Assembly: GCA_964475205.1 (NCBI GenBank) | Contig: CAYYVQ010000002.1 | Coordinates: 9,965-73,964 of the forward strand | DNA length: 64,000 nucleotides | Direction of reading: 5' to 3' | DNA from: an uncultured Victivallales bacterium | GTDB lineage: Bacteria; Verrucomicrobiota; Kiritimatiellia; UBA8416; CAYSRM01 | Part shown: positions 1 through 64,000 of the stretch, piece by piece | Position numbering within the stretch: position 1 is the stretch's first letter | Layout: each line of letters starts with the position of its first letter | The notes under the pieces: generated by a model | Seen by the model: only the letters and a program-made list of their open reading frames with translations | The model's database searches: none | What the model was told of the DNA's origin: nothing | Position numbers and translations under genes: made by a program

Positions 1-724
1 AATGCGTATAAAGATAGACACGACCCAATTCGTAGATAAGCCTGAAAAGCTGCCTTTCAACATTCATCCCCGAGCGAATAAAGAAAAAGGCGTTGCCGTT
101 CTCATTATCATAATAAGACCAACTCTCAACCCGTTCCAAAAATGAACAGAAAACAACCCTGAGCCCCGCATTCTCGAAAAGCTCAAGATAGTCAAAGACC
201 ACAGCCTGCCCTACCCCCAGCACCTGCCGTACCTGGGCGGCGAGCTGCTCAAAACCGGGTTCCTGGCAGAAAAAAGGAAGATCAAGAGGAATCATCGCCT
301 GCTTGTGCGCACCACAGATGTCCTCAAGCGCAAGATAGGCGTCCATAATACGGCCGCACATAACACGGTCATCTTCAGCCATTGCGTCTTCTTCGCATGA
401 CATCCTGGTGCTCACAGGTCCGACATACCGACGCGCCGGTCGGCCCTCCCTTACAGCATCAGTCCGATGACTCTCCTGAATAGAATCATAGCCGGGTTCG
501 TCAAAGAAAGCGTCGACGGGCACGTTAAGCACCTTTGCTAAAGCAAAGAGAACCCTGCCGGACGGAATGTTGCGCCCCTTCTCAATACCACTCATCGGCC
601 CCGGCTGTATGCCTACACGATGAGCAAGCTCAAATTGTTTCATGTGCTTGGCCCGGCGGATGCGCCTTATGTTCGACCCGACAACAACCGGATCAGCCTG
701 TGGAGTGTTATCACTTGTCTTCAT
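1..724 (-). CDS. XRE-family HTH transcriptional regulator with C-terminal ImmA/IrrE-like region, 3' end truncated by the window edge
   Basis: The reverse-strand translation starts MKTSDNTPQADPVVVGSNIRRIRRAKHMKQFELAHRVGIQPGPMSGIEKGRNIPSGRVLFALAKVLNVPVDAF, a typical HTH_XRE helix-turn-helix. The frame stays open to position 1, so the stop lies outside the window. The start ATG is the complement at 722-724. Confidence 0.75.
   Translation of the reverse strand, partial: MKTSDNTPQADPVVVGSNIRRIRRAKHMKQFELAHRVGIQPGPMSGIEKGRNIPSGRVLFALAKVLNVPVDAFFDEPGYDSIQESHRTDAVREGRPARRYVGPVSTRMSCEEDAMAEDDRVMCGRIMDAYLALEDICGAHKQAMIPLDLPFFCQEPGFEQLAAQVRQVLGVGQAVVFDYLELFENAGLRVVFCSFLERVESWSYYDNENGNAFFFIRSGMNVERQLFRLIYELGRVYLYTH
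61..97. repeat. 37-bp direct repeat, copy 1 (inside the XRE gene); copy 2 at 1564-1599
   Basis: cattcatccccgagcgaataaagaaaaaggcgttgcc at 61-97 matches cattcatgcccgagcgaataaagaaaaaggcgttgcc at 1564-1599 with one mismatch. Confidence 0.8.
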
Positions 725-876
725 CTTGATCTTAAGATGACATCCATCTATAGCCACAGTCAAGCGTTTTCTTTATTTTTTTATTAATTTTCAAGCCGCT
801 GATCCTTTTCCACTTATAAAATGCAGGAAACTCAGCGCGTGATCGGACAAACCGGTTTTGGCCTGCTATGGCTGTG

Positions 877-1242
877 CTATGGAACGTTTACGCCGGGAAG
901 ACTGGAGAAGTGATCATCCTGGGTCCACAGTGGCGCCCCATGTGCACGCGCGGTTGCATAAATCAAGCTGTCGGCCATCGGCAGCTTGTGCTTCAGGCTG
1001 ATCATAGCAGCGCTGAGAGCTACATCCTCGGTAATGTCAATAACAGAGCCCTGCTTCATCTGGGCAACAGCCTGGAGCGCGCGTGCTTCATCGGCTACAA
1101 GATTGACCTTCTTGAAGACCTCGTAAATACAGATAACCGGGACAATCAGATCATCCGTATTCTCGATCGGCGGCGTGAAATACGTGGCATTTTTCTCTCC
1201 AAAAAAATACTCAATCCAGCCGGACGTATCCACCAGATTCAT
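877..1242 (-). CDS. vapC: PIN-domain toxin VapC
   Basis: The N-terminus MNLVDTSGWIEYF and the acidic residues are typical of PIN/VapC. Length is 121 aa. It overlaps the upstream antitoxin gene by 4 bp. Confidence 0.8.
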   Translation of the reverse strand: MNLVDTSGWIEYFFGEKNATYFTPPIENTDDLIVPVICIYEVFKKVNLVADEARALQAVAQMKQGSVIDITEDVALSAAMISLKHKLPMADSLIYATARAHGAPLWTQDDHFSSLPGVNVP

Positions 1243-1448
1243 GCGCGATCCTCTTCATCACGAGTAAACGTTGCGTCTAGCCCACTCAGAAATCCACGCA
1301 TCTTTCGCATCGCATGGGTCCGGATAAGTTCGATTCGGCCATCAAAACTCAGGACTTGAAGTTTCTCCCCGGGCCTGATGTGCATTCTCTCTCTCACTTC
1401 CCTGGGAATAACCACTTGGTATTTCGGTGAAACAGTTACAGCAGTCAT
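1239..1448 (-). CDS. vapB: AbrB/SpoVT/MazE-type antitoxin VapB
   Basis: This 69-aa protein, MTAVTVSPKYQVVIPREVRERMHIRPGEKLQV, has the swapped-hairpin AbrB-like motif. It is translationally coupled to vapC. Confidence 0.75.
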   Translation of the reverse strand: MTAVTVSPKYQVVIPREVRERMHIRPGEKLQVLSFDGRIELIRTHAMRKMRGFLSGLDATFTRDEEDRA

Positions 1449-1563
1449 ATCGATCTCCTTTTGGGGATACGTTTAACAGATCGATAAACTGGCGTCAAGA
1501 ATTTCCTTTTTGCCCAAACATTGAACCAACCTTTTTCAAGACCAGCGTGAAACGGATATCCCC

Positions 1564-1599
1564 ATTCATGCCCGAGCGAATAAAGAAAAAGGCGTTGCC
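1564..1599. repeat. 37-bp direct repeat, copy 2 (intergenic, downstream of vapB)
   Basis: See copy 1. The flanks on both sides are only loosely similar, so only about 37 bp are duplicated. Confidence 0.8.
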
Positions 1600-1634
1600 A
1601 CGTTGACTGCGGCCGAAGTGAAAGGACAGCAATC

Positions 1635-2336
1635 TTGACTTCCGAGGTTGGTTTGGCTACATATCACGATCGAAACAGAGAATACGAACAAGGATCCTGC
1701 CATATTATGACCAGGGAACAATCTGCGATAGTTAAGCCTGAGAGCTGGACGGAAGCGCTAGATCTGAATTCAATTTTCAGAGCACGATCCGGCATGACCG
1801 GCTCTATGGAAAAAAACCGGCGCCTTGAAGTGGAAATAGGTTGCGGCAAAGGGACTTTCCTGCTTTCACGGGCAAATGCGCATCGAGATACGGATTTTAT
1901 TGCAATCGACAGGATGCTCAAGCGCCTCAGGCGGGCGGACAGCAAGGTTACAAGGCATGGCCTTGATAATGTTGCGCTACTTAGAATAGAGGCTGCATAT
2001 GCGATTGAATATCTGATCCCGGATAATTCCGTCGATGCCTGCTTTGTACTGTTCCCGGACCCATGGCCGAAGAAGAGACATCATCGCAGAAGATTATTCC
2101 AGGAGAGCTTCCTGAACTCGCTGGCTAAAACACTCAAACCTGGAGGCAAAGTCCACATAGCAACTGATCATACGGATTACTTTCAATGGATCAGTGAGCT
2201 GTTTGCGGCATCCGATTTTTTTGAGGAAACAGAACCTTACAAACCTGCGCCGGAAGAAAAGACAAACTTCGAAATTATCTTCCTGCAGAAGGATAAACAG
2301 ATTAACCGGTGTTCGTATAAACTGATTGATTCATAA
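1635..2336 (+). CDS. trmB: tRNA (guanine46-N7)-methyltransferase TrmB
   Basis: The SAM-binding EVEIGCGKG motif, LFPDPWPKKRHHRRR and the downstream conserved blocks are typical of TrmB. The true start may be the internal Met near 1707. Confidence 0.8.
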   Translation: MTSEVGLATYHDRNREYEQGSCHIMTREQSAIVKPESWTEALDLNSIFRARSGMTGSMEKNRRLEVEIGCGKGTFLLSRANAHRDTDFIAIDRMLKRLRRADSKVTRHGLDNVALLRIEAAYAIEYLIPDNSVDACFVLFPDPWPKKRHHRRRLFQESFLNSLAKTLKPGGKVHIATDHTDYFQWISELFAASDFFEETEPYKPAPEEKTNFEIIFLQKDKQINRCSYKLIDS

Positions 2337-2363
2337 GAAAAGACCAATAACCAACAATCCGCC

Positions 2364-3197
2364 TCATGCGCCTATGACCCTTCCCCTTCGAAGGATTTTT
2401 TTCAGAAATTTTCTGCGTGTTACGCCCCACTTCTTCTTGAAAAGCCGGCGCGGGTCTTCCAGTGTTTTGTCGTCAAACCGCGAAGTGGTGCTTCGGGAAA
2501 AATGATAGACGAGGCTTGTGCCCACGCCTATGAAATTCCTGCACCCGTGTTTGTGCATCCTCATTGCAAAATCCGGATCGCTTCCAAAACCGGGAAAATA
2601 GTCCTCGTCCAACCCTCCGACAGCGTCCCAGTCAGCCTTTCTGACAAGTGTAGGCGTCCACGTGCTGACAACATTGTACGGTCTCTTCAGTCCGCCATAC
2701 TCGGATAGCAACCGTTCTTCTTCGAATTCCGATGGAGAGCGCCCATAATCCTGGTATCCAATGTAACATTCGGCGGCTTTCCCCGGCTCAATGGCTGTTC
2801 CCGAAAGCCATATTTTTTCCGCCAGATCCGCATACTGCCATAACGCCGAATCCCACTGTGGCAATGGATACATGTCGTCGTTCATGAAACATATCCAATT
2901 GTTTTGCGCCATTTCAGCCGCACGGTTAACTGCATTGCATACACCCGTGTTCTCTTTGCTGTATGCGTATCGGACATTCCGCTCTTCAGCCCAGCTTATA
3001 CATTTGTCGTTATACTCATTAAAAAAAATGATGATCTCGTGGCGGTTGGCGCTGTTTCGAATGAGGCCCCTGTATGCCAGATCCAGGTAATCCATATTGT
3101 TCCATGTAGGAATCAGCACGGAAAATACCGGTGTTGCACCCGGCCTGCTATTTTGCGCTTTTTCCATCTCTGCCGTGCCTCTAATGTGATCCGTCAT
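2364..3197 (-). CDS. family 2 glycosyltransferase
   Basis: VFSVLIPTWNNMDYLDLAYRGL is the GT2 N-terminal motif and a DxD-like MNDDM follows. Length is 277 aa. Confidence 0.7.
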   Translation of the reverse strand: MTDHIRGTAEMEKAQNSRPGATPVFSVLIPTWNNMDYLDLAYRGLIRNSANRHEIIIFFNEYNDKCISWAEERNVRYAYSKENTGVCNAVNRAAEMAQNNWICFMNDDMYPLPQWDSALWQYADLAEKIWLSGTAIEPGKAAECYIGYQDYGRSPSEFEEERLLSEYGGLKRPYNVVSTWTPTLVRKADWDAVGGLDEDYFPGFGSDPDFAMRMHKHGCRNFIGVGTSLVYHFSRSTTSRFDDKTLEDPRRLFKKKWGVTRRKFLKKILRRGRVIGA

Positions 3198-3414
3198 CTC
3201 TGTGTCTCACGAATTACGATTGAATAAATGAACTATTCAAGAGTCCGTAAAATCGCCGCTCCAGTCAATTATATTCACGCGCCGAGTCTGCCGCAGTTGA
3301 TATCTGCCCGCCCTCCCTCTCGTCGGGAGCAGGCTGGGGCGCAGCAAGAAGAGCCGCGCAACCTGTTTTTTCTCTCTTGCATGAAGCATCAAAACGACTT
3401 ACTTTTGACCCAGA

Positions 3415-4236
3415 ATGAAAGCATTAAACTGCACAATAGCAGCGGCATATTTTCTGTTGGCTCAGCATGCCTTTTTGAGCCCGGCCCTCGCAGAGAGATG
3501 GTACGCATACGAAGAGTGCAAGCATCTGGACAAGCTTTACTTTGACGGCGACAGTTTTCATGTAAGAACAAAAAGCAACCACTATATTTTCAGACTGTAT
3601 TTTGTAGATGCACCTGAACTTGAAAAGACTGTTCCCGAACGGGTAGCCGAACAGGCCGAATACTGGGACATCAGCGAAGAACAGGTTATTGAGCTGGCCA
3701 GGAAGGCCAAGGCTTTCACAAAGAAATTTCTTTCCAAAGGCTTCACCGTTCATTCCAGACGTGAAGACGCCAAGGGGCGAAGCCACAGGCCAAGATTTTT
3801 CGGTTTCGTTGAGGCCGACGGACAATATCTTTCCGAGGAGCTGGTCAAAAACGGCCTGGCCCGCGTCTACGGAGCATGGGCCAAACTGCCCGACGGAACG
3901 CGCGCCAGTAAATTCCGCGCGCGTCTGAAAATTATTGAAAGACAGGCAAAAAGGGAAAAACGCGGCGGATGGGGGATGCCCTCCGTGACGCAAAGTTCCC
4001 ATGCGGCTGCCGGCATATCTAAGACAAACCTTGTGCTAAAATCAGCCCTTGATGTTTACAGCGCCAAGGGCCGGCGTCTATACCTTGGCGCCATACCAAG
4101 GGGACATGAAATAGAGGTGCTTGCCCCTGAAACCCGCCTTTATGTCCGGGTTCGTTTTGTATACAAGGGCAAGACAAACGAAGTTCTATGTTCACGCCGC
4201 GTGCTGAAAACTCATTATCCATATAGAAAGAAATAG
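3415..4236 (+). CDS. secreted thermonuclease (SNase-like) with extra C-terminal domain
   Basis: A signal peptide MKALNCTIAAAYFLLAQHAFLSPALA is followed by SNase-like blocks (YFVDAPE, SRREDAKGR, GLARVYG). About 90 aa lie beyond the nuclease fold. Confidence 0.65.
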   Translation: MKALNCTIAAAYFLLAQHAFLSPALAERWYAYEECKHLDKLYFDGDSFHVRTKSNHYIFRLYFVDAPELEKTVPERVAEQAEYWDISEEQVIELARKAKAFTKKFLSKGFTVHSRREDAKGRSHRPRFFGFVEADGQYLSEELVKNGLARVYGAWAKLPDGTRASKFRARLKIIERQAKREKRGGWGMPSVTQSSHAAAGISKTNLVLKSALDVYSAKGRRLYLGAIPRGHEIEVLAPETRLYVRVRFVYKGKTNEVLCSRRVLKTHYPYRKK

Positions 4237-4269
4237 CCTCCCCTTATCTTTTTTGAATAATATTCGCCA

Positions 4270-4854
4270 ATGATAAAACCTTTCCAGAACCAGTTCGCAA
4301 TAACCCTGCCTGATTGGCTCCAGTCCGATTTGCAGGCCGTGGAATCATACATTCCCGAACGCATTGAGCGAATGCGCTTTGTTATAGGCCTTTCCCGCAA
4401 GAACATGGAATTCAGCTCCGGCGGCCCATTTGCCGCGGCTGTTTTTGACAATACACATAACAGACTGATCAGTGCAGGGGTCAACGTCGTGGAGCCTTCC
4501 GCATGCTCTATAGCGCATGCGGAAGTCATGGCATTAACGCTTGCACAACAACGCGCAGGCACTCACAACCTTCGCAGCGTGGAAGGCATCCGGTTCGAAC
4601 TGGTCACCAGCACAGAGCCTTGCGCCATGTGCTTTGGTGCGGTCCAGTGGTCCGGAGTGCAATCCCTTGTGTGCGGGGCTACTGCCGAAGACGCCAGAAA
4701 CATCGGTTTCGACGAGGGCGCAAGACCCGCTGACTGGGCAGGAGAACTCCAGAACCGCGGCATTGAGGTTGTCATGGGAGTCTGTCGCCCGGAAGCCGCA
4801 GGCGTGTTGGCCGATTATGCTGAAAGGGGCGGGTCCATATACAATCCGGGCTGA
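4270..4854 (+). CDS. CMP/dCMP-type zinc deaminase family protein (nucleoside or tRNA-base deaminase)
   Basis: The zinc-ligand motifs HAEVMAL and PCAMCFGAV are present. Confidence 0.7.
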   Translation: MIKPFQNQFAITLPDWLQSDLQAVESYIPERIERMRFVIGLSRKNMEFSSGGPFAAAVFDNTHNRLISAGVNVVEPSACSIAHAEVMALTLAQQRAGTHNLRSVEGIRFELVTSTEPCAMCFGAVQWSGVQSLVCGATAEDARNIGFDEGARPADWAGELQNRGIEVVMGVCRPEAAGVLADYAERGGSIYNPG

Positions 4855-4882
4855 ATTGCGCCGACATTGTCCAGCCTGCACA

Positions 4883-6877
4883 TCAAACGGTTTCTTTCAG
4901 TTCCTTCAACTCGTCCCTTAGAACGGCGGCTCGTTCATACTCGAGAGCTTTGGCAGCCTCCAGCATTTCTTTCTCAAGATCCTGTATGACTTGATGGACA
5001 TCGTAGTCCTCGCCGGTTTCACGCACAATGTTCTCCTCGACTTTTCGAGCCTTGTCCATAGAAACGCCGGCCCAATCGCGCATTTCTTTACTGATGCCCA
5101 CAGGGGTTATGTTGTGGGCCTTATTGTATTGCTTCTGCCTGCTGCGCCGGTATTCAGTCACATCAATCATCCGCTGCATTGAGTCGGTAATCCTGTCAGC
5201 GTAAAGAATGACTTTGCCGTTAACATGCCTTGCAGCGCGCCCTGCAACCTGTATCAACGAAGTTTCCGAACGAAGAAAGCCTTCTTTGTCGGCGTCAAGT
5301 ATTGCAACCAGCGCCACCTCTGGGAGATCCAGTCCTTCTCTCAACAGGTTGATGCCGACCAGGCAATCGAATTCTTTCCTGCGCAGCCTGCCGAGGATCG
5401 CAACTCTTTCCAACGCGTCTATTTCGGAATGCAGATATTCAACCTTGAGACCAGCTTCTCGAAGATAAGCTGACAGGTCCTCGGCTGTCTTCTTGGTCAA
5501 AGTTGTAACAAGCGCTCTTTCATCCCGCAAGGCGTGGCTGCGCACCTCTTCCATGAGATCATCTATCTGTCCGCTCAAAGGTCTTACTTCAACTGGAGGA
5601 TCGATCAGCCCTGTCGGCCGGATCACCTGTTCAACAGGTTCGGGCGATACCTTCCTTTCAAAAGGACCGGGAGTAGCAGTAGTAAAGACCACTTTTCCTG
5701 TTTTCCCCAGGAATTCATCAAAATTAAGGGGACGGTTATCCATGGCGGATGGAAGCCGGAAGCCATGATCCACAAGCACGCTTTTCCGGGCCTGATCGCC
5801 GTTGTACATGGCCCTGACCTGCGGAAGCGTCACATGAGATTCGTCGATGATGGTCAGGAATTCCGAATTAAAGTAATCCAGCAACGTTGCAGGGGGTTCC
5901 CCTTCCGCCCGACCTGAAAGATGGCGAGAGTAATTTTCTATACCTGAGCAGTAGCCGATCTCCTGGAGCATTTCAACATCATACATGGTCCGCGATTTCA
6001 ACCGCTGAGCCTCAAGCAGTTTGCCTTCTCTTTCCAGCTCACGGAGTCTTACTTCCATCTCTGAGTTTATGCGCTCAACCGCCGGTTTAATCTTCGAATC
6101 CGGCATAACAAAATGCCGCGCCGGTGAAATAAGGGTTTCGTTCAGCCTGGCGACGGTTTTGCCGCTGACTGGATCGAACTGTCTTATTTCTTCCACCTCG
6201 TCCCCGAAAAAGTCTATCCGTATAGACTGTTGAGCATACGAAGGATACACATCTACAGAATCGCCCCTGACGCGGAAAGTCCCGGGTTCATGTTCGTAGT
6301 CGTTACGCGAGTACTGGATCTCGACAAGTTTTTCCAGCATTGAGTCGCGTTCCAGTTCTTCACCTTTTTTCACACGCACCAGCATTTCCTGGTAATCTTC
6401 AGGCGAACCCAGCCCGTAAATGCAGGAAACTGACGCAATGATTATCACATCGTTTCTGCATAAAAGTGAATTTGTTGCCGACAGCCGGAAGCGTTCAATC
6501 TCCTCGTTAATGGACGCGTCCTTTTCAATGAAAGTGTCTGTCTGCGGAATGTAAGCTTCGGGCTGATAATAATCGTAATAACTGATAAAATACTCGACCG
6601 CATTGTCCGGAAAAAAATACCGGAACTCTTCATAAAGCTGGGCCGCCAGCGTCTTGTTGTGGGAAATGATCAATGCGGGTCTGCCATATCCGGCAATCAC
6701 ATTGGCCATGGTAAAAGTCTTGCCCGAACCCGTGACTCCTTCAAGAATCTGGAACCTGCCCCCGCCCTGCAGGCCGGCCAGAAGCCGGGATATCGCCTTC
6801 GGCTGATCCCCCGTTGGCGAAAACGGAGCCTTCACTTCAAAACGGGCCTTCACTTCGATAACATCTTCTCCAGGCAC
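4883..6877 (-). CDS. uvrB: excinuclease ABC subunit B
   Basis: The N-terminal FSPTGDQPKAI, Walker A GVTGSGKTFT, helicase motifs and the C-terminal UvrB/UvrC interaction (UVR) domain YERAAVLRDELKELK are all present. Length is 664 aa. Confidence 0.95.
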   Translation of the reverse strand: MPGEDVIEVKARFEVKAPFSPTGDQPKAISRLLAGLQGGGRFQILEGVTGSGKTFTMANVIAGYGRPALIISHNKTLAAQLYEEFRYFFPDNAVEYFISYYDYYQPEAYIPQTDTFIEKDASINEEIERFRLSATNSLLCRNDVIIIASVSCIYGLGSPEDYQEMLVRVKKGEELERDSMLEKLVEIQYSRNDYEHEPGTFRVRGDSVDVYPSYAQQSIRIDFFGDEVEEIRQFDPVSGKTVARLNETLISPARHFVMPDSKIKPAVERINSEMEVRLRELEREGKLLEAQRLKSRTMYDVEMLQEIGYCSGIENYSRHLSGRAEGEPPATLLDYFNSEFLTIIDESHVTLPQVRAMYNGDQARKSVLVDHGFRLPSAMDNRPLNFDEFLGKTGKVVFTTATPGPFERKVSPEPVEQVIRPTGLIDPPVEVRPLSGQIDDLMEEVRSHALRDERALVTTLTKKTAEDLSAYLREAGLKVEYLHSEIDALERVAILGRLRRKEFDCLVGINLLREGLDLPEVALVAILDADKEGFLRSETSLIQVAGRAARHVNGKVILYADRITDSMQRMIDVTEYRRSRQKQYNKAHNITPVGISKEMRDWAGVSMDKARKVEENIVRETGEDYDVHQVIQDLEKEMLEAAKALEYERAAVLRDELKELKETV

Positions 6878-7872
6878 TTCCTGGCATTATGCGCAATACT
6901 GTCAGGAACACTCACACGGTGGGAATCCGGCCATTTTGTCAGGAGGTCCGCAAGTTTGTCCTCGTCTGTCAACGCCATATCCGTGCAGGTTGAATTTGCC
7001 AGAGGTCTTACATCAACCCGGCCGCCCTGTATCGAGGCCAGTCTTTCCACAAGATGGCGCTCGGTTCCGACAAAAACAGTCGAACCATCGGGAAGAGACT
7101 CAACATACCTGATAATCTGTGCAGTTGACCCAAGCTCATCAGCCTGTGACGCAACGGTGTATGGAACCTCGGGATGAACAATTATACGGGCATCCGCATA
7201 ATTCTCCCGTATAGCCCTTATGTACCTCAGGGTAAATGCGGTATGCACGTGGCAGAAGCCCCGCCAGATTATCATCGAAGCTTTTTCAACAGATTCCTGA
7301 CTAAGACCGCCGCAAGTCTCGGCGGGGTCACAGTATGCGATCCGCTCTCTCTCCAGCCCGAGCTTAACAGCAGTATTGGTTCCAAGATGTTCGTCAGGAA
7401 GAAACAGGACCCGGTTGCCCCTTTTCAGTTCACGGCTGGTTATCTCCAGGGCGTTGCTTGATGTGCACGCGCTGCCGCCCCTGGCCCCGCAAAACGATTT
7501 CACAGGCGCTGAGCTGTTCACATACACAATCGGGGTCCACTGTCCAGCGCTCTCGGTAAGAAACGACCATACTGTTTTCAATTTATCCACATCCGCCATG
7601 TCAGCCATGGGACAGCCCGCATCAGGATCGGGCATATACACAGATTGACTGCTCGTAGTAAGCACATCCGCGGATTCTGCCATAAACCTGACGCCACAGA
7701 ACACAATCCGTTCCGCGTCCCGCTGCTCAGAGGCAATCCTGGCAAGTTCAAGAGAATCCCCTACGCTGTCTGCATGTTTAAGAACAGATGAACGCTCATA
7801 ATGATGCCCCAGGATCAGAAGTTTAGAACCCCATTTCTGTTTCTGTTGCGCTATCGTATTAGTCGTATTCAC
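6850..7872 (-). CDS. nadA: quinolinate synthase A
   Basis: LLILGHHYERSSVLKHADSVGDSLELARIA and the NadA-type Cys-containing blocks are present. Length is 340 aa. Its 3' end overlaps the uvrB start by 28 bp. Confidence 0.85.
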   Translation of the reverse strand: MNTTNTIAQQKQKWGSKLLILGHHYERSSVLKHADSVGDSLELARIASEQRDAERIVFCGVRFMAESADVLTTSSQSVYMPDPDAGCPMADMADVDKLKTVWSFLTESAGQWTPIVYVNSSAPVKSFCGARGGSACTSSNALEITSRELKRGNRVLFLPDEHLGTNTAVKLGLERERIAYCDPAETCGGLSQESVEKASMIIWRGFCHVHTAFTLRYIRAIRENYADARIIVHPEVPYTVASQADELGSTAQIIRYVESLPDGSTVFVGTERHLVERLASIQGGRVDVRPLANSTCTDMALTDEDKLADLLTKWPDSHRVSVPDSIAHNARKCLEKMLSK

Positions 7873-7958
7873 TAAGTATGTATCTCCAAGCAGGCTGAAA
7901 AGTTATTCTTTACTTTTATAACTATACACGAATTTATGCAAGCGTGGCAAATCCTGAA

Positions 7959-8100
7959 CCCGCATTTCTCACGGGATTGACACTCACCCGCATATCTCAC
8001 AAAATTCTTACTGCGAGCGCGGATAGCACCCCCACAGGAGCGCTCTCCACGCTCTTCCGCCAGATGGCGGACAGGCTGCTACGAAATTCCGTGTAATACT
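7959..8100. repeat. degenerate copy of the CCCGCATATCTCA-TIR small repeat family (reverse orientation relative to the 30662-30838 copy)
   Basis: acccgcatttctca lies at 7959-7972 and cccgcatatctcacaaaattcttactgcgagcgcggatagc at 7987 onward matches the reverse complement of 30800-30838. gctacgaaattcc is shared at the far end, and the distal TIR is degraded. Confidence 0.6.
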
Positions 8101-8354
8101 TTCTGAAGCCACAGCTCAGGGGGCCCCTTATTGCTTTTTTCCATTCGGACAGCTAAATTTAATGTCGATGATAACAGACGCGCAATGCCTTCAACCGGAT
8201 TGCTTCAGCACAATAAACATAACTGCTGGAGCGATGCGAAAAAGAACAGGCAAAATCAACAGCAACATGACTTTGCTCGCTTTCAAGTTGAAAGCAATGC
8301 GCTCTTCAGGTTTCTTACAAAAATAGCAACAATAAAGATAAGGAGCACAATACG

Positions 8355-8918
8355 ATGGATATACCCCTTGAAATTTCTTTTCGCGACGTCGAAAGAACCC
8401 CGCAGATTGAACAGTTGATTCACAAAAGGGCGGCCGACCTTGAGCGCAAATGCAAAGCTCTCAAAAGCTGCCGCATAGCGGTTGAACAACCCCAGAAACA
8501 CCAGCGTACGGGAAATCCGTATAGAATAAGGCTGGATATGCATGTTCCGCCTGGCCACGAGCTGGTTGTAAAAAACAAACCCAGGCAGAAGCCGCAACAC
8601 GAAAGTCTTCACGCAGTGATTACCGATACTTTCGATTCAGCCGAACGTGTTCTTAAAAAAACTCTCGACAAGATGAGCGGCGAAACAAAGAGACATCCAG
8701 ACCAGGAAGCAACGGCTTTTGTTGACCGTGTGTTTCGTGACAAAGGTTACGGTTTTATAAGATCAATTGACGGCACGGAGCGTTACTTTCACCAGAACAG
8801 TGTTCTTAACAATGATTTTGAACGTCTCGAGCCCGGAACAGGTGTCACTTTTGTCCCTGAGGAAGGTGAAAAAGGCCCACAGGTCAGCTCAATGAAAATA
8901 GTCAATAAGCCCGGCTAA
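8355..8918 (+). CDS. hpf: ribosome hibernation promoting factor (RaiA/HPF, S30AE family) fused to a C-terminal cold-shock domain
   Basis: The N-terminal ~100 aa, MDIPLEISFRDVERTPQIEQLIHKRAADLERKCKALKSCRIAVEQ...LHAVITDTFDSAERVLKKTLDK, match the HPF/YfiA pattern. The C-terminus, DKGYGFIRSIDGTERYFHQNSV...GTGVTFVPEEGEKGPQVSSMKIV, is a CspA-like S1/OB cold-shock domain. Confidence 0.75.
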   Translation: MDIPLEISFRDVERTPQIEQLIHKRAADLERKCKALKSCRIAVEQPQKHQRTGNPYRIRLDMHVPPGHELVVKNKPRQKPQHESLHAVITDTFDSAERVLKKTLDKMSGETKRHPDQEATAFVDRVFRDKGYGFIRSIDGTERYFHQNSVLNNDFERLEPGTGVTFVPEEGEKGPQVSSMKIVNKPG

Positions 8919-8934
8919 CCCATTGTGTGTTCTT

Positions 8935-8979
8935 AGGGTCAGACCTTTACTTTATACTTTATATAGTAAAGCTGACCCT
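8935..8979 (+). terminator. long perfect hairpin downstream of hpf (putative intrinsic terminator without U-tract)
   Basis: The stem is agggtcag(ac)ctttact...agtaaagctgaccct with a 13-nt AT-rich loop, 11 bp after the stop codon. Confidence 0.45.
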
Positions 8980-9112
8980 AAAGAGCTTCAGACGCCAATG
9001 GCTTGGGGACTGTGAGATATGCGGGTCAGGATGTGCCAATGTTGAACTCAACTCGAACCATGCCTGAAACCCCGAAAATACAGGCCGGAACACACGTTCC
9101 GCTCTTCAAAAG

Positions 9113-9189
<77 letters not shown>

Positions 9190-9264
9190 TCAATGTTGAG
9201 AATTAATATACGACATGTCTTCGCCGTAATCAAGACAAAATTTACATATCGCTCAAACAGGCTC

Positions 9265-9341
9265 TGGCGTACCCGGCAGGAGTCGAACCTGCAACCTCCT
9301 GATCCGTAGTCAGGTGCTCTATCCAATTGAGCTACGGGTAC
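9265..9341 (-). tRNA. tRNA-Arg (anticodon ACG)
   Basis: The reverse complement GTACCCGTAGCTCAATTGGATAGAGCACCTGACTACGGATCAGGAGGTTGCAGGTTCGACTCCTGCCGGGTACGCCA has a 7-bp acceptor stem. The anticodon stem is CCTGA/TCAGG with loop CTACGGA, and CCA is encoded. Confidence 0.9.
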
Positions 9342-9424
9342 ACATTGAAACCGAAACAGGGCTGTAAGATACATTATCCAGCGCCGTTTTCAAGCATCTA
9401 TTATCACAGAATTTCCGCAACCCT

Positions 9425-9748
9425 TCAAGGGCGCCACAGAAAGCCCTTGTCCGCAATTTTTCCCCTGACGAAAACCACTCCTTCAGATTGAAGCATTTTC
9501 TTCTTATCCATCAGAGCTTTGCCTTTAATCCGCCCTCTGAATCCGCCAAGACTCAGGTCTGAGGCTATTACACGGTGACACGGAACCTGCGGCGAAAAAG
9601 GGTTTTCTTTCAAAGCCTGGCCAACGGCCCGCGCAGAACCACAGCCGACAATGGAGCCAATCCGGGTGTATGTGGCCACTTTCCCCCTTGGAACCAGCTT
9701 TACTGCTTCATAAACGCGCGTTTGAAACTCCGTCATCTTGCTTTCCAT
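9425..9748 (-). CDS. MGMT-family methylated-DNA--protein-cysteine methyltransferase (DNA-binding/active-site domain only)
   Basis: YEAVKLVPRGKVATYTRIGSIVG...PCHRVI contains the PCHR active-site motif. Length is ~104-108 aa from the internal Met. The ORF-track start at 9820 would overlap mscS more deeply. Confidence 0.7.
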   Translation of the reverse strand: MESKMTEFQTRVYEAVKLVPRGKVATYTRIGSIVGCGSARAVGQALKENPFSPQVPCHRVIASDLSLGGFRGRIKGKALMDKKKMLQSEGVVFVRGKIADKGFLWRP

Positions 9749-10631
9749 GGGCTTCGTCCTCTGCAATCGAATAGAACCGCGTGGTCGGGTATGCCAGCGA
9801 TATGTCGTTGTGCTTCGCAAAAGCAGACAGAACCGCTTCCCACACGCTCTGTTCAGAGCCCCGGCGTTCCCGCGGTTTCACTATATATCGCATAGTCAGC
9901 AGAACTCCGCTTTCTTTAACCGTGGTATATACTATTGGCGTCAGGTGCTCAAAGTAGATCAGGTACCTCATTGCCGCGCGTCTTATCTGCTTCTGCGCCC
10001 CCTTGGAGAGGTGTCCGGCTTTCTCGTTTACAATATCGACCAGAATCTGCTTAGCTTTCTCCCAGTTGCTTTCAAAGGTTATCAGCACAGGAATCTCATG
10101 CCATATGTATTCAAAACCGGTCTCGTAGTTGCATATCGGCTCACGCAAAACTTTGCTGTTGGGGACGTGAACAATGCGTCCGGTGCTCTGGTCGCTCGCA
10201 ACCCAGTTTCCGATTTCTATCACGCTGAACTGCAGCATCCGCGTGTCAATAACATCCCCGGTAACCGTGCCGATCTGGATCCGGTCGCCAACCTTGAAGG
10301 GACGCCGCCACATGATGAAACCCCATCCCGCCAGATTGGCAATTGTATCATGCATCGCCACCGCGAGACCGGCGCTGACAAGTCCCAGGAATTGTGCTAT
10401 CGAACCGAAACCCTTGATCCATATTCTGCCCACAAGAAGCACAGCAACAATTGCATAAAAATATCCTATTACACGGCGCAGATGGTATAACCTGGCAGAA
10501 TCGTCAACACGTTTCTTTACAATAGACATTGTCACTACTCGAAGCGCCCAGAAGACAACAATGATCAACGCTGTTATAACAAGCTTAATTGTCACCGGCT
10601 CGCTTAAGTATTCTGCAATTGCCCGGTTCAT
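9708..10631 (-). CDS. mscS: small-conductance mechanosensitive channel (MscS family)
   Basis: N-terminal TM helices are followed by the conserved MscS beta-domain, FKVGDRIQIGTVTGDVIDTRMLQFSVIEIGNW...VHVPNSKV. Confidence 0.8.
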   Translation of the reverse strand: MNRAIAEYLSEPVTIKLVITALIIVVFWALRVVTMSIVKKRVDDSARLYHLRRVIGYFYAIVAVLLVGRIWIKGFGSIAQFLGLVSAGLAVAMHDTIANLAGWGFIMWRRPFKVGDRIQIGTVTGDVIDTRMLQFSVIEIGNWVASDQSTGRIVHVPNSKVLREPICNYETGFEYIWHEIPVLITFESNWEKAKQILVDIVNEKAGHLSKGAQKQIRRAAMRYLIYFEHLTPIVYTTVKESGVLLTMRYIVKPRERRGSEQSVWEAVLSAFAKHNDISLAYPTTRFYSIAEDEAHGKQDDGVSNARL

Positions 10632-11977
10632 TTTGCGCCTCGATTCTTCTGTGCAGGCCCATTGGCTTGATCAGCCTTGACGTATCCCCACTGCCTGAGT
10701 CTGCCCAAGGCATACTCATACTGTTCACCCGAGGTCTGGTTCCTGCAGTATCTCGTATATTCCTGCGCAGCCATCTTCCGACGGCCCTGTTTTTCAAGGG
10801 AAAGCCCCTTGTAAAAAATTGTATTATCGTTACCCGGCAAAAGCCGTTCGTATTCCGAGAATCGCTGAAAAGCTTCACTGTATTCGCCCGATTTCAAGTT
10901 GGCTATGCCGCTTATATGATGTGCCTGGGGTTCTCCCGGATATGACTGCCGGGCAAGACCGGAGAACCTCACAGCATCTTTATATTGCTCCTTTGCAATC
11001 TGGCATTTGGCCATGAGCATCAACCCCGCGTAATCGTCCGGCTCCTGTTTGAGCGCCTCTTTAAAGCTTTCCTCGGCTTCATCATATTTACCCTTGCGCA
11101 TAAACGCCTCACCGTCCTGCAGTTTTCTGATTGCCCCTTCCCTGGCCCTGAGCCATGCAATGTTGTCCATATAACGTTCCCTCCCCCTGTTGAACTCCGA
11201 ACTTTTGGGATATACGGTCTTAGCCCTTTCCCGGGCCACCCGGTACCGTTCTTTGGACAGGGGATGCGTTGCAAAAAGCAGGTCTACAACCGATGGAGCC
11301 TTTCGCTTAAGACGCAGAAAAACCTCCATGAGTTCGGACATGCCCTGGGCAGGATAAGCTGAACTTACCATGTACCGTGTTCCCGTGCTGTCAGCCTCGC
11401 GTTCATGTTCACGGCTGTACCGTGACAACAACAGGTTGGCTCCTATCGCGCCGAGGCCGGCGCTCAATTCAGTGTACTCGCTTTCCTCATATTCAAGGTA
11501 CGCTGCCAGGGCAATAACCGTCCCGGCCGCGAGGAGCCCCTTTGTCTGCCTGGACGAAGAATGCCTGTGGTTGACATGCGCAAGTTCATGGCCCAATACT
11601 GCGGCAAGCTCGGCTTCGTTGTCCATGGATATCATCAATCCACGAGCCAACCCTACACTGCCGGCCGGAAATGTGTAGCCGTTGACAACTACGGTATTAA
11701 GGACTCTGAAATTATATGGCATCTGCGGGCGGTGCGTGAGCTTTGCCATTCGCATCCCTATTTCGGATACATATTGGTTAATGCCACTGTTCCGGACAGC
11801 CCCGTAGTCGGCGGAAAACTGATGCGGAGCCCATTTCTGATCCACGGCAATTTCATTCTGCTCAGAAATAAACATGAGCTGTTTTCGACCGGTAACAGGA
11901 TTTGTGGCGCATCCGGACGCAACAGCGCAAGCGGCCCCACCCGTCAGAAACAGGAAATTCCGTCTACTCAAATCCAT
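10628..11977 (-). CDS. M48-family zinc metalloprotease with C-terminal TPR repeats (BepA/YfgC-like), lipoprotein-type signal
   Basis: The HEXXH motif GHELAHVNHRH and the downstream E are present. The N-terminus LTGGAACAVASGC is lipobox-like. The C-terminal half has a TPR-like periodicity. Confidence 0.75.
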   Translation of the reverse strand: MDLSRRNFLFLTGGAACAVASGCATNPVTGRKQLMFISEQNEIAVDQKWAPHQFSADYGAVRNSGINQYVSEIGMRMAKLTHRPQMPYNFRVLNTVVVNGYTFPAGSVGLARGLMISMDNEAELAAVLGHELAHVNHRHSSSRQTKGLLAAGTVIALAAYLEYEESEYTELSAGLGAIGANLLLSRYSREHEREADSTGTRYMVSSAYPAQGMSELMEVFLRLKRKAPSVVDLLFATHPLSKERYRVARERAKTVYPKSSEFNRGRERYMDNIAWLRAREGAIRKLQDGEAFMRKGKYDEAEESFKEALKQEPDDYAGLMLMAKCQIAKEQYKDAVRFSGLARQSYPGEPQAHHISGIANLKSGEYSEAFQRFSEYERLLPGNDNTIFYKGLSLEKQGRRKMAAQEYTRYCRNQTSGEQYEYALGRLRQWGYVKADQANGPAQKNRGAK

Positions 11978-12126
11978 GCTGCGCTCCCTTTCAGAATGTG
12001 CCCGGTTAATCCGCGCATTACACTTGTCAATTTACTATGAAACCGATTGTCTGCTCCAGCATGAAAAAAATGATAATCGAAAACAAGCCAATAACCCGAA
12101 AAGCATTGAACCCGATATCTCATTCT

Positions 12127-13086
12127 CTATATCAGCGGTGTTTTTGATAACCGGCCGGGAACATCGCGGACAAAACGTGGACACGCAAGCCCCCCTACCG
12201 AATTCTGAACGAACAATGAAATATCCCTGGCTCTCGCCGGCGGGACCATAAAATGAGACGTACCCTTTACAGGGTCGCACTGGAAGACATAATACGGCCG
12301 TATAATGTTCTTCTGCAATGCGTTGCATAGTTCCACCATTAATTCAGCGCTATCATTAATCCCTCTGAGAAGAACGCTCTGGTTAGAAACAGGAATGCCC
12401 CGGCTGGTCAGCTTCCCGCATGCTTCAATGGCTGCGCCTGTCAGTTCGGCAGGATGGTTGAACTGAGTATTGACCCATACCGGACGTTTCCGCTTCAGTA
12501 GATCCGCCATGCTGTCGTCTATAAGACCTGGACAGACAACCGGAACACGAGTGCCCACCCTGATCACCTCCACATGCGGTATAAGCAATACCGACCCGAG
12601 CAACCAGTCCAGCAAACCGGCATCGATAAGCAAGGGATCGCCACCGGATATTATTACCTCGCGAATACCCGTATTTGCTCGCACATATGCAAGCGCAGGT
12701 TCGAAAAAGTTTTCCGACGGCATACCGGCAAGTTTTCTGACCGTATTCTTACGGGTACAATGCCTGCAATTCACAGCACAGTCCGACGTAGCCAGGATTA
12801 GAACGCGGTCGCTAAAGCGGTGAACCAGGCCCGGTGCAGGCGCATTTTCTTCAGCAAACGGATCGTCAACAAGCCCCTCAACATCTTCTATCTCTCTAAG
12901 ATCAGGCATGAACTGGCGATTCACAGCATCATTGCCCCTTAGACTGCATAAGCGCCCAAGCTCCGCATAATAAGCGCTGACCTTGAACGGATATTTCTTT
13001 TCAATGCCGGACAACAACTCGCATGTCTTTTTATCTGTCAATCTACCCAGTCCGGGTAATCCCTCGAATGTTGAATCCAGGTTCAT
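12127..13086 (-). CDS. KamA-family radical SAM enzyme (lysine 2,3-aminomutase / EpmB-like)
   Basis: CAVNCRHCTRK is the KamA-type CxxxCxxC motif and the GGDPL and PYYV blocks follow. The start is placed at the Met of MNLDSTFEGL, preceded by aaggagg. The ORF-track 5' extension of 75 codons lacks protein-like composition. Confidence 0.75.
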   Translation of the reverse strand: MNLDSTFEGLPGLGRLTDKKTCELLSGIEKKYPFKVSAYYAELGRLCSLRGNDAVNRQFMPDLREIEDVEGLVDDPFAEENAPAPGLVHRFSDRVLILATSDCAVNCRHCTRKNTVRKLAGMPSENFFEPALAYVRANTGIREVIISGGDPLLIDAGLLDWLLGSVLLIPHVEVIRVGTRVPVVCPGLIDDSMADLLKRKRPVWVNTQFNHPAELTGAAIEACGKLTSRGIPVSNQSVLLRGINDSAELMVELCNALQKNIIRPYYVFQCDPVKGTSHFMVPPARARDISLFVQNSVGGLACPRFVRDVPGRLSKTPLI

Positions 13087-13235
13087 TATCCTCCTTTGCC
13101 GGACAAGACGCAAATTTGCGCAGCCGCCATTGATTTCTCGACAAAAGATAATACACATTGTATCTAGTGTGCTAAAGGAGGAAACCCCATCTGGAATCAC
13201 CTTGAATTGAAAGGATAGATAAGCTGGAACATAAG

Positions 13236-14075
13236 ATGGATAAAGAAAACCAGGCGCTTGCAGGCGTAGAACACATACGGGAAACATTAGGCATAACATC
13301 TGCGCATGCATGCATTGTTATGGGCTCGGGCTGGAGCCAGGCTGCTCCGCTGGACCAATCGGAATCCTCAATAAAATACGCCGACATCCCCGGTCTTGGA
13401 AACCCTGAGACCCAGTCGCACCAGGGAGATCTCCATCTTCTGAAAACAAACGGGCGTAACATACTTCTTTTTGCGGGACGCCGACACCTCCACGAAGGCG
13501 CCGGATGGCTGCCTGTGTGCATGCCGGCAATAGCGGCAAAACAACTGTCCGCGCCATACCTGGCGCTGACCAACTCCGCGGGAAGCATAAACAGCAAGCT
13601 GCAACCAGGCCGTATCGCCATAATCGACGATCACATAAACATGATGGGAAGCAATCCGCTTCTCGACCCGGCTATACAATCCGCAGCTTCAACTTTTCCC
13701 GATCAATCGCAAATCTACGACCCGCAACTTAAAAATATAATGGCCGAAATCCTTTCCGGGCTCGGACATGACCCTTTCCGGGCAGTCTACCTGGCCACTA
13801 CAGGCCCCAACTACGAGACGCCCGCGGAAATCAGGGCGTTCCACACCATTGGCGCCGACCTGGTGGGCATGTCTACCGTGCCCGAGGCAATAGTGGCAAA
13901 CGCGGCGGGAATAAAGGTAGCTGCCGTATCCCTTGTGTCAAACCGGGCTGCCGGACTCTCGGACCATGCCATCTCACACCGGGAAGTGATGGAAACAGCG
14001 GAAAATACCCGCCCGGCAATGCGGCATTTACTGAAAGGCATTATAAAAGCCATAGCAGGATTATCCCATGAGTGA
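13236..14075 (+). CDS. purine nucleoside phosphorylase family I (PNP/MTAP-type)
   Basis: PNP_UDP_1 blocks are present: HACIVMGSGWS, LLFAGRRHLHEG, YLATTGPNYETPAEIRAFHTIGADLVGMSTVPE. Confidence 0.8.
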   Translation: MDKENQALAGVEHIRETLGITSAHACIVMGSGWSQAAPLDQSESSIKYADIPGLGNPETQSHQGDLHLLKTNGRNILLFAGRRHLHEGAGWLPVCMPAIAAKQLSAPYLALTNSAGSINSKLQPGRIAIIDDHINMMGSNPLLDPAIQSAASTFPDQSQIYDPQLKNIMAEILSGLGHDPFRAVYLATTGPNYETPAEIRAFHTIGADLVGMSTVPEAIVANAAGIKVAAVSLVSNRAAGLSDHAISHREVMETAENTRPAMRHLLKGIIKAIAGLSHE

Positions 14076-15405
14076 GCCGGGAACAGACCTGGAATTCTCA
14101 GCGCGCGAAGTGGTCCGGACTCTTCAGCAAAATGGATTCGCGGCGATGTACGCCGGCGGATGCGTTCGGGATATGCTTCGAGGCGTTGAGCCTAAAGATT
14201 ACGATATTGCCACAAGCGCCCTGCCTGAACAGGTGGAAAAGCTTTTCCAGCGAACCGTAGGCGTCGGAAAACAGTTCGGCGTAATAATCGTAAGAAACGG
14301 CAGTCATGATTTTGAAGTAGCCACGTTCCGCGAAGACAAGGGTTATACCGACGGAAGACGCCCCGACCAGGTCGCATTCACAGATGCGCGTAATGATGCC
14401 CGGCGCCGCGATTTTACTATCAATGCAATGTTCTACGACCCCGTAGCAGATCATACTTATGACTACACAGGCGGACAGAAAGACCTTACACGAGAGCTGA
14501 TAAGGTGCGTAGGCAGCCCCGGAGAACGCTTTAGCGAAGACCACCTGCGCATGATGCGCGCAGTTCGTTTCGCCGGTTCGCTGGGTTTCCGCATAGAACA
14601 GGAAACATCCAACGCTATCCGCGAGCACGCCCGACTGATTACTCGTGTAAGCCCTGAACGAATAGGTCAGGAACTCACACGCATGCTTCTCGAGTCTGAA
14701 AAGGCAGGTCAATCAATAGTTCAGATGCAGAATCTCGGCCTTCTGGAAGCAATATTGCCGGAGGTCAGCGCGACAATAGGCCAGGAACAGCCGCCGCAGT
14801 TCCATCCCGAGGGAGACGTCTTTACGCATACTGTAATAATGCTTGATATGATGGAAACATCTTCTCCCGTGCTGGCATATTCGGCGCTGCTCCATGACAT
14901 AGGCAAGCCCGGCACAGCGAGGCAGGGTCCCGACCGCATACGTTTCGACGGGCACGCGGGCCTGAGCGGAGAAATGGCGGAAAAAATATTGCGCAGGCTG
15001 AAGTTCTCCACAGAAACCATCGAAAATGTCTCCCGTTGCATCAGGAATCATATGCGATTCATGGATGTTCCCAGGATGAAACGCTCAACCCTTCGAAGAA
15101 TGACAGGTTCTCCAGTCTACAGAGAAGAACTGGAATTGCACCGCCTGGATTGCCTTGCAAGCCATGGAGACCTGAAGAATTATCATTACCTGAAAGACTT
15201 CGAGAAAACGCTTGAATCGGAACCTTCGCTTCCCGATCCATGGGTAACAGGACACGATATCATGGCACAGGGCATACCTGAAGGACCCTCCGTGGGATAC
15301 TGGCGAAGCATGGCCTATGAAGCCCAGCTTGAGGGTAAATTCTCCAACCGCCGCGATCTTCTGGAATGGCTGCGCCATAAAATCAACACAGATCCCGGCA
15401 GATAA
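14068..15405 (+). CDS. cca: CCA-adding tRNA nucleotidyltransferase with HD domain
   Basis: The pol-beta NTase motif GGCVRDMLRG...DYDIAT, RRRDFTINAM and the C-terminal HD motif (LLHDIGKP) are present. The start overlaps the PNP stop in ATGAGTGA. Confidence 0.85.
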   Translation: MSEPGTDLEFSAREVVRTLQQNGFAAMYAGGCVRDMLRGVEPKDYDIATSALPEQVEKLFQRTVGVGKQFGVIIVRNGSHDFEVATFREDKGYTDGRRPDQVAFTDARNDARRRDFTINAMFYDPVADHTYDYTGGQKDLTRELIRCVGSPGERFSEDHLRMMRAVRFAGSLGFRIEQETSNAIREHARLITRVSPERIGQELTRMLLESEKAGQSIVQMQNLGLLEAILPEVSATIGQEQPPQFHPEGDVFTHTVIMLDMMETSSPVLAYSALLHDIGKPGTARQGPDRIRFDGHAGLSGEMAEKILRRLKFSTETIENVSRCIRNHMRFMDVPRMKRSTLRRMTGSPVYREELELHRLDCLASHGDLKNYHYLKDFEKTLESEPSLPDPWVTGHDIMAQGIPEGPSVGYWRSMAYEAQLEGKFSNRRDLLEWLRHKINTDPGR

Positions 15406-15426
15406 TCCAGGCGGCCAATCTCAGGC

Positions 15427-16680
15427 TCACGCAATTTTGAGCGCCTTATGCGCGGCGCCTGCGTCAATTGCCATATCTGTGACCATGGGTTTTGTGATCC
15501 GGATCTCGCCGGGTTTGCCCATGCGCGGGGCTTCAAACATAACTTCAAGCATCAGTTTTTCAACTATTGCTCTCAACCCCCTGGCGCCGGTCTTTCTCTT
15601 TATGGCTGCGCGCGCCAGCTCGCGCAAAGCGCTTTGTGTAAACGAAAGCTCAAAACCTTCCATGGCCATCAATTTCTGGTATTGCTTAAGCATGCAGTTT
15701 TTTGGCTCCACGAGGATCCTCACAAGGTCGTCCTCCGTCAGGTCGGACAATGCCGAAACCACCGGAATCCTTCCGACCAGTTCGGGAATCAATCCGTACT
15801 TGGTCAGGTCCTCGGGCTCTACCTCGGCCATCGCTCCTTCTTTGGCAGTTCTGGCCGCGCCATCCTGTTCGGTGAATCCGAGAGCGTGCTTGCCGATTCT
15901 CCGACGCACAATCTCATCAAGCCCCACGAAGGCTCCGCCGCAGATAAAAAGGATATGCTCGGTATTGATCTGGATGTATTCCTGCTGGGGATGCTTTCGC
16001 CCGCCTTGAGGAGGGACATTTGCCACGTTGCCCTCTAGTATCTTCAACAAAGCCTGCTGTACGCCCTCTCCTGAAACATCACGGGTAATGGAGACGTTCT
16101 GGGTCTTGCGCCCGATCTTATCTATCTCATCTATATAGATGATTCCCCTTTCCGTTTTCTCAATATTGCCCGAGGCGTTCTGGTAGAGCTTGAGAAGTAT
16201 ATTCTCCACGTCTTCGCCAACGTACCCCGCTTCCGTCAGTGTAGTTGAATCCACAATCACAAATGGAACATCAAGCATCCTTGCCAGCGTCCGGGCAAGC
16301 AGCGTTTTTCCGCTGCCCGTCGGCCCTATGAGCATTATGTTGCTCTTCTCAATATCAACGCTGGAAAAGGGATCTTCATCGTCAAAATAGATGTGCTGTT
16401 TCAAGCGCTTGTAATGATTATGCACAGCCACGGCCAGAGTCTTCTTCGGCAGTTCGTGCCCGACAACATACTGGTCAAGGAATTCCTTGATTTCGTGTGG
16501 TTTCGGCACTTCGAGCAAGGATACATCCATTGCCTCGTCCTGCTTCACCTCCGACTCAAGCAATGAGTTGCACAAACCAATGCACTGGTCGCATATGTTG
16601 ACGCCAGGACCGGTTATCAATTTCTTCACTTCTGTCTGCCGCTTTCCGCAGAAAGAGCATACTGTTTTCTCAATAGCCAT
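15427..16680 (-). CDS. clpX: ATP-dependent Clp protease ATP-binding subunit ClpX
   Basis: The N-terminal C4 zinc finger CSFCGK...CDQC, Walker [12 protein letters not shown] and the ClpX sensor blocks are present. Confidence 0.95.
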
Positions 16681-16698
16681 TAGCTCCCGCCTGATCTT

Positions 16699-17337
16699 CT
16701 ACTGTTGCTTCTTTGAGTTTTTCTTGCCTTTTACAGTTTCTTTTTTGCTCTCCACCACCCTGTCCACGAGTCCATATTTTACAGAATCCTCCGCAGACAT
16801 AAAGAAATCCCTGTCGGTATCCCTGGCAATTTCTTCTACTGACTTTCCAGTGTGTTTTGCAAGTATCTGGTTGATCTTATCCCGTATCCTGAGGATCTCC
16901 TTAGCTTGAATGCTTATATCCGCCGCAACTCCCTGTACGCCGCCCCAAGGCTGATGGATCATTATCCTGGCATGAGGCAACGCATATCGTTTGCCCTCTG
17001 CGCCTGCGGCAAGAAGCACCGCTCCCATGCTGGCTGCCTGGCCCACACAATAGGTTGCAACATCACACTTAAGGAACTGCATGGTGTCGTACACCGCCAT
17101 TCCGGCAGTCACTGACCCACCCGGCGAATTGACATACATGCTGATGTCTTTCTCCGAATCCTCAGCCTGGAGAAAAAGCAGCTGCGCTATCAACAGGTTG
17201 CTTATACTGTCGTCAATTGCCGAACCGACAAAAACTATCCTGTCTTTCAGCAGCCTCGAAAAAATGTCATACGCTCGTTCGCCCCTTCCGGTCTGCTCGA
17301 CCACCATGGGCACCAATGCCTGGTTCATTTCAGTCAT
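16699..17337 (-). CDS. clpP: ATP-dependent Clp protease proteolytic subunit ClpP
   Basis: The ClpP catalytic region GQAASMGA, the HQP motif and a Lys-rich C-terminal tail are present. Confidence 0.95.
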
Positions 17338-17346
17338 AGATTTCTC

Positions 17347-18645
17347 CTATTTCTTGATTTTTGCCTGCCCGAGAAGAAAGTCCAGTGTCTTTTCCTGCCG
17401 AAGTTCAGACTTAATTCTATCTAGGGCATTCTGTTTCTCAAGTTCAGCTTTCATCCGCGCTGTTTCCATGCCGTAACCGCTCGCCATTGATTCAATCCGT
17501 TCATCAACTTCAGTTTCGGCAACTTCAATATTCTCTTCCTCGGCAATGCGCCCCAGTATGTACATCAGCTTAACCCTGTCCACCGAAGTTTTTTCCGCTT
17601 CGCTCAAAATCTGATCCTTTCTTTCCTCAAGCTGCTGCCTGCCCAGCCCCTGTTGAGCCATGCTCTGGATCATATTCCTGGCAATTGCGTTTTTCTCCTG
17701 CTCAAGTTGTGAAACCGGGACATCCAGGTCTGTCTTATCAAGCAAGTGCCGGGAAATCTCATTTTTTAGCCGGCGATTTTCGCTGTTTGTTTTTGCTGCG
17801 ACAAGCTCTTCTTTGACCTTTTCGCGAAATTCCGCCTCATTTGCGGCGCTTATGTTCTTGAAGAACTCCTCGTCCATTTCAGGAAGAACTTTCTTGCGAA
17901 TCCTCTTGACCGTCACATCATAAGAGGCATCTTTCCCTGCAACTTCCTTAACATGATAGTCTTCCGGAAAAGTTATTTTCAAGGTCTTGCTGTCCCCTGC
18001 CATGACGCCTTCCAACTGTTTTGACAAACCCGGCAGGAACTCCTGGCCGTTGAGGATGATCCAGAAATCAGAACCTTCTCCCATCCCCGTTATCTGCGGC
18101 GCCATTTCGCTTACCGGTTTGCCTTCTATCGCGCCTGAGTAATCCAACTGGAGCATGTCGCCTGGCCCGGCAGGCTGTCCGCTGTTTTCCTCATAGCGCG
18201 CCATGCTGTCCATGACACGGTGAACGGCTTCTTCTATTTCCTCATCGGTAACATCTGTCTTCTGGCCTTTAAGCGATATTTTTCCATACCGGGGAAGTTT
18301 GAATTCAGGCGCAACGTCCACGGTAAAATCAAAACTCAAGCCTTCATCCTTGCCAATGCGTTCATTGGAGACATCTATCACAGCCACAGGCGCTATATCT
18401 TCTTCTTCGACAGCCTCTTTGTAGATGCGCGGCAGAAGATTCTGTTTTGTATTTTCAAGGATATCCTTCAAAAATCTCTTTTCAACAACTTCGGACGGGG
18501 CGCGCCCTTTGCGAAATCCAGGTATCCTGGCAACCTTTCTGTACTCCTGAACCAATCGATCGTATTCTGGCTGTATCTTCTCGGCAGGCGCTTCGACATG
18601 AACACGTTTTCGACATTTTCCCTCATCTTCTACTTGAATTTTCAC
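17347..18645 (-). CDS. tig: trigger factor
   Basis: The ribosome-binding N-terminal motif GFRKGRAPSEVVEKRF is present. Length is 432 aa with the canonical tig-clpP-clpX order. Confidence 0.9.
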   Translation of the reverse strand: MKIQVEDEGKCRKRVHVEAPAEKIQPEYDRLVQEYRKVARIPGFRKGRAPSEVVEKRFLKDILENTKQNLLPRIYKEAVEEEDIAPVAVIDVSNERIGKDEGLSFDFTVDVAPEFKLPRYGKISLKGQKTDVTDEEIEEAVHRVMDSMARYEENSGQPAGPGDMLQLDYSGAIEGKPVSEMAPQITGMGEGSDFWIILNGQEFLPGLSKQLEGVMAGDSKTLKITFPEDYHVKEVAGKDASYDVTVKRIRKKVLPEMDEEFFKNISAANEAEFREKVKEELVAAKTNSENRRLKNEISRHLLDKTDLDVPVSQLEQEKNAIARNMIQSMAQQGLGRQQLEERKDQILSEAEKTSVDRVKLMYILGRIAEEENIEVAETEVDERIESMASGYGMETARMKAELEKQNALDRIKSELRQEKTLDFLLGQAKIKK

Positions 18646-18670
18646 CCTTTTCCCCTGTCTTATCTTTTAG

Positions 18671-18843
18671 CCTGATCTATTCATCAACTTCGTAATGAGA
18701 GTGTGCAGGTTGCTTTAGACCAATAACTTTGCGCAGATAGCCGGGTGAAGGCGTATAAACATACGTCAAGATCGGCTGGCCAGCAAAGTCGTTGAGATTA
18801 AGTGACATGCACACTCGCAATAGATTTTTATGAATAGATCAGG
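18671..18843. repeat. 173-bp small element bounded by 14-bp perfect inverted repeats, in the tig promoter region
   Basis: cctgatctattcat at 18671-18684 is matched by atgaatagatcagg at 18830-18843. Confidence 0.55.
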
Positions 18844-18887
18844 TTAGACACCTCTCGAACAGCGTTCCGGCCTCTCCTCTGACGTGT

Positions 18888-20318
18888 CTACTCCTTCATC
18901 GACATCAGAAATTCCGCATTGCTGTTGGTCTTCTTCAATTTGTTTACAATCATCTCCATAGCTTCAACTGGAGGAACACCGTTAATTGCTTTCCTGAGGA
19001 CCCATATCTTCCCTAATTCGTCCGGATGCAGCAACAATTCTTCTTTCCTAGTTCCCGACTTTTCAATATTGATAGCCGGAAATACGCGTTTGTCAACCAG
19101 CGAACGATCCAGGCAGAGCTCCATGTTTCCTGTTCCTTTGAATTCCTCAAAGATCACTTCATCCATCCTGCTGCCTGTATCAACCAGCGCTGTAGCCATG
19201 ATTGTCAGACTGCCGCCGTTTTCAATATTTCTGGCAGCCCCGAAAAATCTCTTGGGCTTATGCAGCGCATTCGCATCAACGCCTCCGGAAAGAATCTTGC
19301 CGCTGTGCGGCTGTATTGTGTTATAAGCCCTGGCAAGTCTTGTTATGCTGTCCAGGAGAATGACCACATCCTCGCCGCTTTCAACCATTCTCTTCGCCAT
19401 CTCGAGAACAACGCCGGAAAGTTGCACATGTCTTTCCGGCCCTTCATCAAATGTTGAACTTAACACGTGCGCGGAAGTGTTGTGGATCATATCAGTGACC
19501 TCTTCGGGCCGCTCGTCGATAAGCAGAATAATGAGATGAGCGTCGGGATGATTGCTGGATATGCTGTTTGCTATCTTCTGCAGCAACACCGTTTTTCCAG
19601 TCCTGGGAGCTGCTACTATCAAACCGCGCTGACCGAAACCGATCGGCGTAAAAATATCCATTATCCTCATAGATATCTCTCGAGGATCATGCTCCAGATT
19701 GATCCGCTGGTCGGGAAACAACGGTGTGAGGTTCTCAAATGGAATCTTGTTCCTGGCATCGTCGGGCTCAACATCATTGACCGATTCCACGCGCAGGAGC
19801 GCAAAAAATCTTTCTTTGTCTTTCGGCTGCCTTATCTGTCCGCCGACCTTATCTCCGGTCCTGAGCGCAAACCTGCGTATCTGTGAGGGTGAAACGTAAA
19901 TATCCTCCGGACAGGGCTGGTAATTGTTGTAAGCAGATCTCAGAAATCCGAAGCCGTCAGGCAATATTTCGAGCACACCCCTGCTGAAAATGGTTCCGCC
20001 TTCCGCAGCAACAGCCCTAAGGATTTCAAATGTCAGCTCATGCTTCCGAACGGCTCCCAGTTCTACAAGACCGAACTTGTCAGCCATCTCCCGCAATTCC
20101 GGCACTGCCATGTCCTGCAGATCATGAAGACTGAGTTTTTCGGGTATGTTGCCATTAACCGGTCTACGGGGGGAATCCTGATTCGACTCGGAGCCGTTCC
20201 CTGACTCTTCCGCGCTTTTTTCCCGCTTTCTGGGCCTGCGCCGGTTAGAACCGCGTCCGCCTTCTTTATGGGACACACCCTTCTTCCTGTCGTTGTTATT
20301 ATTACTTCTTTGACCCAT
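18888..20318 (-). CDS. rho: transcription termination factor Rho with ~60-aa basic N-terminal extension
   Basis: The CSD-like RNA-binding region and the ATPase [13 protein letters not shown] are present. Length is 476 aa. An Arg/Lys/Asn-rich leader precedes the canonical N-terminal helix bundle. Confidence 0.95.
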
Positions 20319-20916
20319 ATTTCTGCCTCCGGATATTCCTCATCACCCTGTTTATCTGCTTTCTAAGCGATTCCTTGTCGCCCTCATTGCGAATTACATA
20401 GTCCGACCTGACCGCCTTTTCTTCTACATCCATCTGCGCATCAATACGTCTGACTGCATCTTCATAACAAAGACCCCTCCCGGCTAAACGGCTAATCTGG
20501 CTGCTTCTCTCAGACGCGACACATATCACAGCATCCCAACCCCGGCCGCCTCCCGCCTCGTACAAAAGCGGCACAACGGCCACCGCACCCTCTACGCAAG
20601 TTGACATCTCCTCTGCTTGCAGCCATAAGTCGAGAGTATTCATAACCGCAGGATGCACAATCCTGTTCAACCTGGTCCGATCCTGCGAAGAGGAAAAAAT
20701 CACATCCGCAAGTTTTCGCCTGTCAATTTTCCCGTCTCCATCCGTCATCTCCAGACCAAATTCAGATATTACCTGCATGTATACATCGGCGCCGGGCCGC
20801 ATAAGTTCCCGAGCAATGTCATCTGCCTCCCGCACATCCATTCCAAGATCGGCCAGCATTGCCCCTGTAAGGCTCTTACCGCATGCTATTCCACCAGTAA
20901 CTGCAATCTTCAACAT
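20302..20916 (-). CDS. coaE: dephospho-CoA kinase
   Basis: [15 protein letters not shown] is a P-loop at the N-terminus and the CoaE fold length (204 aa) fits. Confidence 0.85.
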
Positions 20917-21110
20917 TGAACTCGGATAAGCGCCTCAAAATTAGTGACTCGAGCAGATAAGGATATTAACAGGACATTGGAAATTCTTGATATGTGCAGT
21001 TAAACTGCACCTACCAAGTCATTTATGCACTTCGGGACAAAACATGTCAACAGAAAATACCATTTTTTGAAAGTTTTTATAAACCTCTCGCCCACAATTA
21101 CCAACAACCG

Positions 21111-21980
21111 CTACAACAACTGCCCCTGTTCAAGCTCCCTTGCAATACTGTCGAATTCCCATTTGCGGCAGAAATCTATTAAAGCCCTGTTGTCGCCTCC
21201 GGTGACCTCCATTTCCTCCGGGCTGAACGGGCAATCCAGGTCATCCTTCAAGCTCACCATCTGAAGATTCTTCAAAACCAGGTCCCTGTCCTTCAGGATT
21301 CTGGATAGAACCTTTTCCTGCTCTCCGCCCGGGTTTCCGGCAAGAATCTGACGTAACGGGCCATGTTCATTCAACACCTTTGCCGCTGTCTTCCTCCCGA
21401 TCCCTTTTACTCCCGGAATATTGTCCGAAGCGTCCCCCACAAGCGCAAGCCAGTCAGGCACCATCTGCGGTTCAACCCCGGTTTTTGCCCTGACCCCGTC
21501 CGTATCCAGAAGGTCTTCTTTGCCGGCCACGGGTATAACCTTAACCTTACCGTCTACAAGCTGGAACATATCCTTGTCGCCGGTCGCAATCAGTATTTCG
21601 TCAAACCTCTCCCGGTATCGTGCCACAATCGAAGCTATAACATCATCAGCCTCTTCGCTGTCCACTATCGCCCGGCACAATCCCGCTGCATCGAGATATT
21701 CCTCTACTACGGGTTTCTGGGCGCGCAGATCGTCCGGCATATCAGGACGCTGTGCCTTGTACTCAGCATGCAGGTCCATACGCCGCTGTGGTAGTCCCCC
21801 GTCGAAAATGACCGCTTCATGAGTCGGCTTCCACCTGCTTTGCAGTTGCCGGACCATCCTGACAAAACCAAACACCGCGTTCGTAGGCTGCCCGCCGGAA
21901 GTTGAAATATTTCGTATGGCAAAAAAAGCCCTGTAGACAACGGCCATGCCATCAATCAGAAGCAATCTTTTCAGCGACAT
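21111..21980 (-). CDS. stand-alone 5'-3' exonuclease / flap endonuclease (Pol I N-terminal domain homologue)
   Basis: LLLIDGMAVVYRAFFA, FDGG, the acidic metal-binding clusters and the helix-hairpin-helix DNIPGVKGIGRKTA are present. Length is 289 aa with no polymerase domain. Confidence 0.8.
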   Translation of the reverse strand: MSLKRLLLIDGMAVVYRAFFAIRNISTSGGQPTNAVFGFVRMVRQLQSRWKPTHEAVIFDGGLPQRRMDLHAEYKAQRPDMPDDLRAQKPVVEEYLDAAGLCRAIVDSEEADDVIASIVARYRERFDEILIATGDKDMFQLVDGKVKVIPVAGKEDLLDTDGVRAKTGVEPQMVPDWLALVGDASDNIPGVKGIGRKTAAKVLNEHGPLRQILAGNPGGEQEKVLSRILKDRDLVLKNLQMVSLKDDLDCPFSPEEMEVTGGDNRALIDFCRKWEFDSIARELEQGQLL

Positions 21981-22037
21981 CAGGCAATCCTTACAGGGAA
22001 TCCGGCCCCGACAGTGATATCTGGCTCCATCTTTGCG

Positions 22038-25000
22038 TCAATCGCCCTGGCTTTCTGTCAGCCTCTGCTCAAGAATCGTTGTATCCTCAGAAGGCGAGAG
22101 AGGCTTTCCTGCAGGATCAACGAGTTTTGCAGTAACAAAGATCAACAGATTCCTTTTTTCGCTTCGATCATACTTGCTTCTGAAAAGACGGCCTATCACA
22201 GGAATATCGCCGAGCACGGGAACCTTGTCGTCAACGGTTTGCCTGTCCTCGGTAATCATGCCACCCATTACAACGGTGGCTCCGTTGTATATGGACAGCC
22301 GGGTCGCAACCGTTCTGGTATGGAAGAACGGCTGTTCCATATTCAAGACAACTTCGTTGCCCGCGCTGTCAATAAAGCTGCTTCCGTAGTTGCGCCACGT
22401 CGGCTCGGTAACTACCTCCGGGGTCATAGTCAGGTCAATCATCTGACCGTCGTCGCTTACTTCGGGAACGACACCGAGTATGACGCCGACCTCGCGGGTC
22501 TCAAAAGCGCTGGGTTCCACAATTCCCCCGATAATCACCTCAACATCTTCGTCGCCAGCGGTCACAGGGGTTACAGTGAAGTCCGTGGGGTAGATATATT
22601 CGGTAACAACCTTGATCTCAGCGTCATGTCCGGCCTGCGTGGTCACCTTCGGCGCGGAAAGCATGTCCGCAAAACCGCGCTGCTCCATGGCATGGAGAAT
22701 AAACTCCAATTCCGGATTGGTGAGCACACCGGCCACCCTCAACAGGCTGTCGGAAACCGACGCGTTGTCGAGCCCTTCGCGCACGAACCTGTTTCCCTGC
22801 GTAAAACCGCGTCCGCTGCCAACAGGCGTCTGGTCATTTGCCCGGACTACGATTCTCTCCTGGCTGGAAGGTAACATGCTTGATCCGCTGCCCGGGTCGG
22901 TCGCAACTTCCCAGTCATCCGTAAGCAGCCACTCGAAGCCAAGAGAACTGAGATCGCCTCTTCGAACCTCCACGAATCTTGCTTCAATCTCGATCTGGTA
23001 TGGAACCACGTTGATTACAGAGAGAATCTGTTCGAGCACGGCAAGGTTCTCGGCGGTATTGGCCACTATGAGCTTTCCAATCGACCCCACATATTTGATG
23101 GAAGAGCCCTCCGGCCAGTCAACGCCCATTTCTCTGAAACCATCTTTCCAGCCTCCTTCTTCCTCTGGCTGATCGTCAGCTCCGCCGTCAAAGCCGCCAA
23201 AACCACCCATGCCCCCGGCGTCGCGTCTTGTACCGCCGCCAACAAGCTCGCCCTTGATTCTGGCTATCTTTTGCTGCGCACTGGGAAGAACGCTGTACCA
23301 TCTGACTATAATATCGCCCCTTGGCTTATCGGAAGGAACCAGCTTGACTATGCTCTCCTCAACCTCGACCCTGAGGTCGGCGGCATCAGCAACAAGTTTC
23401 AATGACCGCCACAACGAAATGTAGCGCGCGCTGAACGTTATAAGTTCAATATCTTCGCCGGCGCCCTCTTCAGTCTCGGTATCAGGCTCCCCCCAGAGAC
23501 CGCCGCCTGCCTCCGCAGGCTCCTCTTCTTCCCTTGGGCCGCCTCGCCCTGCGCCAAGCTGCAGAATGATGTTCACTCCCTTTCGTTCGTCATCGCTCTT
23601 GTCAAATTCAATACTGGCGTCAGTCAGAAAATCGACCACGTCATAGATGTTGGCCTGCCTGAAGGTGATTTCCGGAATTTCGATGTTTTGCATCTTCTCA
23701 ATCAGTTTTGTTCTTGCAGAAACCCTCATCTCCGGCTCCGGCCGTGTGGTCGTTTCACCATCCTGGACTCCTGCCGGACTGACTTCGGCATAGTCCCTGG
23801 GGTTCCATGTCTCGACAAGACTGGCGATCATACTATCCCGGGTGGTTTCCCTTTCCATTACCGCCCTGTCTTCCCGTTCGCGCGCAACTTTTGCCAGCAA
23901 CCGAATTGACTCGGTATTGTCCGGATGGTTTCGAAGAATCTTCTCAAACTCGTATTGGGCCTTGTCATACTCTCCTGCGGCGAGGTATCGCTTGCCGACC
24001 CTTAACGACTTTTGCACATCTGCTTCCTTCTGCCGGAACTCCCTGGAATCAATATAGTCTGCTGGTCGCGACACGTCTATTTTTTGCGGTTCTTCGGCAA
24101 TAAGTCGCTTCAGTGTGCTCACAAGCCTTGCGGCCTTTTGGTGGCCAAGGTTTGCAGCCTTCTGTGCCCTGGCACGGGCTTTTTCATATTCCCTTTGCTC
24201 TCTCAGCAAAAGGGCTTCCTGGTAATAACAGTTTCTCAAGCCGTCCCGCGCCCTCTTCCGGACCCAGTCTGTTTCGGGCCGCCGCGGTATCCTTTTATCC
24301 AGGGCTGCGCTGAACAGTCTCACTGCCTTTTCAAAATTGTTCCTCTCCAGGGCAGCCTCGCCTTCAAGCATGGTTTCCCTGGCGTATTGCTCCAGCGCCA
24401 CGCGCCTGAGCTCTTCCTCTGTCATAACATTGCTGAGTTCGGGTGAAAGTTCAGGTTCTGCCCTGGAAACTTCTTCCTCTGCGGTAACCTGTTCTGCCGC
24501 TTGCACCCTGACATGTTCCTGCGCCGCCTGCCTAACCGGCGAGTCGTCTTCCTGTTCTGCTTCCTGAAGAATTTCATTCTCTATAGAGGCGGCAGCCTCG
24601 TCCACCATCCGGGCAGTCTCTGCCATCCGCTCGTCGCCAGCTTCAGTTGCAGCAGCATCCTGCATCTCGCCGGGTGTTTCGTCTTCAGCGGCTTCTTCCG
24701 AAGCCGCAGACTCTTCGGCCCCCTCTTCGGTCTCACCCAGCAAAGCTTCCAACCCCATATCTTCATCGCCGGCATCGGCCTCTTCATCGCCTTCTGTGTC
24801 GCCGGTTTCTTCATCATCGTCATCACTGTCTTCTGCTTCTGCAGGCTGGGTTTCAACGCCTTCATCGGCTGCGCCCTGATCACCGTCATCTTCATCTTCA
24901 TCTTCATCTTCTCCCTCGGCGGTTTCGTCCTGGCCTTCATCGAAACCCAGGAGGTCTTCCAGCGACGCCTCCCCACCGGCCGTTGCGCCCCCATCGTCAT

Positions 25001-25085
25001 CCTGGGCTGAAGATAGGTAGATCCCCAAAAAAAGCGTAATTGTAAGGGCGCAAAACAGCGCTGTGCCATATTTCCTTAATGTCAT
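22038..25085 (-). CDS. pilQ: secretin (PilQ/GspD family) with long acidic and TPR-like N-terminal region
   Basis: The C-terminal secretin domain is ...VATRLSIYNGATVVMGGMITEDRQTVDDKVPVLGDIPVIGRLFRSKYDRSEKRNLLIFVTAKLV. There is a signal peptide and a ~150-aa D/E-rich low-complexity tract after it. Length is 1015 aa. Confidence 0.85.
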   Translation of the reverse strand: MTLRKYGTALFCALTITLFLGIYLSSAQDDDGGATAGGEASLEDLLGFDEGQDETAEGEDEDEDEDDGDQGAADEGVETQPAEAEDSDDDDEETGDTEGDEEADAGDEDMGLEALLGETEEGAEESAASEEAAEDETPGEMQDAAATEAGDERMAETARMVDEAAASIENEILQEAEQEDDSPVRQAAQEHVRVQAAEQVTAEEEVSRAEPELSPELSNVMTEEELRRVALEQYARETMLEGEAALERNNFEKAVRLFSAALDKRIPRRPETDWVRKRARDGLRNCYYQEALLLREQREYEKARARAQKAANLGHQKAARLVSTLKRLIAEEPQKIDVSRPADYIDSREFRQKEADVQKSLRVGKRYLAAGEYDKAQYEFEKILRNHPDNTESIRLLAKVAREREDRAVMERETTRDSMIASLVETWNPRDYAEVSPAGVQDGETTTRPEPEMRVSARTKLIEKMQNIEIPEITFRQANIYDVVDFLTDASIEFDKSDDERKGVNIILQLGAGRGGPREEEEPAEAGGGLWGEPDTETEEGAGEDIELITFSARYISLWRSLKLVADAADLRVEVEESIVKLVPSDKPRGDIIVRWYSVLPSAQQKIARIKGELVGGGTRRDAGGMGGFGGFDGGADDQPEEEGGWKDGFREMGVDWPEGSSIKYVGSIGKLIVANTAENLAVLEQILSVINVVPYQIEIEARFVEVRRGDLSSLGFEWLLTDDWEVATDPGSGSSMLPSSQERIVVRANDQTPVGSGRGFTQGNRFVREGLDNASVSDSLLRVAGVLTNPELEFILHAMEQRGFADMLSAPKVTTQAGHDAEIKVVTEYIYPTDFTVTPVTAGDEDVEVIIGGIVEPSAFETREVGVILGVVPEVSDDGQMIDLTMTPEVVTEPTWRNYGSSFIDSAGNEVVLNMEQPFFHTRTVATRLSIYNGATVVMGGMITEDRQTVDDKVPVLGDIPVIGRLFRSKYDRSEKRNLLIFVTAKLVDPAGKPLSPSEDTTILEQRLTESQGD

Positions 25086-25196
25086 TTTATTTGTCCCCCA
25101 GAATTTGGAATTCCAATATCCACAATACTACATGTTCCGTTTAATCTGAACCAGCAAAGCCAATCCCTCATGCTTGCGGGTCCGGTTGCGCATCCC

Positions 25197-26264
25197 TCAG
25201 CGGGCAGCCATTCCGACTTTGATTCTATCCCCGGTTGGAAGCTTGGTAATTAAAACTTTTTTCTCGTCCGTGTCAATATCTATTACTTTATATTCTATTC
25301 CCTTGAGTGCAAACTGGTCGCCTTCCTTGACACGAAACTCTTTGTCTTCCCGGTGAAAGTTCAAAATCGCCGAATATTTTCTGAATATCCGTTCCCGATC
25401 CTTAACGAGTGTCACATCTTCACCATTTTTCGATAGTGTAATCTCGGAGACATCCTTTTTAACCTCCTGGCCAAGGGACTTTTTGAAAACCATATTGGTC
25501 TTGGCCTTATAGTCCGACACAACAAAAACCTCTTCCTCGCCGCCAAATCTGACTGTGATCTTATCGCCAAGTTTGACAAAGTAGGTCTGATCCAAAGTCG
25601 CTGAATTAATCCCAAACTGGAGCGAACCGTCCGGCATACGTGCCCTGCTGAAGAACTCAAGAGGAAACCTTTCGGCATCAAACCTGACAAGCCGCAAATC
25701 CTTTTCAGGCGGAGGAAAATCTTCCGGATCATTCGGATCCGTCCCTGCCTCGAACTCCTCGAGATTGCTGTAGCCGTCTCCGTCAGCGTCGGCCGCAGCA
25801 TCCGAAGGATCATTGGGATCCAGACCATGCTCCCGTTCCCACTCATCTTTCATGCCGTCCTTGTCCCAGTCTTTGCGTTCACCCTTTGGTTTGGGCTGCA
25901 CATGGCCACAGAAATCGCACACCCGGGCGTCAAACGGGATCGGCATCCTGCAGTCCACGCACCAGACACGCCGCTCGGGAACAGTAAGCGCATTTGTCCA
26001 TGCCTCATAATTCAAAGTGTCGGGCTGCTCCAGCATATTGACCGCCGCGCGATAAGGCCCGACATCAATCTTTGAAGCATACTCATGAGTGGGTCTGAGC
26101 GTTTCAAGCTCCCTCTCCAGTCTCTGTCGCATGGACTTGGCGCCGCCCACAAGCATTACCAGATACAGAAGAGAGCCAAGAAGCAGAACTAAAATCAGTC
26201 CCGCGATAAGGCGGTCGTAATGAGTCCTGACCCCTCGAATAATTCTAGACGTATTAAGCTTCAA
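25197..26264 (-). CDS. membrane-anchored protein with zinc-ribbon and TSP3-like Ca-binding motif (occupies PilP position)
   Basis: An N-terminal TM helix is followed by CVDCRMP...CDFCGH (C4 zinc ribbon) and DADGDGYSNLEEFEAGTDPNDPED. Translational overlap with neighbours on both sides indicates operon membership. Confidence 0.5.
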   Translation of the reverse strand: MKLNTSRIIRGVRTHYDRLIAGLILVLLLGSLLYLVMLVGGAKSMRQRLERELETLRPTHEYASKIDVGPYRAAVNMLEQPDTLNYEAWTNALTVPERRVWCVDCRMPIPFDARVCDFCGHVQPKPKGERKDWDKDGMKDEWEREHGLDPNDPSDAAADADGDGYSNLEEFEAGTDPNDPEDFPPPEKDLRLVRFDAERFPLEFFSRARMPDGSLQFGINSATLDQTYFVKLGDKITVRFGGEEEVFVVSDYKAKTNMVFKKSLGQEVKKDVSEITLSKNGEDVTLVKDRERIFRKYSAILNFHREDKEFRVKEGDQFALKGIEYKVIDIDTDEKKVLITKLPTGDRIKVGMAAR

Positions 26265-27171
26265 TATCTGTTACCTCTGCAAATTTATAGACATCCAGTT
26301 CCAGGCGGATGCTCATTGATTTTTCGAGTTGCAGACCGCTGACCAGCCTGTCCTCCCTCAAGGGCGGCTCGCCCTTGTCTTCGCCGGCATTCTTGCCCGC
26401 CGCTGCGATCTCCGCTGGATGTTTAACATCGCCTTTCTGCTTTTCCACGGAAAGGAAAACGACAACAGCAAAAAGATCATGGTCAGTTAGAGCATTGAGA
26501 GTCTTAAGCAATTCTTCCTCTTTCGCCTCAAAAGACAAAACAAAACGATATTTGCCGTAAAGACTGCCTTCCGGCACAAGTCCAGCGTCCGGGTTCCTCA
26601 GCTTAGCTGCACCGCGCCCGCGTGATCTACCTCTTCCCGCGCCTGCTGATTCAAATACTTCCCTTTCTATCTTGCCGACAGTTTTGACGCCGGCCCGGCT
26701 CAAAATCGAGGCAAGCTGCTCAATAATGGCAAGCTGTTCGGTCAATCGGGGGACCTCTGCGGGACGCGGCGTCCTCATATCTTCGGCAAGATACCTCTCA
26801 AATCCGATTGAGATGCTCTTGTTGCGTGAGAACATATCCACGATCTCTTGGTGTTTGTTCTGCAGATTCAGAATAAACACAGACGGACTTCTTTCATCGC
26901 CGGTTTCAATCTGCCGTTCCCGCAACGCAGCAAAAGTTCTTTCAAACCATTCCCTGGCGACAACAACATTCTCGCGCTCAATTTCCACATTTTCCGAAGA
27001 TGGAAAAGGTTTCTTCTCATAGTAGTTGTGAAGCTGTGTCTTCTTATTATTGACCCGGGCTTCTTCTCTCCTGAATTCGGTTATGCCGCGAAAAAGCAGA
27101 ATGGCCGAAACAATAAATAGAACCGCAAGCACGGCTGCTATAGCGAGAAAAAATATTTTCTTCCGGGTCAT
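26254..27171 (-). CDS. PilO-like bitopic membrane protein (TM + coiled coil)
   Basis: The N-terminal TM is FLAIAAVLAVLFIVSAILLF, followed by a coiled-coil region. Its operon position is between the pilM/N fusion and the secretin. The assignment is by architecture only. Confidence 0.45.
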   Translation of the reverse strand: MTRKKIFFLAIAAVLAVLFIVSAILLFRGITEFRREEARVNNKKTQLHNYYEKKPFPSSENVEIERENVVVAREWFERTFAALRERQIETGDERSPSVFILNLQNKHQEIVDMFSRNKSISIGFERYLAEDMRTPRPAEVPRLTEQLAIIEQLASILSRAGVKTVGKIEREVFESAGAGRGRSRGRGAAKLRNPDAGLVPEGSLYGKYRFVLSFEAKEEELLKTLNALTDHDLFAVVVFLSVEKQKGDVKHPAEIAAAGKNAGEDKGEPPLREDRLVSGLQLEKSMSIRLELDVYKFAEVTDIEA

Positions 27172-27181
27172 ATCTGGTTTC

Positions 27182-28834
27182 TCACCTTATCTGTATGCGC
27201 TCGGCAAGCTCCGCTTCAAGAGTAAATTCCTTGACTCCCGGCACTTTTGCAAGCGGCATCTTTGTAATACGTACATTGTCGCTGAAAACTTCGTGCGTTT
27301 TCAGTTGATCCCTGTAGATTTCCATGGCAGGCACCCCCGAGCCTTCGGAAACCAGTTCAATCATATCCTGAAAACCGGCGGCTTCGATCGTAATGCCTGT
27401 TATCTCTTTATTATTGCCTGTTGTCACAGGGGCAATCCTGCGAATCCACATTCCCTTGAATATTGAGTCCTGAACGGCCGCAATTATATCGAGCCACCGG
27501 GTCTTCTCCGAAATCAAGGAGGTTAAATTCCCTATCTCGCCTTCAATCTGACTTCGCTCTTCCAGTACCCTGTTCAGTTTTTCATGCGTTTCTTCCAGGC
27601 CTCCGATCTTGTTGTCTACAGTTTCGGCCAGCTTTGTCAGCATCTTCTGTGTCTCATGAAAGTATACCCACCAGCAGAGCATGATCAGAACAACTCCCAC
27701 CGCGGAAAGAATAAAAAACGGCTGCCGTCTCCTCATGGTCTTTTTTGCGACGAGTTCGGGAGGCATCAGGTTGATTTCAACAGGGCAGCTCAGAGCCCCG
27801 CGAAGAGCAAGTCCCGTGACTTCGCCCAGCACATGCATGTCGCCCTGCACCCTTTCAGAAGATAACGCTTCATTTACCGCAACCCTCTCAAACGGGTTGA
27901 TAAAAGCCACTTCAGCGTCCAGCTTCTCCCTGAAAAACGTCTCCAGGTGCGGAATAATCGAACTGCCGCCGGCAAGCAAAACCAGGTCCGGGGTCGAACC
28001 CCGCTGCTGGCTGCGGTAGAAGTTAATCGATCTGTTCACCTCGGCATGCAGACGGGTAACAACATTTCTTACAATTTTTGATACCTTTTCGCCAACTTCA
28101 TTGTCCGGTCCGGAATAAACGCCTCCAAAAGCAACAAAGCCGTGTTCCATTTTCAGATCTTCGGCTTCCGAATAGGAAACTTCAAATTCCTTCTCAATTT
28201 CACGAGTAAGCGTATTTCCCGCCACGGGAATGCTCCTGCTGAAAATACGGCTGCCTTCTAAAAAAATCAGGTTGGAAGATTTTGCCCCTATATCAAGAAG
28301 CATTGTGCAGCCCTGCAAGTCGGGGTTGTTGTAGCGAACCGCGTTATAAAGCGCCATGGGAGCCACATCAACTACTTCCGGCTCCATGCCGATTGCAACA
28401 AGGCTGTCTGTTATCTTCCTGACGCCTTCATTTTTGACGGCGACCAGCATAACGTTCTGTTCGCCTTCTTCGCCCTCGATAAGCTGATAGTCCCAGACGA
28501 CCTCTTCTATAGGGAAAGGCACGTTCTGTTCGGCCTCGTAGCGCACAATCTGCAGAACTTTATCGCTGGAAACGGGGGGCAGCTTGACAAAGCGAGGAAA
28601 AACCGCCTGCCCGGATATACTTATGAAGGTTCTGCCCTCACGTATACCCTGCTCCTTCATCACCCTTCTAAGGGTCTTCCTGATATGCGTAGCGGCGTCT
28701 TCCGTCTCAGAAACTTCAGCCTCGTAATACCCGATCCCGTAGTTCAGCAGTTCCGGCCCATCCGGGTCAAACGCTGCAACTACAAGTTTGCTGGCGCCGA
28801 TATCAACGGCAATGATGTTTTTCTTTCCGAACAT
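27182..28834 (-). CDS. pilM: type IV pilus assembly protein PilM (actin-like ATPase fold) fused to a PilN-like TM/coiled-coil domain
   Basis: The N-terminus IIAVDIGASKLVVAAF is followed by MLLDIGAKSSNLIFLE and LAGGSSIIPHLETF, the actin/FtsA/PilM fold. After ~aa 360 there is a single TM (FFILSAVGVVLIMLCWWVYF) plus coiled coil, as in PilN. The start is placed at MFGKK. The ORF-track start at 28870 is also possible. Confidence 0.75.
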   Translation of the reverse strand: MFGKKNIIAVDIGASKLVVAAFDPDGPELLNYGIGYYEAEVSETEDAATHIRKTLRRVMKEQGIREGRTFISISGQAVFPRFVKLPPVSSDKVLQIVRYEAEQNVPFPIEEVVWDYQLIEGEEGEQNVMLVAVKNEGVRKITDSLVAIGMEPEVVDVAPMALYNAVRYNNPDLQGCTMLLDIGAKSSNLIFLEGSRIFSRSIPVAGNTLTREIEKEFEVSYSEAEDLKMEHGFVAFGGVYSGPDNEVGEKVSKIVRNVVTRLHAEVNRSINFYRSQQRGSTPDLVLLAGGSSIIPHLETFFREKLDAEVAFINPFERVAVNEALSSERVQGDMHVLGEVTGLALRGALSCPVEINLMPPELVAKKTMRRRQPFFILSAVGVVLIMLCWWVYFHETQKMLTKLAETVDNKIGGLEETHEKLNRVLEERSQIEGEIGNLTSLISEKTRWLDIIAAVQDSIFKGMWIRRIAPVTTGNNKEITGITIEAAGFQDMIELVSEGSGVPAMEIYRDQLKTHEVFSDNVRITKMPLAKVPGVKEFTLEAELAERIQIR

Positions 28835-28876
28835 ATCCTGACACAACAGCCGAGACGGCAAACGCCGCACAGCAAC

Positions 28877-29518
28877 CTATTTCCTGATGTATTCGTAATC
28901 CTGCATGTTAATGTATTTGAATGGCGAACTGGCCCTGTCCATCAGATACCCGTCTCTTTCAGTCACTACATCGCTGTTCAGAACCCTTTTGTTCTCCCAC
29001 CAGTCCTCCGGAAGATCCCTGTCCTGTCTATCTGAGACATAAGCAATAAGGGTTCCCTCGAATCTTATTTCAACGGCAATGGCAACCAGTTGACCAAACC
29101 GCAACAGCGCATGCGGCCTGAGATATGCCGTGCTTATGTGTTCGCGCCCCTCCTGGATATCGCCATACGTGACATTTTCTTTATAAAGACTGTAAGCGGG
29201 CCGTCCGTCAACCTCGCCCCTGCTCATTGCGTAATACTGAAAAGTAAGCGAATCAATCCATTCGGGAGCCGTGTCGTAGGTCGTCTTGATCTCAACCCAT
29301 TCACGGGGACGTTTAACGCTGCGTCGCACATCGGCATCATAGCGCGGGGTTTCTATTAAAGCCCTGCGGCTCAAACCTTCCAGCGCCCTTATCTTCAGTA
29401 TCCCCGGATTATCACCGGTTTCCGCGCCCGGATAAACAGGCCTGCCCTGTCCAAAAGACCTGAACGTTAAGCCCGAAAAAAAAGCCAGAACAGTCAATAT
29501 GTATAGGATACGTTTCAT
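28877..29518 (-). CDS. secreted hypothetical protein
   Basis: A signal peptide MKRILYILTVLAFFSGLTFRSFGQG is present and no recognisable domain. It sits upstream in the same strand run as pilM. Confidence 0.5.
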   Translation of the reverse strand: MKRILYILTVLAFFSGLTFRSFGQGRPVYPGAETGDNPGILKIRALEGLSRRALIETPRYDADVRRSVKRPREWVEIKTTYDTAPEWIDSLTFQYYAMSRGEVDGRPAYSLYKENVTYGDIQEGREHISTAYLRPHALLRFGQLVAIAVEIRFEGTLIAYVSDRQDRDLPEDWWENKRVLNSDVVTERDGYLMDRASSPFKYINMQDYEYIRK

Positions 29519-29640
29519 AGCAAGCAGTTCCCTCCTAACCGTGGGGTTGAACTATACACTCCAGTTAATATAAAAATCAAATGAAAAAATCAGTCTTCTC
29601 CATTCAACCACGCATTAAGCTGATTTTACGGGTTACAGCC

Positions 29641-30450
29641 TCACCAGTTGCCTGAGCATGCATCCGTTGTTTCGTCCCATGTGATCTGTTCAACATGGCC
29701 GTCCATAAAAACCGCATTTGCCTTGCCGTTGTGATACGTGCCCACGGACTCCACGGGATATTCCCCGTCGCTGCTTTTCTGTCCTACCAGGCGACCGTCA
29801 TAAGACCTTCTATGTCTATCGCCCGAGTCATATTCCATAATATTCCGCTTAGCTATAGTGTTGCCCTTGTAAATATTGGTTATTCCCGCATCGGCAAACA
29901 GCAGTCTCCTGCTTGCCTGCACATCCCTTATATCTTTCCCGCCGGCATCCTGGCTCATAACATAACTTCTGACAATGGGATTATTGTCATTGATCGGGTT
30001 CCCCTCCGCATCTTTAAACACAACCCTTTTAAATTCAGGACACACATATACTTTGAGACTCTCGCCCGTATATTCCCACAGGGTTCCATTGGTAACAGAA
30101 AACACACCTTTTTCTCCCCACCACTTGGCCCCATCGTGCCTGATCTCGCTGCTGCTGTTACTTTTGTCAAAATCCGTCCAGTCTACCCAACCCCACGCAT
30201 CCTGATACCAATTGCGGGGTTTGACGCTTTTGGGTGGTCTTTTCCCAACGCTTTTTGACGGCGGCAGGTTGCCGCTATGGTCAAACGCATAGTTCATGGC
30301 AGCAACGTGGAGCTGTTTAAGATTGTTTTTGCACTGAATATCTCTGGCTCTAATGCGCATTTTGCCCAGCACTGGAAAAATCATGCCGACAAGAACGCCC
30401 AGTATAATCATGACGATAAGGAGCTCCAGCAGCGTGAAGCCCTTCTTCAT
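29641..30450 (-). CDS. DUF1559-type prepilin-like protein (N-terminal cleavage/methylation domain)
   Basis: KGFTLLELLIVMIILGVLVGMIFP is a class III signal plus hydrophobic helix. The C-terminus HNGKANAVFMDGHV is the H-x9-DG motif typical of DUF1559. The start is taken at MKKGF. Confidence 0.75.
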   Translation of the reverse strand: MKKGFTLLELLIVMIILGVLVGMIFPVLGKMRIRARDIQCKNNLKQLHVAAMNYAFDHSGNLPPSKSVGKRPPKSVKPRNWYQDAWGWVDWTDFDKSNSSSEIRHDGAKWWGEKGVFSVTNGTLWEYTGESLKVYVCPEFKRVVFKDAEGNPINDNNPIVRSYVMSQDAGGKDIRDVQASRRLLFADAGITNIYKGNTIAKRNIMEYDSGDRHRRSYDGRLVGQKSSDGEYPVESVGTYHNGKANAVFMDGHVEQITWDETTDACSGNW

Positions 30451-30661
30451 TCCAGGCTTCCCCTGCCCCGATCCGTTAAAACGTATGAATTTCATCCACC
30501 GCCTCCCTTTGAGAAAACCTTATCGCAATCCCGCAGAAGTGTCACAACAGGCTGCGCGCAAATCATTAATCTGCGTCTAATACATCTATACTTATAACAT
30601 CCCGCAGAATAATAGACAACTAAAAACTGTTCAATCCCCGAACCCTTATCCCGATCTTCAT

Positions 30662-30838
30662 CCCGCATATCTCATGGAATTTCGTAGCGAGAGCGTGGAG
30701 TGTGCTTCTGCGGGGGTGCAAATTGGTAATACTCCGGAGCAGCCGTTGTAGACATACTGCAATCTGAGGTTTTGCCAATTCGTGCCCTCGCAGTGGCGCT
30801 CTCCGCACTCGCAGCAGGAATTTTGTGAGATATGCGGG
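30662..30838. mobile_element. 177-bp MITE-like element with 13-bp perfect terminal inverted repeats (CCCGCATATCTCA family)
   Basis: cccgcatatctca at 30662-30674 is matched by tgagatatgcggg at 30826-30838. Related copies or fragments lie at 7959-8100, 9011-9025 and 33210-33222. Confidence 0.65.
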
Positions 30839-30874
30839 TTAAAAAACGGCGCCATACGCACTCTTTTTTTGCCG

Positions 30875-31068
30875 GCAATTCTCATTATGGCCATTTTGCC
30901 ACGTCTGGCGTGGCCAGAGTTCCGGCACGATATTGCAGCCACGCGCGAGTAGGCCCGGCTTCACCGAAGCCGAGGCCCCAAGAGCGCTGGGCTTCGGTGA
31001 AGCCCGCGCTACTACGCACATCGTTATACAAATAGGTTTTGGCGGAAAGAGGCCATAATGAGAATTGC
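30875..31068. mobile_element. 194-bp MITE-like element, copy A, 18-bp perfect terminal inverted repeats (GCAATTCTCATTATGGCC), internal palindrome
   Basis: The TIRs are gcaattctcattatggcc and ggccataatgagaattgc. The internal hairpin is cttcaccgaagccgaggccccaagagcgctgggcttcggtgaag. It is near-identical to 48207-48400. Confidence 0.8.
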
Positions 31069-31091
31069 TGTTTTTTGCATTTAAGCGTTGA

Positions 31092-31125
31092 CGGCACGAC
31101 GCAAATACGCTAATTTAACTTATAG
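31092..31125 (+). promoter_or_regulatory. putative sigma70-type promoter for the 648-aa secreted protein gene
   Basis: TTGACG, a 17-bp spacer and TAATTT are present, with RBS aaggaaaggaaaacag before the ATG at 31181. Confidence 0.35.
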
Positions 31126-31180
31126 AGTATAGAGCTAAGGAGTTATTTAGCAGTTTCCTATAACAAGGAAAGGAAAACAG

Positions 31181-33127
31181 ATGAAAACAATAAAACAAAG
31201 TGTGGCGCGAAAAAGTGTATTGTCAATTGCGGTTCTGGTAAGCGTGGCGATAACATCATACGCAAATACGACAAACCAGATTCCATACGTAAACGATTTT
31301 GAAAACATACCGTCGGGAACGCCCCTGGTGGGCTCCAGTGGCTGGTATGGAGCTTCCAACAGTTATGCGATTGTGACCAACAGAGATTACAGCGCTTTCT
31401 ACTCCAACTATCCGCTGCCGACAAGTACCCACTCAAATGTTATGCTGCTGCAGACCGAAGGCACAGTGGTTACCAACGAACTTGAAGACCTGACCGATGA
31501 TGAAACCAGGAGCAATGTAACCAACGTATGGTTTGACAGCGTGATCCGGTTTACCCACTGGTCCGAAGACTCTTATCCTGATGCTATAACCAGCAATGAC
31601 CAGGTTCAATGCGCGTTCTTCGCAAACACCAATGATCACCTTGTAGTGCATCATTATGACTTACTCGGAGAGTCAAACGCTTTCACCGTGATCACCAACA
31701 GCTCCATCACCAACGGTCAGTACACTCGTATAACAATCAAGTTGGACTACCTCTCAGACGAGGCATTCGGGACCATCGATCACACTTATTATCAGCTCTA
31801 CATTGACGGCAATTTGATGACCAATTCCGCTGCGTACCAGTCGCCCAGTGACACCAGCGGAAAACCGGGGACATGGTTTATGACCGCTAATGATGCGGTT
31901 GCAAAAAAATATTTGACAGGGCTGGAACTCTCCGGGAACGGAGTTTTTGACGATATGATCGTATCGACTAATGACACTATGGGCCCCACGCCTGACAGTT
32001 ACACGATCTTTACGGAAGTCAACGATCCGGCGCGAGGCGACATAAGCCCGGACAGCGACACGGTATTTGAAGGCAACGATAGCGATGACTTTGCCATTAC
32101 GGCAAGCAACGGCTATTACGTAGCCCAGCTTCTGACTAATTCCGTGCAGGTCTTCACTAACAGCGACGTGACCGTCACATCAACAAACTACACCTGGCCG
32201 AGCGTCATGGCCGACGGAACGATAACTGTGAACTTCGCAACATCTCCCACATACCTGGTGACCGGAGTAGTGGCAACGGGTCAGGGCACGATTGATCCGG
32301 CAACCACAAATGTGGTGGCTAACAATGATGCTTCCTTCCAGGTAGACGCAGACACAGGCTGGTACATACAATCCATAACAACGAACGAAACGGCGATACC
32401 CGGCAGCCCGTTCGATGTCAGTCTTACATCAACAAACTATACATGGCAGAACGTTGCGGCCGACGGAACAGTAACTGTGCATTTCGCGGAATGGCACCTT
32501 ATAACCGGCGTGGTCGCGACGGCAGGCGGATCAGTGAACCCGGCAAGTAGAATCGTGGCAGATGGACAGAATGCCTCGTTCGACCTTGTTGCAGACCCTC
32601 ATTACCATGTCGGCCTGCTTGAAACCAACGGCACTGCTACCGGCGGACCATGGGACAACAGCTCCACAAACGAAAATTACGTATGGACCTCCGTTGTAGC
32701 AGACGGGACGTTGACCGTTGCATTTACGGAGAATGTCTGGACCAACGGCACACCGGAAACATGGCTGGCAGACTATTACGGTTCCACAAATTATGAGCAG
32801 GCTGCATCGAGTGATACCGACGGAGACGGGCAGGAAGCATGGGCCGAGCACCTTGCTGGAACAGATCCGACCGACAGCAATTCGGTATTCCGGATAGATG
32901 ATACCTGGCATGAAAACGGGACAAACTACCTTAGGTGGGTCAGTCATCATGTCGGAGATCAGACATCACTGCCGCCGTATAACATCGTATACGCCACCAA
33001 TCTGCTCAACGCGGACTGGAACGTGGTAACAGATACGGTGGAAAGAACAGACGGGACACACACAAATGTCTGGTCCTGGGAAAGCGCAGAAGGAGCTTTC
33101 TACCGGATTGTAGTAACCAACCAGTAA
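31181..33127 (+). CDS. secreted protein with three internal ~80-aa repeats and a conserved C-terminal D-x-D-G-D-G / GTDP module
   Basis: The signal peptide is MKTIKQSVARKSVLSIAVLVSVAITSYA. The repeats are TNYTWPSVMADGTITVNFA..., TNYTWQNVAADGTVTVHFA... and ENYVWTSVVADGTLTVAFT.... The C-terminus is TPETWLADYYGSTNY...DTDGDGQEAWAEHLAGTDPTDSNSVF. Confidence 0.7.
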   Translation: MKTIKQSVARKSVLSIAVLVSVAITSYANTTNQIPYVNDFENIPSGTPLVGSSGWYGASNSYAIVTNRDYSAFYSNYPLPTSTHSNVMLLQTEGTVVTNELEDLTDDETRSNVTNVWFDSVIRFTHWSEDSYPDAITSNDQVQCAFFANTNDHLVVHHYDLLGESNAFTVITNSSITNGQYTRITIKLDYLSDEAFGTIDHTYYQLYIDGNLMTNSAAYQSPSDTSGKPGTWFMTANDAVAKKYLTGLELSGNGVFDDMIVSTNDTMGPTPDSYTIFTEVNDPARGDISPDSDTVFEGNDSDDFAITASNGYYVAQLLTNSVQVFTNSDVTVTSTNYTWPSVMADGTITVNFATSPTYLVTGVVATGQGTIDPATTNVVANNDASFQVDADTGWYIQSITTNETAIPGSPFDVSLTSTNYTWQNVAADGTVTVHFAEWHLITGVVATAGGSVNPASRIVADGQNASFDLVADPHYHVGLLETNGTATGGPWDNSSTNENYVWTSVVADGTLTVAFTENVWTNGTPETWLADYYGSTNYEQAASSDTDGDGQEAWAEHLAGTDPTDSNSVFRIDDTWHENGTNYLRWVSHHVGDQTSLPPYNIVYATNLLNADWNVVTDTVERTDGTHTNVWSWESAEGAFYRIVVTNQ

Positions 33128-33150
33128 AAGAATCACAGCAAAGAAAAAAA

Positions 33151-33179
33151 GGCGGCGCAAATTGCGCCGCCTTTTTTTA
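33151..33179 (+). terminator. rho-independent terminator
   Basis: The hairpin ggcggcgcaaattgcgccgcc is followed by ttttttt. It is preceded by an A-tract, so it is potentially bidirectional. Confidence 0.8.
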
Positions 33180-33375
33180 TGGCAAATTTCATGGATACCC
33201 CTTAAACTGACCCGCATTTCTCACTTTCAGTTCCTGCAACACGGAAATAACTCTGGCTTTTCGGTGGTTAATACCTTATTATAATAACCAGAAAGGAACG
33301 GCAGCATCGGGCAGTAAAATCGCTGTGCAGGGCACGGTTAAAACAGGAACGAAAATTGCTGTGTTATAAAGTCAA

Positions 33376-36300
33376 ATGAAAACAGTTAATGACAAATTGA
33401 CCCTGGCAAAAGCAAGTCTGGTCGCGCTAAGCTTCGTGCTGTACGCATCTTTGCCCTTAGCCGCACAGGCAGACATGTATCAGGATTTCGACCAATGGGA
33501 GACACCGCAGTCATTTGGGAATTATGAGAAAAACGGCTGGCAACTGAATGATGGCGCAGCTTACGTTGCCGAAGGCAACACAAACGGACTCCTTAACGAT
33601 ACCGGCGCCAATCTTCGCTCTCCCTACTCATCAAACGGCATCGGGCGGGTAACCTGGAAAACAAGGCTTTGGAGCAGCGGTTCCGTAACCTACGAGCTGC
33701 AGGCTTCCGCATCGCCCGACTTTACCAACCCGATACCCTTAGCTACATATACCTGCGACACGTCAAGCGCATGGCAGTATTTCACAAACGATCTGGCCCT
33801 TTACGACGGCTTGTATCTTCGCTGGAATAAAAACAGCTCCAGTCCATGGCTGAAATTCGACGATGTGCATGTGAGATTGCCCCCGTCCTATGTCAACATT
33901 ACAAACGTACAGACACATCCCGTTTCTCCGATTGTGGGAACAAACACTTTTATATCAGCTACGGTGGAACAGCAGGCAGGCGCAAGCAATATAACCGCAT
34001 CGCTGTTTTACCGCACTGACGCGGCATCCTCTTTTACGGAAATTTCAATGTCCTCCAACGGGGTTGATTCCTATATTACCGATACCGGGATACTAACGAC
34101 AACACCGAATCTGACAGTGGAATATTACATTAAAACAGATTTCGACGGTCGCTATACATCGTCAACACAATATTATCCCGCAGGCGGTTCATCAGATCCG
34201 TCTTCATTCGTGGTGAGAGCTTTATCGCCCTATACAAATATATCTGTCAAGGGCGCAGACGAAACCAATATGCACCTTGTGGACAATAATCAGTGGAAGG
34301 GCGTCCTGACTACCAACGGCCTTCTTTCCGACCCCGTGTTCTATTTTGAGAGCGGATCCGGCACATGGGGCGATGACAACCAGTCGGTATCCAATCTGCC
34401 CGTATATGGAACCGCACAGTCAGGCAGTTCCAATATTACTGTCGAAGGCACAGTCACAAGCCATCTTGCCTTCGCCTTTGATGACAACAGCCAGGATTAC
34501 AGCATCCAGCAATGCGAATATATTGATTTCGACAACTGGACCGTTGGAACCACAGGGAACTACGGCACATATACCAACAGTGAAGGCTGGGTTCTTGACG
34601 CAGGGCGCATAAACAAGAATTCCGACAACGAGTGGGACCGGGCGCTGCGCGGCCGCTATGCTATATTGAAACACGGATATACCAACCAGTTCGACAGGGA
34701 AATCCAGTACCTGCGCTCTCCCTATATGGATGATGGTGTTGGAACTATCTCGTTCTGGTACAGAAACTGGGAAAAAGACGGATCGCCTGAGGCCGGATAC
34801 CTGGTACAGAAATCAGCCACCGGCGCCGGCGATTGGATAACAGTCAGCGATTCATACAATACCAACATTACTTCTGCAGGATACCTCTGGACACAGATTG
34901 GAATCGCTGATCGCAACGCACATTATGTGCGCATAGTGAACACAAATGAAAGCAACGATTCCTGGCTATGCCTGGATGAGGTCGCAGTTTCTCATCCCGG
35001 CGCTACAGTCGGGCTTACCGACCCGTGGCGCAGCGCGGCATCTCCGCTCCTTGGCGAATCTGTAGATGTGTCAATTACAACGACCAATGTCGGGGGGGGC
35101 GCCACCAACCTGGAATGTTATGTCTGGTTTCGGCATGAAGATTCATCTGCTTTTTCTCAGATTACACTGAGCCGGAGCAACAGTGTCTTTTATGCGACTA
35201 TACCTGCAACTCCGGAAGGCGAAGTTGAGTACTACTTCGAGTGCACATACGAAGGATTCAATGCCGCAACAATATTCTATCCCGAAGGCGGCGCCGACGC
35301 CCCTTCCCTGCTGACATATACCAATCAGCAGTCGCACGGAAACACGCGTTATGAAGATTTCGAATCATGGAGCACACCGGACGTTTTCGACGACTACACC
35401 AATGCCGCAGGCTGGGTGATTCATCAAGGCGCAGTATACGACAACAGGGGACTGATAGGAGACTCGTCTGAAAGTGCGTCTCTGACAAGCCCTGAACTGA
35501 GCAATGGGGTAAGCTCAATATATTTTGACCTCGCCAATTGGCAATCTGGAGAAAATATTGCAGAAATTCAGACTTCTACCAACGGCACTACATTCCAGCC
35601 CATTGCCACAATAACGAACACTGAGGTACATGGCGCCAGAGAGTACTATCAGATTCAAGTGGATGACAACAAGGTCACCCACATACGAGTGCTCAAGACC
35701 GACGACAAAGGGTCGCATCTGTACATAGACAACGTCGTCATATCTTATCCTCCTGCCGACGTCGATATTACGGATCAGTTTTACGCCCCTGGTTATCCCA
35801 TGACTAATGACGAGGTTACAGTCTCATGCGTTATCACTTCAAGCAACGCCAGGCAGTCGGCGTATAATCTTGACCCGGAAATGCATTACAGGAGTGAGGA
35901 CTCGCAATGGACCAGCGTCGGGATGAATCACTCCGGGAGCAATGTATACACCGCCGTGATACCGGCAAATACACCCGGCACAATACAGTATTATATCGAA
36001 TGCGGCTTCGACGGTTATTATTATGGGCCGGAAAACCAGAGCCCGGCATTTCTGCCGGATGCTCCCGCGGCCAGCGAGCGGCCTGACACATTTTTCTCAT
36101 ATGATGTCAGGCATCACCACTCCGATTACTCGCACCTTAGCATAACCGGGTCTGTTGAAACCGCGTCAATGACTCTTATAGGCAACGATTACTGGCAGGG
36201 AGTTGTGGCTATAGACCAACCGACAAACGAAATACAGCTTGCTCTCAACGGCCATAACAAATGGCTGGGCAGCTCTTATTCTTCAGAAACCGACACATGG

Positions 36301-39300
36301 GGGGCAACAAACCAGATACGATACGAACCCCCCATCCAGACCGAGGCTAATCAGGCAGGCGATAGTATACTGGTAAGAGACAATTTCACCGGCACAAATC
36401 AGGTGGTTGTCCGGTACGACCTTGCAACGGGGACATACCTGATATTCAGGGCGGCATACCAGGATTTTAATGAATGGAACCTTGCGTCAACCGAGTATTT
36501 TGACCAGAGCCTGAGCGAAAGCACAATATCAAGCACGACCAACACCTTCGACCACTGGCCCGTAGACAGCGTCGATCCGGATCCGGAAAAGCCCGACACC
36601 ATGATTGAAGATATGGAAAGCTGGACAGTCGGCGCTTACTATGACGATTCCGGGCGCAGCGACATGAGCGCAAACGGCTGGTATTGCCAGGCTGCTGAAA
36701 TCATCGGAGATCCTTACGGTGGCGAGGATAAGGCTTTAAGGTTTGATCCGACCGATGAGCACATTTACACCCAGGGCAAAATATGGCCGCACCGGGCTAC
36801 CCTTACGAAAGGGCTTGATACATTCCAGTTCAAGTACTACTGGTCCCTCTCGAAGGACAATAACCCCGCCTATTACAACCTTGGCTCAAACCTGGACAAT
36901 TACCAAATCACTGCAAGCATCACAGGTCCCGAAACTTCGCCAAGGCCGTCCTACTCAGCTCTTGCCCGCTATCAGGACACGGATAATTACTACGAATTCA
37001 GGCTCAGGAGCAGAGACACCGACAATAGTGACACGATCCTTGAGCTGTACCGCCACAACAATGGAGCAGCAGAGCGCCTTGACGCAACGGCTGACAACAA
37101 CAACAACTTAAGAAACCGGACTCAGAACATTAAATTTTCGGTTTGCACCAACAACGGCGGACGCGCCTACATACGTTTTGAGTCAAACGGAGAAGCAAAA
37201 CTATTCCATGACACGGATACATCGTCAGTTTTGGCTTCTCCCGGTTCATTCGGATTCCTGTGCAACGGCGCGGATATACGTATAGACAACATAGAAGTGC
37301 GCCATCAGCATCGTCAGCATTTTGACAACTGGCTTGACGATCCAACAGGTTGGGTCGTTACCAATGGTTATGTGCATAGCAATTATGACGACTGTCGTCT
37401 TCCGGGCAACAACGACGCAAGACTTACAACCCCGTACCTTGGCTATGATGTTGGAACGCTCTCTTTCTATTACAAAAAATATAACAACGACGGAGCGTGC
37501 GAGGTATACGTATATGGGTCCAACAACGCCTCAGACTGGACTGTCATCACAAACTGGAGCACAACCTCCAGCGGCTCTTACAAAACACTTACCGACGGGC
37601 TTACAGGGTATAATTACTTTCAGATTAGAAACGAAACTACAAATTCGGCCGGTCTTGAGATTGATAACGTGGTTATTACCGAGGATGATGACTTCTACAC
37701 TAATCCCTTCGACACCGCCGCTTCAACATCTGACTGGACGGATGTGACAGGCGATATATGGTACTACGATTCGACCAACCAGACCTACAACCGCCCAGGC
37801 GAAGTGGGGCCGCCAATTGATTTTGTCGTGCAGAAAGGGTATACCAACGAAAGTTTTACCTACGCGCCCACAAGCTGGATAGACGTAGCCACAATAACCG
37901 CTACGAATATGAAGTACCAGACAGCAAACGTTGAATTTGAATACTGGGACGAGCTGTTTGTTCGAATCAAGCATGACGACGGCCAGGCAAGCCTGGTCCT
38001 GGACGATCTGAAACTGACAAAGTGGCGCGGAACTGATTCCTATACCGATACCAATAACTGGAAGGCAACCGGTATATGGGTTTCCGAGCATTCCCCGGAA
38101 GACAGATGCATCGAGCTTTGGAGATCAAAGATCAGCCCGGACAAGCCTCAATATGTGCGCTCCCCCCTCATGGAAGGCATAGGTTCTGTCACATTCCTGC
38201 AAAAGGTGGCCAACGGACCGGCCGAGTTCCAGATTGAAATTGCTTCTGAAGACGCTCCTGACACCTTTGTGCCCCAGGCGACGGTAACCGTGACAAATGA
38301 GGACTGGCAGACCTATACGTACATGATACAGACTAACGATAATTTCTATGCAAGAATCCGCCACACAACCACCAACCGTAATACTGTCCTTTACATAGAC
38401 GACATGGAAATTTCAGACTACGCCGAACGAGACAGCAGGACGTGGGAAGCATATAACGCTCTGATAACTCCAAACGAAGACTCGCGTGAATTCGAGCCGT
38501 ACTCGGGTTACAGAACAGCTTACCTTAACAACAACCCGACAAACGGAACGGCTTCCGGTGACAACTTCGATCGCGACAGGCCGTATATCCAGTCGCCGCG
38601 AATGCCAAACGGAATAGGCGAGATATCATTCTGGTACAGAAACTGGGAGACAGACGGTCTCCCGGCGGGAACATTCCACATAATGTCATCGCCAACCGAC
38701 GGCGGCACATTTGACGAATGGACGCAGATCACGACGGTTTCAAACCTCACGAATACGGATTACCGTTATTTCTCAACAAACCATTACAATGCCGACCACC
38801 GCTACGTGCGCGTATACAGTGAAACCAATTCGGGCTGCTCCCGGCTGGCCATTGATAACCTGCTTATCGGCCACCCCCTGGCTGCCGACTTCAGCGTGAC
38901 CAACCTCACGACTATTCCTGAAGTGCCCCTGTATTCATCATCTGTAGATTTGTCTGTAGATCTCTACAACTTCATCCTCCAACCTCAGAACATCCAGGTA
39001 AGGGCATACTATAACATCGGATCCAACAACTGGGCTCAGTGGGAGAACTGGAACACCAACAACTATATAGACCTTGACCTCACATCTTCCAGCCCTGCAC
39101 AGCGCACTTATCAGTCCTCAGGTGCATCGATTCCTCAGCTCCCAGTCAATACAGTGGTACAATACTACCTGGAATTCACTTTCGACGGACCTAATTCAGA
39201 CAAAACAAGTCCGAAAACCTATGCTGCGTTCTCAAACCCGGATTATTATGATCCCATCGATCTCAACGACGGCCACTCAGTCACAAACCCCTACTACTTC

Positions 39301-41646
39301 GTCCTCGGATCGAAGCCGGGAGAGGTATGGCTGAATGAGGTTAACTATGCCAACAATGGTTTTGAAACTACCAACGAATATATTGAGATCGTCGGCAGGG
39401 AGGGAATAGATGTTGACGACTGGGAAGTCGAGCTGGTTACTACTGCAGATATAACTTATGACAGCGCCGTACTCACAAACGGATCTCCTTTTGCCAACAC
39501 AACAAATGGCTTTGGCTTTATTGTCTATGGCGATCCCGGGGTCAACAATGTCGACCTGGTTTTCGAAACGCCTTCAAATCAGAATATTGAGAAAAACAGC
39601 GGCGCAAGACTCGTTAGAGGCATGGGGGCCCATGCAGATAAAATATGCTGGGGCGACCCTGATACTCTGGATACATTGACATCAAATGGCTACCGATATA
39701 TAGGAGAGAAGACTACTATTTACGCCTTCTCTCCGCTATATGCAACGGGAACCGGCATAGAAAAGTCTGATTTTACAGACTGGGACTTCAATACATCCAG
39801 CGGCTCATGGTACTCGCCGGGTAACGAAAACGAATCACAAACTATGATCGCCTATCAATCAACTCAGACTCTTACAGTGGCATCGGCTTTAGGCACGCCT
39901 TCCCCTGCGACAGGAACCAACGCTTATCCGAGGGGAACTACGTTGACCTGCGCCATGACCGACTCGCCCATAAACATCGGCGTCCTTTCCACCCAGTACC
40001 TGTGCACAGGATGGAGCGGCAGCGGCGATATCCCGACTTCAGGCTCCACCACCAACACCGGAGAGATAATGCTGCTTAGTGACTCGTCCATCACCTGGCA
40101 GTGGGTCACCAACGTCTACCTCGACGTGCAGACAAACGGGAACGGCTCGGTCGATAACACGGGCTGGTTCCAGCAGCATTCGGCCGTGACAGTAACGGCT
40201 ACGGCAGCCGAATATAACGCGTTCACCGGATGGACCGGAGACACCAACGGATGCAACATCTCGTCAAATGTCCTTACAATCGATCAGCTCTCGGAACCCC
40301 GGGGTCCGATTACCGCTAATTTCGAGTCCACTGACCGCACTCTCGACGTGACTTCAACCTATGCCGCGACCAACATCGCGCCACCCCCCGGATCACATGT
40401 CTACCATGACAATGATCCCCTTTCTTGCGTGGTGAGTAACCGTGCGATCTACAAGGGATCAATGGCGACACAGTACCTGGTTACCGGCTGGAGCCCCACC
40501 GGAAGTGTGCCTGAGATGCCAGCTATCGGAACAGAGACAAACTTTGTATGGGAATGCGATGCGGGAGTTGAAACATGGAACGGGAATGATGGCGATGACT
40601 GGGTTACAATCCTGGTTGCCGATGGGGACGAAAAAGGGCTTGGGAACTTCACTCGCGACAGTTTCGCCACCAACGGAATATCTGTTGGCGACGATCGAAT
40701 ACTTGACAATACAACAGTTATGGACTTTGGCGGCAATCTTTACTGGGATGCGTCTGTAGATATTCCGACCGGGCTGAGAGTATACACAGTGGTCTTCAAC
40801 AGCGCTGACATATCTACAGCCACCCATTATATCATCCCTACCAATGCGAACACGTTCTTTACTATTGACGGCAATGATTACGACTGCGGTACGGCCCTTG
40901 CAGGCGAATGGACGCCTCTTGTTGCTCCTGAGACAAACAATACCGCCATAAGCACAGGGCCATTCAATATAACATCGGATTCCAGCATAGACTGGCTCTG
41001 GCAGACAAATCATTACCTGGACATTTCAGTGAGCGGCAGCGGCATCGTAGATGTGGCAAGCGCCTGGTTCAAGTCAACCAGCAACGTAACAATAACAGCC
41101 TATCCTGAGTCAGGCTATACGCTTGATTCCTGGACGGGCAACACAAACGGATGCGTAATAAACAATCTGCAGATTGAAGCGCCAATGACTCTTGCCAGGA
41201 ACATCACGGCCTCTTTTGTTCCGGAATCAAATGACAGAACAGATCAAGGAACGCCGTATTCGTGGCTCGATGATTACTACACGTCCAACTACGATTACTG
41301 GGACACTAACGATTCGGACCTTGACGGAATGGCCGCGTGGATGGAATACGTAACCGGAACCGACCCTACAAATGAACAATCAACATTCCAAATACTGGAA
41401 ATAGGCTACGGCGACGGATCAAACTTTTTAAAGTGGTACGCAACCACCAACAGCGGCGTTTACACACCGTTTGGAATCTACAGGACAACCAATATACTTG
41501 AAGGATGGGGTTCGCCATACATCACAAACGTGGGTCCGCGCGATCCCGACGGGACCGGCACAAACACATGGTGGGATACAAATCCTCCGCCGGCCGATGT
41601 CCCGGTATACTATCGCCCGTACGTCATTTGGACCAACAGCCCATAA
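33376..41646 (+). CDS. giant secreted multi-repeat surface protein (2756 aa) with a lamin-tail-like domain, InlB-B-repeat-like modules and a C-terminal D-x-D-x-D-G / GTDP module
   Basis: The signal peptide is MKTVNDKLTLAKASLVALSFVLYASLPLAAQA. At least six modules carry [LI]xSPxxxxG[IV]G.[IV]SF[WY]Y[RK]NW. VWLNEVNYANNGFETTNEYIEIVGREGIDVDDWEVEL is LTD-like. Three YL[CV]TGWS....I.W modules follow. The C-terminus is GTPYSWLDDYYTSNYDYWDTNDSDLDGMAAWMEYVTGTDPTNEQSTF. Confidence 0.8.
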   Translation: MKTVNDKLTLAKASLVALSFVLYASLPLAAQADMYQDFDQWETPQSFGNYEKNGWQLNDGAAYVAEGNTNGLLNDTGANLRSPYSSNGIGRVTWKTRLWSSGSVTYELQASASPDFTNPIPLATYTCDTSSAWQYFTNDLALYDGLYLRWNKNSSSPWLKFDDVHVRLPPSYVNITNVQTHPVSPIVGTNTFISATVEQQAGASNITASLFYRTDAASSFTEISMSSNGVDSYITDTGILTTTPNLTVEYYIKTDFDGRYTSSTQYYPAGGSSDPSSFVVRALSPYTNISVKGADETNMHLVDNNQWKGVLTTNGLLSDPVFYFESGSGTWGDDNQSVSNLPVYGTAQSGSSNITVEGTVTSHLAFAFDDNSQDYSIQQCEYIDFDNWTVGTTGNYGTYTNSEGWVLDAGRINKNSDNEWDRALRGRYAILKHGYTNQFDREIQYLRSPYMDDGVGTISFWYRNWEKDGSPEAGYLVQKSATGAGDWITVSDSYNTNITSAGYLWTQIGIADRNAHYVRIVNTNESNDSWLCLDEVAVSHPGATVGLTDPWRSAASPLLGESVDVSITTTNVGGGATNLECYVWFRHEDSSAFSQITLSRSNSVFYATIPATPEGEVEYYFECTYEGFNAATIFYPEGGADAPSLLTYTNQQSHGNTRYEDFESWSTPDVFDDYTNAAGWVIHQGAVYDNRGLIGDSSESASLTSPELSNGVSSIYFDLANWQSGENIAEIQTSTNGTTFQPIATITNTEVHGAREYYQIQVDDNKVTHIRVLKTDDKGSHLYIDNVVISYPPADVDITDQFYAPGYPMTNDEVTVSCVITSSNARQSAYNLDPEMHYRSEDSQWTSVGMNHSGSNVYTAVIPANTPGTIQYYIECGFDGYYYGPENQSPAFLPDAPAASERPDTFFSYDVRHHHSDYSHLSITGSVETASMTLIGNDYWQGVVAIDQPTNEIQLALNGHNKWLGSSYSSETDTWGATNQIRYEPPIQTEANQAGDSILVRDNFTGTNQVVVRYDLATGTYLIFRAAYQDFNEWNLASTEYFDQSLSESTISSTTNTFDHWPVDSVDPDPEKPDTMIEDMESWTVGAYYDDSGRSDMSANGWYCQAAEIIGDPYGGEDKALRFDPTDEHIYTQGKIWPHRATLTKGLDTFQFKYYWSLSKDNNPAYYNLGSNLDNYQITASITGPETSPRPSYSALARYQDTDNYYEFRLRSRDTDNSDTILELYRHNNGAAERLDATADNNNNLRNRTQNIKFSVCTNNGGRAYIRFESNGEAKLFHDTDTSSVLASPGSFGFLCNGADIRIDNIEVRHQHRQHFDNWLDDPTGWVVTNGYVHSNYDDCRLPGNNDARLTTPYLGYDVGTLSFYYKKYNNDGACEVYVYGSNNASDWTVITNWSTTSSGSYKTLTDGLTGYNYFQIRNETTNSAGLEIDNVVITEDDDFYTNPFDTAASTSDWTDVTGDIWYYDSTNQTYNRPGEVGPPIDFVVQKGYTNESFTYAPTSWIDVATITATNMKYQTANVEFEYWDELFVRIKHDDGQASLVLDDLKLTKWRGTDSYTDTNNWKATGIWVSEHSPEDRCIELWRSKISPDKPQYVRSPLMEGIGSVTFLQKVANGPAEFQIEIASEDAPDTFVPQATVTVTNEDWQTYTYMIQTNDNFYARIRHTTTNRNTVLYIDDMEISDYAERDSRTWEAYNALITPNEDSREFEPYSGYRTAYLNNNPTNGTASGDNFDRDRPYIQSPRMPNGIGEISFWYRNWETDGLPAGTFHIMSSPTDGGTFDEWTQITTVSNLTNTDYRYFSTNHYNADHRYVRVYSETNSGCSRLAIDNLLIGHPLAADFSVTNLTTIPEVPLYSSSVDLSVDLYNFILQPQNIQVRAYYNIGSNNWAQWENWNTNNYIDLDLTSSSPAQRTYQSSGASIPQLPVNTVVQYYLEFTFDGPNSDKTSPKTYAAFSNPDYYDPIDLNDGHSVTNPYYFVLGSKPGEVWLNEVNYANNGFETTNEYIEIVGREGIDVDDWEVELVTTADITYDSAVLTNGSPFANTTNGFGFIVYGDPGVNNVDLVFETPSNQNIEKNSGARLVRGMGAHADKICWGDPDTLDTLTSNGYRYIGEKTTIYAFSPLYATGTGIEKSDFTDWDFNTSSGSWYSPGNENESQTMIAYQSTQTLTVASALGTPSPATGTNAYPRGTTLTCAMTDSPINIGVLSTQYLCTGWSGSGDIPTSGSTTNTGEIMLLSDSSITWQWVTNVYLDVQTNGNGSVDNTGWFQQHSAVTVTATAAEYNAFTGWTGDTNGCNISSNVLTIDQLSEPRGPITANFESTDRTLDVTSTYAATNIAPPPGSHVYHDNDPLSCVVSNRAIYKGSMATQYLVTGWSPTGSVPEMPAIGTETNFVWECDAGVETWNGNDGDDWVTILVADGDEKGLGNFTRDSFATNGISVGDDRILDNTTVMDFGGNLYWDASVDIPTGLRVYTVVFNSADISTATHYIIPTNANTFFTIDGNDYDCGTALAGEWTPLVAPETNNTAISTGPFNITSDSSIDWLWQTNHYLDISVSGSGIVDVASAWFKSTSNVTITAYPESGYTLDSWTGNTNGCVINNLQIEAPMTLARNITASFVPESNDRTDQGTPYSWLDDYYTSNYDYWDTNDSDLDGMAAWMEYVTGTDPTNEQSTFQILEIGYGDGSNFLKWYATTNSGVYTPFGIYRTTNILEGWGSPYITNVGPRDPDGTGTNTWWDTNPPPADVPVYYRPYVIWTNSP

Positions 41647-41718
41647 AAAGGTATTGTGGAGGCACAAGCTCCACGAGTCCGCAATCTAAAGAAACAAACT
41701 GCCGCCCCAGACGCACCC

Positions 41719-43887
41719 CTACTCTCTGAGCACATCAAAATACCTGAGGAAATATCGATGCTTGCCCCCGGCATCAGGCCATGGATCGCGCCATACAACC
41801 GCAACTGCCCGGGCCCTGGCGCGCACACTTCCGTAATGACCTTCTCGCAGCCCGCCCACAGGTTCGGCATAAGAATCAGCGGCAAGTATTATGGTAAAGA
41901 TATTCTGACGTGTAGTCAGCAGCTCCACAGAATTCCTGATCGGAGCTTCTCTGTCAATTTCGTCTCCGCTTACCGAGTCGCCCCAATCTAAACGGCCAAG
42001 TTCAGACACATTTGTGTACGGGCCATTGCTCCAGATTTCATTCGCAATTTCTTCTGCGACCCCCTGATCAATCTGTCGGTCAGGCAGTGGAAATACGGGA
42101 TCGTACTCCTTAAGCGGAACATACGTGAAAACCGCCGCAAGCGCGTTAGTATTGAAAGAGTTAATGTTGACCAGGCCTTTTTGAAAGCCTTTTTCCCTCG
42201 TTGTGAACCAGTCAAGCACGTGGTCGTAATCCGACCATTCGGCATGCTTGTATAACCCAATGGTATGCCATGGCCTGTCAAGGCATATATATCCCAGTTC
42301 ACCAACGGTCTGCAGGTTCGTGTTCGCAATATGCAACGCAGTGTCACCATCAGCCTTCGGGTCATAAGCCGCCTCGTCGGAATCAAAAACCGCTAAGGTA
42401 ACGGTATTGTCTTTACCTATTGTCGGCTTATCCACGCCATAAAACATCTTAATGGTCTTACCCGGAATCCAACTTGCAACATTGTCCGCGCTACCGTTAA
42501 AGCGCGGATCCACACACTCAAACCAGTTGGTTATTGTGAAATGATCTCCAGCGGAAACTTCTCTATCCACTTCAAAAACAAAACCCGCACTCCCTGAAAA
42601 GTCCGGATATGGCACCTGGTCAACAAGGTTTGATGAAGAAGTACTCTCTTTTAACCTTATTTTCAGTTCCGCGGTAAAATTCAGATCAAAATCGTTTGTG
42701 TCCACGTTTCCATTCTTGTCTTCCCCGTAAATATCCCTTCTATTGTATTGTTCGCTGGCGCCAAACGTCTCGGCGCCGCTCATGTCGTCAGGAATCAATT
42801 CGTCATGCGTATTGGCGTCTTTTTTTTCAAAACTCAATTCATACTCAAGACTATACGACTCCCCCGAGAATTCCCTGAAAGGATACATACACTCAAGTTG
42901 CATAACGGGCTCAAACCCGTGTGGCATTGAATATTGCCCGTTGGTTTCTACATGTAGCGTATAGCAGAAAACCACTTCATTGAGCATTGGAGCCATGTCA
43001 ACGTGTCCATCGGCAAGATTAGTAGGAACCAGATCTTCATCTATGTAGTCAAGTAAATTTGAATACGCAAGGCCCGCGTCATAGTCAGCCCTCATGGTAC
43101 ATTCCTCAAAGGCGCTGAGTATATCCTCCTCCGACCATTCGCTCCTGTTTGTGCCTATATAAACCTGAGAACGAAGATTCGTCCCATTGTGCAGAAACTC
43201 GCCGACCGGACTCAGCGAAAACGTGAATAAATCCTTAACGTTGGTGGCGCTAAGAAAACCTTCGGCATCGCCAAAGGCGGTAAGCTCTCTGAAAGTCTCG
43301 AACGGGTAGTTGTCACGCTCGTTAAGCAGGGCAGCAGCATCCCTCACCCCGTCAATTCCGTCAATCTGTATTTCCGCCGGAGACACCCCCCTTAGCCTGT
43401 CGAGGCCTCCAGCATGGTTGATGTCGATCCATCCTGAACAATCCGCGGCCACAAAAGAGTAGCGTCCCACAATAGTCCCTTCAGAATTTTCAATTGTGTG
43501 CCAGTAGGCCGGCGTCGACATGACATTATCCGCAAGATCGTCCGGCAGAAACTCAAGGGCTTTTCTGGTCAGCAGCCTGGCCCTAGTGTCTTCGTTCGTA
43601 AAGACGCCCTCTCCGCGCGATCCAAGAACTGCATCAGGCGGAAATATTTTAAAAGAATTAGACGTCACCATCTGCCCGTTAATGTCTTCCATTGCGCGCC
43701 CAAGCGCGGCAAACAACATGTGCCTGGATTGCATCGAGTTCCTGAAGCTCGCGGCGCCCTGCCGTTCGACCCGCATTGAGATCGAGAACGCCATAGCCGC
43801 GATCATCAATACCGCAAGCAGCCCCAGCACCATGATTATGGCTACTCCACGTCTGTCATTAATCCAGATTGTTCTTTCTTTTTCCAT
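41719..43887 (-). CDS. gspK: GspK-like minor pseudopilin, unusually large (~720 aa)
   Basis: The N-terminus RRGVAIIMVLGLLAVLMIAAMAFS is the GspK-type uncleaved hydrophobic leader. It is the last gene of the pseudopilin operon. The start is taken at MEKERTIW. Confidence 0.6.
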   Translation of the reverse strand: MEKERTIWINDRRGVAIIMVLGLLAVLMIAAMAFSISMRVERQGAASFRNSMQSRHMLFAALGRAMEDINGQMVTSNSFKIFPPDAVLGSRGEGVFTNEDTRARLLTRKALEFLPDDLADNVMSTPAYWHTIENSEGTIVGRYSFVAADCSGWIDINHAGGLDRLRGVSPAEIQIDGIDGVRDAAALLNERDNYPFETFRELTAFGDAEGFLSATNVKDLFTFSLSPVGEFLHNGTNLRSQVYIGTNRSEWSEEDILSAFEECTMRADYDAGLAYSNLLDYIDEDLVPTNLADGHVDMAPMLNEVVFCYTLHVETNGQYSMPHGFEPVMQLECMYPFREFSGESYSLEYELSFEKKDANTHDELIPDDMSGAETFGASEQYNRRDIYGEDKNGNVDTNDFDLNFTAELKIRLKESTSSSNLVDQVPYPDFSGSAGFVFEVDREVSAGDHFTITNWFECVDPRFNGSADNVASWIPGKTIKMFYGVDKPTIGKDNTVTLAVFDSDEAAYDPKADGDTALHIANTNLQTVGELGYICLDRPWHTIGLYKHAEWSDYDHVLDWFTTREKGFQKGLVNINSFNTNALAAVFTYVPLKEYDPVFPLPDRQIDQGVAEEIANEIWSNGPYTNVSELGRLDWGDSVSGDEIDREAPIRNSVELLTTRQNIFTIILAADSYAEPVGGLREGHYGSVRARARAVAVVWRDPWPDAGGKHRYFLRYFDVLRE

Positions 43888-44169
43888 CTCATTTACGTCT
43901 TTCAAAACGTTTCTCGAGCCGATCCAATCAGCCCGCCTCGCCTTTCCACACAAACTGATGTGTTTCCTGCTATATCTCCGTCATCCGTGTCAATTAGCGT
44001 CTATTAGCGGTTCCTCTTTCCAGGGCGGCAGCAGGTTGACACAACCTGCTGTACTCCAACGTACAGCGGGTTATCACGTAACCTGCTGCCCAACCATAAC
44101 CCGCGTTACCCAGCATATAACCCATACCCCGACGTCCAACTTGTCACAACGCAGGCCCGCCAAAGCGCA

Positions 44170-44652
44170 TCAGTCATATTTGTACCGGTTCCTGTTAGGA
44201 AACCAGACAGTCGTCTCAAAATATTCAGGCTCCGGCGCATCCGGCGCATCCGGCTCGGCAAATCTAACCCGATAAACATTTCCCCAGGGATCCTTGTAGC
44301 CGTCTTCCCATTTCGGTGTGTCAATATCAAGAAATTTCAGTTCCCTTGGATTCTCCGATGTGTCATCCCCCTGCAGGATAGCCATTCTCTGCTCGGTCAT
44401 GGCATAATACTGGTCTCCGGAAACAAAAGAAGGCCACTTTTCGTAAGTAATCCGATACGCTTTCCAGGCCTTCGCCAACTCTCGAACTTCCGATTTGGCG
44501 CTGTCTATGTGCGCCCTCTGCCTGGCGGATCTGGCGGCAACAAACATAAGGCCGGATAATATCATGATAATCGCCAGCACCGCCAGCATCTCAAGCAGCG
44601 TAAAGCCATGTCGCCGGGTTTCTGTGCCGGCAAAATCCGGATCTGAATACAT
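44170..44652 (-). CDS. GspG-family pseudopilin paralogue
   Basis: HGFTLLEMLAVLAIIMILSGL is the prepilin motif and DPWGNVYRV is GspG-type. The start is taken at MYSDPDFAG. Confidence 0.65.
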   Translation of the reverse strand: MYSDPDFAGTETRRHGFTLLEMLAVLAIIMILSGLMFVAARSARQRAHIDSAKSEVRELAKAWKAYRITYEKWPSFVSGDQYYAMTEQRMAILQGDDTSENPRELKFLDIDTPKWEDGYKDPWGNVYRVRFAEPDAPDAPEPEYFETTVWFPNRNRYKYD

Positions 44653-44656
44653 ATTT

Positions 44657-45229
44657 TTACCATGACCTGATGTCATCATCTTCTCCATCGTCGTCCTCGC
44701 CGTCCGGCCCATACGAAAGAACCCCGAGCCCTGAAATCGTGTCTTCACGCTCAAGTTCAAGGCGCACATTCAGATATTCCGGCAGTGCATCGGAAGCGCC
44801 ATCGCTTCTTATGAACTTCAAGGCCCTTATGCCTTCAACAAGCGTCGAGTGGCCAGAACCGGGCAAATTCATAGTCACCGTATCACCGCTCTGTTCAATG
44901 CTTACCACCTGCGCGGCCCTGTTGCTTCCCTCCATATCCAGAACCACAAACTCTACTGAACTGCCGTTATCCGGAATGGATGTCTCACCATGCCCCTCAT
45001 AACCGTCAGGCGGATTTACCGCCCTCGACATCCACGTGGAAATGATGCCGAGCGCGGCACGGGCGGCCATGGCAGACTCCGATTTCCTGCTTCCCGCGTC
45101 CCAGGCAATCGTGGACTGGTGAAAAACAGCGCTGATAATCATAACGATAAGCACAAGGATTACAGTTGCGCTCATCACTTCGATAAGCGTGAAACCGCTC
45201 TTTTGTCTGTCCGGCATTGCAATTTTCAC
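44657..45229 (-). CDS. gspJ: GspJ-like minor pseudopilin
   Basis: SGFTLIEVMSATVILVLIVMIISAVF is the prepilin motif. The position after the gspI-like gene fits, and the C-terminus is acidic. Confidence 0.55.
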   Translation of the reverse strand: MKIAMPDRQKSGFTLIEVMSATVILVLIVMIISAVFHQSTIAWDAGSRKSESAMAARAALGIISTWMSRAVNPPDGYEGHGETSIPDNGSSVEFVVLDMEGSNRAAQVVSIEQSGDTVTMNLPGSGHSTLVEGIRALKFIRSDGASDALPEYLNVRLELEREDTISGLGVLSYGPDGEDDDGEDDDIRSW

Positions 45230-45244
45230 AAATGGTTCTCCACG

Positions 45245-45727
45245 TCACATTCCCACGAAGGTCATCTCCGTCAAATACTCCTCCACAGCTTCTTCAAAGT
45301 CGCCAAGCTGCCCCCTCGCCACACGGACCCGGCACTGCTTTCTGCTCTCGTCTTCAGTGGAACTGATGGTTATCTCGTACCTGATCCAGTTATCTGCGGC
45401 GTCCTCGGGAAAATTCACCCCTCCTCCGACTGCGGTGTTAGTCCAACCCTCGGTTTCAAGGGGATAAAGGTCTTTGTCCAGCATTGCTTTAAACCCAGCG
45501 CTGTCAACCCAGTCGCTCCAGTTACTGACCGTCGACGCTTTGCCCTGGAATGAATTGAGTATATGATCGGCGAACATAGCCTCGTAAGTGTCGGAAACAT
45601 TCTGTTTTGATTCCTGCAGTCCCAGGGGAAAAAGAGACATAAGCCCGAACAGGCCTACCGCCAGAAGCAGAATGGCAAGATTCACTTCTATTAAACTAAA
45701 CGCGGATTTTTGCAAACCTGATTTCAT
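45245..45727 (-). CDS. gspI: GspI-like minor pseudopilin
   Basis: KSAFSLIEVNLAILLLAVGLFGLMSLF is the prepilin motif. The protein is short and sits between the H-like and J-like genes. The start is taken at MKSGLQ. Confidence 0.5.
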   Translation of the reverse strand: MKSGLQKSAFSLIEVNLAILLLAVGLFGLMSLFPLGLQESKQNVSDTYEAMFADHILNSFQGKASTVSNWSDWVDSAGFKAMLDKDLYPLETEGWTNTAVGGGVNFPEDAADNWIRYEITISSTEDESRKQCRVRVARGQLGDFEEAVEEYLTEMTFVGM

Positions 45728-45746
45728 TTGTCTATTGCCGTCCATT

Positions 45747-46430
45747 TTACGGATCCATAACGATTTTCGCGAACCCCTGAGCATCTACTTCAACCTCGAA
45801 CAGATCTATCTCGGAAGCCCCGCGGGTATCTTTAACAACAACACTGCCGCGCGTAGCCGTGCCGTCGCTATAAAACTCAAAACGATCATTATCCGGTGTC
45901 TCAGACCACTGAAGACCTTCCGGCAACCTGTTGACCGGTCTGACTTCCCACCCGTACTCGTTGTGGCTGCCGCTCCATATATTGTCGCTTGTTTCCATTA
46001 CTATCTCGAAATTATCGTTTGTGTAGGTTCTCGTTACGATAGTAGACTCGCCGTTCTCCAGGTTATAAATCTTTGCAGTCTGTCCGGAGTTAAGCTCCAG
46101 GCTGCCGAACCTGTCACTGAGCCCTCCGGCCTCGGCCTTTCCGACGCCCTCACTCGAACATGTAACATAAAAACATGTATTTGATTCCTCTTTCAACAAA
46201 ACCACTGTTTTACGTCCTTCAAGCATGGCGGCCTGCCGCGCAAAACGCAGGGTCGACCGCAGGTGATGGGCAGAGCTGCTCCCACGGATTCCTTTTGTCA
46301 AACTGAAATACGATGCCATGCCGATCCCCGCCATAATGATAACTATGCCCATTACGGTCAGCAGCTCGATTAAAGTAAATCCGCTGCCCGCCTTTATCGG
46401 CCTGCATGAATCAACTTGAAACTTCATCAA
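45747..46430 (-). CDS. gspH: GspH/FimT-like minor pseudopilin
   Basis: GSGFTLIELLTVMGIVIIMAGIG...LRFARQAAMLEGR is the prepilin motif plus the GspH-type Arg/Ala helix. Confidence 0.55.
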   Translation of the reverse strand: MMKFQVDSCRPIKAGSGFTLIELLTVMGIVIIMAGIGMASYFSLTKGIRGSSSAHHLRSTLRFARQAAMLEGRKTVVLLKEESNTCFYVTCSSEGVGKAEAGGLSDRFGSLELNSGQTAKIYNLENGESTIVTRTYTNDNFEIVMETSDNIWSGSHNEYGWEVRPVNRLPEGLQWSETPDNDRFEFYSDGTATRGSVVVKDTRGASEIDLFEVEVDAQGFAKIVMDP

Positions 46431-46915
46431 TAAGTCTGGCCTTTTTCAACAGTGGAGTTTGTGACAGTAACACTGTCATTTTCGCAGTTTATGATTATGG
46501 TGTACGCATCGCCCCATGGATCGACAATAGCGTCGTCTTCAAGCCTGTATTCGTCCCAGTTAACAAAACGCACCTTCCGCGGATTATAACCACCGCTATC
46601 CGATGACAGGTCGTCAATGATCTCCTTATGCCCTGTATCGCCGTCATTTGTATGCACACCCGTGAATTGATCCGTTTGCAGCCCGGGCCACCTGTCATAT
46701 TCATGGCGATAGTTATATATTGCCAGAGCAAGCGTATGCACGTCTGCCTGGGCTTTACGGCGTTGCGCGGCTCTGCGCGATCTGCTGAAAGCAACCGTCA
46801 GCAAACCGAACAGCATGCCGATGATAACAACAACCATCAACAACTCGATCAGCGTAAAGCCCTTTCGAGCCGACCGCGATTCGGGATTTATCATGCCTGT
46901 ACAACCGGTTTTCAT
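46427..46915 (-). CDS. gspG: GspG-family major pseudopilin
   Basis: KGFTLIELLMVVVIIGMLFGL...LALAIYNYRHEYDRWPG...DPWGDAY are the GspG hallmarks. Confidence 0.7.
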   Translation of the reverse strand: MKTGCTGMINPESRSARKGFTLIELLMVVVIIGMLFGLLTVAFSRSRRAAQRRKAQADVHTLALAIYNYRHEYDRWPGLQTDQFTGVHTNDGDTGHKEIIDDLSSDSGGYNPRKVRFVNWDEYRLEDDAIVDPWGDAYTIIINCENDSVTVTNSTVEKGQTY

Positions 46916-47437
46916 CTATTTATCCCAGCTCTTTATGTCGTCCCCTGTGTTTTCAGTCCGGTCAGGGCCCTTTGACCATATTGCAACATACTTATCCACG
47001 TCCCCGTGCGGAGCGCTTACCTCTCCATCAAGATCCGTATCAAGCCTTATTGACAAGAGTTCGCCCCACGGATCGCGCAGTCCTGATGTAGCGGAGTTTG
47101 TTCCCTGCTCCTCGATAGTGAAATCCACATATTCCTCTATGTATCCAATCGCATTGGTGTCCATCTCGGTTAATGTTTCAGAGGGAAACTCCTGGTTCTC
47201 CGTCAGGTAATAATTCCACGCTGTATCAAGCTGGCTTATCATCTGCCTGCACGCCACTTTTTTGCCCTGCTCAGGCGTTTTGCGGATCGCGCCAAGCAAC
47301 AGCCCGGCCAGGGTGGCGATAATTGCGATAACAACAAGAAGCTCTATCAGCGTAAAACCAAACCCTTTCAAGGGAGCAGTCCTCCGCCTTTCTTCCAGTC
47401 CTTTTTTTTCACGCATAAAAATATTGTCCTTGAACAC
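46916..47437 (-). CDS. GspG-family pseudopilin paralogue
   Basis: GFGFTLIELLVVIAIIATLAGLL and DPWGELL are present. Confidence 0.65.
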   Translation of the reverse strand: MFKDNIFMREKKGLEERRRTAPLKGFGFTLIELLVVIAIIATLAGLLLGAIRKTPEQGKKVACRQMISQLDTAWNYYLTENQEFPSETLTEMDTNAIGYIEEYVDFTIEEQGTNSATSGLRDPWGELLSIRLDTDLDGEVSAPHGDVDKYVAIWSKGPDRTENTGDDIKSWDK

Positions 47438-48160
47438 CTACATACTGTCTCTGTGTATATCATTTGCAGCAGGGTTGTCATCATCCTCTGTTTCAGGATC
47501 GCCCTTCGACCATAGCTCATAACTCAGGTAAGGCGGATCAGATTCATATTTTATGACCCGGTCCCACCCATCCAATATAGTGTCTACGTTATTCGTAAAA
47601 GGCTTTCCATCTTTGGTGTAATGCGTGGGGCCTTCCTTTGTGGTAATCACGCCGGTCATAAATTGGCTCCATCTTCCCTTGGCGCGCTTGTCCCGTGAAT
47701 TATCCCCTATCCATGCGCTGTCACTATTGTCCGGATTAACAAGATGAAGCGGATTCATGGTGTCTCTCTTCCTCGTATCCAGGAAGGCTACAAGTCCGTA
47801 CTCGAAGTTCAGCTCCTCGACATTCTCCTCCTCCGTAAAGTAATTATTATTCTCCCAATATGCCATGTAAGCCTCATTGGTATTCTCATACTGGTAGCAG
47901 ATCCGGCAGTCGTCGCCATGAAACGTGCACACACCCGGCTTAACCGGCGGATAAACGCCATACTCGCTTTTAAACTCTTCAAGCGCCCCGGCAACCCTGG
48001 TCAAGACTTCAACTGTTTTAGCCTTTTCCTCGCTCTTACCCGAAAGTCCAGAAAGCCTGAAAACAATTCCAGCCAGAATCGCAATCACCACCATGACAAC
48101 GAGCACTTCAATTAATGTAAAAGAACTGCGCCTCTCAGCTTTCATGCCACTCACCTCCAT
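47438..48160 (-). CDS. GspG-family pseudopilin paralogue (extended C-terminal)
   Basis: SSFTLIEVLVVMVVIAILAGIV...LEEFKSEYGVYP is the prepilin motif. Length is 240 aa. Confidence 0.6.
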   Translation of the reverse strand: MEVSGMKAERRSSFTLIEVLVVMVVIAILAGIVFRLSGLSGKSEEKAKTVEVLTRVAGALEEFKSEYGVYPPVKPGVCTFHGDDCRICYQYENTNEAYMAYWENNNYFTEEENVEELNFEYGLVAFLDTRKRDTMNPLHLVNPDNSDSAWIGDNSRDKRAKGRWSQFMTGVITTKEGPTHYTKDGKPFTNNVDTILDGWDRVIKYESDPPYLSYELWSKGDPETEDDDNPAANDIHRDSM

Positions 48161-48206
48161 GTAAATATTACCACTTATTCACTTTTGTGAAAAGGGAAAA
48201 CACTCA

Positions 48207-48400
48207 GCAATTCTCATTATAGCCATTTTGCCACGTTTGGCGTGGCCAGAGTTCCGGCACGATATTGCAGCCACGCGCGAGTAGGCCCGGCTTCACCGAA
48301 GCCGAGGCCCCAAGAGCGCTGGGCTTCGGTGAAGCCCGCGCTACTACGCACATCGTTATACAAATAGGTTTTGGCGGAAAGAGGCCGTAATGAGAATTGC
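48207..48400. mobile_element. 194-bp MITE-like element, copy B (intergenic between gspF and the first gspG paralogue)
   Basis: It is near-identical to 30875-31068, with a few substitutions inside the TIRs (atagcc versus atggcc, ggccgt versus ggccat). The spurious ORFs 30839-31021 and 48204-48410 encode the same peptide. Confidence 0.8.
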
Positions 48401-48409
48401 TGGAAAACA

Positions 48410-49693
48410 CTACCCCGCCATTGTGCTTACAACGTGAATCAGCGGAACAAACATGGCTATCACAATCGTGCCGACTATTCCAGCCAGCAGCACAATCATT
48501 ATTGGCTCAATAATTGATGTCAGCCCCTCAACGGCAGTGTCAACTTCATCTTCGTAGGTATCGGCAATTTTCAACAGCATTTCCGGCAAAGCGCCTGTTT
48601 CCTCGCCTACATCCACCATGCTGATGACCATCCCGGGGAAAACCCTGGAATGCTCCAGCGGTGTGGACATGTCTTCGCCTTCCTTGACATTGTCATGAAC
48701 AGCCTGTATTGCATCTGACAGTACCCGGTTGCCCGAAGTGTCTCTCACAATGTTCAGCGCCTGCAGGACAGGAACTCCGGAGGTCATCAACGTCCCCAGT
48801 GTGCGCGAAAATCGAGCCACCGCGCTTTTGGTGAAAAGCTGCCCGAACAGGGGCATTTTAAGCTTTATCTTGTCCACAATAAAACGTCCCCTGTCCGTAC
48901 GCGCAAGTATCTTGTATAAAAAGATAAAACCAACTATAAACCCTAGAAACACGTACCACTGCCGCGCAATAAAGTTGCTGATGGCAATTACAACCTCAGT
49001 CAGAATAGGCAGTCCCTCGTCACCCAGCAGATCATTGAATATTTCCTTGAACCTTGGGATGACATAAATCATAAGAAATGTCAGAATGCCTACAGCGGCA
49101 ACAAGAACCACTACGGGGTAAATCATTGCGCTCTTGATCTTGTTCTTGATCCTCTCAGCCTTTTCCATGAATTCGGCAAGCCTGTTAAGCACAACTTCAA
49201 GAACACCGCCGGCTTCTCCGGCCCTGACCATGTTGATAAACAGGTTGTCAAAAATCCTGGGATGCTGCTCCAGCGCCTCGGAAAAAGTGCTGCCGCCTTC
49301 AACCGACTCGCCCATTTCAGTCAGGGCCTTCCTCAAGGCGGAATTCTTTTCCTGCTTGAGAAGAATTCTAATTCCCCTTAACAACGGCAGTCCCGCATCA
49401 ACCAGGGTTGCCAGTTGCCGGGTAAAAATCATAAGCTGCTTGGCCTTCACCCTGGGACCAAGAAAACCCGGCAACTTGATCTCCATCTTCAGGCCTTGCC
49501 CCTGCTGCGCCGCAGCCTGACTCCCTCGACCGGAAGCAGCCTGTTTTCTTCTGCCCCCGATTTCACTTACCTTTGTCGGAAACAACCCCTTCGCGCGGAT
49601 CATGGCCACCGCCTGCGACTGATTATCCGCCTCAAGAACACCCTCGGTCTCATTGCCGCCCGAGTCCATTGCAAAAAACTTGAATCTAGCCAT
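48410..49693 (-). CDS. gspF: type II secretion / type IV pilus platform protein GspF/PilC family
   Basis: The N-terminus FKFFAMDSGGNETEGVLEADNQSQAVAMIRAKGLFP is followed by two T2SSF repeats with three TM segments. Length is 427 aa. Confidence 0.85.
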   Translation of the reverse strand: MARFKFFAMDSGGNETEGVLEADNQSQAVAMIRAKGLFPTKVSEIGGRRKQAASGRGSQAAAQQGQGLKMEIKLPGFLGPRVKAKQLMIFTRQLATLVDAGLPLLRGIRILLKQEKNSALRKALTEMGESVEGGSTFSEALEQHPRIFDNLFINMVRAGEAGGVLEVVLNRLAEFMEKAERIKNKIKSAMIYPVVVLVAAVGILTFLMIYVIPRFKEIFNDLLGDEGLPILTEVVIAISNFIARQWYVFLGFIVGFIFLYKILARTDRGRFIVDKIKLKMPLFGQLFTKSAVARFSRTLGTLMTSGVPVLQALNIVRDTSGNRVLSDAIQAVHDNVKEGEDMSTPLEHSRVFPGMVISMVDVGEETGALPEMLLKIADTYEDEVDTAVEGLTSIIEPIMIVLLAGIVGTIVIAMFVPLIHVVSTMAG

Positions 49694-49767
49694 TATAAAT
49701 CCCCCTTATGCTCATAAGTAATTTATCAATGGCAAACAGAAAAGGCAAACTGCAAATGCATCAGAGC

Positions 49768-49919
49768 TAGCCCGGAATGGCACTTAGATAAGCCCTTTTC
49801 AAAGCGTATAGTTTCACCGCGCGTCCTGTGTGTGAGTGTGTGAGTTTGTCAGGATGAGAGAGATCAATGCCCATCGTCAAATTCAATCCCAAACAGCGTT
49901 ATCTAAGCGCCATTCCGGG
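49768..49919. repeat. 152-bp element bounded by 22-bp inverted repeats in the gspF upstream region
   Basis: gcccggaatggcacttagataa at 49768-49790 pairs with ttatctaagcgccattccgggc at 49898-49919 with one mismatch. The interior contains gtgtgtgagtgtgtgag. Confidence 0.55.
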
Positions 49920-50092
49920 CCCGTGTCCTGTCCCATTATGAGCCTGGCGAAGCAGCAATTCTATGAGGTGTGCGGGCCAAAGACGAACAGTGAACACGCG
50001 CAGAGAACACGCTGATAATCATATGCTGGATCAATGAGAACCCTGGTCAAGGCGCCCCTGAACTTATATCTCTGGCTCAGGCATCCGCAGAT

Positions 50093-50497
50093 TTATTTGC
50101 CGCTCTCCAAAGGGGCTGTAGATGAGGGCTCTGAAAGAGGCGCCGACTCCGTCCATTCAAGAAGAACCATCTCGGAACCGTCGCTCATGCGCGAACCAAG
50201 TTTTAGAATTCTAGTGTATCCGCCGTTCCTTTCAGCGAAACGCGGAGCAATCTCATCCACAAGCTTTGCGGAACACCCTTTGTCTCTCAGCCGCGAAACG
50301 AGTAAACGCCTGGCATGAATGTTTCCCTTACGGGCTATGGTAACCATTTTCTCTGCCATGCTCCGGGCCTGCCTGGCCTTGCTTATAGTGGTCTTAACCC
50401 GGCCCCGTTTCACAAGATTGCATACAGTGGCGGATATCGCCATATCTCTATGCGCCGAACTTCTACCCAGTTTCTTGTCTCTGGTTCTATGCCGCAT
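50093..50497 (-). CDS. rplQ: 50S ribosomal protein L17
   Basis: MRHRTRDKKLGRSSAHRDMAI...RKGNIHARRL is present. Confidence 0.95.
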   Translation of the reverse strand: MRHRTRDKKLGRSSAHRDMAISATVCNLVKRGRVKTTISKARQARSMAEKMVTIARKGNIHARRLLVSRLRDKGCSAKLVDEIAPRFAERNGGYTRILKLGSRMSDGSEMVLLEWTESAPLSEPSSTAPLESGK

Positions 50498-50535
50498 TTT
50501 TCAGACTCCCTTGAAATCCTGTCCCTGTTAAAAGC

Positions 50536-51540
50536 CTATTCCGACTCAGGTTCCTGTTCGAGCAGCGAACTGTCAAGCTGCATGCCAAGCGAAAGCCCGA
50601 GGTCGGTAAGTTTAGCTTTGATCTCATTGAGCGATTTCTTACCAAAATTGCGGTATTTCAGCATTTCGGGCTCGCTCTTCTGCGCAAGCTCGCCGACAGT
50701 TGTTATATTCGCGTTATTCAGGCAGTTGGCAGCTCTCACGCTGAGTTCTATCTCGTTGACGCTCATATTGAGCTTCTTCCTGAGTTCTTCCCGTTCTGCG
50801 TCAACCTTCTTTTCTGTCTCCTCAAACTGTACGACCTGCCTGTCATAATCCACAAAAACGTCCAGATGACGCCTCAGGATTGCAGAACCCATCATCAAAG
50901 CATCGCCGGGGTCTATCCGCCCGTCGGTCCATACTTCAAGAATAAGTTTGTCGTAATCTGTTCTCTGCCCCACCCGGGTGTTCTCTGTTCTGAAATTGAC
51001 ACGCCTCACTGGTGAAAAAATCGCGTCAATTGGTATCCTTCCGATTTCCTGGTCTGGCTCCTTGTTCCACTCCGCAGGGCAGAATCCCCGGCCGGTCTTC
51101 ACTTCCAGATCCATCTCCAGCTTCCCATCAGCCGCAAGCGTCGCAATGTGGAGATCCGGATTCAGCACTTCCACGCCTCCACCCGATTCAATATCTCCGG
51201 CGGTAACCTCTCCAGGCCCCTTGACTTTCAAGCTCAGAATCTGGGGCTCGCGCACGTATGTCTTGAGAAGAACACCCTTAAGATTCAACACAATATCAGT
51301 TACATCTTCAACAACGCCGTCCAGTGAACAGAACTCGTGCTCCGCGCCTTCCATCCGCACCGACGTTATGGCAGCTCCTTCAATAGAAGACAAAAGCACT
51401 CTCCGCAGCGAATTGCCGATAGTTCTCCCGTAACCCACTTCAAAGGGCTCTGCGCTGAACATTGCGTATTTGTCCGTCGAATTCTCATCATCTTTTACAA
51501 CCCGCTTGGGCATCTCGAATCTGCTTAATCTTATAGGCAT
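50536..51540 (-). CDS. rpoA: DNA-directed RNA polymerase subunit alpha
   Basis: The N-terminal-domain motifs GYGRTIGNSLRRVLLSS and the alpha-CTD SVRAANCL are present. Length is 334 aa. Confidence 0.95.
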   Translation of the reverse strand: MPIRLSRFEMPKRVVKDDENSTDKYAMFSAEPFEVGYGRTIGNSLRRVLLSSIEGAAITSVRMEGAEHEFCSLDGVVEDVTDIVLNLKGVLLKTYVREPQILSLKVKGPGEVTAGDIESGGGVEVLNPDLHIATLAADGKLEMDLEVKTGRGFCPAEWNKEPDQEIGRIPIDAIFSPVRRVNFRTENTRVGQRTDYDKLILEVWTDGRIDPGDALMMGSAILRRHLDVFVDYDRQVVQFEETEKKVDAEREELRKKLNMSVNEIELSVRAANCLNNANITTVGELAQKSEPEMLKYRNFGKKSLNEIKAKLTDLGLSLGMQLDSSLLEQEPESE

Positions 51541-51595
51541 AGTTCCTATCCTTCCGTAATCACGAATGAACGGGATTAATCAATTCCAAAACCGC

Positions 51596-52225
51596 TTACT
51601 TGGAATAAAGTTCAACAACAAGCTGCTCATCAACAATCGGAGCTATTTCTTCCCGGTCCGGTATGCGCTCCACTTTTCCCGCGAGTGTTTTAGGATCCCT
51701 CAACAACCACGCCGGAACATCCCGCCCTTCAGCTGCTTCCAACCCCCTCTTTGCCATTTCTTTGCTCGAGGTTCTCTCCTTGATGGACACATTCGATCCT
51801 TCTTTCAGTATCATGGAAGGTATGTCGGTTTTGCGTCCGTCTACAAGAACATGGCCGTGCCGAACAAGCTGCCTTGCCGTGGCCCGCGAGGGGGCAAATC
51901 CCAGCCGGTACACAACATTGTCCAGGCGTGTTTCCAGCATCTGCAGCAACATCAGACCGGTTATGCCCTTCCGCTTCGCAACGCGCCTGAAGAATAACCT
52001 GAACTGGTTTTCCTGCAATCCGTAAAATCTCCGCAAGCGCTGTTTTTCTCTCAACTGCACACCGTAATCAGACGGCTTTCGCGAACGGCGCTGTCCGTGC
52101 ATGCCCGGCGCGGGCCTGCCCCTCTCTATCGGGCACTTGGCCATGCTGCACCGCGAACCCTTGAGAAAAAGCTTCATTCCTTCACGCCTGCACAGTCTGC
52201 AAGACGGTCCCGTGTATCTGCCCAT
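51596..52225 (-). CDS. rpsD: 30S ribosomal protein S4
   Basis: MGRYTGPSCRLCRREGMKLFLKG and the S4 domain are present. Confidence 0.95.
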   Translation of the reverse strand: MGRYTGPSCRLCRREGMKLFLKGSRCSMAKCPIERGRPAPGMHGQRRSRKPSDYGVQLREKQRLRRFYGLQENQFRLFFRRVAKRKGITGLMLLQMLETRLDNVVYRLGFAPSRATARQLVRHGHVLVDGRKTDIPSMILKEGSNVSIKERTSSKEMAKRGLEAAEGRDVPAWLLRDPKTLAGKVERIPDREEIAPIVDEQLVVELYSK

Positions 52226-52732
52226 TTATACTCTCCTGCGCTTTCTCGGCCTGCAGCCGTTATGTGGAATTCCAGTCACATCCTTAATTGAACTCACGTT
52301 CATCCCCACGCTCTGTAAAGCGCGTATCGCCGATTCCCGGCCTGATCCGGCGCCCTGGACTTTTACCTCCACCTCACGCATGCCCTTGGCCGCCGCTGCT
52401 CGCGCGGCATCCTGGCATACAATCGTCGCAGCGAATGCAGTGCTTTTTCTCGAACCCTTGAAACCAACCTTTCCGCCGCTGCTCCACGCCACCACATTGC
52501 CCTTTGTATCAGCAATGCTGACCTGCGTGTTGTTGAACGTGGCCTTGATATGCACAACGCCCGAGGAAGGCGCCATTCGCCGCTTCTTGCCTTTCCCTGC
52601 CTTTGCGGGCTCTTCAACGCTGACTTCGGCTTCAGCCACGTCCTCAGCGCTACCCTGCCCAGACTCTTCAGCAACCTTTTTTTCTTCAGCAACCTCGGCC
52701 GAACTCTGCTCGTTCTTTTCTTCGTCCGCCAT
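52226..52732 (-). CDS. rpsK: 30S ribosomal protein S11 with ~35-aa acidic N-terminal extension
   Basis: [20 protein letters not shown]...[14 protein letters not shown] is present, preceded by [24 protein letters not shown].... Confidence 0.9.
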
Positions 52733-52755
52733 TAAGTTAATCTCCTCCCGGATCT

Positions 52756-53157
52756 CTACTTGCCCTGCTTAACCGCAGCGCGCGCTTCCTTGCCCCTGAC
52801 CGCGCCCACAGTTCTCTTAGGACCCTTCCTGGTTCTGGCATTCGTACTTGTTCTCTGCCCGCGCACCGGAAGACCGCGCCTGTGACGCAAGCCGCGGTAG
52901 CTCCCTATGCTTATCAAACGCCTTATATTCTGGCTGACCTCGCGCCTCAGGTCGCCTTCAACCCTGTAATTGGTCTGCACCACACCCATGAGCTTCCTTA
53001 GCTCTTCTGAACTCAGTTCATCGGACTTCTTCTCAGGATCCACGCCTGCCTCTCGAAGTATTTTTTGAGCCCTGGCCGGCCCCACACCGTGTATAGCGCG
53101 CAGACCATATTTCACTTTCTTGTTTCCTGCTATATCAACACCCAGAATTCTCGGCAT
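52756..53157 (-). CDS. rpsM: 30S ribosomal protein S13
   Basis: [26 protein letters not shown] is present. Confidence 0.95.
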
Positions 53158-53184
53158 AGGTTACCTCTTTCCTTCCGGCATTCT

Positions 53185-53298
53185 TCAGCCCTGCCGCTGC
53201 TTATGACGGGGATTGGTGCAAATTACACGCACAACTCCCTTGCGACGGATGACTTTACAACTCTCACACATTCTTCTTACTGATGTCCGCACTTTCAT
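53185..53298 (-). CDS. rpmJ: 50S ribosomal protein L36
   Basis: The reverse-strand translation is [37 protein letters not shown]. It is absent from the supplied ORF track because it is shorter than 60 aa. Confidence 0.9.
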
Positions 53299-53432
53299 AC
53301 ATAATCACCATTAATTCACAAAAAGCGGTAAGTATACCGCCCACAAAATACATTGTCCATATAAAAAGTGTCCACATTTGTTTTTTTTACGTGAAATCGA
53401 CACAACCTTACCAATTTCACAATCGCCCGCCT

Positions 53433-54194
53433 TCAGCGACTTCCAGTCAATATCTCTGCTTCTCCGTCTCCTACAGCTATTGTATGCTCAAAATGAGCCG
53501 ATGGCTTCCTGTCCCTGGTCAGCACCGTCCATCCATCCGAGAGCACTTCGACAGCGCCTTCACCCGCATTCAGCATAGGCTCCAGGGCCAGGGTCATCCC
53601 CTTTTTTAATTTCGGCCCTCTTCCCGGAGCGCCGAAATTCGGAATCTGCGGCTCCTCGTGCATCTTCCGGCCGATTCCATGACCCACAAAATCCTTTACA
53701 ACGGAAAAACCTCCGCCCAGCGCTACCTTCTCAATAGCATTCGAAATGTCTGACAGCCGCCCGCCGGCCTTCGCCTTACTGATCCCCGCATATAGGGCCT
53801 CCTCGGTTGTCCTCACCAGCCGTATAACTTCGCTGTCGATTACACCGACCATTACGGTCCTTGCTGTATCCCCTATGTAACCCCCGTATTCAACGCCTAC
53901 ATCCAGACTTACAATATCTCCGGCGGCAATGCGCTTACTCCCGGGAATTCCATGAACAACCGCTTCGTTAACCGAAACACATATATGTCCCGGATAGCCC
54001 ATGTATCCCAGAAACGCGCTTACTGCGCCAAAACCCCTGATAAGCTCATCGGCATATTCAGCAAGCTCTCCGGTGCTTACCCCCGGCGCAACCGCATCGG
54101 CAACCCTATCACGCACGGTGGCCGCAAGACGGCAGCTTTCCCTAATGCCTTTCAGCGCCCGCTCATCCTTTATAACTATTCCTCTTCTACTCAC
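53433..54194 (-). CDS. map: type I methionine aminopeptidase
   Basis: The MAP blocks CVSVNEAVVHGIP, GDIVSLDVG, GYIGDTARTV, FVGHGIG and LEPM are present. Confidence 0.9.
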   Translation of the reverse strand: MSRRGIVIKDERALKGIRESCRLAATVRDRVADAVAPGVSTGELAEYADELIRGFGAVSAFLGYMGYPGHICVSVNEAVVHGIPGSKRIAAGDIVSLDVGVEYGGYIGDTARTVMVGVIDSEVIRLVRTTEEALYAGISKAKAGGRLSDISNAIEKVALGGGFSVVKDFVGHGIGRKMHEEPQIPNFGAPGRGPKLKKGMTLALEPMLNAGEGAVEVLSDGWTVLTRDRKPSAHFEHTIAVGDGEAEILTGSR

Positions 54195-54218
54195 TCCTCT
54201 GACTCAACATCAGTCCAT

Positions 54219-54878
54219 TTATTCTTCCCGGCTCATTGAATCCACTATCTGACCGGCAGCCGCATCCGGATCCTGATCGGAATTAACACGATCGAGTTTG
54301 CCCTCAGACTCGTACCGGGAAATCAACCCTTTGGTCTGTTCATCGTAGACATCAAGACGATTTTCAATGGTCTCTTTCTTGTCATCGGGCCGCTGGTACA
54401 ATTCGCCGCCACATTCATCGCATATCCCTTCATGCTGTGGCGGACGGTTGACTACATGGTAATTACGCCCGCATTGCCGGCAAATCCGGCGTCCGGTTAA
54501 TCTTGATATCAACGTTTCCCGCGAAACCTCGAGCAGAAATACCCTGGAAATTTTACCGTCTCTTTCACCAACGCTCTTATCAAGCAGTTCAGCCTGCTGC
54601 GCAGTCCTTGGATAACCATCAAAAAGAAAGCGCCCGCTGCCGCTGCCTGAATCCAGGCGATCCTCCACAAGTTCAGCAATAACAGAATCAGGAACCAGTT
54701 CCCCGCTCTTCATGTAGCCTTCGGCCTTTTTGCCGGTCTCTGTCCCCCTCTTCACAGCATCGCGCAACATGTCGCCTGTAGCGACATGTTCATACCCGGT
54801 CTTATCCCTTACAATCTCCGCAAGCGTCCCTTTTCCCGCGCCCGGCGGACCAAGTAAAATCACAATATCCATATACAA
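54219..54878 (-). CDS. adk: adenylate kinase (zinc-binding LID)
   Basis: ILLGPPGAGKGT and the LID CRQCGRNYH...CDECGGEL are present. Confidence 0.95.
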   Translation of the reverse strand: MYMDIVILLGPPGAGKGTLAEIVRDKTGYEHVATGDMLRDAVKRGTETGKKAEGYMKSGELVPDSVIAELVEDRLDSGSGSGRFLFDGYPRTAQQAELLDKSVGERDGKISRVFLLEVSRETLISRLTGRRICRQCGRNYHVVNRPPQHEGICDECGGELYQRPDDKKETIENRLDVYDEQTKGLISRYESEGKLDRVNSDQDPDAAAGQIVDSMSREE

Positions 54879-54917
54879 TAGCTCCCCTCGATTTTTTGCC
54901 CTGAATCGGCAGTCCGC

Positions 54918-56270
54918 CTAACGACGGCGCCCCCGCAATTTGCCCTTCCTCAGAAACCCGTCATAATGCCGCATCAACAGGTGCGATTCGATCTGCCTCA
55001 TTGTGTCAAGCATAACACCTACAATGATCAGGAGACTGGTGCCGCCAAAGAAAGAAGCAACCAGCCATGGTATTCCAAACTGCTTGGCCACTATAGATGG
55101 CAGCACTGCAATAATGGTAAGAGATATGGCGCCTACCAGGGTGATTCGGGTCATCGTCTTGTCAAGAAACTCGGCTGTGGGGCGTCCCGGCCTTATCCCC
55201 GGAATATATCCTCCGTTTTTCTTCAGGTCGTCGGCAATTTGTATAGGGTTAAACTGTGTGGCAACCCAGAAATACGAGAAAAACAAAATCATCGCGGCGT
55301 ATAGCACAAGATAAAGCGGCTCGCCCATCATAAGCGCTTCACCAAGACCCTTGGTGAGAGGTATCTTCTCCAGGATCTTGGATGGAAACTGAAGCATGAC
55401 GCTTGCAAAGATAATCGGCATAACACCGGAATAATTTACGCGCAAAGGCATGTACGTGCTTTGCCCACCGTATACTTTCCTGCCCACGACCCGTTTTGTA
55501 GTATGAATAGGAACCCTGCGCTGCCCCTGCGTCAGCATCACCGTACCGGCAATCACAACCAGCATCATTGCCGCCATCAGGATAAGATCAAAAATGTTCA
55601 GCGTAGCGGTCAATCCCTCTCCACCGGTTACAAGACCGGCGGTAACAAAAAGGGCTTCAGGCAACCTGCTTACAATGTTTATGGTAATAACCAGAGAAAT
55701 CCCGTTGCCTATGCCCCTGTCGGTTATCTGCTCGCCCAGCCACATCATCATCATGGTTCCAGTGGTCATTGCCAGGACCGTCATAAGCCGAAAACCAAGA
55801 CCGGGGTTGGCTACCAGCGGCTCCGTTATGCTTGCGTCAATGTTATGCAGGTTCTCTACCAGGGTAGCGAGCACATAGCCCTGAATAATGCAGATGCCGA
55901 GAGTTAAGTATCGTGTATACTGACCCAGTTTCTGCCTCCCGGTATCGCCCTCTCGCGCCAGGCGTTCCAATGCAGGCACCACCGCTGTCAGCAACTGCAG
56001 GATGATAGAAGCGCTGATATACGGCATGATCCCGAGAGCTCCGACCGCACACTGACTCAACGCGCCGCCACTGAAAAGCTCCAGAAATCCAAGAAACCCG
56101 CCTCCGACCTGGCTTTCAATCTCACTGATGATCCTCTGTAACGCCGCTGTATCAATCCCCGGAGCCGGAACCGTCGCTACAAGGCGGCATAAGAAAATCA
56201 TACCCAGCGTGAACATTATTTTGCGCCGAAGTTCAGGTATTTTTAAAGAATTTGCAAAGGCAGAAAACAT
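54918..56270 (-). CDS. secY: preprotein translocase subunit SecY
   Basis: A 450-aa polytopic membrane protein in the canonical position between rplO and adk. The SecY blocks GIMPYISASIILQLL are present. Confidence 0.95.
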   Translation of the reverse strand: MFSAFANSLKIPELRRKIMFTLGMIFLCRLVATVPAPGIDTAALQRIISEIESQVGGGFLGFLELFSGGALSQCAVGALGIMPYISASIILQLLTAVVPALERLAREGDTGRQKLGQYTRYLTLGICIIQGYVLATLVENLHNIDASITEPLVANPGLGFRLMTVLAMTTGTMMMMWLGEQITDRGIGNGISLVITINIVSRLPEALFVTAGLVTGGEGLTATLNIFDLILMAAMMLVVIAGTVMLTQGQRRVPIHTTKRVVGRKVYGGQSTYMPLRVNYSGVMPIIFASVMLQFPSKILEKIPLTKGLGEALMMGEPLYLVLYAAMILFFSYFWVATQFNPIQIADDLKKNGGYIPGIRPGRPTAEFLDKTMTRITLVGAISLTIIAVLPSIVAKQFGIPWLVASFFGGTSLLIIVGVMLDTMRQIESHLLMRHYDGFLRKGKLRGRRR

Positions 56271-56272
56271 GG

Positions 56273-56719
56273 CTAATTCTTCACAACTTCCGCTGATCCA
56301 CCCGCGTCTTCAATCTTCGCTTTTGCAGCAGCGCTGAACTGCTGCGCCCTTACCATGAGCTTCTTATCCAGGCTCCCGCGTCCAAGGATTTTGATCCCGT
56401 CGGCATTGCCTTTCGCCAGCCCCAGATCCCGAAGGTCCTTAACAGAAACTTCAGCGCCTTCATCAAAAACGGTAAGATCCCCTACATTCACTGCAATGTA
56501 GCTGTGTTGAGGTTTGTTGTGCGAGCCCCGCTTGGGAATTCGCCTCATCAAAGGCATCTGGCCGCCTTCAAACCCGGGTTTGTGCTTGTGGCCTTTCCTT
56601 GACATCTGGCCTTTTTGTCCGCGGCCGCAAGTCTTCCCTTTCCCTGAGGCTCTGCCCTTGCCGACACGTTTGCGCCGTGTCCTGGAACCCTTTGATTTCT
56701 CAAGAGAATACAATTCCAT
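56273..56719 (-). CDS. rplO: 50S ribosomal protein L15
   Basis: RKRVGKGRASGKGKTCGRGQKGQ is present. Confidence 0.95.
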   Translation of the reverse strand: MELYSLEKSKGSRTRRKRVGKGRASGKGKTCGRGQKGQMSRKGHKHKPGFEGGQMPLMRRIPKRGSHNKPQHSYIAVNVGDLTVFDEGAEVSVKDLRDLGLAKGNADGIKILGRGSLDKKLMVRAQQFSAAAKAKIEDAGGSAEVVKN

Positions 56720-56760
56720 CCTGATATCCCTCTCTCAAACTGTCGGTTATTGAAAAATCC

Positions 56761-57246
56761 CTAGCTTTTGCGAATAGCGTCAATTTCCTCTTTGGATCGA
56801 AGACTCTGCAAAGCTTTTATAGTTGCCTTGACCACATTAAGCTTGTTGTTGCTGCCAAGGGACTTTGCAAGAATGTCCCTGACTCCCGAAACCTCCAGGA
56901 CTGCCCTGGCGGCGCCGCCGGCAATCACACCGGTACCCGAAGCAGCAGGACGCAGCAAAACCTTGCCACCATCACAAACTCCTGTAACAGCATGCGGAAT
57001 CGTCCGGCCTCTGAGCGTAACCGGAAACATCGACTTCCTGGCAATCTCGCTGCCTTTTCTAATTGCGTCAACTACCTCGTTGGCTTTGCCAAGTCCGAAT
57101 CCCATCGAACCTGCCTTATCTCCAACAACAACCACAGCGCTGAAGCTGAAGCGCCGCCCGCCCTTGACAACCTTCGAACACCGGTTGATAAAAACTACGC
57201 GTTCTTCCAGTTCCTGGACTTCGTCTGTATAGGGTTCGGACCTCAC
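56761..57246 (-). CDS. rpsE: 30S ribosomal protein S5
   Basis: [30 protein letters not shown] is present. Confidence 0.95.
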
Positions 57247-57659
57247 TGCTCCTCCTTATCGTTGCCGCCTTCTACCGCAGCGGGCGTCTCGCTTTTCCCG
57301 GCCTTAAGTCCGTTCTCAAGCGCGCCACGTACTATTTCCTTTACTCTTCCGTGAAACTTCCTTCCGGCCCGGTCGATCACTACTTCTTCTAAGCCGCAGG
57401 CCTTAGCCTTTTCAGCCCCGGCCTTCCCAAGCTCATAGGCTGCAGACATATTCAATCTGCCATTCGTCTTGCCCACTGTCCCGACACCGGCCACTGTTAT
57501 CCCCTTATCATCATCAATGAATTGAACTTCACCGTTCCTGTTGCTGATATTTATGTTCATACGCGGGCGATCACCGGTCCCGAAAACTCTCCGCCTGACC
57601 CTCTCATGCCTTATTCTTCGTCTCTGTTTCCGACTGGTTGCTTTCATTACTCTTCCCAA
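57243..57659 (-). CDS. rplR: 50S ribosomal protein L18
   Basis: [16 protein letters not shown]...[15 protein letters not shown] is present. The start may be the Met of MKATSRK. Confidence 0.9.
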
Positions 57660-57724
57660 TTCACAGACTTGTTAAGCCGTTTACAAATTCAAATGCCGAT
57701 TGCCGGTGCAGCCGGTAGCCATCA

Positions 57725-58261
57725 TCATGCCACCGTCTTTCCGACCTTTCGACGTATTATCTCGTCCTTGTATCTCAGACCCTTGCCCTTGTAAGGTTCA
57801 GCCGGACAAAATCCCCTGATCGTCGCCGCAACATCGCCGACTTTCTGCTTGTCTGTCCCGCTGACAGTGATTTCAACATTGTTGTTGACCTCGATCTTTA
57901 CACCCTCAGGCGCCGTGTACTCTTTAGGCGAAGAAAAACCGGCGTTAAGCTTGAGCTTCTGCCCCTGCACTTCTGCGCGGAAGCCTACGCCCTCCAGGAC
58001 CAACTCCTTGCGAAAACCCCTGCTGACCCCTTCAATCATATTCACAATCAGACTCCGGACAAGTCCAAGCATTCGTTTGCTGTCCTTTGACTCATCAGGA
58101 GCTTTTACCATAAGCTGATCGTCGTCTATCTCGCATGAAAGATTGCCCGAAAGCGGAAGATGCAGTTCACCCATGGAACCCTTTACCCGAACGCCGGATT
58201 CGTCCGGCTCCACAGTAACACCTTTTGGAATAGTTACCGGCTTTTTCCCTAGTCTCGACAT
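57725..58261 (-). CDS. rplF: 50S ribosomal protein L6
   Basis: MSRLGKKPVTIPKGVTV is present with a two-domain L6 fold. Confidence 0.95.
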   Translation of the reverse strand: MSRLGKKPVTIPKGVTVEPDESGVRVKGSMGELHLPLSGNLSCEIDDDQLMVKAPDESKDSKRMLGLVRSLIVNMIEGVSRGFRKELVLEGVGFRAEVQGQKLKLNAGFSSPKEYTAPEGVKIEVNNNVEITVSGTDKQKVGDVAATIRGFCPAEPYKGKGLRYKDEIIRRKVGKTVA

Positions 58262-58275
58262 TTACAATACCCTTC

Positions 58276-58671
58276 CTACCACATTGAACACAGTATTTCG
58301 CCCCCTACGCCCGAAGCCTTTGCTTCCCTGCAGGTCATCACCCCTGACGAAGTGCTTATCACGGCAACCCCCATCCCGCCAAGGACCCTGGGCAAATCAT
58401 CGGAACTCGCGTAACTGCGAAGCCCCGGCTTGCTTTCCCTTTTTATCTCTGATAAAGCAGGTTCGCCCTTCTCGGTATACTTCAGATACGCTCTAATAAG
58501 TCTCTTTGCTCCGCTTTCCACCGCGTAGTCCTTAATGAAACCTTCCTTCTTCATTACCCGCACAATTTCAGCCTTGAGCTTTGAATGCGGTATCTCGACC
58601 ACCTCATGCCCGGCCCCGTACGCATTACGAATTCTTGTCAACAAATCGGCAACTGGATCAGCTAAAGTCAT
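58276..58671 (-). CDS. rpsH: 30S ribosomal protein S8
   Basis: [13 protein letters not shown] is present. Confidence 0.95.
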
Positions 58672-58680
58672 ATTATCTCC

Positions 58681-58869
58681 CTACCAACTGGACCTGGTAA
58701 CACCCGGGATCTCACCGTTAGACGCCAACTCACGGAAACATATGCGGCACAACCTGAACCTCCGCATATATGCCCGAGCACGACCGCATTTTTCACACCG
58801 GTTGTAATTCCTCACACGAAACTGCGAGCCTCTTTTAGTTTTTTCTACAAGCGACTTCTTAGCCAACAT
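58681..58869 (-). CDS. rpsN: 30S ribosomal protein S14 type Z (zinc-binding short form)
   Basis: This 62-aa protein has CEKCGR...CRIC. Confidence 0.95.
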
Positions 58870-58877
58870 TTACCTCC

Positions 58878-59417
58878 TCAGTTCTTGGAAAACGGCATCC
58901 CGAGCATTGTCAACAACTCACGCGCAGAATCGTCATCAGAAGCCGAGGTCACAACGGTGATATCCATCCCCTGAGTGACCTTGACATCATTGGGGTCTAT
59001 CTCCGGAAAAATCGACTGGTCATTGAGCCCCAGCGTATAATTTCCTCTTCCGTCAAACCCCCCGGCAGATACGCCCCTGAAATCCCTGATTCGCGGAAGC
59101 CCCGCGCCTATAAGCCTCTCAAGAAATTCGTACATCCTTCCCCTGCGCAACGTCACCTTGGCTCCCACCGGCATTCCCTCTCTGACCTTGAAATTGGAGA
59201 TGCTCTTACGAGCGCGCGTGACTACCGGTTTCTGACCACTCAACCTGGCCAGGTCCCCAACGACTTCCTGGATCTGATCTTTGTCTATGGCATTGCCAAA
59301 CCCGAGATTAATAACTACCTTCTCAACTCGAGGAACCTGCCAGAAGTTCCTGCACGAAAGCTCTTCTTTCAACCTGGGAGCTATTTCCTTGATGTATCTT
59401 TCTTTCAAATCCGACAT
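58878..59417 (-). CDS. rplE: 50S ribosomal protein L5
   Basis: VVINLGFGNA...GMPVGAKVTLRRGRMYEFLERL is present. Confidence 0.95.
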   Translation of the reverse strand: MSDLKERYIKEIAPRLKEELSCRNFWQVPRVEKVVINLGFGNAIDKDQIQEVVGDLARLSGQKPVVTRARKSISNFKVREGMPVGAKVTLRRGRMYEFLERLIGAGLPRIRDFRGVSAGGFDGRGNYTLGLNDQSIFPEIDPNDVKVTQGMDITVVTSASDDDSARELLTMLGMPFSKN

Positions 59418-59425
59418 CGCCCCAC

Positions 59426-59746
59426 CTATTTGTCAAATGAATGGCCGCACTTTACGCATTTTCTCTGCGCGCCATCCTCTGTTCTTTCTTTTTTCACCCT
59501 GACGCCCTTTTTGCAATCCGGACAATATATCTGCAGATTCGAGATATGAACCGGAGCTTCCTTCTGAGTAATCCCTCCCTTCGGAGAATCCTCTGTTTTC
59601 CTCAGCGTCTTTTTTACCAGCCTGACACCTTCGACGAGCGCCCGGTCCTTGTCAGGCGTCACTTCGAGAACACGGGCGGTCTTGCCGCGGTCTACGCCTG
59701 CAATGACCGTCACGTTATCATTTTTCTTTATTGTCGCTCTGCTCAT
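59426..59746 (-). CDS. rplX: 50S ribosomal protein L24
   Basis: The KOW motif IKKNDNVTVIAGVDRGKTARVL is present. Confidence 0.9.
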   Translation of the reverse strand: MSRATIKKNDNVTVIAGVDRGKTARVLEVTPDKDRALVEGVRLVKKTLRKTEDSPKGGITQKEAPVHISNLQIYCPDCKKGVRVKKERTEDGAQRKCVKCGHSFDK

Positions 59747-59768
59747 TCCAAGTTTGTCCTTCTATCCT

Positions 59769-60134
59769 CTACAAGACCTCCGGGGCAAGAGAAATTACCT
59801 TCATGAATTTCCTGTCCCGCAGTTCTCTGGCAACCGGTCCGAAAATTCTCGAACCAATCGGATTCAATGTATCATCAACCAATACCGCCGCATTCTCGCC
59901 AAATTTTACATAGGAGCCATCCGGCCTGCCTACTCTTGCCTTCGTTCTGACAATAAGCGCCTTGCACACTTCGCCTTTTTTTACAACTCCGCCAGGCTGC
60001 GCCTCTTTTACCGAAACCTGGACAATATCCCCCAACCTTGCATACCTTTTTCTCTGCCCCAGAACACGGAAACATCGCACCCGTTTCGCGCCGGTATTAT
60101 CTGCAACAACCATATCAGTTTCTTCGGATATCAT
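59769..60134 (-). CDS. rplN: 50S ribosomal protein L14
   Basis: [26 protein letters not shown] is present. Confidence 0.95.
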
Positions 60135-60154
60135 CTTCTTATTCCCTCAGCCGC

Positions 60155-60457
60155 TCAAGACTTTGATATTATTTCGGCAACGCGCCAACGCTTTGTCCGG
60201 CTCAATGGCCGGGTCTCCACAATCCTGACCTGGTCTCCCTCCGAACACTCATTGTTTTCGTCGTGGACGTGGTACCTCTTGCGCCGCGTAATTGTTTTGC
60301 CGTACAGCGGATGCTGCGTGCGGCGCTGAACGAGCACCACAACAGTCTTATCGCCGCTTTTTCCAACTACCTCCCCGTCCCTGTCTTTCCTGACAGCTTC
60401 GGTACGTTTATCCGCCTCTTTTTCAGCCATCATACAAACACCGTCTCTTCCAAGCAT
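60155..60457 (-). CDS. rpsQ: 30S ribosomal protein S17
   Basis: [25 protein letters not shown] is present. Confidence 0.9.
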
Positions 60458-60465
60458 TGCTATTG

Positions 60466-60672
60466 TTACTGCGGCTCCATGCCGCTTTTGCGATCCCTTA
60501 AAACTGTCTTAACCCGGGCAATGTCCTTCCTGATCTGCCGTATCTTCAACGGCTGAATGGAAGTGTCTCCCATCTTGTTCTTAAGCCGGAGATCAAACAA
60601 CTCGTTTCCAAGTTGCTCCAAAACCCCAAAAAGCTCCTCGTCGCTCTGTTCTCTCAATGTTTCTGCTTTCAT
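60466..60672 (-). CDS. rpmC: 50S ribosomal protein L29
   Basis: This 68-aa protein has [24 protein letters not shown]. Confidence 0.9.
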
Positions 60673-60693
60673 CCGCTCCAGTCCCTTTTCCCG

Positions 60694-61104
60694 TCAATGC
60701 CTTTCGATGTACTTTGTATCTATCCCGAGTTTAGCCGAAGCCAGCCTTAAAGCCTGCCTCGCAATAGGTTCAGTCACACCGCCAAGCTCAAAGAGAACCA
60801 TGCCCGGCTTCACTACGGCAACCCAGTGCTCAGGGTTTCCCTTCCCTTTACCCTGCCGCGTTTCAATCGGCTTCTTGGAAATCGGCTTGTCAGGAAAAAT
60901 TCTTATCCACACCCGGCCTTTTCTTTTCATATGCCGGCCCATCGCGACCCTGCATGCCTCAATCTGCTCGCTCTTGATCCAGCCCCGGCCAAGAGCTTTG
61001 AGCCCGTATTCACCAAAAGCAAGACTTGTTCCGGATACAGCTTTGCCGCGTCTGCTTCCTCTCTGCACCTTGCGGTGCTTCACTCTTTTAGGCATCAAAG
61101 GCAT
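60694..61104 (-). CDS. rplP: 50S ribosomal protein L16
   Basis: [19 protein letters not shown]...[19 protein letters not shown] is present. Confidence 0.95.
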
Positions 61105-61144
61105 TGTTTTTCAGTCCCCTCTTATATTTTTGGCTATGCCAGGC

Positions 61145-61780
61145 TTATGCCTGCGCCTCTTCCTTTTCCTTGCATATCCATACCTTAATTCCGATTCTTC
61201 CAGCCGTTGTCGCGGCTTCAGCGAACCCGTAATCTATGTTGGCCCTCAAGGTATGCAACGGTATTTTCCCTTCTTTGTACCACTCAACCCTGGCCAGTTC
61301 CGATCCGCCAAGACGCCCGCCTGCGCGGATCTTGATGCCGTTTGCGCCAAGGTCCATGGCAAGCTTGATGGCCCGTTTCATTGCCCTCCTGAAGGACACT
61401 CTGCGCGAAAGCTGCAATGCTATGCTTTCAGCTACCAGCTGAGAGTCAAGGTCCGGAGATTTAACCTCCTTGATCTCGATGTAAACCTCCTTGGCCGTTA
61501 TTTTGGAAAGCTCCTCACGAACACGTTCGATATCCTGACCTTTCCTTCCAATAACCATTCCCGGCCTTGCGGTGAAAATCGTCACACGCATCCGGTTGGC
61601 ATAACGTTCAATGGTAACTTTTGATACCGCGGCATGTTCCAGACGCTTCTTCACCAGGTCCTTGACTTTCTGGTCTTCCACCAGGCATGTTCCAAACCCT
61701 TTCTTCCGACTGAACCACCGTGAACGCCAGTTCTTGTCCACCGCGACCCGCATTCCAATTGGATTAACTTTCTGTCCCAA
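61145..61780 (-). CDS. rpsC: 30S ribosomal protein S3
   Basis: MGQKVNPIGMRVAVDKNWRSRWF and a KH domain are present. Confidence 0.95.
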   Translation of the reverse strand: MGQKVNPIGMRVAVDKNWRSRWFSRKKGFGTCLVEDQKVKDLVKKRLEHAAVSKVTIERYANRMRVTIFTARPGMVIGRKGQDIERVREELSKITAKEVYIEIKEVKSPDLDSQLVAESIALQLSRRVSFRRAMKRAIKLAMDLGANGIKIRAGGRLGGSELARVEWYKEGKIPLHTLRANIDYGFAEAATTAGRIGIKVWICKEKEEAQA

Positions 61781-61782
61781 AA

Positions 61783-62172
61783 TTACTTCTCCCCGGCGCT
61801 TTGTGCCGTTTTGGAAGGCTCGCCCAAGGCTTCCGGCTTCTTGTCATCATCCAGAATAACCGTAATATGGCTTGTCCTTCTGCGTATTACACTCACCATT
61901 CCCCTGGCCCTGGGCCAGTACCTTGTAAAAAAAGGTCCCGCATCAACTATCACATTCTTCACCCTGAGGCTCGAAAGCGATAGCTGCGCATTATTCTCTG
62001 CGTTGGCAATCGCAGACCTCAATGTCTTGCCGATCAATTTAGCGGCCTTCCTTTTGTTAAAGTCTGTCAGCTTTAACGCGTCCGAAACCGAACAACCCTT
62101 CAGTTTTCTGGACAGATCCCGAGCCTTGCTCGGCGACATCCTTACATGCCTGGATTTTGCTGTTACTTCCAT
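61783..62172 (-). CDS. rplV: 50S ribosomal protein L22
   Basis: AKSRHVRMSPSKARDLSRKLKG is present. Confidence 0.95.
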   Translation of the reverse strand: MEVTAKSRHVRMSPSKARDLSRKLKGCSVSDALKLTDFNKRKAAKLIGKTLRSAIANAENNAQLSLSSLRVKNVIVDAGPFFTRYWPRARGMVSVIRRRTSHITVILDDDKKPEALGEPSKTAQSAGEK

Positions 62173-62184
62173 AATTCCCCAATA

Positions 62185-62469
62185 CTACTTAAGCGACACA
62201 GTCTTATCCGTATGCGTACCGTGTTTACGAAATGTGCGCGTCGGGGCAAATTCGCCAAGGCGGTGCCCCACCATATTCTCCGTTACAAAAATCGAAATAT
62301 GCTGTCTTCCGTTATGAATCGCAAAGGTGTGCCCGACAAATTCCGGCGCTATCATCGACCGCCGGGACCACGTCTTAATGGGACGTTTTGCTCCCGACCG
62401 CTCCATCTTCTCAACCTTCTTCAACAATTTTTCGTCAACAAAAGGTCCTTTCTTTATTGAGCGCGCCAT
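62185..62469 (-). CDS. rpsS: 30S ribosomal protein S19
   Basis: [12 protein letters not shown]...[13 protein letters not shown] is present. Confidence 0.95.
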
Positions 62470-62471
62470 AT

Positions 62472-63296
62472 CTACTTTCTCCTCTTAACAATAAACTTGT
62501 TCGACGTCTTGCTTCTCTTCCGGGTCTTCCCGCTCTTGGCCAGCTTGCCCCAGGGCGATACAGGATGTCCTCCGCCTGAGCTCCGCCCTTCGCCGCCGCC
62601 CATCGGATGGTCCACCGGATTCATCACTACCCCCCTGACAGTGGGCCTGACTCCCCTCCATCTCTTCCTGCCTGCCTTGCCGTCGCTTAATGTGCCGTGC
62701 TCGGGATTGCCAACCCGTCCGATGGTTGCAAAACACTTTGTGTTTATAAGCCTAACCTCGCCGGAAGGCAACTTGAGATTTGCAAAATTTCCTTCCCGGG
62801 ACATAAGTTGCGCAGATCCCCCTGCCCCGCGAGCCAGCTTTCCGCCCTTGCCGGGCACAAGCTCAATATTATGCACAAACGTTCCCATCGGAATATTCGC
62901 CAGCGCAAGGGCATTGCCACGCCTGGGTTCAGCTTTCTCGCCTGACATTACTTCCTCGCCAACTTTTATTCCCAGGGGAGCAAGTATATACCGCTTCTCT
63001 CCATCAGCATACTGTAGCAGGGCAATATTTGCGGACCGCCCCGGATCATATTCAATGGAAGCAACTTTTGCCGGTATGTCAGCCTTGTCTCTCCTGAAAT
63101 CTATAATCCTGTACTTTTTCTTGTGCCCGCCGCCCCGATGCCTCGTGCTGATCCGGCCGGATGAACTCCTGCCTGCATGATTTCCAGAGCTCTCCACAAG
63201 CGACCTTTCCGGTTCAGTCCGCGTTATCTCGGTAAACTCGGACACCGTCGCAAATCTACGCCCTGGGCTTGTCGGTTTGTATTTCTTTATAGCCAT
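62472..63296 (-). CDS. rplB: 50S ribosomal protein L2
   Basis: [15 protein letters not shown]...[15 protein letters not shown]...[18 protein letters not shown] is present. The start is taken at MAIKKY. The ORF-track 5' extension would overlap rplW. Confidence 0.95.
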
Positions 63297-63304
63297 AATT
63301 TCAC

Positions 63305-63589
63305 CTACGTTAAATCTATTGTGTCGCCTTCCTTGAGGGTTACAATTGCGCGCTTCCAATCGGATCTCTTTCCATACTTGGCCGTTCGCTCCCTCTTCCT
63401 CTTGCCGCTGTAATTGCACGTGTTGACCGACAGAACAGACACTCCAAACTGCCGCTCAATAGCACTGCGAATCTCAACCTTGTTCGCCTGCGGCGCCACC
63501 CTCAGCATATACTTGTTGCCGTGCTCAGCGAGTACCGCGCCTTTTTCGGTTACCTGCAAACTCAATATCACAGAGAGCGGATCCTTCAT
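63305..63589 (-). CDS. rplW: 50S ribosomal protein L23
   Basis: The 94-aa L23 fold [25 protein letters not shown] is present. Confidence 0.9.
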
Positions 63590-64000
63590 TTCTTCTCCCC
63601 CTCGGCTCCTGTTTCGCCGCCAGCCCGTCTTTTCAGAATATCCATTGCTTCCTGCGTGGCAATCAGCAAAGGACTTTCAATAATATCAAAAGTGCTGACA
63701 TCATCGGCACTTGCCAGGCGCACTCCGCGCAGGTTGCCTACGGCCTTCTTTAATCCATGATTCCCGCCGGTTGCCACAATTAAAGCCTTCTCGCCTACCT
63801 GGAGGGTTTTTAGCAGACCGGTGATGTTTCGCGTTTTCATTTCCAGTCCGCTGAGCTTGTCAATAATTTTGACCCGGTCTGAAGATATCCTTTCGCTCAA
63901 TATCCGCCTGAAAGCAAGAGCCGCAACCTTCTTGTTGACCTTCAGCTTCCGGATTCCAGGCTTCGGGCCGAACGCAACCGCGCCGCCGCGCCACAGCGGA
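63586..64000 (-). CDS. rplD: 50S ribosomal protein L4 (5' end beyond window)
   Basis: The frame is open to the window end. The upstream translation ...PLWRGGAVAFGPKPGIRKLKVNKKVAALAFRRI continues into MSERISSDRVKII... and matches the L4 core. The ORF-track Met at 63900 is internal. Confidence 0.85.
   Translation of the reverse strand, partial: PLWRGGAVAFGPKPGIRKLKVNKKVAALAFRRILSERISSDRVKIIDKLSGLEMKTRNITGLLKTLQVGEKALIVATGGNHGLKKAVGNLRGVRLASADDVSTFDIIESPLLIATQEAMDILKRRAGGETGAEGEKK

Follow-up and report, generated by a model that had tools for sequence, protein, structure and literature searches.

Two direct copies of a 198-bp MITE-like element, with the ends of an insertion sequence that encodes a Tn5-like transposase, in a Verrucomicrobiota genome

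Introduction

Nezha, a non-coding MITE of Anabaena and Nostoc of about 130 to 170 bp, carries terminal inverted repeats (TIRs) identical to those of ISNpu3, and its cognate insertion sequence (IS) was found in another species (PMC3184786). The Correia elements of Neisseria and the ERIC/IRU elements of enterobacteria are listed among the MITE-type repeats in the same work (PMC3184786).

We analyzed a 64-kb stretch of DNA, here referred to as the window, in which a preliminary description had reported two near-identical MITE-like repeats bracketing a 17-kb block of genes. The repeated element is closest in kind to the Nezha/ISNpu3-type MITEs and is a textbook bacterial MITE: like Nezha, it is small and non-coding, shares its TIRs with an IS, is flanked by direct repeats, has a very stable predicted hairpin, is represented by filled and empty sites, and has its cognate IS elsewhere. 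It differs from Nezha in its host, which here belongs to the Verrucomicrobiota, and in its interior, which is unrelated to any other element seen. A direct relationship of the element to Nezha/ISNpu3 may exist and is offered as a lead only. The two repeats very probably represent separate insertions of a non-coding 198-bp MITE bearing the ends of an IS with a Tn5-like transposase, and their position around the 17-kb block is, on the same reading, incidental.

Results

A repeat search of the window paired positions 30875-31070 with 48207-48402 as direct repeats of 196 nt (98% identity) lying 17332 bp apart. When the two copies were aligned with 100-nt flanks, their near-identity began and ended abruptly, and outside the ends the flanks matched at 7 of 50 positions on the left and 10 of 50 on the right, which is the chance level. 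The full element measures 198 bp and occupies positions 30873-31070 (copy A, plus strand, 57% GC, termini CG...TG) and 48205-48402 (copy B, plus strand, same orientation, termini CA...TG). We take CA...TG to be the true termini because the target duplications abut them and because 55 of 77 family members, described below, end in CA and TG. Over the 198 bp, the aligned copies differ at four positions (98% identity), given here as copy A/copy B: 30874 G/A, 30889 G/A, 30905 C/T, and 31055 A/G. One of these lies in the interior and three in the TIRs, in keeping with the few TIR substitutions noted in the preliminary description, which was also right about the near-identity of the repeats and their common orientation. 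The length of 194 bp given there is to be replaced by 198 bp. It had also contended that identity running well beyond the TIRs would speak against a MITE, and the flanks show no such extension.

Each copy begins with CAGCAATTCTCATTATGGCC (with CG as the first dinucleotide in copy A) and ends with its inverted complement. In copy A, the left TIR (30873-30892, plus strand) reads CGGCAATTCTCATTATGGCC, against the family consensus CAGCAATTCTCATTATGGCC, and the right TIR (31051-31070, minus strand) reads GGCCATAATGAGAATTGCTG on the plus strand. The inverted ends had been described as 18-bp perfect repeats; the ends are indeed inverted, and the TIRs are 20 bp long, with the inner 18 bp perfect in copy A. 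With up to three mismatches allowed, the window contains four matches to the 18-mer GCAATTCTCATTATGGCC, against 0.12 expected by chance, and these are the four element ends. At the center of copy A lies an imperfect palindrome (30948-31013; counterpart in copy B at 48280-48345). In place of the 13-bp stem proposed earlier, its arms span 27 nt at 85% complementarity and contain a 15-bp perfect core, GGCTTCACCGAAGCC / GGCTTCGGTGAAGCC. The palindrome contributes to the predicted hairpin of the whole element, with folding energies of -106 and -108 kcal/mol for the two strands and a z score of about -8.6 relative to shuffled sequence. A fold of this strength follows automatically when TIRs are combined with a palindromic core.

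The element has no open reading frame of its own and overlaps no transposase homologue, and with its 198 bp it thus has the size (below about 500 bp) and the non-coding character of a MITE. A search of the whole window against Rfam returned two tRNAs only, with no match at either element, and BLAST of the element found no match in 72,556 plasmids or in all complete Escherichia coli genomes.

Copy A lies in the intergenic region between two divergently oriented genes, a DUF1559/N_methyl gene (29641-30495, minus strand) and a gene for a 648-aa protein without a Pfam family (31181-33127, plus strand), which is followed by a gene for a 2756-aa protein. As described earlier, the copy lies upstream of the 648-aa gene, and its end is 110 bp from the ATG. 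Nine nucleotides to the right of the copy A duplication, a promoter-like site (TTGACG-17 nt-TAATTT; 31088-31116, plus strand) is found, which our consensus scan did not call and which is conserved in the relative GCA_964543205.1 (L143), where the site of insertion is empty. Judged by its letters, it may serve as a promoter. The region is adjoined by a pilus-type cluster (22038-30495, minus strand) that encodes a secretin with TPR repeats, a TSP3-repeat protein, a PilM/FtsA-like protein, and the DUF1559/N_methyl protein. The syntenic neighbors in relatives have precomputed Pfam matches to Amuc_1100 and Amuc_1102, and in the window itself, the 305-aa and 213-aa proteins had no match in a local Pfam search.

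Both genes to the right of copy A contain repeats of their own. Diverged direct repeats of 75 nt with 77% identity occur in the 648-aa gene at 32164-32238 and 32413-32487, and the 2756-aa gene carries diverged internal direct repeats at 39994-41043, which indicate repeated modules in both proteins; the 2756-aa protein also has InlB B-repeat-like (Flg_new_2) matches. Near the start of the window, a 37-nt direct repeat with 97% identity is present at 61-97 and 1563-1599, 1.5 kb apart.

Copy B was located where the preliminary description had put it, between gspF and the first pseudopilin gene and inside the operon, which is on the minus strand. The gspF gene (type II secretion system [T2SS] protein F; 48410-49693, minus strand; Pfam T2SSF, E value of 1e-68) lies upstream of the copy in the operon and ends with the TAG stop codon at 48410-48412, and rpoA and rplQ are found upstream of it. 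The window's GspF belongs to a 90%-identity cluster that includes a protein from a Verrucomicrobiota metagenome-assembled genome (MAG). Downstream of gspF on the minus strand follows a run of N_methyl/T2SSG-like pseudopilin genes. The first of these, with an N_methyl motif (47438-48145, minus strand), probably starts at the ATG at 48145, which is preceded by GGAGG; the longest open reading frame starts at 48160. With the element and one copy of its duplication subtracted, the spacer between gspF and the pseudopilin gene would be about 42 bp.

Target-site duplications, for which the preliminary description had proposed that the flanks be inspected, are present at both copies. Copy B is flanked by GAAAACACT on the left (48196-48204) and on the right (48403-48411), a perfect match at nine of nine positions. 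Because the right-hand GAAAACACT and the gspF stop codon have two bases in common, the coding sequence of gspF is intact. Copy A is flanked by TTTTTTTGC on the left (30864-30872) and by TTTTTTGC on the right (31071-31078); this duplication is imperfect, the right copy lacking one T of a homopolymer, and the element itself begins with CG instead of CA.

The site of copy A is empty in GCA_964543205.1 (L143), which encodes a homologue of the 648-aa protein with 93% identity. Its intergenic region reads GCGCCATGCGCTCTCATTTTTTTGCATTTAAGCGTTGACGG, that is, the two flanks of the window joined through a single TTTTTTTGC, and it therefore constitutes a precise empty site at the position of copy A. In GCA_964440205.1 (L138 and L144; GspF 89% identical), the element is absent from both sites. 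The copy B insertion, together with its private allele, recurs in a second sample (L141 and L142; GCA_048622435.1 and SRR21542050), where the contigs end inside the element, as they do in SRR11308339. Three independent short-read assemblies thus break inside the element, as expected of a repeat. Two further details concern the Logan contigs: the one at copy B (L136 1417-1462) runs exactly 30 nt beyond the private single-nucleotide polymorphism, as expected for k = 31, and the one at copy A (L137 1-29) ends after just 29 nt of the element, although it carries an allele different from that of copy B. This early end hints that the Logan sample contains at least one further copy with the A allele; two copies are seen within the 64-kb window. 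Since each copy has its own, different duplication, copies A and B are independent insertions and are neither a segmental duplication nor a composite transposon.

The same ends bound many other short elements. A metagenome scan with the TIR yielded at least 120 loci. A scan of species-representative genomes, run with a TIR pattern that required NNTTT after the TIR, yielded 11 loci, in MAGs of Verrucomicrobiota, Lentisphaerae, and Kiritimatiellae and in three other MAGs; this pattern cannot match the ends of the IS described below, and the scan is therefore uninformative as to which genomes carry the IS. At least 74 short elements with these ends, the two of the window included, fall into at least 22 clusters with mutually unrelated interiors. 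At their termini they share the consensus CAGCAATTCTCATTATGGCC, and among the matches listed conservation breaks down beyond position 20; since one end served as the search pattern, this consensus carries an ascertainment bias. Also among the matches listed, 77 TIR pairs on public contigs could be scored, 55 of which end in CA...TG. The 9-mers adjacent to these 77 pairs matched at all nine positions in 26 cases and at eight of nine in 14, and a shifted control never exceeded seven of nine. On inspection, the perfect 9-bp duplications revealed no obvious target consensus.

The interior of the 198-bp element had no relative among 140 loci, its interior class being represented only by the two copies of the window; the element at L075 also measures 198 bp and has an unrelated interior. 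At L027, a TIR pair spanning 1320 bp (260-1579) was considered as a second IS and rejected, as it encloses a group II intron maturase-like open reading frame and no transposase; the pair may have arisen when an intron fragment invaded a MITE, or its two ends may be paired by chance. No transposase was found beside the solo end at L011, and at L005, where none appeared in the list of open reading frames, tblastn detected a short transposase remnant. The TIR string was not found in the literature searched.

An intact IS of 1425 bp with ends CAGCAATTCTCATTTTGGCG...GGCCATAATGAGAATTGCTG occurs twice in GCA_964268745.1 (L132 and L133), its copies flanked by the perfect 9-bp duplications ATACAGAGA and GCATGGGGG. 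It encodes a 445-aa DDE transposase, and its 20-bp ends are the same as those of the window element. A transposase with matching TIRs, which the preliminary description had asked for, thus exists in that genome, and no homologue of it lies within the 64-kb window. As the MITE shares only the 20-bp ends with this IS, it is not a simple deletion derivative of it. Other IS examples with these ends were found at L090, L088, and L041, all in genomes other than that of the window. The TIR pair at L090 (292-1709) encloses a decayed gene, reconstruction of which recovers more than 4790 proteins; the members of this transposase family are typically 445 aa long and are mostly encoded on contigs of about 1.4 to 1.8 kb. 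Directly downstream of the intact IS at L132, positions 4516-5766 contain a frameshifted homologue of the same transposase superfamily with 34% identity, and the locus would then be a nest of related IS elements.

Residues D132, D221/D222, and E345 (in RWKIENE) are invariant across transposase homologues down to 42% identity. The AlphaFold model of the transposase (mean pLDDT of 72.7 and pTM of 0.73, a moderate confidence) was compared with the PDB by Foldseek, and the five best matches were all Tn5 transposase (E value of 1e-9, probability of 1.00, TM scores of 0.45 to 0.48). The modeled protein thus matches an RNase-H-like DDE core with a predicted Tn5-type fold. A profile search of PDB sequences with the transposase returned nothing useful. 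Against Pfam DDE_Tnp_1, the proteins scored 13 to 25 bits (cut-off, 23), and only P0046 passed; against DDE_Tnp_1_assoc, they scored 13 to 18.5 bits (cut-off, 32.3). The NCBIfam IS4 models gave marginal scores of at most 22 bits (cut-offs, 115 to 152), and the pieces of the pseudogenized L090 transposase gave one marginal IS4 match when searched against NCBIfam and Pfam.

DDE_Tnp_1_assoc is typical of ISAs1-type proteins, and the N-terminal region of the transposase weakly resembles it. Membership in the ISAs1 family was rejected, in view of the scores below the cut-off and of the fact that no NCBIfam ISAs1 model matched at E values up to 0.1; the likeness to ISAs1 is one of architecture only. 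The homologue of Nostoc punctiforme (54% identity; left end, CAGCAATTCTCATCATG) is annotated by PGAP as 'ISNCY family transposase', a name also attached to the homologues of Acaryochloris and Gloeothece. ISNCY is the ISfinder bin for elements 'not classified yet' and has no single defining feature. Beside a homologue with only 43% identity (L041), the right end is identical at 18 of 18 positions.

Discussion

Because the repeats combine TIRs, 9-bp duplications, a precise empty site, and an autonomous IS that has matching TIRs and encodes a DDE transposase, their earlier identification as MITE-like is borne out and strongly supported. The transposition chemistry we infer from what is established for Tn5-type DDE transposases, and this genome would carry, or would once have carried, such a transposase. 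The 20-bp TIRs, CAGCAATTCTCATTATGGCC, would be the ends recognized by the 445-aa DDE transposase of the 1425-bp IS. Supplied in trans, this enzyme would bind and synapse both ends and excise the element, which would then be inserted at a 9-bp staggered cut, and repair would leave the 9-bp direct duplications. Copies A and B would have arrived by separate events of this kind, copy B landing within the T2SS pseudopilin operon, at the stop codon of gspF, and copy A close to the promoter region of the 648-aa gene, on its upstream side.

Tn5 makes 9-bp target duplications, and ISMae2 likewise makes a 9-bp duplication. The autonomous element resembles Tn5/IS50 and the IS4-type elements in its best fold match, its DDE triad, the beta-rich insertion between the second D and the E, its 9-bp target duplication, and its single transposase gene between short TIRs. 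It differs from IS4-type elements in that its sequence similarity to them is marginal and in that its ends begin with CAG, whereas those of IS50 and IS10 begin with CTG.

Several other origins of the two repeats were weighed. The view that they form the two arms of a composite transposon or mobile island of 17.5 kb, which would carry the giant-protein and pseudopilin genes as a unit, draws on the presence of two elements of the same family around a block of genes and on the fact that the left TIR of copy A and the right TIR of copy B would in principle be a valid substrate pair for the transposase. However, the outer flanks differ (TTTTTTTGC versus GAAAACACT), each copy has its own duplication, and the block splits an operon, with gspF outside and the pseudopilin genes inside. 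Furthermore, the GC content of the block equals that of its surroundings, and relatives without the elements keep the gene order on both sides, with the DUF1559 gene, the homologue of the 648-aa gene, and the giant gene on one side and gspF followed by a pseudopilin gene on the other. We therefore consider a composite unit very improbable, and, in view of the same duplications, GC content, and synteny, the significance that the preliminary description gave to the bracketing of the block is not supported.

A local segmental duplication or gene conversion of intergenic sequence, without any transposition, would account for the finding of just two copies of this interior class, both within one 64-kb window, but it would leave unexplained why the boundaries coincide exactly with inverted-repeat termini, why a 9-bp direct duplication accompanies each copy, why a relative has a precise empty site, and why the same termini bound an IS with a transposase and at least 74 short elements; we regard it as extremely improbable. 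Equally little speaks for REP/BIME palindromes spread by a RAYT (an IS200/IS605-like tyrosine transposase) or for a family of structured small RNAs, and the chance of either appears minute. The elements are indeed intergenic, GC-rich, palindromic, and strongly folding, as both of these would be. REPs, though, are 20 to 40 nt long and produce no target duplication, whereas the unit here is 198 bp long, carries 20-bp TIRs, and is flanked by a 9-bp duplication. The lack of an Rfam match argues against a small RNA, and conserved ends with unrelated interiors are the reverse of what a functional RNA would lead one to expect. Separate insertions of a MITE thus remain our preferred explanation.

A further proposal would add to the preferred explanation without replacing it: MITEs by origin, the two copies might have been co-opted where they landed, the hairpin of copy B altering the processing, stability, or polarity of the read-through gspF-pseudopilin mRNA and copy A supplying or displacing promoter elements of the 648-aa gene. 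Both strands of the element fold far better than shuffled sequence, copy B lies inside an operon and is retained with an identical allele in each of two independent samples, copy A is 9 nt away from a conserved promoter-like site, and the G-to-A change at 48221 in copy B creates a minus-strand TATAAT that points at the pseudopilin gene. Against this stand the automatic nature of the fold, the lack of an Rfam match, and the consensus promoter and terminator scans around both copies, which detected no promoter or intrinsic terminator inside either element. Moreover, no -35 partner accompanies the new TATAAT, a promoter-like site (48191-48164) is already present in the native spacer downstream of copy B, and close relatives do without the element at either site. 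On balance, co-option seems unlikely. As for the private change itself, it turns the TIR of copy B at 48216-48225 (minus strand) into GGCTATAATG, a perfect TATAAT, which the promoter scan did not call.

Any regulatory effect of either copy is thus a hypothesis that leans on the analogy with Correia and ERIC elements. Correia and ERIC/IRU elements are about 100 to 200 bp long and often lie within operons, where they are co-transcribed and, through their long hairpins, can influence how the mRNA is processed and how stable it is. They are the best analogy for a possible role of copy B in the predicted gspF-pseudopilin transcript. The element has no sequence relationship to them, and its duplication is 9 bp long, whereas Correia elements duplicate TA.

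In its widest form, the argument would hold that the CAGCAATTCTCATTATGGCC end marks a very large undescribed MITE/IS superfamily. One Tn5-like 'ISNCY' clade would keep near-invariant ends across 42 to 54% identity and at least 22 interior classes in Verrucomicrobiota, Lentisphaerae, Kiritimatiellae, and others, and the copy at the gspF stop codon would, in addition, have been co-opted for control of the pseudopilins in a pilus/T2SS region with Amuc_1100 and Amuc_1102 neighbors in relatives. Taken as a whole, this picture strikes us as improbable.

The preferred reading of separate MITE insertions has consequences for the annotation of this region and of others. It guards against over-interpreting the 17-kb block, which is neither mobile nor set apart by special bracketing. 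Short-read assemblies are interrupted by the element exactly at gspF and the 648-aa gene, which leaves the MAGs of this lineage fragmented, and the element's filled and empty sites provide a clean marker for strain typing. The 20-bp end is now linked to a Tn5-like transposase family of more than 4790 members that is largely missed by curated models, a link that would allow systematic annotation of IS elements and MITEs in Verrucomicrobiota and related MAGs.

The preliminary description had also raised recombination between the copies. As direct repeats, they would not support the inversion that it envisaged, and the deletion holds in principle: RecA could delete the 17 kb between them, and the two copies are thus a possible substrate for a loss of all pseudopilin genes. 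Such a deletion, if it occurs, would leave the junction TTTTTTTGC-one element-GAAAACACTACCCCGCC.

Copy A is neighbored, only about 30 bp to its left, by another TIR-bounded repeat (30661-30840), which is about 180 bp long, unrelated to it, and has the ends CCCGCATATCTCA / TGAGATATGCGGG; two different MITE-like elements thus stand side by side in this intergenic region. In L143, about 100 bp of other sequence takes the place of this second repeat. A shorter relative of this repeat is present in the window at 7958-8095, and a homologous element, flanked by TTAA, directly follows the gspF stop codon in a relative (L139 1097-1300). Inside the long gspF-pseudopilin spacer of that relative, the stretch tgccataacgtgagttgctg (L139 1445-1466) looks like a decayed right end from the CAGCAATTCTC family, which hints that the spacer between gspF and the pseudopilin genes is a recurrent landing site.

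Follow-up and report, generated by a model that had tools for sequence, protein, structure and literature searches.

The window analysed here, a 64-kb stretch of DNA from a Victivallales genome, contains a secretin locus on the reverse strand and, within it, two large genes on the forward strand (Table 1). The genes for the secretin and for the Amuc_1099-, Amuc_1100-, PilM/Amuc_1101- and Amuc_1102-like proteins follow each other in this order and are flanked by CoaE and Rho. The same gene order is found in the loci L081–L087, where Pfam assigns the orthologs to its Amuc_1100 and Amuc_1102 families. A prepilin-type gene follows, a position which is likewise filled in L082 and L083, and beyond the two forward genes lies an operon with further prepilin-type genes and gspF. 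A gspE gene was looked for throughout the 64-kb window and none was found.

Table 1. Position of the genes and sequence elements in the window
Feature	Position	Strand	Remarks
Secretin with TPR N-terminus, Amuc_1098-like	22038..25085	-	Pfam Secretin 1.7e-35; Amuc_1098_fam 433 bits
Amuc_1099-family protein, 355 aa	25197..26264	-	NCBIfam Amuc_1099_fam (NF042425), Pfam TSP3_bac
Module-like stretch of the Amuc_1099-like protein	25644..25874	-	residues 131-207; homologous to module positions 3-77
Amuc_1100-like	26254-27171	-	NCBIfam E 1.9e-18
PilM/Amuc_1101-like	27182-28870	-	NCBIfam E 2.7e-145
Amuc_1102-like	28877-29518	-	NCBIfam E 3.7e-10
Prepilin-type protein	29641..30495	-	N_methyl, DUF1559, H-X9-DG C-terminus; between the Amuc_1102-like and 648-aa genes
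648-aa secreted protein	31181..33127	+	
Module copy 1	32726..33124	+	residues ~516-648 of the 648-aa protein; profile positions 2-127, E 3.5e-37
2756-aa secreted giant protein	33376..41646	+	
Module copy 2	41227..41634	+	in the 2756-aa giant; profile positions 3-125, E 4e-31
Right-hand operon	41719..49693	-	744-aa ORF, four prepilin-type ORFs, GspF
744-aa ORF	41719-43953	-	pseudopilin-like hydrophobic N-terminus; no Pfam match
Four prepilin-type ORFs	44170-44769, 46427-46915, 46916-47437, 47438-48160	-	
GspF	48410-49693	-	

The two forward genes are adjacent and correspond to the open reading frames as originally described. The 648-aa protein begins with a Sec-type signal peptide, read from the sequence as MKTIKQSVARKSVLSIAVLVSVAITSYA/N, followed by an N-domain of about 260 aa without a Pfam match, three Ig-like repeats and a C-terminal module. 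In the 2756-aa giant the signal peptide ends with ...LAAQA/D; repeated jelly-roll-like units, a lamin-tail-like stretch and InlB B-repeats precede the C-terminal module, and the protein terminates with ...YYRPYVIWTNSP.

The C-terminal module and its family

The original prediction stated that the last ~110 aa of both secreted proteins align with each other, and a pairwise comparison confirms this with 43 identities over 112 residues (38%) and an E value of 1e-19. The second copy, as placed by the profile, falls within the predicted interval 41221-41646. Copy 1 consists of a calcium-binding N-part, a following, predicted FN3-like beta-sandwich and the end ...AFYRIVVTNQ-stop, copy 2 ends with ...VYYRPYVIWTNSP-stop. 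The regular expression D.D.D[GN]..E..G[TS][DN]P occurs at exactly three sites in the six frames of the window: 32813-32869(+) and 41311-41367(+), the calcium loops of copies 1 and 2, and 25734-25790(-) in the Amuc_1099-like gene. Within the window, a profile of the module matches the same three ORFs only.

Structure prediction with AF2 from an alignment of six sequences was poor (pLDDT 57), so that a model from 41 sequences was used instead (pLDDT 86, pTM 0.73). According to this model the module is a single compact folded unit of about 125–130 residues, in which a helical, TSP3/EF-hand-like calcium-binding piece packs onto the FN3-like sandwich. The N-part has one or two Ca2+-binding loops of the TSP3/EF-hand type with the consensus …TPxxW…D-x-D-G-D-G-x5-E-x2-AGTDPT; the family consensus starts with two loop-helix repeats, the first loop of which is degenerate in both window copies. 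The last strand of the sandwich reads F/Y-Y-R-x-x-V and is followed by only 4–7 residues (FYR-x4-7-COOH), with [FY]Y[RK] at this distance from the end in 111 of 122 modules. A TM-like 15-mer within the last 35 residues was seen in a single one of these 122.

No Pfam or NCBIfam model that covers the sandwich came out of scans of the window proteins, of their modules in isolation and of 41 members of the family. For the calcium-binding part, neither window copy matches TSP3_bac (PF18884; threshold 25 bits), be it as whole protein or isolated module; the consensus D-x-D-x-D-G…E…GTDP is plainly visible in both by regular expression. Among the relatives, P0003 reaches 22.1 bits, and a match at E<=1e-4 was obtained for 5 of the 33 full-length members. 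Because TSP3_bac matches some of these relatives as well as the Amuc_1099-like protein, and EF-hand loops were matched by the module in a profile search of the PDB, the core is classified from its sequence as a TSP3/EF-hand-type calcium-binding loop, as had been predicted. Searches of the literature on TSP3 together with Verrucomicrobia and on PF18884 gave nothing relevant.

A word-indexed protein search with one module returned only four relatives, and it was an exhaustive profile search against 1.84 billion representatives which gave the family: 6,646 matches at E<=1e-10, counted as 50%-identity clusters, and 24,740 at E<=1e-3, the latter including proteins which match by TSP3 repeats alone (for instance P0008, P0013, P0017). 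The 80 best genome loci were gathered with the six-sequence alignment. Where named, they belong to Victivallales/Lentisphaerae, Kiritimatiellia and Verrucomicrobiia or Opitutales-type bacteria, and the cluster names agree with these taxa; outside these taxa are several MAGs listed as unclassified 'bacterium' and a single locus from Hydrogenedentes, which has the N-part only. Several MAGs supply more than one module locus. By its named matches the module thus appears as one very large, uncurated C-terminal family almost entirely of the Verrucomicrobiota/Lentisphaeria/Kiritimatiellia branch within the PVC bacteria. It is a genuine conserved unit, neither a chance nor a low-complexity match.

The terminal position is strict. 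Full modules end not more than 10 aa before the stop codon in 91 of 93 cases from the 80 loci and the window, and not more than 10 aa from the C-terminus in 130 of the 144 top database matches; internal or tandem full copies make up about 10% of the latter. Copies of the N-part alone are also found inside proteins, such as residues 369-443 in L010. The passengers are very diverse and of extracellular type, enzymes included, with the domains Flg_new_2, Calx-beta, LTD, CotH, CHB_HEX_C, fn3, beta-helix, PATR, LamG, CBM6, PKD and peptidase C1. Among the 33 full-length members, 'choice-of-anchor' domains (X or Q) are present in seven; there is also one member similar to a PEP-CTERM protein and one similar to a GlyGly-CTERM protein. 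In other bacteria, passengers of these three types carry known C-terminal sorting signals. Besides the two window proteins, a crude hydropathy rule assigned signal peptides to about half of the 95 matches of at least 350 aa that were scored, many of the negative ones looking like 5'-truncated metagenome gene calls. A profile of the C-terminal block therefore does mark a family on diverse proteins of extracellular type, some with Sec signal peptides, as anticipated.

The Amuc_1099-like protein and the MUL2-like locus

The 355-aa product of the third gene with the motif, described before as the protein in the PilP position, scores 91.9 bits against NF042425 (cut-off 50, E 5.3e-26; positions 105-320 of the 321 in the profile) and 36.2 bits against TSP3_bac (cut-off 25), the latter in two stretches with the best at residues 159-180. 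Its sequence comprises a TM helix at the N-terminus, a ribbon with four cysteines, a TSP3 double repeat and a C-domain rich in beta-structure. When PDB sequences were searched with its profile, no relative of PilP or GspC turned up. The module HMM matches this protein at positions 3-53 only (E 1.2e-6), and profile-profile alignment by hhalign extends over 71 columns with a probability of 99.0 and an E value of 2.4e-18, covering the two calcium loops and the first beta-hairpin. Thus, the earlier view that the module also occurs in this protein holds for the calcium-binding N-part and this hairpin, not for the whole module. TSP3 repeats are also present in unrelated adhesins, MtsD and CglD among them; therefore the motif on a machinery component alone is no sign of recognition. 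The likeness between the two is, judged by these alignments, a common calcium-binding TSP3 element plus one hairpin, and a recognition pair is hypothetical.

The locus resembles Amuc_1098-Amuc_1102 of Akkermansia muciniphila, the 'pili-like' or MUL2 locus, in its gene order, in the flanking CoaE and Rho genes and in an Amuc_1099-family score above the cut-off. Synteny of MUL2 with the genes for dephospho-CoA kinase (CoaE) and Rho has been described for Akkermansiaceae (PMC13174399), and the function of the machine is under active study in A. muciniphila (PMC13174399, PMC12418764). The window locus differs in that the other four proteins of this Victivallales genome score below the NCBIfam equivalog cut-offs (433 against 750 bits for Amuc_1098, 67 against 180 for Amuc_1100, 485.6 against 650 for Amuc_1101 and 39.7 against 55 for Amuc_1102) and are therefore distant relatives, not equivalogs. 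A further difference is that the window version holds pseudopilin genes and the two module proteins, which are lacking in the simpler loci L084, L086 and L087. Since gspF directly abuts the Amuc_1102 gene in these three, the region 29641-48160 behaves as an insertion.

Orthologs of the 648-aa gene are divergent from an Amuc_1102-like gene in L001, L010, L081, L082 and L083. Orthologs of the giant adjoin the same locus in L081–L083, with 32–35% identity over 1300–1700 aa and C-termini beyond the 10-kb flank; a further one with 77% identity is present in L020 and the start of another in L001. Module genes are absent from the three complete loci L084, L086 and L087, and none is seen in L085, whose sequence stops 1.5 kb upstream of the Amuc_1102 gene. 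Counting the window, module genes adjoin the machine in six genomes. From the adjacency in five further genomes and the absence from three complete loci it follows that the link is recurrent but facultative. Most module genes sit away from a MUL2-like locus: at 75 of the 80 module loci no secretin or pilus genes were seen in the 10-kb flanks within which neighbors were read.

Possible role of the module

When the 645 ORFs of the 80 loci were clustered, the commonest neighbor families were sulfatases (7 loci) and secretins (5 loci), and no sortase-like, peptidase or receptor gene recurred beside the module genes. The NHL+module genes of L046 and L055 are immediately preceded by an ordinary secretin gene; in L056 such a gene is found about 3 kb upstream.

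Taken together, these data suggest that the module acts as a hitherto undescribed tag for surface targeting or anchoring, which we regard as its candidate role. Its carriers would be exported by Sec, and the module would then, as a Ca2+-stabilized terminal domain, direct them to the cell surface and/or hold them there, in the functional slot that T9SS CTDs or PEP-CTERM occupy in other phyla. In the window it marks a conserved pair of a mid-size and a giant adhesin-like protein, which in several lineages is inserted within a housekeeping-embedded, Amuc_1098-1102 (MUL2)-like secretin/PilM/GspF locus; locally, the 648-aa and 2756-aa proteins would most likely be surface partners or substrates of this T2SS/T4P-like machine. 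We give this joint reading, including the tie of the window pair to the machine, a probability of about one half. A role in sorting or anchoring agrees with the diversity of the passengers, some of which have known sorting signals in other phyla. Of the originally proposed recognition or anchoring signal, what stands is the part based on the terminal position and the diverse, extracellular-type passengers, whereas the motif on the machinery amounts to a TSP3 double repeat and one beta-hairpin. The internal, tandem and N-part-only copies count against a sorting function, being unlike classical sorting signals, as does the lack of a dedicated processing or sorting gene recurrent near module genes; the complete MUL2-like loci without a module and the 75 of 80 module loci without a visible secretin count against the link to the machine.

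Several of these observations would also suit a purely structural or adhesive end-piece, a Ca2+-rigidified linker with an FN3-like cap which stabilizes or terminates long surface fibers or binds ligands, without a sorting or anchoring role and with its terminal site as a habit of architecture. The generic nature of the FN3-like fold, the internal, tandem and linker-like copies, the structural use of TSP3 repeats in many adhesins (MtsD and CglD were matched) and the missing sorting enzyme all agree with this alternative, which we consider a real possibility but do not favor: the terminal site is very strict (91/93) with a tail fixed at 4–7 residues, and the passengers are unrelated, comprise enzymes as well as fibers and overlap with 'choice-of-anchor' families.

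It appears rather unlikely that the module is the targeting signal of the Amuc_1098-1102/GspF machine itself, a folded C-terminal domain that would copy the TSP3 element and beta-hairpin of Amuc_1099 (in the GspC/PilP position) and so dock cargo at the secretin. If true, this would provide a T2SS/T4P-like system with a recognizable, transplantable substrate tag, and the 'pili-like' locus of the Akkermansia type would have its long-sought clients.

Unlikely, too, is a dockerin-like, Ca2+-dependent docking domain with a cohesin-like scaffold or a pilus-like machine component (Amuc_1099-, 1100- or 1102-like) as receptor. Like type I dockerins of cellulosomal enzymes, the module is C-terminal, has duplicated loop-helix calcium-binding motifs at the start of the family consensus with EF-hand-like matches in the PDB, and sits on diverse secreted, often carbohydrate-related proteins; the gene pair adjoins the machine in six genomes, the window counted, and the Amuc_1099-like subunit has a homologous element. 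Against this, the module is predicted to include an FN3-like domain as well, both window copies have a degenerate first loop, and the machine subunit carries the same element, not a complementary one. Pfam Dockerin_1 gave no match even at E<=10, and membership in the dockerin family was rejected. No cohesin-like partner or recurrent receptor candidate was found among the neighbor families of the 80 loci, so that the alternative originally offered, a Ca-dependent docking pair, is left without a partner.

A local accident, be it a recent duplication or gene conversion of two adjacent genes on the same strand or a low-complexity D/G/T-rich match, is refuted by the thousands of homologs, by the only 38% identity between the copies as compared to up to 49% between copy 1 and modules of other genomes, and by the separate module-carrying orthologs of each gene in distant lineages.

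Verrucomicrobiota, Lentisphaeria and Kiritimatiellia are abundant members of gut, rumen, marine and soil microbiotas. They place large glycan-binding and degradative proteins on the cell surface, and no curated C-terminal sorting domain specific to these groups was found in Pfam or NCBIfam. If the module is a sorting domain, their surface proteome would become predictable by a simple profile search, a handle for protein display on their surface would be at hand, and its repeated insertion in the MUL2-like locus would point to concrete candidate clients for the Akkermansia machine. Should it turn out to be a structural end-piece alone, it still represents a very large uncurated family which merits a database entry.

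Comparison with known C-terminal domains

A close parallel is the T9SS CTD of Bacteroidota (Por_Secre_tail, TIGR04183), also a small Ig/FN3-like beta-sandwich with which many unrelated Sec-exported proteins end, without a hydrophobic tail and with similar passengers (adhesins, glycan-active enzymes, choice-of-anchor domains). It differs in its host clade and in that the module has an additional, obligatory TSP3 calcium-binding element; furthermore, neither a PorU-like sortase nor other machinery was found among the gene neighbors within the window and the 10-kb flanks. A T9SS is not known from PVC bacteria. The T9SS CTD models of NCBIfam and Pfam matched none of the window proteins, isolated modules or 41 family members, and membership in this family was rejected.

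With the bacterial TSP3 repeat (PF18884) the module shares the calcium-loop consensus D-x-D-x-D-G-x5-E…GTDP of its N-part, and the threshold of the Pfam model is reached by some family members and by the Amuc_1099-like protein. This model, however, describes a 22-residue repeat and leaves the two window copies below its threshold, whereas the module is a fixed unit of ~125 residues to which a beta-sandwich and a final FYR strand belong obligatorily.

PEP-CTERM, recognized by exosortase, is likewise a C-terminal mark on diverse secreted proteins, but it consists of a short motif, a TM helix and a basic tail, while the module is a folded domain. The NCBIfam scan of the window proteins gave no PEP-CTERM match, and the combination of PEP motif, TM helix and basic cluster is absent from them; together with the single TM-like tail among 122 members this led us to reject membership. 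The analogy drawn at the outset to T9SS CTDs and PEP-CTERM thus does not extend to a relation in sequence. PEP-CTERM does occur in module-carrying genomes, as in L090, where a PEP_exosort_dom protein is encoded near a module gene.

The C-terminal module and its relatives

The original prediction held that the 648-aa and the 2756-aa protein, two neighbours encoded in the window, share a C-terminal module. This was borne out, as 43 of 112 residues are identical (38%, pairwise E 1e-19) and motif and profile agree. Across all six frames, the 64-kb window has exactly three copies of the motif D.D.D[GN]…E…G[TS][DN]P, and a profile of the module found the same three ORFs and none besides. Both proteins start with a Sec-type signal peptide that can be read straight off the sequence (...VAITSYA/NTT in the 648-aa and ...PLAAQA/DMY in the 2756-aa protein). 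The passenger part of the latter (33376-41220, + strand) contains several repeat units of about 250 aa (…F..W……GW……LRSP…G.G..SF.Y.NW…), for which no Pfam match was found, together with a lamin-tail-like stretch (…VWLNEVNYANNGFETTNEYIEIVG…) and InlB B-repeats.

A word-indexed protein search with the module yielded only four relatives. When a profile built from six sequences was scored against 1.84 billion representative proteins, 24,740 matched at E<=1e-3, a tier which includes proteins matching via multiple TSP3 repeats only, 6,646 at E<=1e-10 and 42 at E<=1e-30. The best 150 database matches contained a full-length module in 144 cases, 130 of which ended within 10 residues of the protein's C-terminus; the remainder were mostly tandem or internal copies. 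In the genomic sample (the window together with 80 loci of species-representative genomes), a stop followed within 10 codons in 91 of 93 full modules. The signature [F/Y]-Y-[R/K] lies exactly 4-7 residues before the end in 111 of 122 modules, proline is the final residue in 52 and a TM-like tail was seen in one. Nearly invariant are P7, W10, D27, D29, D31, G32, E38, A41-G42-T43, P45, S50, Y82, Y123 and R124. The module is a compact, conserved and strictly terminal domain of diverse extracytoplasmic carriers, largely confined to the Verrucomicrobiota/Lentisphaeria/Kiritimatiellia branch of the PVC bacteria. Certain short database entries that hold the module alone appear to be fragments. At one locus (L089:7223-8483) a 257-aa CARDB-like ORF stops 5 bases before the start of a 160-aa module ORF, which suggests a frameshift or a split gene call.

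An AF2 model from a 41-sequence alignment (pLDDT 86, pTM 0.73) shows three short helices around an acidic loop (residues 8-41), followed by six strands (52-126). Foldseek returned no match for it at E<=1e-3. A profile search against PDB sequences gave EF-hand loops (calmodulin, calcineurin B, E~1e-3) and the Fn3-like 3mpc (E 4.5e-3), nothing else. The N-terminal, Ca-binding part belongs to a known repeat class: it touches TSP3_bac in some relatives. Of 41 members, 37 also match the TSP3 region of the Amuc_1099 family model with this part, at scores below that model's cut-off. No model in Pfam or NCBIfam covers the beta-sandwich; neither the module as a whole nor its FN3-like half is in Pfam-A or NCBIfam, and a literature search found no paper on either. 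By analogy, the module may be said to resemble known C-terminal sorting domains in its manner, yet it is a member of no tested family.

Coordinates of the features discussed (positions refer to the window unless a locus is named)
Feature	Position	Strand	Remark
Amuc_1099-like protein	25197-26264	-	355 aa
Motif copy	25734-25790	-	six-frame translation
Prepilin-type protein	29641-30495	-	N-terminal methylation motif, DUF1559 (SBP_bac_10), H-X9-DG C-terminal motif
648-aa protein gene	31181-33127	+	ORF as originally predicted
Motif copy	32813-32869	+	six-frame translation
2756-aa protein gene	33376-41646	+	ORF as originally predicted
Motif copy	41311-41367	+	six-frame translation
744-aa ORF	41719-43953	-	distal end of pseudopilin operon; hydrophobic pseudopilin-like N-terminus (…GVAIIMVLGLLAVLMIAAMAFSISMRVE…)
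901-aa orthologue of 648-aa protein	L010:7682-10387	+	extra internal N-part-only copy, residues 369-443
Secretin-module pairing	L046:721-10372		Verrucomicrobiota MAG
Secretin-module pairing	L055:616-6168		Verrucomicrobiota MAG
Secretin-module pairing	L056:1706-10354		Verrucomicrobiota MAG

Carriers and a possible role at the cell surface

The named genomes among the best 80 loci belong to Victivallales/Lentisphaerae, Kiritimatiellia (including Pontiella and Tichowtungia), Verrucomicrobiia (Limisphaerales and others) and Coraliomargarita; exceptions are one Hydrogenedentes locus, which has the N-part only, and several MAGs labelled just "bacterium". The copy in the 648-aa protein is 94% identical to that of a Victivallales MAG (L001). 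Several MAGs contributed two loci apiece, and 16 loci hold 2-3 module genes.

NCBI names these carriers by their passenger domains only. In 33 full-length carriers, all with signal peptides, the passengers were Flg_new_2 (13), Calx-beta (10), LTD (7), CotH (7), CHB_HEX_C (6), fn3 (5), beta-helix (4) and PATR (3), besides LamG, CBM6, PKD, peptidase C1 and others, all of extracellular type. NCBIfam adds choice-of-anchor X (4), choice-of-anchor Q (3), a ScyF-like PEP-CTERM relative and a GlyGly-CTERM relative. Elsewhere among bacteria such passengers end in known C-terminal sorting signals, which is the strongest indirect argument for placing the module in the "anchor" slot. The module may target its carrier to, or keep it at, the cell surface, to which we assign a probability of about 0.5. 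It is possible, though less likely, that the module is instead a purely structural or adhesive end-piece.

The motif on a subunit of the MUL2-like locus

The "secretin operon" of the original prediction comprises an Amuc_1098-like secretin, an Amuc_1099-family protein (91.9 bits, cut-off 50), Amuc_1100-like, PilM/Amuc_1101-like and Amuc_1102-like proteins and a prepilin. It is distantly related to the Akkermansia "pili-like" or MUL2 locus, which was reported to be necessary for mucin uptake and for which a role in attachment was proposed (PMC13174399, PMC12418764). MUL2 is reportedly missing from Methylacidiphilales (PMC13174399).

The claim that the same motif recurs on this machinery stands in part. 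Of the module HMM, only positions 3-53 are matched by the Amuc_1099-like protein. A profile-profile comparison of 41 modules with 8 Amuc_1099-like proteins (probability 99.0%, E 2.4e-18, 71 columns) aligned module positions 3-77 with the window protein's residues 131-207, a match that takes in the two Ca loops as well as the first beta-hairpin and leaves out the remaining sandwich. The common element is thus bigger than a 22-residue repeat and still dominated by TSP3 repeats, which occur also in unrelated adhesins (MtsD, CglD, Bap). Both sides carry the same element rather than complementary ones. The suggested docking pair, with a dockerin-like docking module, appears improbable to us. That the module similarity be a local accident is refuted.

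Between the N-terminal TM helix and the TSP3 repeats of the Amuc_1099-like protein lies a CxxC…CxxC pattern (residues ~101-118) with a weak UPF0547 zinc-ribbon match; its four cysteines are kept in 8 of 8 aligned orthologues.

Linkage of module genes to secretins

MUL2-like genes were found near module genes at L001 and L010 only, out of 80 loci. A second conserved secretin-module gene pairing is formed by L046, L055 and L056, where a conventional secretin (Secretin_N + Secretin) lies upstream of one or two genes for NHL-propeller + CHB_HEX_C + module proteins of ~1200-1300 aa, directly in L046 and L055 and at about 3 kb in L056. Secretins thus look enriched near module genes (5 of 80 loci, representing two independent syntenies only, against a rough, uncomputed expectation of ~1% within ~13 kb of a random gene). 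Besides secretin no neighbour family recurs in the 80 loci, the most frequent being sulfatase (seven loci).

Starting from the machinery, seven contigs with PilM orthologues (L081-L087, 51-56% identity) were inspected. Three of them (L084, L086, L087) have a simple layout of ribosomal genes, SecY, RpoA, L17, GspF, Amuc_1102, PilM, Amuc_1100, Amuc_1099, secretin, 5'-3' exonuclease, (CoaE,) Rho, Tig, ClpP and ClpX, with neither module gene nor pseudopilins. In L085, which ends 1.5 kb upstream of Amuc_1102, no module gene was seen. The window-type layout occurs in L081 (Verrucomicrobiota), L082 (close to a Lentisphaerae MAG) and L083 (Kiritimatiellae), where a divergently transcribed gene for a mid-size protein (457-486 aa) precedes one for a giant of at least 2480-3181 aa, the C-termini of the giants lying outside the flanks examined. 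In these pairs the mid-size protein is orthologous to the 648-aa protein (N-domain 29-33% identity, E 1e-25 to 1e-42) and has a full module right at the stop codon (E 1e-29 to 1e-31), and the giant is orthologous to the 2756-aa protein (32-35% identity across 1300-1700 aa); the giants also show PA14 and Laminin_G_3 matches. L010 has the mid-size orthologue only, positioned as in the window. The additional N-part of this protein (ANGTPLWWLA…NDFDGDRSPTWQEFQLETDPTNPLSV) is set between Ig-like repeats, therefore the Ca-binding piece can also act as an internal linker.

Because GspF directly abuts Amuc_1102 in the three simple loci, window region 29641-48160 (prepilin, a 94-aa ORF, the pair of module genes, the 744-aa ORF and four pseudopilins) looks like a facultative insertion into a locus that otherwise lies among housekeeping genes, and the insertion's two module proteins form a conserved pair. 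The linkage of this gene pair with the MUL2-like machine is recurrent but facultative. That this T2SS/T4P-type machine would serve the module proteins as export route or docking site is a tentative and rather unlikely proposition.

To the right of the module genes lie GspF, four prepilin-type ORFs and the 744-aa ORF; GspE was searched for within the 64-kb window and is not present there. The 744-aa ORF gave no Pfam match and no tblastn match in 80 loci, and could be a minor pseudopilin of GspK type that has diverged strongly. The gene order shared by these PVC lineages spans 15427-56270 in the window: ClpX, ClpP, Tig, Rho, CoaE, 5'-3' exonuclease, secretin, Amuc_1099, Amuc_1100, PilM, Amuc_1102, the insertion, GspF, L17, RpoA ... 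SecY. The prepilin gene adjoins Amuc_1102 at the same position in L082 and L083 as well.

Follow-up and report, generated by a model that had tools for sequence, protein, structure and literature searches.

What machine is served by an operon in which several GspG-like pseudopilin genes accompany a tip protein of double the usual size? Such an operon lies in a 64,000-nucleotide stretch of DNA (the window) from an uncultured gut-type Victivallales bacterium (Lentisphaerota, PVC group). Its genes follow rplQ and gspF/pilC in the order G1, G2, G3, H-like, I/PilV-like, J-like, G4 and K-type (Table 1). The gene calls bear out the layout given in a first-pass annotation, with three consecutive GspG-like genes (240, 173 and 162 aa) on the minus strand after gspF, then H-, I-, J- and K-type genes in canonical order, and a further GspG-like gene with a DPWG motif before K. 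The best overall explanation, held with a probability of about 0.7, is that the operon encodes the pseudopilin (filament) module of a T2SS/T4P-kind type IV filament machine, with an Amuc_1102-1098-like cluster as its partner.

Table 1. Coordinates of the operon, its genes and its surroundings in the window
Feature	Position	Strand	Evidence or remark
Amuc_1102-1101-1100-1099-1098-like cluster (context)	22038..29518	-	five collinear NCBIfam matches
Secreted multi-repeat protein gene, 2756 aa (context)	33376..41646	+	convergent
Terminator-like hairpin, between K-type and giant genes	41656..41674	-	consensus scan only
Operon of eight prepilin-type genes	41719-48160	-	ORFs present, all intact
K-type cap pseudopilin, 722 aa from ATG	41719..43887	-	
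Structured spacer, 282 nt, G4 to K	43888..44169	-	RNA fold -101.6 kcal/mol, z -3.6
G4, short GspG-like pseudopilin, 160 aa, J to K	44170..44652	-	N_methyl 29.9 bits, T2SSG 19.4 bits
J-like minor pseudopilin, 190 aa	44657..45229	-	N-terminal HMM matches only
I/PilV-like minor pseudopilin, up to 179 aa	45245..45784	-	TIGR02523 PilV 28.6 bits (cutoff 52.2)
H-like minor pseudopilin, 227 aa	45747..46430	-	Pfam GspH 17.7 bits (gathering score 21)
G3, short GspG-like pseudopilin, 162 aa	46427..46915	-	N_methyl 30.0 bits, T2SSG 19.6 bits
G2, short GspG-like pseudopilin, 173 aa	46916..47437	-	N_methyl 25.7 bits
G1, GspG-class pseudopilin, 240 aa, ~100-aa insertion	47438..48160	-	N_methyl 29.6 bits
gspF/pilC platform protein, first in unit after rplQ	48410..49693	-	Pfam T2SSF 1.1e-68
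rplQ	50093-50497		5' of gspF

The genes from rplQ and gspF through K probably form a single transcription unit, and the rplQ-F-G1 arrangement recurs in three related loci (L011, L038 and L064). A motif scan found the canonical prepilin motif [G/A/S]-F-[T/S]-L-[I/L]-E in seven of the eight operon genes. All eight are maintained coding genes, since their dN/dS values are 0.08-0.19 against an 81%-identical relative (L001). With the exception of N_methyl, none of the family-level HMM scores of the window's own pseudopilin-operon proteins reaches its curated cutoff. The layout itself, which combines multiple GspG-like genes with a tip protein of double size, is an old one shared by many metagenome relatives. 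A spacer between G4 and K is predicted to be structured; it has no Rfam match and is missing or far shorter in most related loci.

The K-type protein is, as first annotated, more than twice the normal size (722 aa versus about 310-330 aa; the mechanical ORF, read from a TTG, gives 744 aa). An assembly or frameshift artefact that joined an ordinary GspK gene to one lying downstream could account for its unusual size, and two longer relatives (P0079 and P0019) do resemble read-through or fusion products of G4 and K. This explanation has next to no probability: full-length, collinear orthologues are found at 81%, 59% and 28% identity, conservation is highest at the C-terminus, and of the best 150 listed relatives nearly all have 680-780 aa and match over their whole length, which refutes the artefact. 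There are 1303 relatives in all, 309 of them at E<=1e-30. Those of 900-1234 aa align only in their N- and C-terminal parts.

The leader of K (RRG/VAIIM) has Gly at -1 and lacks Glu at +5, and across the family Gly-1 is invariant (68/68) and position +5 is I, L, V, M or A. By sequence, none of the 68 members matches Pfam T2SSK, K scores 27.7 bits on the NCBIfam GspK model (cutoff 130), and K has no sequence match to the crystallised GspK and XcpX chains. Its AF2 model (pLDDT 88.8, pTM 0.83), compared with known structures, is a GspK/XcpX fold plus a beta-sandwich. The best matches are T2SS GspK and XcpX, and because 207-217 residues align with them, the alpha-domain is taken to be present. Secondary structure in the model runs from alpha1 (11-73) and beta strands (87-149) through a helical region (~150-295), the beta-sandwich (~296-460) and a second helical region (~461-655), which holds an HhH-like motif (VNINS..ALAAVF), to the C-terminal strands (663-720). 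The extra domains anticipated in the first-pass annotation are thus found, but they appear to be an internal insertion (~residues 150-655) and not a C-terminal appendage. About 500 residues separate the N- and C-terminal pilin strands; as this span holds the counterpart of the GspK alpha-domain, only about 400 residues are extra mass. Against one relative (L002), the last ~65 residues are 88% identical, making them the most conserved part, whereas the beta-sandwich is 44% identical.

The first-pass annotation suggested that tandem major-pseudopilin paralogues may allow the composition of the pseudopilus to vary, a reading in which the four GspG-like genes are recent duplicates and interchangeable. 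One operon does hold four of them, and G3 finds its nearest paralogue in G4, and G4 in G3 (35% identity, E 3e-19). Their pairwise identity of only 26-35% speaks against recent duplication, however. In a lineage whose K shares just 28% identity, the best match of each is the orthologue at its own position (for G2, in L005, at 35% identity), such orthologues are found in lineages with K 25-34% identical, and 21 of the 22 complete related loci have three G-like genes, no more and no fewer, between F and H. All are under purifying selection (dN/dS against L001 is 0.185 for G1 and 0.10 for G4), and the classes differ systematically in length, T2SSG score and C-terminal loop. Interchangeable 'major' subunits are therefore unlikely, and variable composition through recent duplicates is a very improbable reading.

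The differences among the classes are seen in their motifs and profile scores. Prepilin motifs are present in G1-G3, as stated earlier, although G1 has SFTLIE, with Ser at -1 (leader RRSS/FTLIE), in place of the GFTLIELL ascribed to it. DPWG, slightly overstated as a feature of all three, is found in G2 and G3, and G1 has DGWDR. G1 ends in WSKG..DDDNPAANDI and is 33% identical to G2 at its N- and C-terminal ends alike; G2 has a C-terminal loop, GPD..GDDIKSW, and G3 lacks the corresponding GPDG..DDI loop. G4 is read from a plausible ATG at 44652, 4 nt 3' of the J stop, within a mechanical ORF at 44170-44769, and is the most conserved of the pseudopilins (85-89% identity to L001). J-G4-K is the order at 37 loci, and J-K at 18.

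Checking the paralogues against profile HMMs, as the first-pass annotation had suggested, gave a divided outcome: all four pass the Pfam N_methyl threshold and all four miss the T2SSG gathering score of 21, G1 having no match and G2 reaching 16.5 bits over profile positions 4-106. On TIGR01710 (cutoff 88.85), G2 scores 37 bits and G3 50.1. Among orthologues, those in position 1 pass T2SSG in 8 of 10 cases, and those of classes 2, 3 and 4 never do (G4 class 0/10). Judged by these scores, the position-1 class alone can be counted as a genuine member of the T2SSG family, and it qualifies only through its orthologues. A profile of the G family matches PulG (5wda) at 6.9e-15, and its positions 31-116 match the N-terminally truncated GspG crystal chains 3fu1, 4lw9, 3gn9 and 2kep at 2-6e-4. 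G1 is the leading candidate for major subunit, although the window's own copy has Ser at -1 and lacks DPWG, which counts against it.

The H, I and J assignments rest mostly on N-terminal helices, gene order and size. The H-like protein, whose position is kept in 22/22 complete loci, scores below cutoff on TIGR01708 (30 bits), PRK10506 (39.5 bits) and Verru_Chthon D (20.7 bits). The I-like protein (leader KSA/FSLIE; Verru_Chthon B 26 bits, cutoff 51.4) probably starts at an internal Met near 45745. The N-terminus of the J-like protein matches ComGF, Verru_Chthon C (21.5 bits) and GspJ PRK08808 (E 0.0017), and its orthologue P0164 is labelled PulJ by JGI. Its C-terminus is of an unusual, GspG type, SYGPDGEDDDGEDDDIRSW, resembling that of G2 (E 1.5e-4); the AF2 model is unusable (pLDDT 42.9).

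Twelve kilobases from the operon lies the Amuc_1102-1098-like cluster, whose products are, in order, a pilin-like protein, a PilM-like protein, two unknowns and a secretin. Scores against the Amuc_1102, 1101, 1100, 1099 and 1098 families are 39.7, 485.6, 67, 91.9 and 433 bits (cutoffs 55, 650, 180, 50 and 750). As only the Amuc_1099 family passes, the proteins are regarded as distant homologues, from a phylum other than that of Akkermansia. The first protein also matches Amuc_1102 (PDB 7DSZ) at E 5.4e-6. Homologues of Amuc_1102-1101-1100 directly follow K in three metagenome loci (L026, L037 and L059). Operon and cluster appear to make one machine, of which the cluster is likely the assembly and outer-membrane module.

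At its other end, the operon converges on the giant gene, as noted earlier, with a gap of 72 nt (41647-41718) and not 73. The giant gene is a conserved neighbour of K: of 39 loci that show DNA downstream of K, 21 have a homologue of it, in convergent orientation, as the first gene recognised past K. The protein has no NCBIfam match, and its sole Pfam matches are Flg_new_2 and a marginal GlgE_dom_N_S (26.6 bits, cutoff 25), in which no single stretch passes alone. The first-pass annotation had mentioned neither the link to the cluster nor the conservation of this neighbour.

These surroundings bear on whether the filament is instead a surface-exposed adhesive type IV pilus, with K as a cis-fused tip adhesin whose beta-sandwich binds glycans or particles, equivalent to PilX plus PilY1, ComZ or CpaL. 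This is a tentative alternative, clearly the less probable, and it overlaps the preferred reading, from which it departs solely in the length and role of the filament. Among the matches of the partner cluster are 'Amuc_1098 family type IV pilus outer membrane protein' and PilM (TIGR01175, 165 bits, above cutoff), published work calls its homologues in Akkermansia pili-like and a pilus used to attach (PMC5332112, PMC13174399), the gspF product fits PilC (420 bits, cutoff 700) and GspF (412.9 bits, cutoff 424) equally well, and the conserved giant gene beside K is adhesin-like. A periplasmic T2SS endopilus is favoured by the T2SS proteins that K most resembles, the implied alpha-domain being without counterpart in T4aP PilX (PMC13533445), by the GspG-like shaft candidates (DPWG, the GPDG..DDI loop and T2SSG matches among G1 orthologues), and by a window that holds neither a PilT-type retraction ATPase nor PilY1.

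In the proposed T2SS/T4P-kind machine, modelled on T2SS and T4P tip complexes, K would cap the filament and its conserved C-terminal strands would complete its own pilin sheet, in keeping with the rules for K-type tip pilins, which lack Glu+5, complete the sheet with a C-terminal strand and, in CpaL, carry large inserted domains (PMC13533445). The same strands would dock the I-J pair and so start assembly at the platform formed by GspF. Roles as fixed, non-redundant low-abundance subunits or adaptors may fall to H and the short G-like proteins (G4, G2 and G3), and the shaft would be formed by G1, of the sole class scoring as true GspG. The rapidly evolving beta-sandwich would sit at the apex, probably contacting a ligand, cargo or the secretin. 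The cluster 12 kb away would supply the PilM-like protein and secretin, and the ATPase and prepilin peptidase, neither of which is in the window, would be encoded elsewhere.

Among known systems, the T2SS tip minor pseudopilins GspK and XcpX (PDB 3CI0 chain K, 5VTM chain X) share with K the Gly-1 leader without Glu+5, the closing place in the H-I-J-K series and the conserved C-terminal beta-strands. The K motifs 'D..N.N' and 'VNIN..A' are common to GspK as well. K differs in an insertion that adds a ~165-aa beta-sandwich and extra helical regions. The Verru_Chthon A-D cassette of the PVC group (TIGR02600, TIGR02598, TIGR02599, TIGR02596) pairs H-like (D), PilV-like (B) and J-like (C) proteins with a very large K-like protein (A, 1296 aa), about twice the size of K. 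The window's H, I, J and K give weak N-terminal matches to it, far under the cutoffs (protein A 22.4 versus 332), and one relative (P0005) scores 77 bits against the protein A model; the operon described here adds gspF and four G-like genes. ComZ (Thermus, PDB 6QVI) and CpaL (Caulobacter Tad pilus) are also K-type minor pilins with large inserted modules, but their inserted folds are unlike that of K, they come from different T4F classes (competence T4aP and Tad T4c), and the core of K is GspK-like with an alpha-domain.

The fimU-pilVWXY1Y2E minor-pilin operon of Pseudomonas likewise encodes an H-I-J-K-type priming set, and next to the tip genes it has one for PilE, an additional minor pilin that resembles a major pilin and invites comparison with G4. 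The present operon differs in having no PilY1, in placing G4 between J and K, and in subunits that are GspG-like and not PilA-like, with PilV below cutoff. The accounts of Akkermansia in PMC5332112 and PMC13174399 do not describe a gspF-pseudopilin operon tied to the Amuc_1098-1102 locus. The 'pili-like'/MUL2 locus of A. muciniphila is collinear with the cluster here, all five NCBIfam families being matched, and CoaE and Rho follow the secretin here too, in the order described for Akkermansiaceae MUL2 (PMC13174399).

The pseudopilin operon is laid out as the first-pass annotation described it; the gene for ribosomal protein L17 (rplQ) is followed by gspF and then by eight open reading frames, none of which contains a frame disruption. 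Seven of the eight products carry a canonical prepilin motif, and the eighth, the GspK-like protein (K), has RRG/VAIIM. Measured against the 81%-identical related locus (L001), all eight genes give a dN/dS of 0.08-0.19, with dS near saturation. The annotation also placed the end of the operon correctly, convergent with the gene for a giant secreted repeat protein, although the gap is 72 nt rather than 73 and holds a terminator-like hairpin. Its account of the three GspG-like genes that precede H (G1, G2 and G3) was slightly overstated: both GFTLIE and DPWG are present in G2 and G3, but G1 has SFTLIE, with Ser at -1, and DGWDR. The leader of the fourth GspG-like gene, G4, reads GFTLLE.

Coordinates of the pseudopilin operon and associated features (window positions unless residues are indicated)
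Feature	Position	Strand	Remarks
Rho	18888-20318		follows CoaE
CoaE	20302-20916		follows the 5'-3' exonuclease gene
5'-3' exonuclease gene			follows the Amuc_1102-1098-like cluster
Amuc_1102-1098-like cluster	22038-29518	-
DUF1559 (SBP_bac_10) prepilin gene	29641-30495	-	H-X9-DG C-terminal domain; immediately upstream of the Amuc_1102-like gene
Palindromic element, one copy	30873-31070		~198 bp; ~98% identical to the other copy, same orientation
Giant protein gene	33376-41646	+	2756 aa
rplQ, gspF and eight ORFs	41719-50497	-	order from rplQ: gspF, G1, G2, G3, H, I, J, G4, K
K	41719-43887	-	722 aa
K model elements	residues 11-720		alpha1 11-73; four strands 87-149; helical ~150-295; all-beta 301-458; helical ~461-655; three long C-terminal strands 663-720
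G4-K spacer	43888-44169	-	282 nt
G4	plausible start, ATG at 44652	-	160 aa; start 4 nt past the J stop
J-like	44657-45229	-	190 aa
I-like		-	179 aa
H-like		-	227 aa
G3		-	162 aa
G2		-	173 aa
G1		-	240 aa
Palindromic element, other copy	48205-48402		fills the gspF-G1 gap
gspF/pilC	48410-49693	-	Pfam T2SSF 1.1e-68; NCBIfam GspF 412.9 bits (cutoff 424), PilC 420 bits
Ribosomal-protein cluster	50093-64000	-	rplB ... secY-adk-map ... rpsM-rpsK-rpsD-rpoA-rplQ; pseudopilin unit directly downstream

Horizontal acquisition of the region was considered and rejected in view of its uniform GC content (0.49-0.52). The rplQ-gspF junction is kept in three related loci (L011, L038 and L064), which suggests that read-through into the pseudopilin unit from a highly expressed ribosomal operon is possible. 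No GspE/PilB-type ATPase is encoded in the 64-kb window, nor was one found upstream of gspF in the related loci, and the window also lacks a prepilin peptidase gene. An Rfam search of the operon returned no credible match, and a literature search retrieved nothing on Victivallales pseudopilins.

Conservation of the multi-G architecture was followed in a metagenome scan with 8 sequences, which yielded 80 loci whose reading frames were classified against the proteins of the window. Of the 22 loci that run all the way from F to K, 21 have exactly three G-like genes between F and H, and H-I-J always comes next. Further downstream, 37 loci carry J-G4-K and 18 carry J-K. On this count and order, the multi-G layout is both ancient and fixed, which in turn argues for distinct roles of the G-like genes rather than for interchangeable major subunits or a recent amplification. 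The suggestion that the paralogues are recent duplicates allowing alternative pseudopilus composition is therefore not borne out, as they share only 26-35% pairwise identity and each finds its best match in its positional orthologue, even in a locus (L005) whose K is only 28% identical. Such a fixed set would imply that the stoichiometry of the filament or of its adaptors is more complex than the textbook G/H/I/J/K set.

The four G proteins all exceed the gathering score of the Pfam N_methyl model (21.2), reaching 25.7-30.0 bits. None passes T2SSG (PF08334, threshold 21 bits), for which G1 gives no match and G2, G3 and G4 reach 16.5, 19.6 and 19.4 bits, and scores with TIGR01710 are 37-50 bits against a cutoff of 88.85. 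A family profile built from the four paralogues and their orthologues matches PulG (5wda) as its top PDB hit (6.9e-15), and over positions 31-116 it matches the N-terminally truncated GspG chains 3fu1, 4lw9, 3gn9 and 2kep (E 1.7e-4 to 5.8e-4). Among pilin types, only GspG was matched over this stretch; the match is weak but specific. Because the truncated chains are matched over their globular part, the globular domains of the G-like proteins are predicted to be GspG-like. The discrepancy with the sub-threshold T2SSG scores in the window is explained by a scan of orthologues, in which the G1 class alone passes: 8 of 10 position-1 orthologues exceed the T2SSG threshold, as compared to 0/10 for positions 2 and 3 and 0/10 for the G4 class. 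Members of the G1 class are also longer than the others in every case (187-408 aa) and contain an insertion that varies. In GspG structures, a motif of the GxDG...DDI type forms the C-terminal calcium-binding loop; the GPDG...DDI loop is present in G2 (SKGPDRTENTGDDIKSW), degenerate in G1 and absent from G3 and G4. At the level of sequence, the set consists of one true GspG class (G1) accompanied by three distinct short classes.

The I- and J-like genes lie immediately upstream of K, with which their products may form an apical I-J-K complex. The J-like protein ends in a GspG-type, calcium-loop-like motif (SYGPDGEDDDGEDDDIRSW), which is unusual for a protein in the GspJ position and is kept in J orthologues, including the distant L005 copy. 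An AlphaFold2 model of the J-like protein, with pLDDT 42.9 from 4 close sequences, was discarded. The minor pseudopilins and K might instead constitute a type IVa minor-pilin set (FimU-PilVWX-PilY1-PilE), but the PilV model (TIGR02523) yields 28.6 bits against a cutoff of 52.2, PilX_N is found in only 1 of 68 K relatives (E 0.0018), and no PilY1-like reading frame is present in the operon.

The size of K had raised the concern that the 722-aa reading frame is a fusion artefact caused by a frameshift. In its nearest genomic relatives, from uncultured Victivallales and Victivallaceae MAGs, K is 81% and 59% identical. It might have been taken for an orphan, given that a word-indexed search gave only 4-5 relatives, but an exhaustive HMMER search returned 1303 cluster representatives (50% clustering) at E<=1e-3, 309 of them at E<=1e-30. 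Among the best 150 listed, nearly all are 680-780 aa long and are matched end to end; the large size thus characterizes the family, which refutes the frameshift or fusion explanation. Family members that bear any name are all called 'hypothetical'. In relatives of 900-1234 aa the alignment is confined to the N- and C-terminal parts, and in four loci (L066, L074, L075 and L083), where the K-type genes encode 1100-1234 aa, no alignment of the middle regions is possible. Two further relatives, P0079 (1256 aa, from a Verrucomicrobiota MAG) and P0019 (1106 aa), have a segment resembling a GspG C-terminus just ahead of the K-like part, and are either natural G4-K fusions or products of gene-calling read-through.

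K-type pseudopilins are recognized by a prepilin-type leader with Gly at -1 and no Glu at +5 (PMC13533445). Gly-1 is found in 68/68 family members, and position +5 is I, L, V, M or A in 68/68, never Glu. Profile searches are otherwise nearly silent. The GspK model NF037980 (cutoff 130) gives 27.7 bits and the model for Verru_Chthon cassette protein A (cutoff 332.3) gives 22.4, both over the N-terminal ~55 residues only; no Pfam family, T2SSK included, matches K or its 68 relatives, and the K profile finds nothing among PDB sequences even at E<=10. An AlphaFold2 model built on the 68-sequence alignment is confident (pLDDT 88.8, pTM 0.83) and predicts a GspK-type pilin core whose beta-sheet is interrupted by an alpha-domain and closed by a C-terminal strand. 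The expectation that an enlarged GspK may hold extra domains fits this model, in which a beta-sandwich (about residues 296-460) lies inside K. Conservation is lowest in the sandwich (1.45 bits per column, as compared to 1.9-2.4 elsewhere; 44% identity to the related locus L002) and highest in the C-terminal strands (88% identity to L002). Foldseek found no match for the K model in the PDB at E<=1e-3, returning only generic beta-sandwiches. K and its relatives define a large, uncurated group of ~720-aa K-type cap pseudopilins with a predicted GspK fold and an internal, fast-evolving beta-sandwich.

Two non-coding features accompany the operon. The palindromic element is bounded by 15-nt terminal inverted repeats (CAGCAATTCTCATTA...TAATGAGAATTGCTG); the copy before G1 has a predicted RNA fold of -115.7 kcal/mol (z -8.7), and the second is located upstream of the gene for the DUF1559 prepilin. 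None of the 90 related loci examined, the 81%-identical relative among them, has the element, which thus resembles a lineage-specific, MITE-like insertion, and Rfam gave no credible match for it. The spacer between G4 and K is structured (overall fold z -3.6) and holds a 10-bp perfect hairpin (CAGCAGGTTG-tgt-CAACCTGCTG); in most related loci the G4-K gap is small or nil.

The convergent arrangement of K and the giant gene is itself conserved, given that a giant-protein homologue is the first recognized gene after K, and convergent to it, in 21 of the 39 loci with visible downstream DNA. The homologues are 27-47% identical (loci including L003, L012, L013, L023, L030 and L057). Pfam identifies only Flg_new_2 and a marginal GlgE_dom_N_S match in the giant protein, and NCBIfam gives no match. 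The protein may serve the machine as a cargo or partner.

A second cluster, 12 kb from the operon, matches in order the NCBIfam families for Amuc_1102 (39.7 bits, cutoff 55), Amuc_1101, which is PilM-like (485.6/650), Amuc_1100 (67/180), Amuc_1099 (91.9/50) and the secretin Amuc_1098 (433/750), of which only Amuc_1099_fam passes. The PilM-like protein also passes the cutoff of TIGR01175, and the 213-aa Amuc_1102-like protein matches the crystal structure of Amuc_1102 (7DSZ; E 5.4e-6). A synteny of secretin, dephospho-CoA kinase and rho has been reported at the Akkermansiaceae MUL2 locus (PMC13174399), which carries Amuc_1098-1102. Given the collinearity and the secretin-CoaE-Rho synteny found here, the Amuc_1102-1098/MUL2-type locus appears not to be confined to Verrucomicrobiota and to extend into Lentisphaerota. 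In the window, the operon and the cluster are parted by the giant gene, a gene for a 648-aa protein and the DUF1559/H-X9-DG prepilin gene, but in three loci (L026, L037 and L059) K is directly followed on the same strand by Amuc_1102-1101-1100 homologues. Owing to this adjacency, the most likely reading is that the operon and the cluster are modules of a single machine. The DUF1559 gene is a ninth prepilin-type gene in the neighbourhood, and L036, L059, L080 and L088 have similar genes flanking the operon.

The kind of filament that such a machine would build is suggested differently by its two modules. The features of K and of the G proteins point to a short endopilus, as in a type II secretion system (T2SS), and the PilM-like protein, the Amuc_1098-type secretin and the Akkermansia literature, in which Amuc_1098-1102, Amuc_1100 included, is described as a 'pili-like' cluster (PMC5332112), point to a surface pilus. 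By analogy with the tip complexes of T2SS and type IV pili, K, which has no Glu+5, would be apical, and its conserved C-terminal strands could complete the pilin sheet and recruit I and J. The H-like and short G-like proteins would connect this K-I-J primer to a shaft most plausibly made of G1, with assembly driven and housed by GspF, an unlinked ATPase and the PilM-like/secretin module. The variable beta-sandwich of K would sit at the apex, where it could make contact with cargo, with a polymer ligand or with the secretin.

The gene family and its architecture are real, conserved and uncurated; they are not a new category. A bolder reading, to which we give roughly one chance in five, is that the operon (gspF-G1-G2-G3-H-I-J-(G4)-K), the Amuc_1102-1098-like module and the giant protein belong together as a type IV filament machine of a distinct kind, which is not a canonical T2SS and not a type IVa pilus either and is known so far only from relatives of the Victivallales/Verrucomicrobiota type and from metagenomes. 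The ligand-binding module on its K cap (700-1300 aa across lineages) would be variable and exchangeable, and would serve for capture of polymers such as mucin and polysaccharides, or for export or presentation of the giant protein. If that reading is true, the operon would supply the filament that is missing from the 'pili-like' Amuc_1100/MUL2 system of Akkermansia. The pili-like nature of the Amuc_1098-1102 cluster matters for host interaction, and if the linkage holds in Akkermansia, the operon genes are obvious candidates for its filament. A specialist may be most surprised by the fixed multi-G set, the inserted tip module and the tie to the Amuc_1100 system.

Four known systems come closest to the locus. 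The Akkermansia MUL2 locus is a counterpart of the partner module, and no associated gspF-pseudopilin operon is described in the literature surveyed on Amuc_1098-1102. The Verru_Chthon cassette, on which a literature search found nothing, embodies the same idea, but the operon falls below its subfamily cutoffs (TIGR02596/98/99/600), with B at 26/51.4, C at 21.5/256.5 and D at 20.7/70 bits in addition to the protein A score. GspK/XcpX is like K in leader and in predicted fold, but K fails the GspK models and is 2.2 times the size. ComZ and CpaL share with K the principle of insertion but belong to a different class; the K family carries this idea, of a functional module inserted into a K-type tip pilin, over to a T2SS-like system.
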